From positions 3,810,001 through 3,842,000 of the forward strand of contig NC_011979.1 in assembly GCF_000022265.1 (NCBI RefSeq): a stretch of DNA of 32,000 nucleotides. Reading direction: 5' to 3'. Numbering within the stretch: position 1 is the first letter of the stretch; the number at the start of each line of letters is the position of its first letter. Shown one piece after another: positions 1-32,000 of this stretch. This stretch comes from Geotalea daltonii FRC-32 (GTDB taxonomy: Bacteria; Desulfobacterota; Desulfuromonadia; Geobacterales; Geobacteraceae). The notes beneath the pieces were generated by a model. It was given only the letters and a program-made list of their open reading frames with translations. It was not told the DNA's origin and did not search any database. A program made the position numbers and the translations under genes.

Positions 1-171
1 ATTATGGGCATGAACGGTTTCAGCTTCGGCTGCAGCACGAAAAAGCCTCGCCACCTGGGGAAAACCATCCTTGTCAGCTTGTTTGGCAAACGCAAGATAT
101 TTACGATTGGCTTGGGATTCACCGGCAAAAGCCTCTTTGAGATCATTTTCCGATTTTGGAGTGTTTGACAT
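1..171 (-). CDS. Rubrerythrin/ferritin-like di-iron protein, first 57 codons only (rest lies beyond the left window edge)
   Basis: Absent from the ORF track because it is truncated. The reverse complement of 1-171 starts at ATG (171-169) and reads MSNTPKSENDLKEAFAGESQANRKYLAFAKQADKDGFPQVARLFRAAAEAETVHAHN with no stop. AFAGESQA..Y plus E..H is the first di-iron helix pair of rubrerythrins. GGAGG sits on the minus strand at 178-182, 6 nt upstream of the ATG. Confidence 0.8.
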   Translation of the reverse strand, partial: MSNTPKSENDLKEAFAGESQANRKYLAFAKQADKDGFPQVARLFRAAAEAETVHAHN

Positions 172-259
172 TTTAATCCTCCTGGGTTGTGATTGCATGG
201 GTCGGGGATAAATGATACCACATTGGGTGGAAATGCAAGTTGGCAGGTAAATAAAGAGT

Positions 260-1159
260 CTATAATCTTATCAGGTCCTCATGTTCCTCCTCATGGGGAT
301 TGATATGAATCATCACGTCTCCCACGTTGGAAAAACTGTCGAAAACCAGCTTTTTAACCTGCGTGGCAATGGCATGGGACTGCTTGACCGTCATCTCCGG
401 GTCCATATCCAGCTTGAGGTCGATGATCACATATTGGCCGGAGCGACGACCCTTTATCTCATGCACATGTTCGACACCCTCGACATCTTCAGCCAGTGCC
501 GTCACAGCGTGAAGCATCTCCTGTGGCGGCAGGCCGTCCATGAGATCATGGGCCGCACCGCTGAAGGTCTGGTAGCCGATATGGAAAATAAAGAATGAGG
601 TAAGACCGGCAGCCAGGGGATCCATGACCTTGAAGCCGAAAAAGGCGCCGGTAACCCCCACCAGTGTGGCAATGGAGGTGATGGCATCTTTGCGATGATC
701 TTTGGCGATGGCCATGACAGCAGGACTCCCCAGATCACCTCCGACCCTGAGGGAAAAGCGGCACAGCCATTCCTTGATCAGTATGGTAACGAAGGCAGCC
801 AGCACGGCTATTAACTGGGGCTCCTCGTACACTCCGGCAGAGATAGTTTTCACAGCTTTATAGAGAATGCCGAAACCGGTGATAAAGATGACCAGCGAAA
901 CGAGAATTGCAGATATGCTCTCAGCCCGGCCGTGACCGTAGGGATGTTTTTCATCGAAAGGCTTTCGGCCGATCCTGAGGGCTATGATCGTTGTCAATAT
1001 GGCAATGAAATCGCAGGCGCTCTCCACACCGTCGGCAAAAACCGCTTCAGAACCACCGAAATGCCCTGCCGCGATCTTCATTATCATCAACACCGCATTC
1101 ATCCAGAAGCCAAGCCTGATGACCCGGTCGGCCTGATTGAAACGTTCGGCCCTTTGCAC
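260..1159 (-). CDS. Cation diffusion facilitator (CDF) family metal efflux transporter
   Basis: 299 aa with an N-terminal multi-TM region, the CDF signature HPYGHGRAE, and a C-terminal cytoplasmic domain (VHEIKGRRSG..IDLKLDMD). GTG start at 1159 overlaps the recJ stop (TAGTG). Confidence 0.9.
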   Translation of the reverse strand: MQRAERFNQADRVIRLGFWMNAVLMIMKIAAGHFGGSEAVFADGVESACDFIAILTTIIALRIGRKPFDEKHPYGHGRAESISAILVSLVIFITGFGILYKAVKTISAGVYEEPQLIAVLAAFVTILIKEWLCRFSLRVGGDLGSPAVMAIAKDHRKDAITSIATLVGVTGAFFGFKVMDPLAAGLTSFFIFHIGYQTFSGAAHDLMDGLPPQEMLHAVTALAEDVEGVEHVHEIKGRRSGQYVIIDLKLDMDPEMTVKQSHAIATQVKKLVFDSFSNVGDVMIHINPHEEEHEDLIRL

Positions 1160-2883
1160 TATATGCCCCCTGCCCTGCGCAGATCCTTCACCGTCAACTG
1201 CAAAGAACTTCTGCCATTCCAGTTATTTATAGCAGGGGAAAAGGCTAGGTCAATGCGTTCTCCCACCGAAACCCTCCCTGCCATGGAAAAGGCGATCGCC
1301 TCGAATTTCTTCGCCTCAACCTGCAGGCGTAATTTCAGATGGGTATCCTTCACTATCCGGCTCTCCAGGACCTCCGCATCCTGGAGGAGAAACACTGGTT
1401 CCGGGTTCCCCATACCAAAAGGCTTCATCCGCTCCAGTTCCGACACCAGATCCAGGGTAAGATCTTCTGCCTTCAGCTCGGCATCGATCAAAAGCACCGG
1501 TATCAGATCCTCTGGGGTGAGCAGCCCATCGGCTATCTCATTGAACCTTTCGACGAATGCTTGCAGGGTCTCTTCGGCAATTGCAAGCCCGGCTGCATGT
1601 TTGTGACCGCCGAATTTCACCAGATGCTCGGCGCATGCAGTCAGGGCCTCGTGCAGGTGAAAGCCGGCGATACTGCGGCCGGAACCTTTGCCATTGCCGT
1701 CTTTCAAGGCAATGAGAATCGTCGGGCGATGGTAAAGATCCACCAGCCTGGATGCCACAATACCTATCACCCCCGAATGCCACTCTTCCGAGGCAAGAAC
1801 AATACTTTTCCTCCCTTTGAAGGCTGCATCATCCCTCACCATCTGCAGGGCATCATTCAGTATCTCCCGCTCCACAGCCTGCCGCTCGGCATTGCTGGCA
1901 TCCAGAGCTGCCGCCAAAGGCTCAGCGCTCTTCAGATCTTTGCAGAGAAGAAGTTCCACAGCCATTGCGGCGTTCTCCAACCGTCCCGCAGCATTGAGCC
2001 TGGGAGCCAGGCGGAACCCCACCGCGCCGCAGCCTACATCTCCTGTTATCCCGGCAACCCTCTTCAGTGCCTGGATACCCGGCCGATGGGATTGGCTTAA
2101 CTCCATCAAACCATATTTGGCAAGGATCCGGTTTTGATCGATGAGCGGAACAACGTCAGCAATGGTGCCAAGGGCCACCAGATCAAGATATTCCCGCAGA
2201 TTTGGCTCTGCCCTGCCGGAGAAGAAACCCTCTGCCCGAAGGCGGCTTCTCAGGGCAATGACCAGATTGAATGCAACGCCGACACCGGCGAGAGCTTTGA
2301 ATGGATAGTTGCATCCCTTCTGGTTGGGATTAATGACGGCGCAGGCATCGGGCAGGGCTTCCCCAGGAGTGTGATGATCGGTGATAATCAGGTCGATGCC
2401 GGCTTCGGCACAGAGCTTGGCCTCGGCCAGTGCGGTGATGCCGCAGTCGACGGTCACCATGACGTCCGTTTTGAGTCGGGCAGCCTTATCTACGGCGTCT
2501 GCAGAAAGGCCATAACCATCAACGAGGCGATCCGGAATGATATAACAGGCATCAATACCGATGGTCTGAAAAAAAGTAAGCAGCAGCACCACCGAGGTTA
2601 TACCATCCACATCGTAGTCGCCATGAATGCAGATTTTTTCCTTGCCGACAGCGGCCCGCAAAAGCCTTTCCACCGCAGATTCCATACCGAGCAGCATATA
2701 TGGGTCGTGAAGTTCGGCGAGACTTGAGGTAAAGAACGAGGCAGCTGCTTTACAGTCGCAGGGGACGCGGTTAAGAAGCAGCCTTGCAAGAAGGGGGGTA
2801 GCTACCCCCGCACTCACAAGCCGCTCCACATCATCCGGCTCGCTCTTTCTCAGCTCCCACCTTTTTTCCAGTTTATGGTGCAT
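1159..2883 (-). CDS. recJ: Single-stranded-DNA-specific exonuclease RecJ
   Basis: 574 aa. DHH family motifs HGDYDVDG, VDCG and ITDHH, plus the DHHA1 motif GGHKHAAG. ATG at 2883. Confidence 0.95.
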   Translation of the reverse strand: MHHKLEKRWELRKSEPDDVERLVSAGVATPLLARLLLNRVPCDCKAAASFFTSSLAELHDPYMLLGMESAVERLLRAAVGKEKICIHGDYDVDGITSVVLLLTFFQTIGIDACYIIPDRLVDGYGLSADAVDKAARLKTDVMVTVDCGITALAEAKLCAEAGIDLIITDHHTPGEALPDACAVINPNQKGCNYPFKALAGVGVAFNLVIALRSRLRAEGFFSGRAEPNLREYLDLVALGTIADVVPLIDQNRILAKYGLMELSQSHRPGIQALKRVAGITGDVGCGAVGFRLAPRLNAAGRLENAAMAVELLLCKDLKSAEPLAAALDASNAERQAVEREILNDALQMVRDDAAFKGRKSIVLASEEWHSGVIGIVASRLVDLYHRPTILIALKDGNGKGSGRSIAGFHLHEALTACAEHLVKFGGHKHAAGLAIAEETLQAFVERFNEIADGLLTPEDLIPVLLIDAELKAEDLTLDLVSELERMKPFGMGNPEPVFLLQDAEVLESRIVKDTHLKLRLQVEAKKFEAIAFSMAGRVSVGERIDLAFSPAINNWNGRSSLQLTVKDLRRAGGI

Positions 2884-2909
2884 CGATTTTTCCCAGGGAA
2901 ACTTTCCAT

Positions 2910-2937
2910 AAAAAAAGACCCCGCCGAGGCGGGGTCT
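2910..2937 (-). terminator. Rho-independent terminator after the secDF-TPR operon
   Basis: GC-rich hairpin AGACCCCGC/GCGGGGTCT (2916-2937). It is followed on the minus strand by a 7-nt U-run (A-run 2910-2916 on plus) and lies 18 nt downstream of the TPR gene stop at 2955. Confidence 0.7.
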
Positions 2938-2954
2938 TTTACTGAATCGGCATC

Positions 2955-3518
2955 TTACTTCGAACCTGATTTGAGCTGGTCCATTTGCATTTTTATCTGT
3001 TGGGCCGTCGGACTTGTTGAATCCAGTTCAAGATAACGGGTCCAGGCCTTGACCGCCTTGTCCGGCTGTTTCAGATCGAAGGCATAAACGACCCCCAGAT
3101 TGTAGAGACTCTGCAGGTGTTTGGGATCCACCTGCTGTGCCTTCTCAAAGTTGGCAATGGCCTTGTCGAACCAGCCGATTTTCCGGTACATGATACCCTG
3201 GTCTGTCAGAACGTTGGTGTTGGCGGGATCAAGTTCCAAAGCCTTGGCATAGGCATCGACGGACTTTTTTGCCTGATCGGTGTCGAAATAATCGTTGCCC
3301 AGCTGGATCCATGCCTGGAGATTCTTCGGGTCGGCGGCAACAATTTTTTCCGCTTCGGTTATTCTCTGTTGGTAATCGGTTGGAGAACCGGCTCCCTGCG
3401 GCACTCCGCCGGTAACAGGTACAGTCTCTTTTTTTGAGCTGACACTGAAGATGAGGAACCCGCCGAGAAGACCGATGATCAATGCTACTGCTATTCCCAG
3501 AATGCTTTCCTTACTCAT
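2955..3518 (-). CDS. Membrane-anchored TPR repeat protein
   Basis: One N-terminal TM helix (ILGIAVALIIGLLGGFLIF) is followed by about 3-4 TPR-like repeats (AWIQLGNDYF.., VLTDQGIMYRKIGWFDKAIANFEKA.., LYNLGVVYA..). The ORF track starts at TTG 3524, but ATG 3518 has GGAGG (3528-3532, minus) 9 nt upstream, so 3518 is preferred. Confidence 0.8.
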   Translation of the reverse strand: MSKESILGIAVALIIGLLGGFLIFSVSSKKETVPVTGGVPQGAGSPTDYQQRITEAEKIVAADPKNLQAWIQLGNDYFDTDQAKKSVDAYAKALELDPANTNVLTDQGIMYRKIGWFDKAIANFEKAQQVDPKHLQSLYNLGVVYAFDLKQPDKAVKAWTRYLELDSTSPTAQQIKMQMDQLKSGSK

Positions 3519-3533
3519 GCTCAAGAACCTCCT

Positions 3534-4433
3534 TTAGGCTTTAACTTGACCGGGGGTCTTTTCCCACAGAGCAACTATGGGGCTGGCGACAAAGATGGAG
3601 GAATAGGTAGCAACAACAACCCCCACAACCAAAGCAAATGCGAAGTCATGGATAACTTCCCCGCCGAACAGCAGCAGGGAAATGGCCGCCAGAAATGTCG
3701 TCAGCGAGGTAATTATGGTTCGAGACATAACCTCATTGATACTCTGGTTGAAGATCGTGAACATGTGCTCTTTCAAGTTCTTATGCATGTTTTCCCTGAT
3801 TCGGTCAAAAACGACAACCGTGTCGGTGAGGGAATAGCCGGCAATGGTTAGTGCTGCGGTTACAAGCAGCAGATTCACCTCTTTGTTAAGGACAAAGAAG
3901 ATGGCAAAGATTGCCAGCACGTCATGCATGGTGGCAACGACGGCGCCGATGCCGAATTTGTAGTCAAAGCGCCAGGCTATGTAAAGAATTATGCCCAGCA
4001 TGGATATGGCCACGGCAACAAGCGTGTCCTTGCGCAGTTTGTCCCCTATTGACGGTCCGATCTCAGTGGAACTTTCAACAGCAAAAGGGTTGGCGGCGAA
4101 GTCCTTTTTCAGGGCTTCCTGGACTGAATCAGCCACATTCCCCGTACTTTTCCGCATTTTGATCAGCAGTTTGTTGCCTTCCTTTATTTCCTGCAACTCG
4201 GCATTTTCTATCCCGTTTTTAGCCAGGCTGCTTCTGACGCTTTCCATGGTAAAGGGCGCAGAAAACTTCAGCTGCATGGCGGTGCCGCCGGAAAAATCGA
4301 TCCCCATGTTGGCAGCTCCCCTGGCAATCTGGATGATGCCGATGAGGCCGATAATGGCAATTATGGCGGAAATGGCAAAGGAGATTTTTCTCATGCCGAT
4401 GAAATCGATTTTTGTCTTACCGATGAATTCCAT
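3534..4433 (-). CDS. secF: Protein translocase subunit SecF
   Basis: 299 aa with the GIDFSGGT motif and a six-TM SecD/SecF C-terminal domain, immediately downstream of secD. Confidence 0.95.
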   Translation of the reverse strand: MEFIGKTKIDFIGMRKISFAISAIIAIIGLIGIIQIARGAANMGIDFSGGTAMQLKFSAPFTMESVRSSLAKNGIENAELQEIKEGNKLLIKMRKSTGNVADSVQEALKKDFAANPFAVESSTEIGPSIGDKLRKDTLVAVAISMLGIILYIAWRFDYKFGIGAVVATMHDVLAIFAIFFVLNKEVNLLLVTAALTIAGYSLTDTVVVFDRIRENMHKNLKEHMFTIFNQSINEVMSRTIITSLTTFLAAISLLLFGGEVIHDFAFALVVGVVVATYSSIFVASPIVALWEKTPGQVKA

Positions 4434-4445
4434 AGTTCATTCCCC

Positions 4446-6044
4446 CTATATACTCAGTCTTTTCACATTCTTGCGCTCGAGGAAAAGATCGAAGATCACC
4501 CTGGTTGCCAGGAGCGAAGTGAAGAGGTTTATGATGATACCAAGGCTCAGGGAAACGGCGAATCCCTTGACCGGGCCGGTGCCGAACTGGAAAAGCACGG
4601 CTGCCGTGATCAGCGTAGTGACATGGGAATCCATGACGGTCAGGAATGCTTTGTCATAGCCGGCATCCAGCGCAGCCTTTGCCGTCTTGCCCAACCGCAG
4701 CTCCTCTCTGATCCTTTCGAAGATGAGAACGTTCGAGTCCACTGACATGCCGACCAGCAGAACGATAGCGGCAATGCCGGGTAACGTCAGTGTAGCACCC
4801 AGAGCAGCAAGTGCCCCCATCAGATAAACGATGTTCAGGACCATCCCCATATTGGCGACAAGCCCGGAGAGTTTATAGTAGACAGCCATGAAACAGATGA
4901 CAAGAGCCACACCGATGAGACCGGCGATCAACCCTTTGTTGATGGAATCCTGACCGAGGGAAGGACCAACGGTCACATTCTGGATGATCTTGACCGGTGC
5001 AGGCAGTGATCCGGCACGAAGGACTATTCCCAGGTCGGAGGCTTCCTTCTCTGTAAAGGAACCGGAGATCTGGGCACTCCCCCCCGAGATGCGCTCGCGA
5101 ATCACCGGAGCGGAATAGATATTGTTGTCGAGAACAATGGCAAAGCGCTTGTTCACATTGGCTGCAGTTACCTGGTCAAAAAGCCTGGCGCCGGTTGAGT
5201 TGAATTCTATGGCCACATAGGGCTGGTTGTATTGGGAGTCGATCCGCACCTGGGCATCGGTAAGAAGGTCTCCCGTTATCATTGCCTTTCTCTTCACCAC
5301 CAGAGGAGTCTCGGACACTGCTCCGGTGGCAGGATCTGTCTTCTTCTCGTAAAGAATTTCATCATCTTCGGGGATCGTGGAAGGGGTTGCCGTAACGGCG
5401 TTGACGTTTTCATCCACCAGCTTGAATTCAAGACGTGCGGTCTTGCCGATCAGCTCGATGGCCCGCTTCGGGTCCTTGATGCCGGGAAGCTGCACGACCA
5501 CATGATTTATCCCTTCACGCTGAATAACCGGCTCTGAAACGCCGAACTGGTCGATCCTGTTGCGGATGGTTTCCAGCGCCTGCTGTACAGCCTTGTCCTT
5601 CCTGACCTGAGCCTCTTTCTCGTTTATTCTCAGCTGCAGATTTACAAAGCCCCCCTCATCAAACAGGGGGAGCAGTTCAAGGTCCGGGTACTTTTTCTTT
5701 ATCAGCTTCTGCACGGTGTCGGCAGAACCACGGTCATAAAGCACAAGCTGTACCCGGTCGGAACCGATCCTGCCCACCCGCTTGAAGCGGATATTCTGGG
5801 CATTGAGACTGTCCTCAAGGTCGGTGGAGATCAGATCCAGCGAGCCTTCGACCGCTTTCTGGGTCTCCACTTCCATAACCAGGTGGCTCCCCCCCTGCAG
5901 GTCAAGGCCCAGGTGGATCTTATCCTTGGGCAGAACTCCCCACCAGGACGGCAGCTTGGGAACCAGCGTCGGGGTCATGTAGAGAAAAGAAATCAAAAGG
6001 AAGCCAACAATCAGGCTGATTCGCCAGGTAAAACCCTTGCTCAT
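4446..6044 (-). CDS. secD: Protein translocase subunit SecD
   Basis: About 532 aa. N-terminal TM, large periplasmic domain with GLDLQGG, and a C-terminal SecDF membrane domain. The track start GTG 6062 is probably too long, because ATG 6044 (MSKGFTW..) has AAGGAG (6053-6058, minus) 8 nt upstream. Confidence 0.95.
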   Translation of the reverse strand: MSKGFTWRISLIVGFLLISFLYMTPTLVPKLPSWWGVLPKDKIHLGLDLQGGSHLVMEVETQKAVEGSLDLISTDLEDSLNAQNIRFKRVGRIGSDRVQLVLYDRGSADTVQKLIKKKYPDLELLPLFDEGGFVNLQLRINEKEAQVRKDKAVQQALETIRNRIDQFGVSEPVIQREGINHVVVQLPGIKDPKRAIELIGKTARLEFKLVDENVNAVTATPSTIPEDDEILYEKKTDPATGAVSETPLVVKRKAMITGDLLTDAQVRIDSQYNQPYVAIEFNSTGARLFDQVTAANVNKRFAIVLDNNIYSAPVIRERISGGSAQISGSFTEKEASDLGIVLRAGSLPAPVKIIQNVTVGPSLGQDSINKGLIAGLIGVALVICFMAVYYKLSGLVANMGMVLNIVYLMGALAALGATLTLPGIAAIVLLVGMSVDSNVLIFERIREELRLGKTAKAALDAGYDKAFLTVMDSHVTTLITAAVLFQFGTGPVKGFAVSLSLGIIINLFTSLLATRVIFDLFLERKNVKRLSI

Positions 6045-6071
6045 GGATGAAGCTCCTTTCACTTATCAAGA

Positions 6072-6392
6072 TCAGTCTTTTTTCAGGCTGGCGATGAAAC
6101 CTTTGTTTATTTTGACATTTACCCCGGTGGCCACTTCAAGGGTAACGACATTTTCATCGATGGCAGTCACCTTGCCGTGCATGCCGCCGGCGGTGATTAC
6201 CTGATCTCCCTTTTTAAGGGAATCAAGCAGAGTGCGGTGTTCCTTTGCTTTTTTCTGCTGTGGGCGGATGAGGAGAAAATAAAAAATGGCAAACATGAAA
6301 ATCAGCGGCACAAGGTTCATCAGAGCAGACTGCCCCCCACCGGCAGCCTGTCCACCGGCAGGTGTTCCCATCGCAAAAGCCAAACCAAACAT
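6072..6392 (-). CDS. yajC: Preprotein translocase subunit YajC
   Basis: 106 aa with a single TM (LVPLIFMFAIFYFLLIRPQQKK) and the typical GD.V.T.GG..G.V tail. GGAGG lies 7 nt upstream of the ATG. Position between tgt and secD is conserved. Confidence 0.9.
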   Translation of the reverse strand: MFGLAFAMGTPAGGQAAGGGQSALMNLVPLIFMFAIFYFLLIRPQQKKAKEHRTLLDSLKKGDQVITAGGMHGKVTAIDENVVTLEVATGVNVKINKGFIASLKKD

Positions 6393-6457
6393 TGTCGAAC
6401 CTCCATTTATAATTTTGTGTAAGCTTCCTGTTCCCTTTTTTCAGGCATATAAATACA

Positions 6458-7585
<1,128 letters not shown>

Positions 7586-7593
7586 TTAAACCT

Positions 7594-8625
7594 TCAATAG
7601 ATAAACATCGCATCACCGTAGCTGAAAAAGCGGAACTTTCTCCTGACCGCCTCGGCGTATGCGTTGAAAAGCCTGTCTCGACCTGCAAATGCTGAAACGA
7701 GCATCAGCAGGGTTGATTCCGGCAGATGGAAGTTAGTGATCAGGGCATCCACAGTCTTGAATGCATAACCGGGAACGATGAAAATATCCGCCTCCCCCTC
7801 TTTTGCATCAAGGCTGCCATCTTCTGCAGCGGCGTGTTCCAGAGCCCTGGTGGTTGTCGTACCAAGGGCAATCACACGCTTCCCCGCTTTTTTCCTGTCA
7901 GTGACGGCCTTTGCCGTTGTCTCCGGTATCCGGTAGTATTCCCGGTGCATCCGGTGTTCGCTCAGATCCTTCACCCTGACAGGCATAAATGTGCCAAGCC
8001 CCACGTGCAGGGTCAGAGGCAGGATATCGACCCCCCGTGCCCGAATCTTCTGCAAAAGGCTTTCAGTGAAATGCAGTCCGGCTGTCGGGGCGGCCACAGC
8101 TCCCCGCTCCCGGGCAAATACCGTCTGGTATCTTTCCCCATCGATTACATTTGCCGGTCGGTGGATGTAAGGGGGGAGCGGCATGCTGCCGATCATCTCA
8201 AGGCGGTCGAGAAAGCCTTCTTCAGGAGAAAACGAGACAATCCATGTATCATGCTCGCTCCGCTCCACGATCCGGGCCGTAACCCCTTCCGATAGAAGGA
8301 TCAGCGATCCGGGCGCGGGTGATTTCGAGCACTTTATCAGACATTGCCACACCTGTCCTGCTTCGTCCCTGCGCCTGACAAGGAACACCTCCGCCTTACC
8401 GCCTGTTTCCTTCCGGCCCAGCAGCCTGGCCGGTATCACTTTCGTGTCGTTTATCACCAACAGGTCGCCGGCAACAAAATATTCTGCAATATCGGCCACA
8501 ACGCCTTCACCGATCTCACCGCTTTTCCTGTCGAGGGTCATCAGGCGAGCCGATTCCCTTCGGTGTGCCGGCTCCTGCGCTATCAGCTCCGGCGGGAGAT
8601 GATAATTGAAGTCTTTAAGCTGCAT
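7594..8625 (-). CDS. queA: S-adenosylmethionine:tRNA ribosyltransferase-isomerase
   Basis: 343 aa. N-terminus [19 protein letters not shown], plus the TAGLHFT and FFSYGDAM motifs typical of QueA. Confidence 0.95.
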
Positions 8626-8627
8626 GT

Positions 8628-9785
8628 TCAGTCTGCCGTTATCTTTACCAGCCTGGTGCCTGGATAATAATAGGAAAGAATCTCCCGGTAATCAAAACCG
8701 TCACCGGCCCTCTGTTTTGCCCCCCATTGGCAAAGCCCGACCCCATGCCCGTAACCGACCCCGGCAAAGGTTATACCATCAGCGGAAGAACGGATGTCGA
8801 AATTGGTACTTTTTATGGTGCTGTAGCCGATTGCCTTACGAAAATTGGCGGCACCGATGGTGAGACGGCCCTTTGCCGAAATTACGGCCACATCTTGCAA
8901 CCGGCCGCTCCTGTTATGACGCCCGGTTTTGATTTCCCTCAGGCCTGCAGCCTGATAGCCGGCATTTTTCAGTAAAGATTCCAGCTTTTTCAAAGAAATG
9001 GTCTGCTCCCACTTTACGGATGGTGCGGCAAGACAGTACTTGCAATCAACACCGGGAAGATAAGGCACCACACTTCCCCAGACATTTTCGGCGGCCTCCG
9101 TATGTCCACCGCAACTGGAATGGTAGAATGCCTGAATGACGGCGCCGTCATGGGTAAGCACCTGGCCGGCAGTCTCCTTGACTCCGCGGGCCGCACGGCT
9201 GTCCTCGATGTCGCTACCTGCGTAGACCTGATCCATGACGCTGGATTCCAGATGGTAAAGGGCCCCTTTTCGGGCAGCCTTCTGGTATATGGCATAGGAC
9301 CGGGCAATTACTGCCTGTGCTTTTACGGCCTCTATGGGCCATTGGGAGGAAATCTCGCAATTGATCAGGCCGACCAGATAGTCTTCAAGGGGCAGTTCAT
9401 CGACCACGAGCAATCCCTTGTCGGCAGGAAGAATTTCCAGAACCCCACGATAACCCTTGCCGTTAATGAGCAGGAAGGCAGGTGCGGTTGCCTTCAACCT
9501 GCCTACCGTTCTGTTGTTTACAGAGATACCGTCTCTGACCCTTTTGACATGGATCGGCGTATCGAGCCGCAAAGGCTGACCATCGCCATCCATGAGCAAA
9601 ATACCGTTACCTTCCAGAGAAAAGCTCTCAGCTCCCTTAAAAACCGCCACTCTTATAATTTCAGGCCTTGTGTCGACACCAAGGACAGCAGCAGGGAAAA
9701 GAACCAGCAGGATTATGATACAGAAAACTCTCAAGAAGTTACCTTTATTACGGCCTTTAAACTGGACGATAAGACCATAGAACAC
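8628..9785 (-). CDS. SpoIID/LytB-domain protein (secreted cell-wall amidase enhancer/lytic transglycosylase-like)
   Basis: 385 aa with a hydrophobic signal-like N-terminus ([16 protein letters not shown]) and the SpoIID signature [10 protein letters not shown]. The stop lies 2 nt from the queA start. The start codon is uncertain: GTG 9785 in the track, with an internal TTG also possible. Confidence 0.85.
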
Positions 9786-9838
9786 CGGCCAAAGTCAATA
9801 ATTTTATCATTCAAATTAGGCGTTTTTTACTTGACGCC

Positions 9839-9855
9839 TTGGCAAGCGAATTGCT
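9839..9855 (+). promoter_or_regulatory. Candidate sigma-54 (RpoN) promoter facing the HD-GYP gene
   Basis: TTGGCAAGCGAATTGCT matches TGGCAC-N5-TTGCW. GG is at 9841-9842 and GC at 9853-9854, exactly 12 nt apart, with one mismatch in the -24 element. Confidence 0.45.
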
Positions 9856-10142
9856 TTACTCATTAATGAAATTCTTCGCCGCGGGAAAGCAGATACCCTT
9901 CGCCGGGAGGTCAGGTGGCTGCTATTGTGTTTCATATTTGCGGTAATCGGAAGTGATCGCCATAGATGCCCTGCAGCTACAGAAGGAGAGAGCACCCGGC
10001 GGAGATTGCAAAATTTGAATGCATTAACAATATCGATCGTTTTGCACAATAAACAGTGCCAATGAAGCAGAATTAACCGCCAAATCACTCAAAACCTTGG
10101 GCAAAATGAGAATGTATGTCCAGCAAGCAGAATACAGGATAG

Positions 10143-12212
10143 ATGATTAATTCTCTTAAGATAAAAATAATAGGGCTTGTTACTGTTACCATCATAGGCA
10201 TCGTCTCGCTTGTCTCCTATGTTACCTACAGACAGCAGAAGGAAATGCTCTATGACATGGCAACTTACAACACCAATGTGCTCAACGAGACGGTGAAAAA
10301 CAGCATCAGCGATGCCATGCGTTCTGGCCGGTCCCAGGAAATAAGTGCCATTTTCAGCCGCCTCCGCTCCAAGGAATTCATCTCATCCCTGCGTATCGTC
10401 GATGAAACGGGCAAGATTCTCATTTCAGCAGATCAGACGGAAATAGGACATTTTCTACCCGAATACGAACGACACGAGCTAAAAACAAATTTTCAGCAAA
10501 AATTCACCCTTTCCGAGAATCGAAGGGTCTTCGATTCTTTCGCCCGTATTCCCAATAATCCTCTCTGCCATAGATGTCACAGTCCGAGCATCAAAACTCT
10601 TGGATTCTTGGAAACTGAACTGTCCATGGGTTATATGGAAAGGTTCCTTGAGAAAGAAAAAAGAACTGCTGCCATTTCTACGGTACTGATCATAGGCTTG
10701 ATCATTATTATGGTTTCGGTATTTCTCATTTTCTATGTGGATAAACCGATCAGGAAATTGATTTCAACCATGGAAGAGGTAGAAAAAGGAAACTTCGACC
10801 ACAGGACCATAATCAGCAGCAGCAATGAAATGCGCATTCTTTCCCAGAGCTTCAATCGAATGGTCGAAAGATTCCGTGACATGATGGAGGCCAATATCGT
10901 CCATGAGAGGGAGCTGGCCCGGGCACAGGAAAAGCTGAGCCACCACCGCGAAACCCACCTGATGAATCAAAAACTGGAAGAACAGATCAAGGAAATCGAA
11001 ACGCTGAATGTCAACCTTGAAGAGCGGATCGAGGAAATCGAAGAAGCAAATTACAAGATTGCCGATCTGGCGGGTGAACTGGAAGACAAGAATACGACCC
11101 TGGAAAATGCCGTTTCCAAGCTATCCACTCTTTACAAGGTAGGCCTGGCCATAAATTCCACCATGGAATCGGAGAGCCTTTTCAAGCTGATTGTGAAAAC
11201 CACTATGGATACACTACGTGCCCAGATCGGCTACATCATTCTTTGGGACCAGGAACAGCATGAGATGCTGATTACAACTCTGATTGGACATGACGGGCTT
11301 TCTCCTTCGGGTACGGTGTTACCCCGGAAACAGTCCAGCGTCTCCAGCTGGGTTATCGAAAACGGCAAGCCGCTGCTCATTGCCGATATCAATCAAGCTC
11401 CGGAGTTTGACCGATTCAGTGCCATGGGTTATGAGCGCAAGACCCTGATCTGCGCTCCTCTCATCGTAAAAAACGAGATTATCGGTACCATTACCGTCGT
11501 CAACAAGATCGACAACTCCACCTACAATCATGAGGAACTGGAACTATTTTCCACCATCGCCGCTCAGGCAAGCATCGCCATCAAAAACGCAAAGCTTTAT
11601 GACGAGCAGCAAAAGACCTATCTGAACACCATTCAGGCCCTTGTATCGGCCATTGAAGCCAGCGACAGCTATACCCGTGGCCATTCCGAGCGGGTTACCT
11701 ACTATAGCCTGGAACTGGCCAAGAAACTGGAGCTGCCCCAGGATCGTCTCAAGATCATCGAAAGGGCAGCGATTCTCCACGATATAGGCAAGATAGGCAT
11801 TGACCTGACCTTGCTCCACAAGGAAGGAAGGCTGACTGCGGAGGATATCAACGATCTTCAGCAGCACCCCACCATCGGCATGAAGATCCTCGAGCCGATA
11901 GAGTTTCTTCAGGATGTAAGGCTTTGCATCGGTCAACACCATGAACGCTACGATGGCCAGGGTTATCCCAACTCCATTCCCGCATCCGGATTGCTCCTTG
12001 AATCAAAAATTCTCGCCATAGCCGACGCCTTTGATGCAATGACCTCAGACCGCCCCTACCGTAAGGCTCTACCGGTCGAGGTGGCCATCAATGAGTTGTA
12101 CAGCAACGCCGGCACCCAGTTCGACCCCGAACTTGTACCTCACTTTGTGGACCTTCTCAAGGATTCCCAATTTCAGAGCAGCAGGGTAGGCAGAGCCACT
12201 GCCATGGCGTGA
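10143..12212 (+). CDS. Membrane-bound signalling protein: periplasmic CXXCH sensor loop - HAMP - coiled coil - GAF - HD-GYP (predicted c-di-GMP phosphodiesterase)
   Basis: 689 aa. TM helices at about aa 8-29 and 175-198 bracket a ~145-aa loop containing CHRCH (10566-10580). HAMP-like segment KPIRKLISTMEEVEKGNF... A long heptad-rich linker follows, then a GAF-like region, then the HD-GYP signatures HDIGKIGI and HHERYDGQGYP. Confidence 0.9.
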   Translation: MINSLKIKIIGLVTVTIIGIVSLVSYVTYRQQKEMLYDMATYNTNVLNETVKNSISDAMRSGRSQEISAIFSRLRSKEFISSLRIVDETGKILISADQTEIGHFLPEYERHELKTNFQQKFTLSENRRVFDSFARIPNNPLCHRCHSPSIKTLGFLETELSMGYMERFLEKEKRTAAISTVLIIGLIIIMVSVFLIFYVDKPIRKLISTMEEVEKGNFDHRTIISSSNEMRILSQSFNRMVERFRDMMEANIVHERELARAQEKLSHHRETHLMNQKLEEQIKEIETLNVNLEERIEEIEEANYKIADLAGELEDKNTTLENAVSKLSTLYKVGLAINSTMESESLFKLIVKTTMDTLRAQIGYIILWDQEQHEMLITTLIGHDGLSPSGTVLPRKQSSVSSWVIENGKPLLIADINQAPEFDRFSAMGYERKTLICAPLIVKNEIIGTITVVNKIDNSTYNHEELELFSTIAAQASIAIKNAKLYDEQQKTYLNTIQALVSAIEASDSYTRGHSERVTYYSLELAKKLELPQDRLKIIERAAILHDIGKIGIDLTLLHKEGRLTAEDINDLQQHPTIGMKILEPIEFLQDVRLCIGQHHERYDGQGYPNSIPASGLLLESKILAIADAFDAMTSDRPYRKALPVEVAINELYSNAGTQFDPELVPHFVDLLKDSQFQSSRVGRATAMA

Positions 12213-12263
12213 GCCCTCCGCCGGCAAGACAAAAGTCCCTCCGCGCCCTCCAATCCAAAGCAT

Positions 12264-12292
12264 TTGCCCCTCCCGCCGAATCATGGTATATA
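12264..12292 (+). promoter_or_regulatory. Possible sigma-70 promoter for the ABC ATPase pair
   Basis: TTGCCC (12264-12269), a 17-nt spacer ending in TGG, then TATATA (12287-12292). It lies about 44 nt upstream of the TTG start at 12336. Confidence 0.3.
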
Positions 12293-12335
12293 AGATCAAA
12301 AGTCCGGCACACTCCTACACCATTCAGGATTTCCA

Positions 12336-13298
12336 TTGCCAACTCTCCTCCAGGTACAAAATCTTACCGTCAACTTCAGAGTCCCCCAGGGAACCCTGCA
12401 GGCTGTCAGCGGTGTCAGTTTTTCTCTCGACAGGGGCGAAACACTGGCCATTGTCGGCGAATCCGGCTGCGGCAAAAGCGTAACCGCCTACTCCATAATG
12501 GGGCTGGTTGCGTCGCCGGGCAATATAGCTGCCGGAGAAATAGTCTTTGCCGGCAGGGACCTGCTCAGGCTCGATGAGCAGGAGATGCGCAAAATCAGGG
12601 GTGACCGGATTGCCATGATTTTCCAGGAACCCATGACCTCTCTCAATCCGGTGCTTTCCGTAGGCACGCAGATCATCGAGGGCTTGCGGCTCCATCGCGG
12701 CCTGTCCCGGCGGGAAGCCAGGGAGGCAGGAATCGGCCTGCTCGAACAGGTGGGCATTGCCTCCTCAGCCGTGCGATTTGATGAATATCCGCACCAGATG
12801 AGCGGGGGCATGCGGCAACGGGTCATGATTGCCATGTCCATTGCCTGCAATCCCGAACTCCTTATCGCCGATGAACCGACAACAGCACTGGACGTAACCA
12901 TTCAGGCACAGATACTGGAACTAATGGACCGGCTGAAAAGGGAAAACCGGATGGGAATGATCCTGATAACCCATGATTTGGGAATAGTAGCAGAACGTTC
13001 ACACCGCACGGCGGTCATGTACGCAGGGAAGATTGTCGAATACGGCCCGACGGGGGAAATATTACGCAAGCCGGGCCACCCGTATACCGAGGGGCTGCTT
13101 AAATCTCTTCCCCAGGACACCAAACCTGGTCAGCCACTGCAGACAATATTCGGATCTGTCCCGGATCTCCTGGTCAGACAGCCCGGCTGCGGATTTTGCA
13201 ACCGCTGTCCGGGGAAGGACTGGCACTGTGAAACAGCTGAACCGGAAATGAAAGAAATCGCCGGCGGCCACTTTGTCCGCTGCTGGAAAGTCCAATGA
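12336..13298 (+). CDS. Dipeptide/oligopeptide-type ABC transporter ATP-binding protein (DppD/OppD-like)
   Basis: 320 aa. Walker A GESGCGKS, signature MSGGMRQR, Walker B LLIADEPTTALD, H-loop ITHDL, and an Opp/Dpp C-terminal extension with Cys pattern CGFCNRCP...C...C. TTG start with a weak SD. Confidence 0.9.
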   Translation: MPTLLQVQNLTVNFRVPQGTLQAVSGVSFSLDRGETLAIVGESGCGKSVTAYSIMGLVASPGNIAAGEIVFAGRDLLRLDEQEMRKIRGDRIAMIFQEPMTSLNPVLSVGTQIIEGLRLHRGLSRREAREAGIGLLEQVGIASSAVRFDEYPHQMSGGMRQRVMIAMSIACNPELLIADEPTTALDVTIQAQILELMDRLKRENRMGMILITHDLGIVAERSHRTAVMYAGKIVEYGPTGEILRKPGHPYTEGLLKSLPQDTKPGQPLQTIFGSVPDLLVRQPGCGFCNRCPGKDWHCETAEPEMKEIAGGHFVRCWKVQ

Positions 13299-14269
13299 AC
13301 ACGCTCATTGAGGCAAAATCCCTTGCTAAACATTTTCCTGTAAAGGCCGGCCAGTTCGGCAGGCAACAGCTATTGAAAGCAGTTGACGGAATAGATCTGC
13401 ATATCGGTAAAGGGGAAACTCTCGGCGTGGCAGGAGAATCCGGCTGCGGCAAATCTACCGTAGCAAAACTGCTGATGGGCCTGATAAAGCCATCTGGCGG
13501 GAGCATCACCTACCAGGGGAAGAGCCTGGTTGACATGGGCAAGGTAGAGCGCGCCTCCTTTCGCAAAACCGTGCAGATGATTTTTCAGGATCCGTTCTCT
13601 TCCCTGAATCCTCGCATGAGAGTGGGAGATATCATCGGCGAGCCGTTCACCGTTCATGGCCTTGCATCCGGTGCCCGCAAAAGGGATCTGGTAATTGGCC
13701 TCATGGCAAAGGTCGGCCTGTCGGAAGAGCATTTTTACCGGTATCCCCACGAGTTTTCGGGGGGACAGAGGCAGAGAATCGGCATTGCCAGGGCACTTGC
13801 CGTTTCACCGAAGCTGCTCATCGCCGATGAACCGGTCTCTGCCCTGGATATTTCGATCCAGGCGCAGATCATCAATCTGCTCATGGAACTGAAGCGGGAA
13901 TATGGCCTTTCCTTCCTCTTCATAACCCATGATCTCTCCGTGATCCGTCATCTGAGTGACCGGATAGCCATCATGTACCTGGGAAAGGTGGTGGAATCGG
14001 GGACCAGAGACGAAGTGCTGGACCGGTATCTCCATCCCTACACCCAAGCGCTTCTCTCGGCAGTGCCGCGTATTGATCCCGACAGGACAACCGGAAGAAT
14101 AGTCCTCCAGGGTGACCTGCCTTCACCCATCCATCCGCCGTCCGGTTGTCCCTTCCATACCCGCTGTCCCTATGCCGAGAATATCTGCAGCAAGGAACCG
14201 CCGCCTCTGGAGGAAAAGGAACCTGAGCACCTGGCCGCCTGCCATTTCAGTCAAAAGCTGTTTCGCTGA
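13295..14269 (+). CDS. Dipeptide/oligopeptide-type ABC transporter ATP-binding protein (DppF/OppF-like)
   Basis: 324 aa. Walker A GESGCGKS, signature FSGGQRQR, Walker B LLIADEPVSALD, and C-terminal GCPFHTRCPYAENIC motif. ATGA overlap with the upstream ATPase indicates translational coupling. Confidence 0.9.
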   Translation: MNTLIEAKSLAKHFPVKAGQFGRQQLLKAVDGIDLHIGKGETLGVAGESGCGKSTVAKLLMGLIKPSGGSITYQGKSLVDMGKVERASFRKTVQMIFQDPFSSLNPRMRVGDIIGEPFTVHGLASGARKRDLVIGLMAKVGLSEEHFYRYPHEFSGGQRQRIGIARALAVSPKLLIADEPVSALDISIQAQIINLLMELKREYGLSFLFITHDLSVIRHLSDRIAIMYLGKVVESGTRDEVLDRYLHPYTQALLSAVPRIDPDRTTGRIVLQGDLPSPIHPPSGCPFHTRCPYAENICSKEPPPLEEKEPEHLAACHFSQKLFR

Positions 14270-14283
14270 TTCAACCTTTTTTA

Positions 14284-14312
14284 TTGACAAAAAACGATTT
14301 AAACTCTATAGG
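14284..14312 (+). promoter_or_regulatory. Sigma-70-type promoter of the ArsR-family gene
   Basis: Consensus -35 TTGACA (14284-14289), exactly 17 nt spacer, -10 TATAGG (14307-14312). The TTG used as the ORF-track start is the first three bases of this -35 box. Confidence 0.5.
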
Positions 14313-14355
14313 TTGTAGCGTTTTTGCCATTGAGGATCACAACACTGGAGGCAAT

Positions 14356-14628
14356 GTGGAATTTGATAAAACAAGGAATTTCGATACTGAAGCGGAGATA
14401 TTGAAGGTGCTGGGTCATCCGGTCAGGCTGAAAATAGTTGCCGGACTTTGTACGAAGGAATGCAACGTGAAGTACATCTGGGAATGCCTCGGGCTGCCCC
14501 AGGCAACGGTTTCACAGCACCTGGCGCTGCTGAAGAACAAAGGGATCATTGAAGGAAAACGGGAAGGTGTAGAAGTTCACTACACGGTGGTGCATCCGCT
14601 GGCAAAGAAGCTGATCGCCGTCCTCTGA
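14356..14628 (+). CDS. ArsR/SmtB family winged-helix transcriptional regulator
   Basis: The HTH core LGHPVRLKIVAGL...LPQATVSQHLALLKNKGII is typical of ArsR/SmtB. The preferred start is GTG 14356 (MEFDKTRNF.., 90 aa), with GGAGG at 14347-14351. The track start at 14284 would put the promoter inside the CDS. Confidence 0.85.
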   Translation: MEFDKTRNFDTEAEILKVLGHPVRLKIVAGLCTKECNVKYIWECLGLPQATVSQHLALLKNKGIIEGKREGVEVHYTVVHPLAKKLIAVL

Positions 14629-14653
14629 GAACTTTCAAACCACAGCCGACAAC

Positions 14654-14680
14654 TCCCCTTCCAAAGGGGATTTTTATTTT
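14654..14680 (+). terminator. Rho-independent terminator after the ArsR gene
   Basis: Hairpin TCCCCTT-cca-AAGGGGA (14654-14670) followed by TTTTTATTTT (14671-14680). The T-tract overlaps the convergent pmbA stop codon (14674-14676). Confidence 0.65.
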
Positions 14681-16011
14681 CCGCTTACATCCAGTTCTTC
14701 TATTCTCAGGGCTGGGGAACCGACCGCCCCGAAAAAGCGCAGGTCATCGCCGATCCCGCCCACGTCCCGGAACAAATCCATTATATTACCGGAAATGACA
14801 ATGCCCTTTACCGGGTAGGCGATTATCCCTTTCTCTATGTAAAAACCTGCCGCTCCCACTGAAAAGTCACCCGAAACCGGATTGGCCGTGTGCATTCCCA
14901 TCACCGACGTCAGGAGCACCCCCTTATCCAACTGGTCGTAGAGCTTGTTTACGGGTGTGACCCCGTTTTCGATGAAGAAATTGGTGACCCCCATGTGGGG
15001 AAGCCCCTTAACCCCGCCACGCACCGCATTACCCGTGGAAACAACCTTATCCTTGCAGGCGCAGTAACTGTTGTAGAGAAATCCTTTAACCTCGCCACCT
15101 TCAACAAGGACCGTCCTCTGCCTGGGCACCCCTTCCCCGTCAAAGGGGGTCGTTGCCATACCGCCGGTGAGGAGTCCGTCATCGACGATTTTCAGGTTTC
15201 CGGCAAAAAGACGACTGCCCTTTTTCCCGGCCAGAATGGATTTCCCTTTCTGCACGTTTTCGGCCAGAAAAGAAGCTGCCAGCACCTCCAGGACCTCGGT
15301 TGCCACATAATTGTCCAGGATCACCGGGCATTTCATGGTGGCGATGTTGCGGGCGCCAAGCATGCCCGTCGCCTTGACAGCAGCGTTCTTTGCGATAGCC
15401 GCCATGTCCAGCCGGCTGAAATAGTTGCTGAAGCCGAAATCCCAGCCCATCTGCGACTGCCCCTCTTCTTCAGCCACGGCAGATACACTGCAGGAAACCG
15501 AGGTGCCGAAGTAGCTCCCCTCTACCCCCAGGGAGTTTCTGATGAACACTCCATAGCTGGATTCACCATAGCTGCTCTTTCTCACCTTTTTTATCCGGCT
15601 GTCCTCGGACAGGGTGAGCCGCTCAAGCTCAAGGGCGCGGGCAATCTTTTCCTCTTCTCCCACATCCGCCAGACTTTCATCCACAAGGCCGGATACCGTT
15701 TGATAAGTTGCCGGTGGGGGAAAACAGTTACACTCATCCTTGGTCTGTGTTTCGGCGCCGATTACCGCATTGGCAACCATCCGTTCCAGGTCCTTGCCAT
15801 CCATGCTCGTGGAAAAGGAAAATCCCATCCCCCCTTCCTTGAGCACCCGGATGCTGACCCCGACCGGCTCGGAACATTTGAAGGTATCCACCTTCTGCTC
15901 CCTGACCTCTATGGAAAGATTGCGGGATGCGCCGAGCATGATTTCATAGCCATTCAATACATGGCCTTTAAGCAGTTTTTCAACTCTTGCCGCTTCACGG
16001 TGGAAGTCCAT
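14674..16011 (-). CDS. pmbA: PmbA/TldE-type metalloprotease (TldD/PmbA family)
   Basis: 445 aa with family-typical length and blocks (GVSIRVLKEGGMGFSFS, GNAVRGG, MGMHTANPVSGDFSVGAAGF). No adjacent tldD partner. Confidence 0.85.
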   Translation of the reverse strand: MDFHREAARVEKLLKGHVLNGYEIMLGASRNLSIEVREQKVDTFKCSEPVGVSIRVLKEGGMGFSFSTSMDGKDLERMVANAVIGAETQTKDECNCFPPPATYQTVSGLVDESLADVGEEEKIARALELERLTLSEDSRIKKVRKSSYGESSYGVFIRNSLGVEGSYFGTSVSCSVSAVAEEEGQSQMGWDFGFSNYFSRLDMAAIAKNAAVKATGMLGARNIATMKCPVILDNYVATEVLEVLAASFLAENVQKGKSILAGKKGSRLFAGNLKIVDDGLLTGGMATTPFDGEGVPRQRTVLVEGGEVKGFLYNSYCACKDKVVSTGNAVRGGVKGLPHMGVTNFFIENGVTPVNKLYDQLDKGVLLTSVMGMHTANPVSGDFSVGAAGFYIEKGIIAYPVKGIVISGNIMDLFRDVGGIGDDLRFFGAVGSPALRIEELDVSGK

Positions 16012-16028
16012 GGATTCTCCGGTGCAGG

Positions 16029-16478
16029 TTATAGTTCGAGGATCATGGCGATCTCATCGCAGTCGGGAAACTTAACGCACTTCATGCAGTCCCCCCAGAC
16101 CTTGTGGGGGAGCTCAGACTTGTCGACAACGTGAAACCCGAATTTCGCGAAAAAATCAGGCTTGTAGGTAAGGCAGAAAACCTTTTTCAGTCCAAGCAGC
16201 CTCGCCTCGTCAATACATGCCTGCACCACCTGGGTGCCGATCCCTTTACGACCGGCGTCGTCGGCCACAGCTACTGAACGGACCTCGGCCAAATCCTCCC
16301 AGACGATGTGCAGGGCAGCGGTGCCGACAATGCGTCCCTCGATCTCGAATATGTTGAAGTCGCGAATTGCCTCATACAGCTCGGCAAGTGAACGGGACAG
16401 CATGTCCCCGCGGGAGGCATAGAAGGTTAAAAGCTTCTGGATATCCTTGACATCATTTATCTCAGCCTTGCGCAACAT
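16029..16478 (-). CDS. GNAT family N-acetyltransferase (short ArgA/N-acetylglutamate-synthase-like type)
   Basis: 149 aa with the acetyl-CoA binding block VAVADDAGRKGIGTQVV (R/Q-x-x-G-x-G/A) and a C-terminal PHKVWGDCMKCVKFPDC tail, as seen in short NAGS-like GNATs. Confidence 0.8.
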   Translation of the reverse strand: MLRKAEINDVKDIQKLLTFYASRGDMLSRSLAELYEAIRDFNIFEIEGRIVGTAALHIVWEDLAEVRSVAVADDAGRKGIGTQVVQACIDEARLLGLKKVFCLTYKPDFFAKFGFHVVDKSELPHKVWGDCMKCVKFPDCDEIAMILEL

Positions 16479-16513
16479 TACAGATCCTTTCTCGCGGTTG
16501 CGGGAAGGTATTT

Positions 16514-18175
16514 TTACCTAACCGCCTCCCCTATCATCTCCCGGGCATGCTCCAGGGTCGTGTCGGTAATCTTGATCCCTCCCAGCATCCGTGCCACTTC
16601 AGCTACCCGGTCATCATTGGCGAGCGGGACGGCAGAGGTAATCGTACGCCCCGACTCCACCTTCTTTTCCACTTTGAAATGCAGGTCGGCATAGGCAGCC
16701 ACCTGGGGAAGATGGGTAATGCACAGCACCTGCTGGGCTGCCGCTACCCGCTTAAGCTTCTCGCCTACCAAGGCAGAGGTTGCCCCGCCGATACCCGTAT
16801 CAACCTCGTCAAAGATAAGAGTCGGCACGTCGCTTTCCGGGTGCAGCTGCTTCAAGGCCAACATCAGCCGCGACAGTTCACCTCCCGATGCTATCTTCGC
16901 AAGTGGCTTCGGAGTTTCCCCAGGGTTTGGCGAAAAGAGAAACTCGGCACGTTCCAGGCCGGTTGATTTTGCCTGGGGGAGCCTTTCAAAGGCTACCTGG
17001 AAGCGGGCATTCTTCATGGCCAGCTCGGACAGCTCCTTCTCCATGGCCGATTCCAGCAGTTTTGCCGCGGCGGAGCGTTTCGAGTAAAGGCCCTCCCCTT
17101 TGACCCGTAAGGCATCAGTCAGATCCTCAAGCCTCTTCAGAAGCCCGTCCCGGTTTTCCTCCCGTGACCTCAGCTCTTCCATTTCCCGGTCGATGGTTTC
17201 CTTGTATGCAAGCACCCCCGGAATATGGGGGGCATATTTCTTCTTCAACCGCTGGATCAGCTCCAGCCGGTCTTCAACGGCCTGCAACCGTTCAGGGTCT
17301 GCTTCGATCCTGGTAGCGTATGTCCTCAGCGCCAAGGCCACGTCCTCCAGCTGGATGGAAGCTGCATCCAGTGAGGCCAGAGTATTTTCCAAAGCAGGAT
17401 CGATGGCTATCATCTCGGCAAGCCGTCTCTTCACCTGGGCCAGCCGGCCAAGGACGGCGTCATCGGCACCATACAGCTCGGCATATGCTTCCTGGCTATT
17501 CTGCAGAAGTTTCTCTCCATGGCTGAGAAGTGTCCGCTCCCGATCCAGTTCCTCTTCTTCCCCGACAATCAGGGCCGCATTGGCGATTTCATCGGACTGG
17601 AAGGAAATGAGGTCCAGGCGATGGGCTGCATCCCGTTCATCTTCCTCCAATGCCTTGAGTTTACCACCAACCTGCCTGTATTCATCATGGAGAGCGGCAA
17701 ATTCCCTGCGCAGCTCAAGCAGCCCCCCGTAACCGTCAAGGAGCAGCAGGTGGTTTTCCTGGCGCAGCAGGGTCTGGGCCTCATGCTGGCCATAGATATT
17801 TATCAACAACCTGGAAATTTCTGCCAGTATGGAAATGGTCGACAATCCGCCGCCGATAAAAACCCGGTTTTTGCCAGAACGGGAGACGACCCGCTTGATC
17901 AGCAGTTCGCCGTCGCACTCGATACCGATTTTATCAAGTTCTGCCAAGATCGAAGGACGACCGGAGAGATCGAAAATGGCTTCCACAACCCCTTCTTCAG
18001 CCCCGGCACGGATAAGGTCGGCCGACCCGCGGCCGCCAAGAATCAGATTCACCGCATCGATGATGATCGATTTTCCCGCACCGGTCTCACCGGTCAGGAT
18101 ATTGAGGCCGCCACGGAAGGAGACCGTCAGGGAGTCGATGATGGCGATATTTTTAATGGAAAGGTCTGTCAGCAT
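16514..18175 (-). CDS. recN: DNA repair protein RecN (SMC-like ATPase)
   Basis: 553 aa. N-terminal Walker A GETGAGKS, long central coiled coil, C-terminal signature SGGELSRLMLAL and Walker B LIFDEVDTGIGG. Confidence 0.95.
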   Translation of the reverse strand: MLTDLSIKNIAIIDSLTVSFRGGLNILTGETGAGKSIIIDAVNLILGGRGSADLIRAGAEEGVVEAIFDLSGRPSILAELDKIGIECDGELLIKRVVSRSGKNRVFIGGGLSTISILAEISRLLINIYGQHEAQTLLRQENHLLLLDGYGGLLELRREFAALHDEYRQVGGKLKALEEDERDAAHRLDLISFQSDEIANAALIVGEEEELDRERTLLSHGEKLLQNSQEAYAELYGADDAVLGRLAQVKRRLAEMIAIDPALENTLASLDAASIQLEDVALALRTYATRIEADPERLQAVEDRLELIQRLKKKYAPHIPGVLAYKETIDREMEELRSREENRDGLLKRLEDLTDALRVKGEGLYSKRSAAAKLLESAMEKELSELAMKNARFQVAFERLPQAKSTGLERAEFLFSPNPGETPKPLAKIASGGELSRLMLALKQLHPESDVPTLIFDEVDTGIGGATSALVGEKLKRVAAAQQVLCITHLPQVAAYADLHFKVEKKVESGRTITSAVPLANDDRVAEVARMLGGIKITDTTLEHAREMIGEAVR

Positions 18176-18196
18176 TTAAAATCCATTGAAATTTAT

Positions 18197-18322
18197 TGAT
18201 TTGCGTTCAAAAATGCCCAGGTGCAAGGCGCGCGAGGCCGAGGAGTGAGGCGTACATCGGTACGCCGCAGAGACGAGGACCGAAGGGCAACACAGCAGAT
18301 GGGCGTTTTTCAACGCAAATCA
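18197..18322. repeat. 126-nt long-armed inverted-repeat (MITE/REP-like or structured-RNA) element in the nadK-recN spacer
   Basis: The 23-nt arms TGATTTGCGTTCAAAAATGCCCA (18197-18219) and TGGGCGTTTTTCAACGCAAATCA (18300-18322) are complementary at 21/23 positions. An internal perfect hairpin GGCGTAC-atcg-GTACGCC lies at 18249-18266. Confidence 0.6.
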
Positions 18323-19174
18323 TCTTTCGCCCCATTTCAGCTTGGTCCGCAGCACCTCAAAATAATCCTTGCTCCGCGACTGGACCAGCCGGGTCTGGCG
18401 CTCTGCCCGCTGGATACGGATTTGATCGCCGTGTTTCACTTCGAAGCCCACCTGCCCGTCCAGGGTAAGGAAAACATCCTCGTTGACCGATTGCAGGCTG
18501 ATGGTGATCAAAGCATCGCCTGACACGACAATCGGGCGATTGGTAAGGGTGTGGGGGCAGATGGGAGTAATCACCAGGCAATCCAGCTGCGGGTGGATGA
18601 TCGGGCCGTTGGCGGAAAGGGAATAACCGGTTGAACCGGTGGGAGTGGAGATGATAAGGCCATCGGCCTTGAAAGTGGTCAGATAGCGGCCATCGACCTC
18701 AGTTTCCAGATCGATAATCCTGGCCAGCGCCCCCTTGTTGATAACCACATCGTTCAGGACCTGGCGGCCTTCGATCTCAGCCCCGCCCCGGTGCAGGGAA
18801 ACACGCAGCATCATCCGCTCAGATACCTCGTAATCCCCCTTCAGACATCGTTCCAGAGCAGGATACATCTCTGTCAGGGTGATTTCCGTGAGAAAGCCCA
18901 GGCTTCCCAGATTGACGCCGAGAATCGGCACTTGCCTGTCTCCCACCAGTCGGGCCACAGAGATCAAGGTTCCATCGCCACCCAATACCACCACCAGATC
19001 GGCCTGCTCGGGAATATCATCTCTTTTCGCGGTATATGAGCAGCTGATGTGTTTTGCCAGATGCGGTTCCACCAGGGGAGAAAGCCCCCTTGCCAAAAGC
19101 CATTCGACCAGCTCTTCAGCTATTCCCACGCAGCGGGGGTCATGTACCTTGGCAAAGATTGCTATTTTTTTCAT
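18320..19174 (-). CDS. nadK: NAD+ kinase
   Basis: 284 aa with the GGDGT motif (VVVLGGDGTLISVAR), NLGSLGFLTE, and the conserved STPTGSTGYSLSANGPI block. Confidence 0.95.
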   Translation of the reverse strand: MKKIAIFAKVHDPRCVGIAEELVEWLLARGLSPLVEPHLAKHISCSYTAKRDDIPEQADLVVVLGGDGTLISVARLVGDRQVPILGVNLGSLGFLTEITLTEMYPALERCLKGDYEVSERMMLRVSLHRGGAEIEGRQVLNDVVINKGALARIIDLETEVDGRYLTTFKADGLIISTPTGSTGYSLSANGPIIHPQLDCLVITPICPHTLTNRPIVVSGDALITISLQSVNEDVFLTLDGQVGFEVKHGDQIRIQRAERQTRLVQSRSKDYFEVLRTKLKWGER

Positions 19175-19285
19175 GGCGCAAGCCTTTATCTATGGTATAA
19201 AAAATAAGGCTTTACTAGCACATATAAACCACCATGTCCAATGGAAACTCCATGGCAGCAAGAGTTCCGGACAAAGGGCAAGCCT

Positions 19286-21802
19286 ATGAACGAATATGAT
19301 GCCAACCCGGCACCTGAACTTGATAACCTCATCCTCATCATCAAATCCTTCCTCGAACATATCGAATACACCCTGGGCAAAGATAAATATACCGCCACCC
19401 GATACGATGCCTTCAACGCCCTGGCCTACGCCGTGCGGGACAAGCTTGTGGAACGCTGGCTCGATACCCAGCAGGCCTACTACAATAGTGACAACAAGCG
19501 GGTCTATTATATCTCCATGGAATTCCTCATCGGACGGTCCCTGATCAACAGTCTGATCAACCTGGATATCCTGGAGGATTTCAGGGAGGCTATCACCTCC
19601 CTAGGCTATGACTTCGAAGAGATCTTTGACGAAGAGCAGGAAGCCGGTCTCGGCAATGGCGGCCTGGGGCGCCTGGCCGCCTGCTTCCTCGATTCCATGG
19701 CCACCATGTCCATCCCGGCATACGGCTATGGCATTCGCTATGAATACGGCATCTTCCGCCAGAAGATCGTCGACGGCGCCCAGATGGAACTCCCCGACAA
19801 CTGGCTCCGTTACCGCAATCCGTGGGAACTGGACCGCCAGGAGCACCTGCATCCGGTAAAATTTTATGGACGGGTCCTCACCACCACCAACAAATTCGGC
19901 AAAACCGTCAGCGAATGGGTCGATACGGAAGATGTCATGGCCATGGCCTACGATACGCCCATTCCCGGCTACAAGAACAACTCGGTCAACACCATGCGCC
20001 TGTGGAGCGCCAAGTCAAGCCGTGACTTCGACCTCAAGTTCTTCAACGAGGGGAACTACATCCGCGCCGTGGAAAAGAAGATGCAGACGGAAACCATCTC
20101 CAAGGTGCTCTATCCGGCCGACAACGTTATCGAGGGTAAGGAGCTGCGTTTCAAGCAGGAATATTTTCTCGCTTCGGCAACCATCCATGATGTCCTCTAC
20201 CGCTTCAAGAAAAAGCACACCGATCTCAGGCTCCTGCCCGACAAGGTGGCCATTCAGTTGAACGATACCCATCCTGCCCTGGCCATTCCTGAACTGATGC
20301 GGGTGCTGCTGGACCTGGAAAACGTGGACTGGGACGATGCTTGGCAGATCACCAGGAAAACCTTCGCCTATACCAATCACACCATACTGCCGGAAGCCCT
20401 CGAACAATGGCCGGTCTGGTTCTTCGAGCAGATCCTCCCCCGGCACCTGCAGATCATTTTCGACATCAACAAGTATTTTCTGGAAGAGGTTGCAAAACAG
20501 TTCCCAGGCGATAACGCACGCCTGGCCCGCATGTCCATCGTGGAAGAGCACTGGGAGCGGAAGATCCGCATGGCCCACCTGGCCATCGTCGGCAGCCATT
20601 CGGTCAACGGCGTTGCCGCACTGCATAGCGAAATCCTCAAACATCAGCTGTTCCGGGATTTCTACGAGATGTACCCGGAGCGGTTCAACAACAAGACCAA
20701 CGGCATAACCCAACGGCGCTGGTTGAAGATGTCCAACCCTTCCCTTTCCGAGCTGATCGGCGAATATATCGGGGATGGCTGGGTCACCGACCTCTATGAG
20801 CTGGAAAAATTGCGAGCGGTCGCCACCGAACCGGAATTCGCAGCCAGATGGCAGGCAGTGAAAAAGCTCAACAAGGAGAAGCTGGCGGCTTACATCCTTA
20901 AACACAACTGCATCCAGGTCAACGTTGATTCCATTTTCGACTGCCAGGTAAAGCGGATCCACGAATACAAGCGGCAGCTGTTGAACGTGCTTCACGTTAT
21001 CACCATGTACAACCGGATCAAGGAAAACCCGGCAGGCGACTTCGTTCCCCGCACCTTCATCTTCAGCGGCAAGGCAGCCCCCGCCTATGTCACCGCCAAG
21101 CTGATCATCCGCCTCATCAACGCCGTCGCCACTATTGTCAACAACGATCCGGAGGTGGGCGACCGGATGAAGGTGGTTTTTCTCGCCAACTACAGCGTCT
21201 CCCTGGCCGAACATATCTTCCCGGCGGCAGACCTGTCCGAACAGATCTCCACCGCAGGCACCGAGGCCTCCGGAACCGGCAACATGAAGTTCGCCCTGAA
21301 CGGCTCCCTCACCATCGGCACCCTGGACGGCGCCAATATCGAGATCATGGAAGAGGTGGGGAGAGAAAACATCTTCATCTTCGGCCTGACCACGGACGAG
21401 GTCAACAATACCAGGAACAAGGGCTACAATCCCCGTGACTATTACAGCAAACTGCCGGCATTGCGAAGGGTGCTGGACCAGATCGCCGGCGGGTTCTTCT
21501 CTCCCGGCGCCCCCGACCTTTTCCGTCCCATCGTCGACCTGCTGCTGAATCAGGGAGATTACTACATGCTGCTGGCCGACTACACCTCCTACATCGCCTG
21601 CCAGGATGAGGTAAGCAAGCTTTACCGGGACCAGAACGAATGGACCCGGCGGGCAATCCTCAATACCGCCGGCATGGGCAAATTCTCCAGCGACCGGACC
21701 ATTGCCGAGTACGCCAGAGATATCTGGGGGATCAGCCCGGTTTGTGTCAAGGGTGCCGAATCGCGCCAGCATGGTGACAGTTCCGCCCATGGATCTTTTT
21801 GA
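19286..21802 (+). CDS. glgP: Glycogen/maltodextrin phosphorylase
   Basis: About 838 aa. GT35 family with the PLP-lysine block [14 protein letters not shown] and [16 protein letters not shown]. The track start is ATG 19241, but ATG 19286 (MNEYDANP..) has AAAGGG 7 nt upstream and 19241 has no SD. Confidence 0.92.
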
Positions 21803-23105
21803 CCGCAGGGCGGCGGAAGATGCCGCCAAGGAAGCCCCCCTCGCAGAAAAGATGCGGCCACGGACCATTGCCGAATATGTGGGGCAGGAACAGCTTCTTG
21901 GGGAAGGCAAGCTGCTGCGGCGGCTGATCGAAAGCGACCAGCTGACTTCCCTCATCTTCTGGGGTCCTCCCGGCTCGGGCAAAACCACCCTGGCCCGCGT
22001 CATCGCTGGTGCCACCAGTTCCCACTTCATCTTCTTTTCCGCCATCCTCTCCGGTATCAAGGAGATCCGCGAGATCGTCAAGGAAGCGGAGGAAGTGCGC
22101 AAGTTCCAGGGCAGAAGAACCATTCTCTTCGTCGATGAAATCCATCGTTTCAACAAGAGCCAGCAGGATGCCTTTCTCCCCTATGTGGAAAAAGGTGTTT
22201 TCACCATCATCGGCGCCACCACCGAAAATCCCTCCTTTGAAGTGATCGCCCCGCTCCTTTCACGGTGCAAGGTGCTGGTGCTCAATACCCTGAGCGAGGA
22301 AGAGCTGCAGAAGATCATCCGCAACGCCCTTACCGACCGTGAACGGGGGTTAGGCAATCTGGACCTTGCCATTACCGATGATGCCTTGAGCTACATGGCC
22401 GAGCAGGCCGGAGGCGACGGCAGGGTCGCCCTCAACACCCTGGAAACGGCAGCGCGACTGGCAGAGAACGGCACGATCACCATTGAAAATGTCCGGGAGG
22501 CGGTGCAGAAGAAACCGCTCCTCTACGACAAGGGGGGAGAGGAGCATTACAATGTCATCTCCGCCTTCATCAAGTCCATGCGGGGCAGCGACCCGGACGC
22601 CGCCGTCTATTGGCTGGCAAGGCTCATCGAGGCGGGGGAGGATCCTCTCTTCATCCTGCGCCGCATGGTAATACTCGCTTCCGAAGATATCGGCAACGCC
22701 GATCCCCGCGCCCTGCAGGTGGTAGTGTCTGCTCTCCAGGCTTTTCAGATGGTGGGGATGCCGGAGGGACGCATCATCCTTTCCCAGGCGGTCACCTACC
22801 TGGCCACCGCCCCCAAGTCAAATGCCTCATATCTGGCAATAGACGAGGCACTGGCCGAAGTTAGGAAGAGCGGAGCCCAGCCGGTCCCTATGCATATCCG
22901 CAATGCGCCTACCAAGCTGATGAAGGATCTGGGCTACCACGCCGGCTACCGCTATGCCCATGACTTTGCGGGTGGATACGTGGAGCAGGACTACCTGCCC
23001 GAGCGGCTCAAGGGACGGGAGTATTACCGTCCCGCCGGCTATGGCTACGAGAAGGCCATCAAGGAGCGGATGGAGTGGCTGAAAGGAAAGAAGGAGGATT
23101 CATGA
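21789..23105 (+). CDS. rarA: Replication-associated recombination protein A (RarA/MgsA AAA+ ATPase)
   Basis: Walker [10 protein letters not shown], Walker [13 protein letters not shown], and the MgsA C-terminal domain ([32 protein letters not shown]). The preferred start MDLFDRR.. at 21789 overlaps the glgP end by 14 nt. The ATGs at 21702 and 21771 lie deeper inside glgP. Confidence 0.88.
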
Positions 23106-24061
23106 GGAAAATCGGCATTCTAACCAGCGGCGGCGACTGTTCAGGGATGAACGCTGCCATCCGCAGCGCGGTACGGAGCGGCCTGCGAAATAATGTGGAA
23201 ATGGTGGGGTTTCGCAAGGGATACGTGGGACTTATGAAACCCGATTACATCACCCTCGATTCCAAGGCAGTCTCCGGCATCCTCCACCGGGGGGGAACGT
23301 TCCTCCAGTCGGCACGCTCGCCCGAATTTCGCACCATTGAAGGGCAGCAGCAGGCCCTGGCCAACCTGAAAAACCTGGGGGTGGAAGGGTTGATCATCCT
23401 CGGGGGTGACGGTTCCCTGACGGGAGCATTGGCGCTGCACAACCTGGGCTTTCCGGTTATCGGCATTCCCGCCAGCATCGACAACGATATTCCCTTCACT
23501 GATATGGCCCTTGGGGTGGATACGGCGCTCAACAACATCATCTACGCAGTGGACTGCATCAAGGACACCGCCAGCTCCCACGCCCGTGCCTTCGTCATCG
23601 AGGTCATGGGGCGCAACTCCGGTTACCTGGCCAGTATCAGCGCCATAGCAGCCGGCGCCGAATACGCCCTGGTGCCGGAGCGGGATTTCGACCTCTCCGA
23701 AATCTGCCAGCAGTTGCGGGCCCGCTACGAAGAAGGACGGGACAACGCCATCATCATTCTCGCCGAAGGGGCGGGCAACGCCCACCAGATCGCCGACAGC
23801 ATCAAGGACGCCATCGGCTTCGAAACCAGGGTAACGGTGCTGGGCCACTACCAGCGGGGCGGCGCACCCACCGTCTTCGACCGGCTCCTGGCGAGCCGCC
23901 TGGGAAAAAATGCCGTGGATTTGCTTCTCAAAGGGGAAAAAGGGCTGATGGTGGGTCTCTCCAACAACTCCATCATCACCACCTCCCTGGAGGACGTGGT
24001 CAAGGGGGAAAAAAAGCCACACGATGAGATGCTGCGGCTGGCGGAGGTGTTGGGGATATAG
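23102..24061 (+). CDS. pfkA: ATP-dependent 6-phosphofructokinase
   Basis: 319 aa from [21 protein letters not shown], with the GGDGS and MGR (EVMGRNSGYLA) motifs. GGAGG at 23093-23097. ATGA overlap with the rarA stop. Confidence 0.95.
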   Translation: MRKIGILTSGGDCSGMNAAIRSAVRSGLRNNVEMVGFRKGYVGLMKPDYITLDSKAVSGILHRGGTFLQSARSPEFRTIEGQQQALANLKNLGVEGLIILGGDGSLTGALALHNLGFPVIGIPASIDNDIPFTDMALGVDTALNNIIYAVDCIKDTASSHARAFVIEVMGRNSGYLASISAIAAGAEYALVPERDFDLSEICQQLRARYEEGRDNAIIILAEGAGNAHQIADSIKDAIGFETRVTVLGHYQRGGAPTVFDRLLASRLGKNAVDLLLKGEKGLMVGLSNNSIITTSLEDVVKGEKKPHDEMLRLAEVLGI

Positions 24062-24105
24062 CAGACTGTTCGAAACTGTTGCTGATTGTATAAAAAGACA
24101 TAACT

Positions 24106-24144
24106 ACGGGCGGGGGATTTGGATTCCCCGCCCGTTTCTCTTTT
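24106..24144. terminator. Bidirectional rho-independent terminator between convergent pfkA and the giant ORF
   Basis: 10-bp GC-rich stem ACGGGCGGGG/CCCCGCCCGT (24106-24135) followed by TTTCTCTTTT on the plus strand. On the minus strand it lies 10 nt after the giant ORF stop and is followed by a T-rich run. Confidence 0.75.
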
Positions 24145-24145
24145 C

Positions 24146-27100
24146 CTACTGCATAACCCTGATCAGATCGACCCCTTCGAAGACCACAGAGCCGACCTTG
24201 CCGGTAACATGCACCGGAACCCTGTCACCGCTCGGCAGCAGGTTAATCACCTCGCTCCGCCTGAACTTCACCATCAGATCTTTGATGCCGTCCTTGTCGC
24301 AATCGCCGACGGCGTAGGGACGAAGCTCTGCCGATATTGCCCCTTCAAGCCTGATGGATGCAATGTCGATGTCTGAAGGATTGTAGCCCTCCGGCAGTTC
24401 GATGCGCACGGTGACCCAGGTGCCGTTGCTCTTGGGATTGAGGGTATCGGGGTCGAAGTCGATGGTGGCGCCTATGCTTGTCACCGGCAAATGCACGGTG
24501 AAGCTCGCCATATGGGACCAGGCACCGTAGAGGGCACCGTCGAATGCCCTGGCACGCCACTGGTATGCGGTGTTGTCGGTAAGGGGTGTATTCAGGGTAA
24601 CGGAGGTCATCCCTGAGGCGTCCTGGGGGATGCCTGTGACTGTCGCTGCCAGTGTCGGGCCCGCATAGATCTCGAAGTCGTAGCCTTGTATGGAGCTGTC
24701 GGGATCTGCGGCATTGGCAATGGTCAGGGTCGGTGTCGGCGTTGAAACACTGCTCCCTTCGGCAGGCAAGGCCGGTTTAGGTGCGCCGGGGGCATCGTTG
24801 GCGGTGTTGACCATGAAGCTCATCGCTTGAGTCCATTTATCGCTGGTGAGGTAACCATCGAAGGCGCGCGCCCGCCAGTAATAGGTCTGGTTCTCCGTCA
24901 GTGTCACCGGAACCGTCCAACTGGTGACTGCGGCTGTCTCAATGACACCGGCTGCCCGGCTGACGAGGCTGGTCAAGGCAGCATCGGCATAGACCTCAAA
25001 CTCGTAGGTCAGTGGATCATGGTCAAGGTCGGCGGCATTGTGCACCGACAAGGTCGGGCTGTATTGATTCACCCCTGCCCCATCGGAGGGATTGGCCGGT
25101 GTGGGAGTCGTGGGTGGATCGTTGACGGTATTGGCAAAGAAGCTGATGGTTTCCGACCAGGTGCTTTCCGCTGCCCCGTCACTTGCCTTGGCGCGAAGGT
25201 AATAACGGGTGTTGTCCGAAAGACCGCTCAGATTCCAGGTGGTGCTCCCCTCCCCTTGGGGAATGCTGCCTGAGCGGACGATATTAGGCGAATCGAAGGT
25301 CGGTACCGTATCCGCTTCGAAGAAATAGGTAATGACAGACGAATCGGGATCGGTGCTGTTGGTGACGACCACATGGGTTGTCAAAGCGGCCACAGTCGAG
25401 CCGTTGAGGGGTGCCGTGATGACCGGTGTCGTCGGGGCATCGTTGGCGGTGTTGACCTGGAAGCGCACCGTTTGCGACCAGGGTCCTTCCATCTGCCAGT
25501 CGTCGGCCTGGGCTCGCCAATGGTACCAGCCGTTCTCCTGGAGGGTCACAGGTACGGTCCAGGAGGTGGTCGCTTCTCCGGAAGCAACGCCGGGGGTTGA
25601 GGCTATGATGTTGGTGAACTCGGGATCCAGTGCGACGGCGAAGTTGTAGGTGAGGCTGGTGCTGTCGGGGTCTGAAGAGTTGTTGATGGTCAGCGTTGGA
25701 CTTGACAGTGCCACAGCGGTACCGTCTGCAGGGGCGGAAACGGTCGGCGCTGTCGGGGGATCGTTGATGGTGTTGACCCGGAAGGAGACGGCAGGCATCC
25801 ACGGGCCGTACAGTTTGCCGTCAAAGGCACGGGAGCGCCAGTAGTATGTCTGGTTCTCAATCAGAGCTGCCGGCGTCCAGATGGTCATGTTTGCGGTTTC
25901 CGGTGCCTGTCCGGAGGCGGCAAGGTTGGTCAGGCCGCTGTCGGTGTAGACCTCGAATTGATAGGTGAGCCGGTCGTCGTTGGGATCGGCGGCATTGCTG
26001 ACGGTAAGCTGCGGCGTCAGGGTTTCCACGTCGGCTCCACTAATTGGGCTTACCAGCGCCGGGGCCGAAGGTGCGCCTTCCACGCGGAAATAGGTGCCGG
26101 CGAGGGTTTCCTCTACCCCGTCGATGGTTGCTCGCAGGATAACCAGGTAGTCCTTGGCGCCGTAGTTCTGGGTATCGATTTGGCCGGTTCCTGAATGGAT
26201 TTGCCCCATGGCGAGGCTGGCCGTGTCGGGGATGGGGTTATAGGTGGTCTGGTCGCTTATGTTGATCGTCTGCACTGACAGGGGGATGTTGACAAGGTCC
26301 GTGTTCCCGATGTTGGTAACGGTGTATGAAACGGCTACCGGTTCTCCGGTCAGGATGCTCTGCTTGTCGAGGGTTACCTGTCCTTTCAGGAGAGCGGTGG
26401 GCTTCGTGATGCTGCCAATGACCAGATTACAGGTGGATTTGGTGATAACGGTGCCGGTGTTGTTCAGGATCTGCATTGTTACCAGGTAGGTTGCCGCCGG
26501 GTTGGCTCCCACGTTCCAGTATTTATTGATGGTGGTGGTTTGGCCCTGGTTAAGCTGGGGGATAGAAGTCGTATCGGTGTAGAGGGCCTGCCCCTGGCTG
26601 TTGGTGATGGTTACCAGCAAGGAGAGGTTCTCCATGTAGGTGTTTGCTGTAAGCGTTCCTGTCAGATTTGCCTGATCATTGGGGTTGTAGGCGATCTTGT
26701 CGGTGACTATTTTGCCGGTAACGCTGGCGGCTATTGGCGGTGCGGTGTACGCCACGGTTTTGGTGAGGGTCCGGCTCAGGTCGCCGGTGATGGTGAAGGT
26801 GTAGGTAGTGTCGGCTGCGATCTGTTGAGTGTACTGGACCGATCTTGTCTCTCCGGCAGGGATGGTTATTGTCTCTGCCGTGGTATCGAATGATTTGGCA
26901 ACGGCAATGACCGCTTCTATCTTGCCGCTGTTGGTGAGGACAAGGCTCACCTGGAACGGGTCGGCTCCTGCGCTGTCGGGGGCGGTGAGTGCCGCAGTGA
27001 CCATGGGGCTTGACGCTTCATATTGTTCGGTGATGTCGGCAATGATGACACTATTCTGGGTTACCGCTCCTTTGAGCGTATAAATGCCGTCGCTGCCTGC

Positions 27101-30100
27101 TGTGGTGGTAAAGCTGAACGGACGGCTGCCGTTGGCCGCAATGTCGAAGGTGTCAGTATAGAGGGTTGCCCCTTGGTTATCCTTCACCTGCAGGGCAAGG
27201 GCTGCTGCCAGGCTGGTGATGTTCCTGACTTCGCCGCTTATGGTCACTGTTTCGCCCGGTTTGTAGATCTTCTTGTCGGGTGAGAGAAGTAGCTGGAAGT
27301 TCCCCTGTTCGATGTAGAAGGGGTATTCGGCGGAGGCAACGGCTTGTCCGGTGCTGGAGGTGAGGGTGCCCTGGAAGTAGAGCTTGCCCAGAACACCCAG
27401 GGTGCCGATGGTTTTATTCAGGTCAGCGACGGCTACTGGAGCAAGATCGACGGGCACGTCCGTCTGCCAGAGCACTTCGCCCGGGTCGGCCAGGTAGGTG
27501 ACGGTGAGATCGTTGAGCAGTGGCGTTACATTGGTATCGGTTGTAGCCAGCGTGGCCTCCACCTCGATCCACCGGGCGGCGGGATTAGTGATTGGTGAAC
27601 CGCTTGCGGTGATGTAGTCGCTCCAGATGGCGGTGGTGAGGCCGGCTTCGGTGTCGGCGGTGCGGGTGCGGAATTTGATGGAGGTGCCGGTGGGTTGGGT
27701 GGTGTTAAAATTTATTTTCCCCCAACTGGTATTCGCCGCGCCAGAGTCTTGCTTTAAAGTCACTACTCCTGCACTGGCATATACACCGTTTTCTGTATAA
27801 AAAGCATCTACATCAACAGATGCTGACTCATCAAGTAAGGTATCAGCATTCGTAGTTAAAATTCTGATAGTTGCTGGTCCGGTTTCCATGCCAGATTTCA
27901 AATGATATGTGCTCCACATAGCACCATCCCAGTACTCTGCGTAGGCAGAGGTTCCCGTTCTTCGAAGCTTGAAATAGCCAGAAACCCAGTTACTCGGGGG
28001 TACACTAGAAGCCCACCAGTTACTATTAATATAGGAGTTAGCCTGCAGTTGAGGAAGTTTTGATGGATAAATGTTTGTCTCATAAAGCCAAAAACCTGAT
28101 GAAGGACCCGTCTTGGCCGTGAGGTAATGGCCTATATCCCCTTCCGGATGCGATCTAACGACGGTGAATTTAGCGTTTTTATACTTTTCAATGGCTGCAA
28201 AATCACCTGGCAGGGAAGCTTTTAAAAAAACAGAAGTCGCGCCATTACCATCACTTTTTTGATGCATAAGACCGTTAGCTTCAGTTGGCAAGTAAACTCC
28301 AGCGGATCTCCATCTATCCTCATTCAGCACTCCATCGTCAAAATTATCATTCAGTGGTAGTAGTCTAGCCGAGTCCACTGTCTGGTTTACTGTCATGATC
28401 CGGCCGGAGCTGATTTTGAAATTATCCCAATGAGTTTCAACAGGGTTATTATACCCATTGTTGGTGGTCCACAGTCTTACATTTAAGGGGCCATCCCAAA
28501 TATTTGTTGACCATAGTTGTTTCCAGGCACCATTTTCCCAGCAATATGCAATTGCTGTAGTCCCATTTCTAGTAATTCGAAGCTTACCGCTGGAATCGGT
28601 TGTACTAAGATTAGGGCTATGATTCCATGAACTTCCATTCCAATAATCGGCACTATAAACATTCTGGCCATAGGATATTTTGCGTTCTACACGAAACTCA
28701 CGATTTGCTGCCTCGATCCTGAGTAAGGCCCAGAACTCACCAGAAGAAGGGTTTACCAAGCTAAAATCAACCTGAACATCGAAATCACCTTGTAATTGAG
28801 AAGAAGCGTTTCCCACAAGACTCGCATATCCCGCCCCCGGACCTGCCGATTGTATTAAAACACCGGTGCTTTCTTGTTGTTTACTGGTGCCATAGTTGTC
28901 TTCTACCCATTTACCTGTGTCAATACGATCATCGTCAAAATCATCATCCGGAATAATCCAGTCATTGACCCCGTAGGTGTCCACCCCATTACGCACACCG
29001 GTCTGGAAATCGGCTTGGGTAATCCAGGTCTTCTGCTTGTAGCTCCCCGGCCCGGTGACCACCTGCAGATGCACATTCCCCCCCTGCAAGGGGGTGCCGG
29101 TGTTGGTTATTGCGCCGAGGCCGGTGATGTTCTCGGTTGCCAGATAGACCTCTTTATCTGTTTGCATCTGAAGGCTGGCTTTTATCCCAGCGATGCTGAG
29201 TGCATAGGGAACAATTTTTTCTACAGTTGTTTTACCATCCTTGAATTGGACGTTGAGGGTATAGGTACCATCCACAGCACCGACCGGAATGGGCAGGCCA
29301 AGGGGAATAGAAGACCCAGCTACTGCAATCTCGGTAGCTGATTTTTCGGCAATGAGTGTTGCCTTTGCATCATAAAGGCTGGCTTGGTAGTCAACTGGTG
29401 TATCAATGCCGCCGGTATTTGCAATTACCACTGTAATTGTATTTCCGGCGCTATAGGCGGTCTTGGCCACTGTTGAGGTCAAGGATGATTCCGGAACAGC
29501 CCAGAAGGCTTTTTCCGTAACCTCTGATCCGGAAGGAAGGCGAAGAGTAACGGTGGCAGGATGTAGACCGGCATTTACCGTTTCCGGAACTGGGAAACTG
29601 TAGATGACTGCAGTGCCAGAAGCCGAAATACCTGCAGGAAGAAATTTGGTTTCAGTATAGGTTGCATCCGGGATGGATACGGTGGCAGTTAATCCGGTAT
29701 CGAGGCTGAACTTACCGGTGTTGGTTATGACAACGGTGAGATTGCCTGCTTCCCTGATGCGATAGGTGCTTTTATCGAAGGAAGCATTAATGTCAACGGT
29801 ATTGGTCAGCACCACTTCAACCGGCTTGATCGTTCTGGTTTCATCGCTCAGGATATAGGACAGGGTATAGGTACCCAATTTCAGAACTGCAGTACTCACA
29901 TTATAGGTAAGCATCTTGCTCTCAGCCAATGCAAGGCTCAAGGCCTGGGAGGAGCTATATGCCACCTGCCCATCCGGGTCTTTCAGGGTGACGGCCAGGA
30001 CGCCTGACGATACGGGAATGGTACCGGTATTGGTCAGGTTGAATGTCACGGTATTGGTGGTGGAGAAGGTGGTCGGCAATGTTGGGCTTATGGATACTTC

Positions 30101-32000
30101 ACTAACGGCAGAACCGAAGCTGTTCGAAGCGGTTTGCATGATATTACCGGCCTCGGAGTATAGCTCGGCCTGGATCAGATAATTTCCAGACACTGCATTT
30201 TGCGGCATGACAAAGCTGACAGTCTGTGCAACATCGCCATCTGCCGCTAAACTCAGTGAAACTGTCGTATCGAATACTTTAGCGACATAGGGATCTAGTA
30301 CCCTTACATGGAGGAGTGGCGAGAGGTCTAACGACTGCTTGTTGTGAATGTTTACCGTAACAGGGACGGTTTCTCCAGACTTGTAAAGCGCCTGGTCAAC
30401 TTTGACAGTCATATCGGCAGAGGGGGTAATCATCATGGCAAGAGCGGGACTGAAGATGAACGTCTCACCAGGAGCGAGGGTACTGCCGATGCGGGCACTG
30501 AAATACCCTTCAGCACCTGCGGAAATGGTTACATCTCCAGGAGTTATGTCAGTAATTGCATAGGTTCCGCCTGCTAACGTCGCTGCTTTCAATGTTGTAT
30601 TTCCGGTTGCTGTCTCCATTACGGCACCGGCAAATGGTGCATCGGAGCCGGCATTCCTCACCACGCCCTGCACGGATGCTGAAACAGTGCCGGTGGATAG
30701 GACAATTGTTCCGGCATTGGTAGTCGCTCCAGCGGTAATGTAGGTCTTCAAGGTACGTGGAGTATAACCATCCAGGGCAACCGTTATCTGCTGCATTCCG
30801 TAATGAATGCCATTCAGGGCAAACGTACCGGTGCTGTTCGTCACAGTGCTAACTTTAGGATCGTTGGTCAAGGACAAGGCTACACCTGCAAGAGGTAGAG
30901 AAGTCACCGCATCAACCACCGTCCCGCTAATACCTCCGTTTGTCACCAATGGGGTGAGAGCAATATCCATGGTCTGGAGCCATGGCTGCTTCCCAACGGT
31001 GTAGGATTTGCCCACATATCCGACAGAGAAGGCCTTGACGGTTATCTCGGCATCGTTGATGTCGGCTATGGCATAGGTACCGGCAAAGTCGGTGCGGGAG
31101 GTCAGGTTGCCCGGTTGAACCATAACTTCCGCCCCCGGAATGGGCAACCCGCTCTTTGCATCGGTCACCTTGCCGGTCAGGGTCATCAAGAAAGACATCT
31201 CCAGGCGGATCGTGCCCAAATCTGTGGTAGTGCCGGCAGAAATCACCACCCGGAAGGTATGGCTGGCGAAACCATGCATACCCACGACCACCTGGTAGGT
31301 CCCCGGCTGCAGGTTGGCGATAGTAAAGTACCCGCCCCCTTCCGGTTCGACCGAAACCGACGTCCCTCCGGAGACGATCACCTGCACCCCAGTCTCTTCC
31401 GGCAGATGCCCGATGGGCCTACCCCAGAAGCTGTCCACCACTCGGCCCACCAGGGTGCCTGTTGTAGCCGTTGGTGGGGAGGTGCTCAAACGCGGAGAAA
31501 AGGTAAGCGTCGTTCGGGCGTAGACAGTGCCGGTGGAGGTCAAGGCTTGATAGCCTGCCTTCTCGGCAGTGATAGTGACATCGCCAGGGGTGACATAGGT
31601 AAAGGTGAAGCCTCCGTCGGCTCCGGTTGTGGCAGTGCCGCTCCAGGCCCCTGATACTGTGATTGCCACACCAGCCAGCGGCTTACCTGTGGGGTCGGTC
31701 ACGGTGCCGGCGATGGTACCGGTGGAATAAGCGGAAAGCAGGGAGATGGTTCCGAGGCTAGAGGTTGCCCCTGCAACAGCGGTTGTGGATGCGCTGTTTG
31801 CGGCATAGCCAGAGAGTGTAAAGGTCAGCTTCTGCGTACCTGTTGGTACATCGGCCAACGCAAAGCTGCCGGTGGCGTCGGTGGTTGCGGCAAAGAGGGT
31901 GTTGCCGTCAATCGCCACCGCTACGCCGCTCACCGGCCTCTTTGTCACCGCATCGATCACTGTGCCGGTAATTGTAGCACCAAGCGGCGGCGCCGGAGGC
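24146..32000 (-). CDS. Giant modular extracellular/cell-surface protein (adhesin- or S-layer-associated-like); 5' end lies outside the window
   Basis: The ORF is open from TAG (24146-24148) to the window edge. The track start at 31960 is an internal GTG, because the 13 upstream codons (..PPAPPLGATITGT) are in frame with no stop. At least 2617 aa are visible. The protein is made entirely of beta-sandwich-type modules (see findings), is Thr/Ala/Gly/Val/Ser-rich, and I count only three Cys. Confidence 0.85.
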   Translation of the reverse strand, partial: PPAPPLGATITGTVIDAVTKRPVSGVAVAIDGNTLFAATTDATGSFALADVPTGTQKLTFTLSGYAANSASTTAVAGATSSLGTISLLSAYSTGTIAGTVTDPTGKPLAGVAITVSGAWSGTATTGADGGFTFTYVTPGDVTITAEKAGYQALTSTGTVYARTTLTFSPRLSTSPPTATTGTLVGRVVDSFWGRPIGHLPEETGVQVIVSGGTSVSVEPEGGGYFTIANLQPGTYQVVVGMHGFASHTFRVVISAGTTTDLGTIRLEMSFLMTLTGKVTDAKSGLPIPGAEVMVQPGNLTSRTDFAGTYAIADINDAEITVKAFSVGYVGKSYTVGKQPWLQTMDIALTPLVTNGGISGTVVDAVTSLPLAGVALSLTNDPKVSTVTNSTGTFALNGIHYGMQQITVALDGYTPRTLKTYITAGATTNAGTIVLSTGTVSASVQGVVRNAGSDAPFAGAVMETATGNTTLKAATLAGGTYAITDITPGDVTISAGAEGYFSARIGSTLAPGETFIFSPALAMMITPSADMTVKVDQALYKSGETVPVTVNIHNKQSLDLSPLLHVRVLDPYVAKVFDTTVSLSLAADGDVAQTVSFVMPQNAVSGNYLIQAELYSEAGNIMQTASNSFGSAVSEVSISPTLPTTFSTTNTVTFNLTNTGTIPVSSGVLAVTLKDPDGQVAYSSSQALSLALAESKMLTYNVSTAVLKLGTYTLSYILSDETRTIKPVEVVLTNTVDINASFDKSTYRIREAGNLTVVITNTGKFSLDTGLTATVSIPDATYTETKFLPAGISASGTAVIYSFPVPETVNAGLHPATVTLRLPSGSEVTEKAFWAVPESSLTSTVAKTAYSAGNTITVVIANTGGIDTPVDYQASLYDAKATLIAEKSATEIAVAGSSIPLGLPIPVGAVDGTYTLNVQFKDGKTTVEKIVPYALSIAGIKASLQMQTDKEVYLATENITGLGAITNTGTPLQGGNVHLQVVTGPGSYKQKTWITQADFQTGVRNGVDTYGVNDWIIPDDDFDDDRIDTGKWVEDNYGTSKQQESTGVLIQSAGPGAGYASLVGNASSQLQGDFDVQVDFSLVNPSSGEFWALLRIEAANREFRVERKISYGQNVYSADYWNGSSWNHSPNLSTTDSSGKLRITRNGTTAIAYCWENGAWKQLWSTNIWDGPLNVRLWTTNNGYNNPVETHWDNFKISSGRIMTVNQTVDSARLLPLNDNFDDGVLNEDRWRSAGVYLPTEANGLMHQKSDGNGATSVFLKASLPGDFAAIEKYKNAKFTVVRSHPEGDIGHYLTAKTGPSSGFWLYETNIYPSKLPQLQANSYINSNWWASSVPPSNWVSGYFKLRRTGTSAYAEYWDGAMWSTYHLKSGMETGPATIRILTTNADTLLDESASVDVDAFYTENGVYASAGVVTLKQDSGAANTSWGKINFNTTQPTGTSIKFRTRTADTEAGLTTAIWSDYITASGSPITNPAARWIEVEATLATTDTNVTPLLNDLTVTYLADPGEVLWQTDVPVDLAPVAVADLNKTIGTLGVLGKLYFQGTLTSSTGQAVASAEYPFYIEQGNFQLLLSPDKKIYKPGETVTISGEVRNITSLAAALALQVKDNQGATLYTDTFDIAANGSRPFSFTTTAGSDGIYTLKGAVTQNSVIIADITEQYEASSPMVTAALTAPDSAGADPFQVSLVLTNSGKIEAVIAVAKSFDTTAETITIPAGETRSVQYTQQIAADTTYTFTITGDLSRTLTKTVAYTAPPIAASVTGKIVTDKIAYNPNDQANLTGTLTANTYMENLSLLVTITNSQGQALYTDTTSIPQLNQGQTTTINKYWNVGANPAATYLVTMQILNNTGTVITKSTCNLVIGSITKPTALLKGQVTLDKQSILTGEPVAVSYTVTNIGNTDLVNIPLSVQTINISDQTTYNPIPDTASLAMGQIHSGTGQIDTQNYGAKDYLVILRATIDGVEETLAGTYFRVEGAPSAPALVSPISGADVETLTPQLTVSNAADPNDDRLTYQFEVYTDSGLTNLAASGQAPETANMTIWTPAALIENQTYYWRSRAFDGKLYGPWMPAVSFRVNTINDPPTAPTVSAPADGTAVALSSPTLTINNSSDPDSTSLTYNFAVALDPEFTNIIASTPGVASGEATTSWTVPVTLQENGWYHWRAQADDWQMEGPWSQTVRFQVNTANDAPTTPVITAPLNGSTVAALTTHVVVTNSTDPDSSVITYFFEADTVPTFDSPNIVRSGSIPQGEGSTTWNLSGLSDNTRYYLRAKASDGAAESTWSETISFFANTVNDPPTTPTPANPSDGAGVNQYSPTLSVHNAADLDHDPLTYEFEVYADAALTSLVSRAAGVIETAAVTSWTVPVTLTENQTYYWRARAFDGYLTSDKWTQAMSFMVNTANDAPGAPKPALPAEGSSVSTPTPTLTIANAADPDSSIQGYDFEIYAGPTLAATVTGIPQDASGMTSVTLNTPLTDNTAYQWRARAFDGALYGAWSHMASFTVHLPVTSIGATIDFDPDTLNPKSNGTWVTVRIELPEGYNPSDIDIASIRLEGAISAELRPYAVGDCDKDGIKDLMVKFRRSEVINLLPSGDRVPVHVTGKVGSVVFEGVDLIRVMQ
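24485..26074 (-). repeat. Five tandem ~100-108-aa FN3-like coding repeats of the giant ORF
   Basis: Unit lengths are 108, 107, 107, 108 and 100 aa. The shared skeleton is P..G..V....PTL.V.N..DPD...LTY.FE.....F/L........W.V...L.EN..YYWRA.A.DG....W.....F.VNT.ND.P..P. Confidence 0.7.
27700..28965 (-). other. Low-GC cassette inside the giant ORF encoding two tandem ConA/LamG-like jelly-roll domains
   Basis: Hand counts of 60-nt lines give 35% (28021), 35% (28621), 40% (27841) and 45% (28441). Flanking lines give 57% (27361) and 62% (25441). The translation contains two paralogous ~190-aa units opening DDFDDDRIDTGKW and NDNFDDGVLNEDRW. Confidence 0.7.
30440..32000 (-). repeat. At least 6 tandem carboxypeptidase-regulatory-like (CarboxypepD_reg/transthyretin-like) coding repeats of the giant ORF
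   Basis: Units of about 80-90 aa recur with openings such as ITGTVIDAVTKRPVSGVAV, IAGTVTDPTGKPLAGVAI, LTGKVTDAKSGLPIPGAEV, ISGTVVDAVTSLPLAGVAL and VQGVVRNAGSDAPFAGAVM. Each is followed by a ..D..G.F.. and ..G.Y.. pattern. Boundaries are approximate. Confidence 0.6.

Follow-up and report, generated by a model that had tools for sequence, protein, structure and literature searches.

A giant repeat protein of Geotalea daltonii with a Sec signal peptide, variable LamG-fold modules and a conserved transglutaminase-fold partner gene

Introduction

Giant repeat proteins are encoded by some of the least understood genes in environmental bacteria. In diderm bacteria, a Sec signal takes a protein only as far as the periplasm. 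The described systems closest to the locus analysed here are the fibrillar (stalk-plus-head) adhesins, the Lap/Bpf adhesins and the Mag complex. In the Lap/Bpf systems, a giant protein (LapA or BpfA) that carries RTX repeats, uses a type I secretion system (T1SS) and lacks a Sec signal is genetically coupled to a periplasm-facing transglutaminase-fold protein, and LapG is a small active Cys-His-Asp protease. In the Mag system, the transmembrane protein MagB retains MagD, which lacks a thioester, at the inner membrane (PMC5764988). Here we provide one giant repeat protein, from Geotalea daltonii FRC-32, with a testable anatomy, and describe its partner, a transglutaminase-fold pseudoenzyme that suggests a mode of envelope tethering unlike the known routes of giant adhesins in diderms.

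Results

The window, the whole stretch of 32,000 nucleotides that was analysed, ends inside a giant gene whose minus-strand frame is open for 2617 codons, from position 31999 to a stop codon at 24146-24148, and continues past the window edge. The open reading frame is real, as had been proposed from the DNA alone: its translation is 100% identical to G. daltonii ACM21808.1 (WP_012648536.1, B9M5P9; 2901 aa), of whose gene the window covers 90%, the first 284 codons lying past position 32000. About 25 orthologues of 2890-2970 aa align across 100% of the window fragment, and the intragenic DNA repeats share 60-85% identity over 47-56 nt. These full-length orthologues and divergent internal repeats rule out an assembly artefact and show no sign of repeat collapse, which the original prediction had named as a possible refutation. 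Distribution of the gene is patchy, and three of the metagenome-assembled genomes (MAGs) found carry two copies. The first features of the locus are:

24146..31999, minus strand: giant gene, visible 2617 codons and stop; full product 2901 aa
24106..24135, no strand given: GC-rich 13-bp hairpin and T tract between the convergent pfk and giant genes

The hairpin is likely a terminator common to pfk and the giant gene. Housekeeping genes flank the giant gene on one side and a gene for a Transglut_core protein on the other. The window has no matches to Rfam families or tRNAs, the locus shows no link to a T2SS, a T5SS or any other outer-membrane route, and neither the giant protein nor its partner matches a PADLOC anti-phage defence model. 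A literature search on either accession, or on Geobacter or daltonii with transglutaminase, returned no paper that mentions either gene. The giant gene is annotated and has never been studied.

Repeat units were called with self-trained HMMs on 32 orthologues. From the N-terminus, the whole protein consists of a signal peptide, a toroid, a Pro-rich linker, six CarboxypepD_reg units, five MG2/CARDB-like Ig units, two LamG modules, a small sandwich, about four further Ig units, five FN3-like repeats and a terminal Ca-loop sandwich, some 25 domains in total. Self-HMMs, Pfam and AlphaFold2/Foldseek together bore out, almost unit for unit, the module map first drawn from the translation of the visible part:

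31979..31999, minus strand: end of the Pro-rich linker (..PSPPPAPPLGA), which joins the off-window toroid to the first CarboxypepD_reg unit
30455..31978, minus strand: six CarboxypepD_reg (transthyretin-like) units; Pfam PF13620 at 191.8 bits in 6 stretches, and self-HMM
31742-31978, 31496-31720 and 31205-31459, minus strand: CarboxypepD_reg units 1-3 (self-HMM)
30974-31183, 30701-30937 and 30455-30679, minus strand: CarboxypepD_reg units 4-6 (self-HMM)
28994..30412, minus strand: five Ig-like units of MG2/CARDB type (self-HMM iE 1e-22 to 9e-12)
28367..28954, minus strand: LamG/ConA-like jelly roll 1, variable cassette (GC3 0.37; DUF1583_C 30 bits)
27782..28366, minus strand: LamG/ConA-like jelly roll 2, variable cassette and least conserved segment of the protein (GC3 0.35)
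27482..27781, minus strand: conserved beta-sandwich of ~95 aa (W.KINF..P.GTSIKFRTRTA..ARWIEVEA), matched by no Pfam model
26072..27469, minus strand: second Ig block, three MG2/CARDB-like units, one divergent unit and a short leader
27056-27292, 26462-26716 and 26126-26383, minus strand: Ig units detected in the second block (self-HMM), with the divergent unit between them
24482..26065, minus strand: five FN3-like repeats of 105-108 aa (self-HMM iE 1e-34 to 7e-44)
24149..24481, minus strand: C-terminal Ig-like sandwich of 112 aa with a DxDxDG loop (DCDKDG), a widespread and mostly C-terminal domain

The MG2 model of Pfam matches the giant protein at 56.7-69.8 bits and CARDB matches weakly. The second Ig block holds at least three units and probably four (self-HMM, 26126-27292 plus the divergent one). 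The FN3-like repeats share the motif NDPP..P..P.dG..DPD...L.Y.F........W.vP..L.EN..YyWRArA.D, recur in the DNA with a period of 321-324 nt and are weakly matched by Pfam (Ig_Rha78A_N, fn3, PhoD_N). Tandem stalk domains of the kind by which fibrillar adhesins are recognised are thus abundant (6 CarboxypepD_reg, ~9 Ig and 5 FN3-like). The protein as a whole is acidic (pI 4.6), with 13% Thr, 8.5% Ser and 3 Cys in total.

AlphaFold2 modelling of both jelly rolls together with the small sandwich (pLDDT 77) was followed by a Foldseek comparison with known structures, which ranked highest GH43 C-terminal sandwiches, laminin LG4-5, neurexin LNS, Gas6 LG pairs, galectin and GH16 lichenase; the jelly-roll matches reached probability 1.00 and E values of 1e-8 to 1e-6. 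A profile search of the LamG region against the PDB gave nothing significant, and the LamG assignment rests on the modelled fold, with weak support from sequence (the DUF1583_C match). Column identity is 0.21-0.43 in the LamG modules versus 0.55-0.75 elsewhere in the protein, and their GC3 of 0.35-0.37, compared with 0.71-0.74 in the flanking modules, marks a sharply bounded low-GC3 island, a trough also seen in two other orthologues. LamG1 is missing from 7 of the 32 orthologues. LamG identity is uncorrelated with scaffold identity among orthologues (rho 0.05): some pairs share 82% of scaffold residues and merely 35% and 27% in the LamG modules, while others with 67% scaffold identity share 83% in LamG1. 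We conclude from these sequence comparisons that the two LamG modules appear to be exchanged between lineages independently of the conserved scaffold. No silent LamG copies were found within the window, and no close relatives of the G. daltonii cassette in JGI metagenome contigs. The two LamG-fold modules, the putative ligand-binding part of the protein, vary in the manner of specificity determinants, and because they behave as independently exchangeable low-GC cassettes they are probably both the specificity determinant and a target of diversifying selection in these metal- and sulfur-cycling subsurface bacteria.

The C-terminal module is one instance of a domain that occurs in over 6000 bacterial and archaeal protein clusters and for which neither Pfam nor NCBIfam holds a model. 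It keeps extracellular company, co-occurring with PKD, NosD, LVIVD, CARDB and T9SS CTD domains and also with NosD/beta-helix and LamG_3 proteins. A profile search against the PDB found nothing significant, and Foldseek with the predicted model returned generic Ig-like matches only (best E 9e-3, TM about 0.45). The module would represent a large domain family without an existing model, and such a model would be useful for annotation. The third homologue search, for which this module was the query, yielded mainly short fragments and contributed little. The giant protein was rejected as T9SS cargo, having no Por_Secre_tail match in Pfam. In other proteins, the C-terminal module precedes the T9SS CTD and does not replace it.

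The 284 residues encoded beyond position 32000 carry a signal peptide and a toroid, so that two descriptions drawn from the visible fragment, namely that the protein is all-beta and that it has no recognisable secretion signal, are wrong for the whole protein; the original prediction had itself expected a signal peptide to lie in this part. The N-terminus of ACM21808, MLNRNLIIIVAIVFNLATFAHA directly before QLPQ, is a classical Sec signal peptide that is kept in the orthologue alignment, and residues 23-280 form an alpha/alpha toroid (Pfam SQHop_cyclase/Prenyltrans/TED). The toroid is homologous to class II terpene cyclases such as squalene-hopene cyclase (E 2e-20 to PDB 7xq4; range 2e-20 to 4e-13 over 7xq4 and 2sqc), with which it shares QW-like Q-N-x-D-G-G-W repeats. 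However, the catalytic SDVDDT of the cyclases aligns to SSNVYMT, so that the DxDD acid motif is replaced, and the toroid, preceded by a signal peptide, has one barrel of ~255 aa in place of the two-barrel beta-gamma fold, which rules out a class II terpene cyclase. Given the replaced motif, the toroid most likely serves in binding and not in catalysis. The full-length protein contains no RTX GGxGxD, LPxTG, CXXCH or lipobox motif and no matching Pfam families, and the CxEQ thioester motif is absent from all 2901 aa; PEP-CTERM-like, lipoprotein and multihaem assignments were discarded on the same grounds. The reported lack of a catalytic domain and of known anchoring motifs therefore extends to the complete protein, and no characterised adhesin or S-layer family, which would have spoken against a new architecture, matches the whole.

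Just off the window, where any partner gene had been expected, lies the gene for a transglutaminase-fold protein of ~1000 aa that matches Transglut_core only. In 17 of the 17 related loci, from two phyla, whose flank extends over 3 kb or more, this partner is upstream of the giant gene on the same strand; G. daltonii itself is not among the loci scanned for this count, and its adjacency is taken from consecutive GenBank/RefSeq/UniProt accessions (ACM21808, ACM21809), not read from DNA. At one locus (L042) the order of partner and giant gene is reversed, with a gap of 29 nt. We found no other conserved neighbours and no conserved small ORF between the two genes, which form a conserved two-gene module.

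At the nucleophile site, aligned by HMMER to the Cys of PDB 3isr, the partner carries Ala (89/125), Asp (25/125) or Ser (9/125), and the catalytic companions are kept (His 120/125, Asp 125/125). An active transglutaminase or cysteine protease was rejected, since the Cys-His-Asp triad is without its Cys (Ala, Asp or Ser in 123/125), and without this nucleophile the partner is unlikely to cross-link or cleave the giant protein. Most orthologues of the partner combine a signal or anchor at the N-terminus with transmembrane helices at the C-terminus, where 8 of the 10 examined have transmembrane-like windows; the G. daltonii partner, ACM21809, is without a clear C-terminal transmembrane segment. 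The same partner family also adjoins toroid-headed giants whose distal modules differ (NHL, discoidin, FG-GAP), a pattern suggesting that the toroid is the interface that stays constant. A Lap/Bpf-type T1SS adhesin system was rejected for both genes: the giant protein has a Sec signal, no GGxGxD and no HemolysinCabind match, and the partner is not an active BTLCP protease.

Discussion

The explanation that we tentatively favour, granting it slightly less than an even chance, is that the giant protein is an adhesin-like, fibrillar binding protein that is tethered to the envelope and has swappable lectin heads. The protein would be exported by Sec and held at the cell envelope by its conserved toroid, which would dock on the membrane-anchored pseudo-transglutaminase, a contact that we infer from co-occurrence only. 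The chain of ~20 beta-sandwich domains could then act as a long stalk, with the two LamG modules as specificity-determining ligand binders, probably of a glycan or other surface polymer. Recombination at junction peptides that hardly vary may exchange these modules independently, with cassettes drawn from a low-GC pool that would be common to Geobacterales and Nitrospirota. It is plausible that the giant protein is a surface protein; anchoring of the partner in the inner membrane is no less compatible with a complex in the periplasm than with a fibre on the surface.

Such a complex is the core of the strongest rival, which we consider unlikely: a periplasmic envelope guard analogous to the type II alpha-2-macroglobulin Mag, in which an operon partner with transmembrane helices would keep a thioester-less MG/TED-like protein at the inner membrane, there to capture or detect proteases or other molecules that invade the periplasm. 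The MG2-type domains, the TED-like toroid without thioester, the Sec signal peptide and the transmembrane helices of the conserved partner all accord with it, as do the MagD-MagB precedent (PMC5764988) and the GenBank name of ACM21808.1, "alpha-2-macroglobulin domain protein". That name is misleading, however: an alpha-2-macroglobulin was ruled out by the missing C.EQ and by a non-canonical domain order, with the toroid straight after the signal peptide and not inserted near the C-terminus. MG2 is the only A2M domain to pass its Pfam cut-off, A2M_BRD reaching 12.7 bits (E 0.17) and A2M and A2M_recep giving no match, and a phmmer search of the whole protein against PDB sequences returned terpene cyclases, prenyltransferases and one chance P450 only, with no solved A2M, ECAM or TEP at E<=0.01. 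Nor does the operon context fit, there being no lipobox and neither pbpC (type I) nor magABCDEF (type II) nearby. Half of the protein consists of CarboxypepD_reg, LamG and FN3 units and a terminal domain found on clearly extracellular proteins, and swapping of lectin-fold cassettes is not expected of a protease trap.

A secreted, unanchored scaffold that binds or processes carbohydrates, released for example via a T2SS and binding extracellular polysaccharide or mineral-associated organics, seems to us improbable. The jelly rolls do resemble CBM-like or GH-associated sandwiches (GH43 C-terminal, GH16, alginate-lyase CBM), and the terminal module is shared with NosD/beta-helix and LamG_3 proteins, but no catalytic domain or motif was found and the strict conservation of the membrane partner speaks for a tethered protein. 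More doubtful still is a structural surface layer or sheath, a glycosylated S-layer-like coat, which the acidic, Thr- and Ser-rich, nearly Cys-free composition and a partial NCBIfam match to the anammox S-layer glycoprotein Kustd1514 (NF052345) in the CarboxypepD_reg region might suggest, since that match reaches 55.5 bits where the cut-off is 1400 and extends over repeat units only, no lattice-forming or anchoring domain was recognised, and the patchy distribution, the two copies in three MAGs and the hypervariable cassettes favour an accessory binding protein.

Beyond the adhesin-like tethered fibre itself, the locus may exemplify an envelope system with two components, as yet undescribed, in anaerobic diderms (Geobacterales, Desulfuromonadales, Nitrospirota). 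In it, a dead transglutaminase-fold anchor would dock Sec-exported giants by their cyclase-derived toroids, the giants would carry interchangeable payloads, in G. daltonii two lectin-like cassettes from a low-GC pool common to several phyla, and the C-terminal module would represent a large unmodelled family. We regard this wider proposal as possible, if on the unlikely side; if true, it would be a new way to tether giant binding proteins without T1SS, T5SS or sortase.

Comparison with described systems sets out what is shared and what is not. The Mag complex (MagD with MagA, MagB and MagF; PMC5764988) resembles the G. daltonii locus in its Sec signal peptide, its MG-type domains, its TED-like domain without thioester and the transmembrane helices of an operon partner; the giant protein, however, is twice the size, has an entirely different domain order with additional LamG, FN3 and CarboxypepD_reg units, lacks the bait, CUB and receptor-binding domains and has no sequence match to solved A2Ms. 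The Lap/Bpf systems likewise couple a giant repeat protein to a transglutaminase-fold protein, but in contrast to LapA and BpfA the G. daltonii protein carries a Sec signal and lacks RTX repeats, and unlike LapG its partner is ~1000 aa long, without Cys, and matches Transglut_core only. With laminin, neurexin and Gas6 LG pairs and the CBM-like jelly rolls of glycoside hydrolases, the LamG modules share a tandem ConA-like jelly-roll fold, whereas they are without detectable sequence similarity to solved structures and sit, cassette-exchanged, inside a bacterial repeat protein. The fibrillar adhesins, including Ig/FN3/CarboxypepD_reg giants, have the same long tandem beta-sandwich stalk with putative lectin-like modules, the same acidic, Cys-poor and Thr/Ser-rich composition and a signal peptide. 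The G. daltonii protein differs from them in being without LPXTG, T1SS, T5SS or pilus anchoring, in carrying its binding modules mid-chain and not at the tip, and in having an N-terminal toroid and an obligatory pseudo-transglutaminase partner.

The giant open reading frame is genuine

The minus-strand frame from position 31999 contains 2617 open codons before a stop at 24146-24148 and runs past the window edge. A search of 5.8 billion proteins recovered a 100% identical 2901-aa product, the G. daltonii FRC-32 "alpha-2-macroglobulin domain protein" (ACM21808.1, WP_012648536.1, B9M5P9), together with ~25 orthologues of 2890-2970 aa that match the fragment at 100% coverage and 48-59% identity, and seven shorter orthologues (2716-2755 aa) in which one module is absent. 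The intragenic DNA repeats, with a period of 321-324 nt, are merely 60-85% identical over ~50 nt. Given full-length orthologues and internal repeats of such low identity, the frame is real, which contradicts the possibility, raised in the original prediction, of an assembly artefact from collapsed repeats. No paper in the literature names the accessions of this protein or of its partner (see below), and the gene is annotated yet unstudied.

The remaining genes in the window have housekeeping functions (cation efflux, recJ, secDF-yajC, tgt, queA, SpoIID-like, HD-GYP-type, two oligopeptide ABC ATPases, ArsR-family, pmbA, GNAT, recN, nadK, glgP, mgsA/rarA and pfk). The HD-GYP-type gene (10143-12212, plus strand) encodes a HAMP-GAF-HD_5 signalling protein, and GC in its first kb is unusually low for the window (0.43 at 10001-11000). 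At 12336-14269 (plus strand), two neighbouring oligopeptide/dipeptide-type ABC ATPase genes (ABC_tran + oligo_HPY) precede the ArsR-family regulator, and no permease or binding-protein gene lies beside them within the window.

Domain architecture of the giant protein

Repeat units were delimited with HMMs that were built from the orthologue alignment and then iterated over the proteins. The window encodes the following features:

30455-31978, minus strand: six CarboxypepD_reg units (self-trained HMMs)
28994-30412, minus strand: first block of five MG2/CARDB-like Ig units (self-trained HMMs)
26126-27292, minus strand: three further MG2/CARDB-like Ig units and one divergent unit (self-trained HMMs)
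24482-26065, minus strand: five FN3-like units (self-trained HMMs)
24149-24481, minus strand: 112-aa C-terminal module (related proteins P0199-P0346)
24106-24135: 13-bp GC-rich hairpin and T tract between the convergent pfk and giant genes, probably a terminator for both

Pfam supports the CarboxypepD_reg (191.8 bits) and MG2 (69.8 bits) assignments, with sub-threshold matches for the FN3-like units (Ig_Rha78A_N, fn3, PhoD_N) and LamG1 (DUF1583_C, 30 bits). LamG2, the small sandwich and the 112-aa C-terminal module drew no Pfam match. AlphaFold2 folds residues 1275-1795 (pLDDT 77) into two jelly rolls plus the small sandwich, and the best Foldseek matches to this model (E 1e-8 to 1e-6, probability 1.00) comprise GH43 C-terminal sandwiches, laminin LG4-5, neurexin LNS, Gas6 LG pairs, galectin, BoNT Hc and a GH16 lichenase. 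Because the HMM units and this model reproduce the predicted order, and Pfam agrees, the module list proposed originally is essentially correct.

The prediction was made on the fragment, and two of its statements, that the protein is all-beta and has no recognisable secretion signal, are untrue of the full protein. The 284 off-window residues open with MLNRNLIIIVAIVFNLATFAHA followed by QLPQ, which comprises a positively charged n-region, a hydrophobic core of 14 residues and an AxA site, a Sec signal-peptide pattern kept across the orthologue alignment. It is followed by a ~255-aa alpha/alpha toroid that matches Pfam SQHop_cyclase_C/N, Prenyltrans and TED_complement, and, among solved structures, terpene cyclases with E from 2e-20 (7xq4) to 4e-13 (2sqc). 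The toroid is not a cyclase, since SSNVYMT stands in place of the catalytic SDVDDT, nor is it a thioester domain, since no CxEQ was found in the giant protein, which has three Cys in total; judged by its sequence, it is most likely a binding module. In all, the protein comprises ~25 domains, with no catalytic motif and no known anchoring motif.

A profile built on the C-terminal 116 aa, searched against 1.84 billion representative proteins, matched 6291 representative clusters at E<=1e-3 (4073 at E<=1e-10) in bacteria and archaea, carriers including Planctomycetota and Bathyarchaeota. Among the best 150 matches, 109 end no more than 6 residues from the C-terminus, and where ~100 residues follow the module, they are in most cases a T9SS-type CTD. 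Companion domains are typically extracellular (PKD, NosD/beta-helix, LamG_3, CARDB, LVIVD, propellers). Pfam and NCBIfam have no model for this module. AlphaFold2 predicts an Ig-like sandwich (pLDDT 81), to which no PDB structure is convincingly close; one loop is variable, with either a DxDxDG motif or His-rich inserts.

The LamG modules as proposed exchangeable cassettes

Conservation along the protein is lowest in LamG1 and LamG2 (column identity 0.21-0.43 vs 0.55-0.75 elsewhere), and the two modules coincide exactly with a sharply bounded low-GC island at 27750-28900 (40-47% GC vs 55-62% on both sides). The trough lies at synonymous sites, as GC3 is 0.37 in LamG1 and 0.35 in LamG2 vs 0.71-0.74 in the modules on either side. 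Two further orthologues with both LamG modules share the trough, and one with a single LamG lacks it. LamG identity is uncorrelated with that of the scaffold (Spearman 0.05 for LamG1), and LamG1 and LamG2 similarities are mutually uncorrelated (0.07).

Pairwise identity of orthologues in the scaffold and the LamG modules
P0010/P0016: scaffold 82%, LamG1 35%, LamG2 27%
P0007/P0016: scaffold 80%, LamG1 77%, LamG2 25%
P0004/P0005: scaffold 67%, LamG1 83%, LamG2 30%
P0030/P0032: scaffold 55%, LamG1 absent, LamG2 73%

Near-invariant peptides flank the cassettes on both sides. We read these patterns as suggesting that the LamG modules have been replaced independently, as cassettes from a low-GC pool. 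The window contains no silent LamG copies, and a search of JGI metagenome contigs found no close relatives of the cassette.

The conserved partner is a predicted pseudo-transglutaminase

Wherever a related locus offered 3 kb or more of upstream sequence (17 of 17, in Geobacterales, Desulfuromonadales and Nitrospirota/Thermodesulfovibrionales), the giant gene is preceded on its own strand by a gene for a Transglut_core protein of ~740-1220 aa (e.g., L005:6409-9465, and likewise at 16 further loci), its sole conserved neighbour. One Desulfuromonas genome has the reverse order, the giant gene preceding the transglutaminase-fold (TG) gene by 29 nt. The G. daltonii partner, P0093 (991 aa; ACM21809.1, WP_012648537.1, B9M5Q0), is encoded next past the window edge, as each of its three accessions directly follows the corresponding one of the giant protein. 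Partners consist of an N-terminal signal/anchor, a K/E-rich coiled-coil stretch, the TG core and ~600 conserved residues without a model; 8 of the 10 orthologues examined have 2-4 hydrophobic C-terminal segments (predicted transmembrane helices), a region of lower hydrophobicity in P0093.

In the HMMER alignment with the TG-like protease 3isr, the partner has Ala where the protease has its catalytic Cys. Across 125 partner sequences this position is Ala in 89, Asp in 25 and Ser in 9, whereas the His (120/125) and Asp (125/125) of the triad are kept. By these alignments the partner is a pseudo-transglutaminase and, its catalytic Cys being replaced, is unlikely to cross-link the giant protein or to cleave it as LapG would. 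Remoter relatives of the partner (L043, L045) adjoin other giants with an N-terminal prenyltransferase-like toroid and different distal modules (NHL/Glucodextran_B, or CARDB + discoidin + FG-GAP), so that TG-fold protein and toroid are the constant features; one locus of this remoter family has no giant gene nearby.

Orthologues in Nitrospirota/Thermodesulfovibrionales MAGs resemble the G. daltonii giant as closely (53-59%) as Geobacteraceae ones do (49-56%), three MAGs carry two loci each (L016/L017, L018/L019, L011/L028), and some loci have TG genes doubled in tandem, which suggests inter-phylum transfer and paralogue expansion.

A tentative model and its relation to known systems

We tentatively favor, at somewhat less than even confidence, an envelope-tethered fibrillar binding protein: the Sec signal would export the giant protein, the toroid would dock onto the membrane-anchored partner, the beta-sandwich array would serve as a stalk and the LamG pair would determine ligand specificity. 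The main rival, a periplasmic complex resembling the Mag system of type II alpha-2-macroglobulin (A2M), in which MagB holds the thioester-less MagD at the inner membrane (PMC5764988), appears rather unlikely, because the domain order of the giant does not fit, bait and receptor domains are missing and there is no similarity to solved A2Ms. An S-layer protein or a free secreted scaffold is less likely.

The fibrillar binding protein that we favor finds an instructive analogy in the Lap/Bpf systems, where a giant adhesin and a TG-like protease go together (PMC8543385), in that a giant protein is coupled to a TG-fold protein; however, T1SS/RTX is unmatched here, the giant has a Sec signal and the partner lacks the catalytic Cys. 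Giant modular binding proteins are a class already known. Four features of this one appear to be undescribed: the head formed by the toroid, the pseudo-transglutaminase as obligatory partner, the exchange of internal low-GC cassettes and the model-less terminal domain.

Follow-up and report, generated by a model that had tools for sequence, protein, structure and literature searches.

The window analysed here is a 32,000-nucleotide stretch of Geotalea daltonii FRC-32 (contig NC_011979.1, positions 3,810,001 to 3,842,000). One end of it is taken up by the gene of a giant secreted or surface protein on the minus strand (24146..32000). The gene is listed as an open reading frame (ORF) at 24146..31960, but as positions 31961-32000 are also free of stop codons, it leaves the window, open to the window end and with 2617 codons visible. 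The visible part lacks about 310 N-terminal residues, among them the signal peptide and prenyltransferase-like repeats. The ORF upstream of the L002 orthologue matches Prenyltrans and SQHop_cyclase_C. In Pfam searches, the giant protein matched CarboxypepD_reg in six stretches, MG2, and Ig- or FN3-like families. Full-length orthologues are P0022 (2925 residues) and L010 (at least 2748 residues), with a C terminus common to the giant protein; P0022 is the closest backbone orthologue of the window's protein. Literature searches on the protein family returned nothing, and we regard this family of giant surface proteins, present in Geobacteraceae and Desulfuromonadaceae, as previously undescribed. 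The neighbours of the giant gene in the window are housekeeping genes, and mobility genes, flanking direct repeats and tRNA-type junctions, all looked for in its surroundings, were not found.

An initial annotation of this DNA had described a low-GC segment embedded in frame in the giant gene, with edges at ~27700 and ~28965. This compositional mosaic was borne out. The GC content is 0.57-0.63 on either side and 0.40-0.47 over about 27700-29000, and sliding third-position GC falls from 0.70-0.77 to 0.27-0.47 in the segment. Within 28957-27707, GC at third codon positions (GC3) is 0.36 compared with 0.72-0.82 in the adjoining sequence, and the reading frame is unbroken across both junctions. 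Change points were placed by maximum likelihood on third codon positions, with the 2-lnL interval as support. The 5' change point fell at 28957 (support 28885-28975) and the 3' change point at 27707 (support 27691-27754), so the annotated edges were almost exact. A three-segment model with GC3 of 0.55, 0.36 and 0.75 gained 39.6 log-likelihood units over a model with no change point. The background was drawn from the window's 17 other genes, sampled in 564 windows of 100 codons each (mean GC3 0.665, sd 0.077, minimum 0.42). At a GC3 of 0.364 over 415 codons, the segment, hereafter termed the cassette, lies outside this normal variance and is atypical in composition relative to its host. From its amino acids and the codon usage of the window, the cassette would be expected to have a GC of 0.548 and a GC3 of 0.666, whereas the observed values are 0.438 and 0.364. 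As it falls below this prediction, the dip is mostly synonymous, and amino-acid-composition constraint, which the initial annotation had named as the alternative to acquisition, is ruled out as its cause.

The cassette consists of two units joined by a linker, with conserved sequence on both sides, all read on the minus strand. The conserved upstream anchor (…KTWITQADFQTGVRNGVDTYGVNDW; 28958..29137; GC3 0.82) ends exactly at the 5' change point. It is 63-78% identical to nine orthologues and has invariant columns W48, D53, G57, R59 and GVDT in alignment A2. It is followed by unit 1 (IIPDDDFDDDRIDTGKW … HWDNFKI; 28412..28960; GC3 0.34), a conserved inter-unit linker of 25 residues (SSGRIMTVNQTVDSARLLPLNDNFD; 28337..28411; GC3 0.52) and unit 2 (LLPLNDNFDDGVLNEDRW … SVDVDAF; 27800..28363; GC3 0.36), both units being putative ConA-like jelly rolls. 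The linker is 68-96% identical among orthologues, compared with 20-66% for the units, and in most loci its GC3 is above that of the units. Next comes a conserved downstream beta-sandwich (GVVTLKQDSG…IKFRTRTADTEAGL…ARWIEVEATL…TPLLNDLTVTY; 27410..27799), 58-86% identical to its orthologues, and the 3' change point sits ~30 codons inside it. When its N- and C-terminal pieces were joined, the framing domain had no Pfam or PDB match, and its N-terminal piece has an AF2 pLDDT below 40. Because the motifs are conserved and P0004 carries one unit between the same two motifs, we infer that the cassette units are nested as an insertion in a framing beta-sandwich. Scans of the cassette for tandem repeats, RNA families and opposite-strand genes found none.

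The motif pairs from which the initial annotation had deduced two paralogous jelly-roll units of ConA-like type are all present in the translation, and the deduction itself held up. BLASTP aligned units 1 and 2 at 33% identity over 45 residues (E = 8e-6), with ~21% identity overall, and across 24 aligned units D6, W18, G125 and W146 do not vary. An AF2 model of moderate confidence, built on a 10-sequence alignment, reached pLDDT values of 73-89 in unit 1 (model residues about 125-254) and 60-87 in unit 2 (model residues about 285-460); a single-sequence model of the cassette had a pLDDT of 32. Foldseek comparison of the cassette model with the PDB gave 245 matches at E <= 0.001, and all 50 matches listed include a domain of ConA-like type (GH43 C-terminal domains, laminin LG domains, galectins, tetanus Hc). 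Target-normalised TM-scores were 0.72-0.73 for 3o12 and 3mep, both structures of DUF1349 (E about 1e-6 to 1e-7). From this model, both units are predicted to have the ConA-like lectin/glucanase fold at superfamily level.

The assignment to LamG or Laminin_G_3-type domains, in turn, had to be dropped: neither family was matched at E <= 0.1 by the whole protein or the cassette, nor by any of the 24 units at E <= 0.01. Instead, the cassette matched Pfam DUF1583_C (PF07622) with 30.2 bits against a gathering threshold of 22.9 (E = 3.3e-7), in a partial match covering profile positions 138-247 of 256. At E <= 0.01, DUF1583_C was found in 9 of the 24 units and DUF1349 (PF07081) in only one. The units thus resemble these two families of the ConA-like superfamily in fold and through weak sequence matches, but differ in that most of the 24 stay below a match at E <= 0.01. 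A profile of the units, searched against PDB sequences, had no significant match. To our knowledge, DUF1583_C and DUF1349 have neither an established function nor a defined ligand-site motif. As the units are ~21% identical and both are present in all orthologues, their duplication is ancient and predates the giant protein family, and was not, as had been proposed, tied to a recent acquisition.

The detection of relatives depended on the search used. An exhaustive search of representative proteins returned 624 matches, whereas a word-indexed search found only 3-4 proteins, even with a 10-sequence profile, and a genome scan gave nothing with the window protein alone but 15 loci when based on a profile. 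The orthologues sampled were 9 representative proteins, 15 genome loci (Geobacteraceae, Desulfuromonadaceae, Geomonas) and 9 metagenome loci. A two-unit cassette was present at the same position in 23 of the 23 other gene versions analysed, from genomes of Geobacteraceae and Desulfuromonadaceae and from metagenomes. It lies between the same anchors everywhere analysed, and no close relative was met in which it was absent or placed differently. In the initial annotation, the dip had been taken to suggest that the module entered this gene recently and in frame. One recent horizontal transfer into this genome, with duplication before or after it, would suit the strength of the dip and the coincidence of its boundaries with domain boundaries. 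This model is nonetheless hardly credible and, as stated, refuted, given that both units are found at the same site in all orthologues, that most orthologues show the same dip, that the units are only about 21-33% identical to each other and that the housekeeping surroundings contain none of the mobility genes, direct repeats or tRNA-type junctions looked for.

Nowhere is the giant protein more variable than in the cassette. Identity is 15-50% in its core compared with 58-86% in the immediate flanks, which makes it a hypervariable core between conserved flanks, and median pairwise identity is 56% in the flanks, 40% in unit 1 and 30% in unit 2. Flank and unit identities correlate at only 0.22-0.35. 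Among the orthologues, only L002/P0005 shares the allele type of the window's unit 1, with 66% identity there and 29% in unit 2. Unit 2 of the window is a singleton allele type among the compared loci; the nearest sequence is the fragment P0011 (47% identity, GC3 0.45). Between P0005 and P0014, it is unit 2 that is closer (52%, with 32% in unit 1). L005 and L009 are 77% identical in unit 1 compared with 64% in the flanks and do not share unit 2. At synonymous positions, L006 and L008 have a likeness of 0.67-0.94 in unit 1 versus 0.3-0.67 in the flanks, and their second units are unrelated. In L004 and L020, the flank DNA is 92-100% identical and the cassettes are 40-68% identical, with transition zones of ~60 codons on each side. 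These comparisons show that the allele types of the cassette are very divergent and uncoupled from the tree of the backbone, that each unit assorts without regard to the other, and that near-identical backbones can bear unrelated cassettes. Crossovers that exchange one unit without the other probably fall in the conserved linker. The initial annotation had suggested comparing relatives for swapped cassettes, and swaps are indeed present, with L004/L020 as direct evidence. The exchange was seen in relatives (L004/L020, L006/L008, L005/L009) and not in the window's own lineage, and synonymous sites are saturated between allele types. We also considered a diversity-generating retroelement target and rejected it: the gene contains no cassette repeat, and 0 of 17 neighbouring ORFs match reverse-transcriptase families.

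The reading we favour, and consider probable, is that the segment is a hypervariable allelic cassette exchanged by homologous recombination, in what is probably a specificity or evasion determinant of the giant protein. In our model, a 1.25-kb cassette made up of two ConA-like (DUF1583_C/DUF1349-like) units and a conserved linker, with conserved sequence framing both sides, would have its alleles replaced by homologous recombination through crossovers in the conserved flanks and the linker. Diversifying or frequency-dependent selection would maintain many alleles, presumably because the units are the exposed part, either binding a ligand, for which a glycan or a mineral surface are candidates, or being recognised as a possible receptor of phages or predators. 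Allelic exchange would then operate on domain-sized alleles swapped inside one reading frame, each unit separately. This locates the variable "business end" of the giant surface protein family, and the earlier suggestion of a specificity determinant is plausible for the cassette as the most variable part of the protein. Contact with minerals, electrodes and partner cells sustains Geobacteraceae and Desulfuromonadaceae, and a lectin-like module that varies between strains is a candidate for what sets the specificity of their attachment or their susceptibility to phages or predators. As an intact orthologue is present in cultured Geomonas anaerohicana Red421, the role of the variable module is open to testing.

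Hypervariable domains swapped between conserved flanks are known from flagellin D2/D3, the target-recognition domains of HsdS (type I restriction) and the receptor-binding tips of phages. Like the cassette, these are hypervariable modules in a conserved scaffold, with discrete and very divergent alleles that are uncoupled from backbone phylogeny and with conserved segments for crossover. HsdS also shares with it two variable modules that assort independently around a conserved spacer. These systems differ in family, fold and clade, as we deal here with a ConA-like pair in a Geobacteraceae protein of >2,900 residues. By analogy, the cassette would belong with flagellin- and HsdS-type systems in its evolutionary behaviour, not by homology. 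Surface structures, giant proteins and O-antigen clusters among them, are also encoded by replacement flexible genomic islands and metagenomic islands (PMC3458243, PMC2800850), for which phage evasion has been proposed as the driver (PMC3458243). These islands share with the cassette a strain-variable exposed structure at a fixed locus, with giant proteins among the variable items. In islands, however, whole genes or clusters are replaced, whereas the cassette comprises one or two domains in one frame with the rest of the protein conserved. In a table of genomic islands, LPS O-chain islands are among the lower-GC entries (40.3% and 41.3%; PMC3458243). Classical low-GC islands show the same abrupt drop in GC and GC3 relative to the host background, but the cassette is in frame, domain-sized and present in all relatives, its dip recurs in many lineages, and the mobility genes and donor looked for were not found.

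Across relatives, the cassette showed a GC3 dip of >=0.15 in 12 of 20 distinct loci of the main table (13 of 21 with the window), with a Wilcoxon p = 2e-4 on 17 loci, and two lineages beyond this table (L030, L031) also have it. In 4 loci the dip is <0.05 and in 4 more it is 0.09-0.14, so that eight of the 21 have a weak dip or none. Geomonas anaerohicana is without a dip (cassette GC3 0.71-0.80, flanks 0.75-0.82). Low GC at the same site in most lineages, an outcome that the initial annotation had itself named as refuting, counts against the recent acquisition that had been proposed for this gene: it is a recurrent property of cassettes across lineages, not the scar of one import here. With a dip that reappears at one position in lineage after lineage, the case shows that a sharp fall in GC within a reading frame does not on its own establish recent horizontal transfer. 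Most of the relatives come from metagenome assemblies, which might raise the suspicion of chimeras, with reads of a low-GC organism assembled into a high-GC gene. Such an artefact is highly improbable, as the same pattern is seen in >13 assemblies that are independent of each other in sample and assembler and include contigs of 0.8-2.3 Mb, with the frame intact over both junctions and the junctions in family-conserved sequence.

The dip is also independent of column conservation. GC3 is 0.44-0.49 in the units in every conservation class and 0.63-0.67 in the flanks. We therefore rejected site-level selection for translational accuracy, as unit GC3 is alike in conserved and variable columns, as well as a rule by which low conservation would lead to low GC3, since poorly conserved flank columns still have ~0.63-0.68. 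A block of AT-ending rare codons might instead be functional, slowing translation for domain folding or for export of the giant protein, and it does match domain boundaries and recur in many orthologues. However, we consider such a design very unlikely: the block is missing in the intact Geomonas orthologue and weak or absent at the eight loci above, it is uniform over >400 codons where pause sites would be expected at domain junctions, and GC3 in the conserved linker exceeds that of the units.

Two sources are conceivable for the low GC: in situ evolution where GC-favouring forces are weak, or an unsampled reservoir of low GC. Our preferred explanation, which is unproven, is that GC-favouring forces are weakened within the units. 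Alleles too divergent for recombination inside the units, with each allele class rare, would experience only weak GC-biased gene conversion or synonymous-site selection there, and universal AT-biased mutation pressure would then lower GC3 region-wide. A further reading would make the cassette a long-lived balanced polymorphism with an interior closed to homologous recombination. Its recurrent, region-wide GC3 deficit, beside flanks that do recombine and remain GC-rich, would then trace within one gene where GC-biased gene conversion is missing or where selection on rare allele classes is weakened. We put this forward tentatively, as a possibility short of even odds. If true, it would provide an internally controlled natural test of what holds bacterial GC above mutational equilibrium, with Geomonas, which lacks the dip, as the contrast case. 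The within-gene GC3 contrast between cassette and flanks could help to test biased gene conversion in bacteria.

Members of one allele type can differ greatly in GC3: for unit 2, L002 (0.27) contrasts with L025 (0.65), and L004 (0.39) with L010 (0.71). This spread counts against a purely intrinsic regime, and import followed by amelioration fits it equally well. Repeated in-frame import of domains from an unsampled reservoir of organisms or elements of about 40-47% GC, with old imports ameliorating to host GC, would explain, by differing ages of import, why the GC3 of one allele type is low in certain hosts but close to that of the host elsewhere. It would also agree with the sharpness of both composition boundaries and with a GC3 that is low region-wide whatever the site conservation. 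On a contig of 47% GC (L001/P0004), one related unit is framed by the same pair of flanking motifs, with uniform GC3 of about 0.45-0.54. We nevertheless rate this import as rather unlikely. The flanks are high-GC in all 23 other gene versions, none of which is uniformly low in GC or could be a donor on that ground, and a donor of 42% GC would largely lack the DNA-level flank identity required for homologous recombination. Outside the family, the closest protein with such a unit (P0006/L029) has a GC3 of 0.63, and searches for phage or plasmid homologues of the cassette found none; neither a donor lineage nor mobility machinery could be identified. Moreover, unit 1 of the window and L002 is 66% identical compared with 62-64% for the flanks, and both copies have a GC3 of 0.34-0.39. 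As this unit has diverged like its flanks and yet is low in GC3 in both, the low GC3 points to persistence, not recent arrival.

A second, shallower depression lies upstream of the cassette. The initial annotation had noted a stretch of intermediate GC continuing from the cassette to about 30400. Such a stretch exists, but segmentation placed it at 29138..30967 (minus strand, GC3 0.50), where it covers the Ig/MG2-like repeats, and the 60-codon upstream anchor (28958-29137), with its GC3 of 0.82, forms a spacer between it and the cassette. In alignment columns 160-360 of this segment, GC3 is 0.35-0.49 in the window versus a mean of 0.59-0.67 for 17 loci, and the depression is specific to the window's lineage.

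Within the frame of the giant gene, the minus-strand ORF that extends from 24146 past 32000, GC falls from ∼0.60 to 0.40–0.47 over roughly 27700–29000, and third-codon-position GC (GC3) drops from 0.70–0.77 to 0.27–0.47 within this cassette region. Likelihood change points in third positions were placed at 28957, exactly between ...GVNDW and IIPDDDF, where the first of the two cassette units (unit 1) starts, and at 27707 (support interval 27691–27754). Across 100-codon windows from the window's remaining 17 genes, GC3 averaged 0.665 (sd 0.077, minimum 0.42), whereas the cassette has a GC3 of 0.364 over 415 codons. The dip lies far beyond local variance and is mainly synonymous: amino-acid composition combined with window codon usage predicts a GC of 0.548 and a GC3 of 0.666, versus 0.438 and 0.364 observed. 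The coordinates and description of the dip in the initial annotation were thus accurate. Binary segmentation divided the visible gene into five blocks with GC3 of 0.69, 0.50, 0.82, 0.36 and 0.72. The 0.50 block (29138–30967, minus strand) covers Ig/MG2-like repeats; as its aligned part averages 0.59–0.67 over 17 orthologous loci, this depression looks lineage-specific and could be a separate recombination import. The 0.82 block, a 60-codon spacer (28958–29137, minus strand) with the highest GC3 of the gene, directly adjoins the block with the lowest and matches the position of the most conserved upstream anchor. The only other stretch with GC3 below 0.5 among the window's genes was codons 80–200 (GC3 ∼0.42, especially ∼10320–10750) of a HAMP-GAF-HD(-GYP) signalling gene (10143–12212), with a GC trough at 9600–10800; this is probably its extracytoplasmic sensor region.

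In the ORF list, the giant gene starts with a GTG at 31960. No in-frame stop codon occurs in 31961–32000, and the codons upstream of the GTG (PPAPPLGATITGT) align with residues ∼300–312 of P0022, an orthologue. The gene therefore continues past the edge of the window, which lacks ∼310 residues of the N-terminus. Orthologue N-termini carry a signal peptide and prenyltransferase-like repeats, and comparison with P0022 and with locus L002 indicates that the missing part includes a signal peptide and prenyltransferase/SQHop-cyclase-like repeats. CarboxypepD_reg and MG2/Ig-like repeats follow, then the cassette, further Ig-like domains and five 107-aa FN3-like repeats. The tandem FN3-like modules of ∼107 residues (…NAADPD..LTY.FEVY…YYWRARA.DG…) at 24698–26024 form families of three to four direct repeats ∼321 nt apart and are found only in some orthologues. 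Overall, this predicted architecture is that of an extracellular giant protein. Mean GC of the window is ∼54%, and the gene's neighbours there are housekeeping genes (recJ, secDF, tgt, queA, recN, glgP, pfk and others).

An exhaustive HMMER search recovered 624 proteins with such units. The best matches were giant proteins of 2374–3353 aa with the same architecture as the window protein, each with a two-unit cassette flanked by the same two anchors (upstream, ...TW.TQ.DFQ.GVRNGVDTYGVND; downstream, ...IKFRTRTA...W.E.EA.L...TP.L). Scanning GTDB species representatives with a profile yielded 15 loci, 13 of them in Geobacteraceae, Desulfuromonadaceae or 'deltaproteobacterial' genomes and two in a single MAG labelled Nitrospirota; nine more came from a metagenome scan. 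One locus (L010, NZ_JAEMHL010000015.1 50–8293) belongs to the cultured Geomonas anaerohicana Red421; its ORF is intact, encodes at least 2748 aa and shares its C-terminus with the window protein. Another (L001, GCA_024449465.1, JAANSR012889441.1 1970–3346), on a contig of uniform 47% GC, encodes a 458-aa secreted protein in which a single unit is framed by the same two motifs; the ORF directly 3′ of it has, by eye, a YD/RHS-repeat-like appearance.

All motifs quoted in the initial annotation, which described duplicated lectin-like jelly rolls (LamG, Laminin_G_3-type), are present in the translation. The two units are only distantly related, with 33% identity over 45 residues in BLASTP (E = 8e-6) and ∼21% identity when 24 units are aligned (D6, W18, G125 and W146 being invariant). 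The sole Pfam match of the cassette was DUF1583_C (30.2 bits versus a cut-off of 22.9), and no Laminin_G_3 match was found; among the 24 units, nine matched DUF1583_C and one DUF1349. A profile search of PDB sequences gave no match. An AF2 model from a ten-orthologue alignment predicted both units as beta-sandwiches (pLDDT 73–89 and 60–87), all 50 Foldseek matches listed for it carry a ConA-like domain, and the single-domain DUF1349 structures 3o12 and 3mep reached target-normalised TM-scores of 0.72–0.73. A ConA-like jelly roll is therefore supported at the fold level; lectin activity is a functional guess.

Sliding comparison with nine orthologues showed 58–86% identity in the 60 residues on each side of the cassette but 15–50% inside it, with one exception, unit 1 of P0005 (the L002 orthologue; 53–76%). 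Across 21 distinct loci, median pairwise identity was 56% in flanks, 40% in unit 1 and 30% in unit 2, whereas the 25-residue linker was 68–96% identical between loci. Cassette allele identity is uncoupled from the backbone: identity of units 1 and 2 correlated weakly with flank identity (0.22 and 0.35) and with each other (0.37). Flank, unit 1 and unit 2 identities were 63, 66 and 29% for the window versus L002, 78, 71 and 35% for L006 versus L008, 80, 43 and 73% for L017 versus L018, and 64, 77 and 29% for L005 versus L009. In the clearest case, L004 versus L020, flank DNA is 92–100% identical (third positions, 0.83–1.0), whereas the cassettes are 40–68% identical with saturated synonymous sites, with transition zones of ∼60 codons on each side. 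For L006 versus L008, synonymous positions agree better in unit 1 than in the flanks, and unit 2 is unrelated. From these pairs and the uncoupled allele identities, we infer that whole cassettes and single units are replaced by recombination in conserved flanks and linker. The cassette is a hypervariable core set in a conserved scaffold. What stands out is that exchange is at the domain level and in frame, and that the two units assort independently.

Mean GC3 over 17 loci was 0.66 far upstream, 0.71 near upstream, 0.48 in unit 1, 0.60 in the linker, 0.48 in unit 2, 0.60 near downstream and 0.63 far downstream (flank versus cassette, Wilcoxon p = 2e-4). Flank GC3 exceeded cassette GC3 by at least 0.15 in 13 of 21 distinct loci, window included, and by less than 0.05 in four; two further lineages (L030, L031) also have the dip, and Geobacter UBA9976 has a small one. 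The dip is therefore a family feature that recurs across lineages, not a private event. The initial annotation had proposed recent domain-level acquisition from a low-GC donor; low GC at the same position in relatives, which that annotation itself had named as refuting evidence, counts against this. The drop in composition is real, and the gene is biologically attractive, but the data do not show such a transfer. Assembly chimerism is unlikely, as many independent assemblies have the same pattern, and the reading frame is intact. Geomonas anaerohicana has no dip (cassette GC3 0.71–0.80 versus 0.75–0.82) and would be a useful experimental system and contrast case. Codon design for slow translation is also unlikely, as an intact orthologue does without the dip. 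GC3 was 0.44–0.49 within units at every level of column conservation, and 0.63–0.67 in flanks even where columns are poorly conserved. This excludes the amino-acid-composition constraint named as a fallback in the initial annotation; the dip is regional and does not act site by site or simply track low constraint.

How might GC3 become low in the units? Allele types may be too divergent for recombination within units, each class being rare; GC-biased gene conversion, or synonymous-site selection, would then be ineffective there, and AT-biased mutation would lower unit GC3 while recombining flanks remain GC-rich. Recombination and GC have been reported to be positively associated across bacteria, independent of codon selection (PMC4450053). 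In favour of such in-situ decay, none of the orthologues analysed has low GC throughout, searches for phage or plasmid homologues found none, and the unit-1 type common to the window and L002 has diverged as much as the flanks yet still has a GC3 of 0.34–0.39. Alternatively, cassettes could be imported repeatedly from an unsampled low-GC reservoir and then ameliorate, a model favoured by differences in GC3 within the same unit-2 type (0.27 in L002 versus 0.65 in L025, and 0.39 in L004 versus 0.71 in L010) and by the single unit on the 47%-GC contig. We somewhat prefer in-situ decay to repeated import, regarding both as conjectural.

Because of its variability (15–50% identity in the core versus 58–86% in flanks), we agree that the cassette is a likely specificity determinant: it likely determines what the giant protein binds, or what binds it. 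This reading draws on how the cassette evolves and on the analogy of other bacteria with variable surface structures and giant proteins, for which phage evasion has been proposed (PMC3458243). We found no literature on this giant protein family. The exchange behaviour is of a well-known kind, as hypervariable modules are likewise exchanged between conserved flanks in flagellin central domains and the paired target-recognition domains of HsdS, and the cassette resembles replacement islands in this respect.

Two paralogous giant-gene copies (L003/L019 and L014, contigs 762 and 8104) occur within MAG MFD00905.bin.2.216, labelled Nitrospirota unlike all other hosts. Their cassettes are 99–100% identical versus 93% for the flanks, which points to a recent duplication or to conversion of the cassette within the genome. 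The L002 orthologue (ERZ27236866 k141_978694, 840–8734) was called as three consecutive ORFs of 1226, 958 and 462 aa, and L003 is broken up in a similar way; the splits reflect either frameshifted pseudogenes or errors in assembly. Finally, a 1929-aa protein (L029, SRR28298059_7287, 3001–8790) with uniform GC3 (0.63) aligns with the cassette over six distinct stretches and so contains several DUF1583-type units; next to it lie unannotated genes and an Amidase_3 gene, and its surroundings may be those of a prophage or resemble a tail-fibre region.
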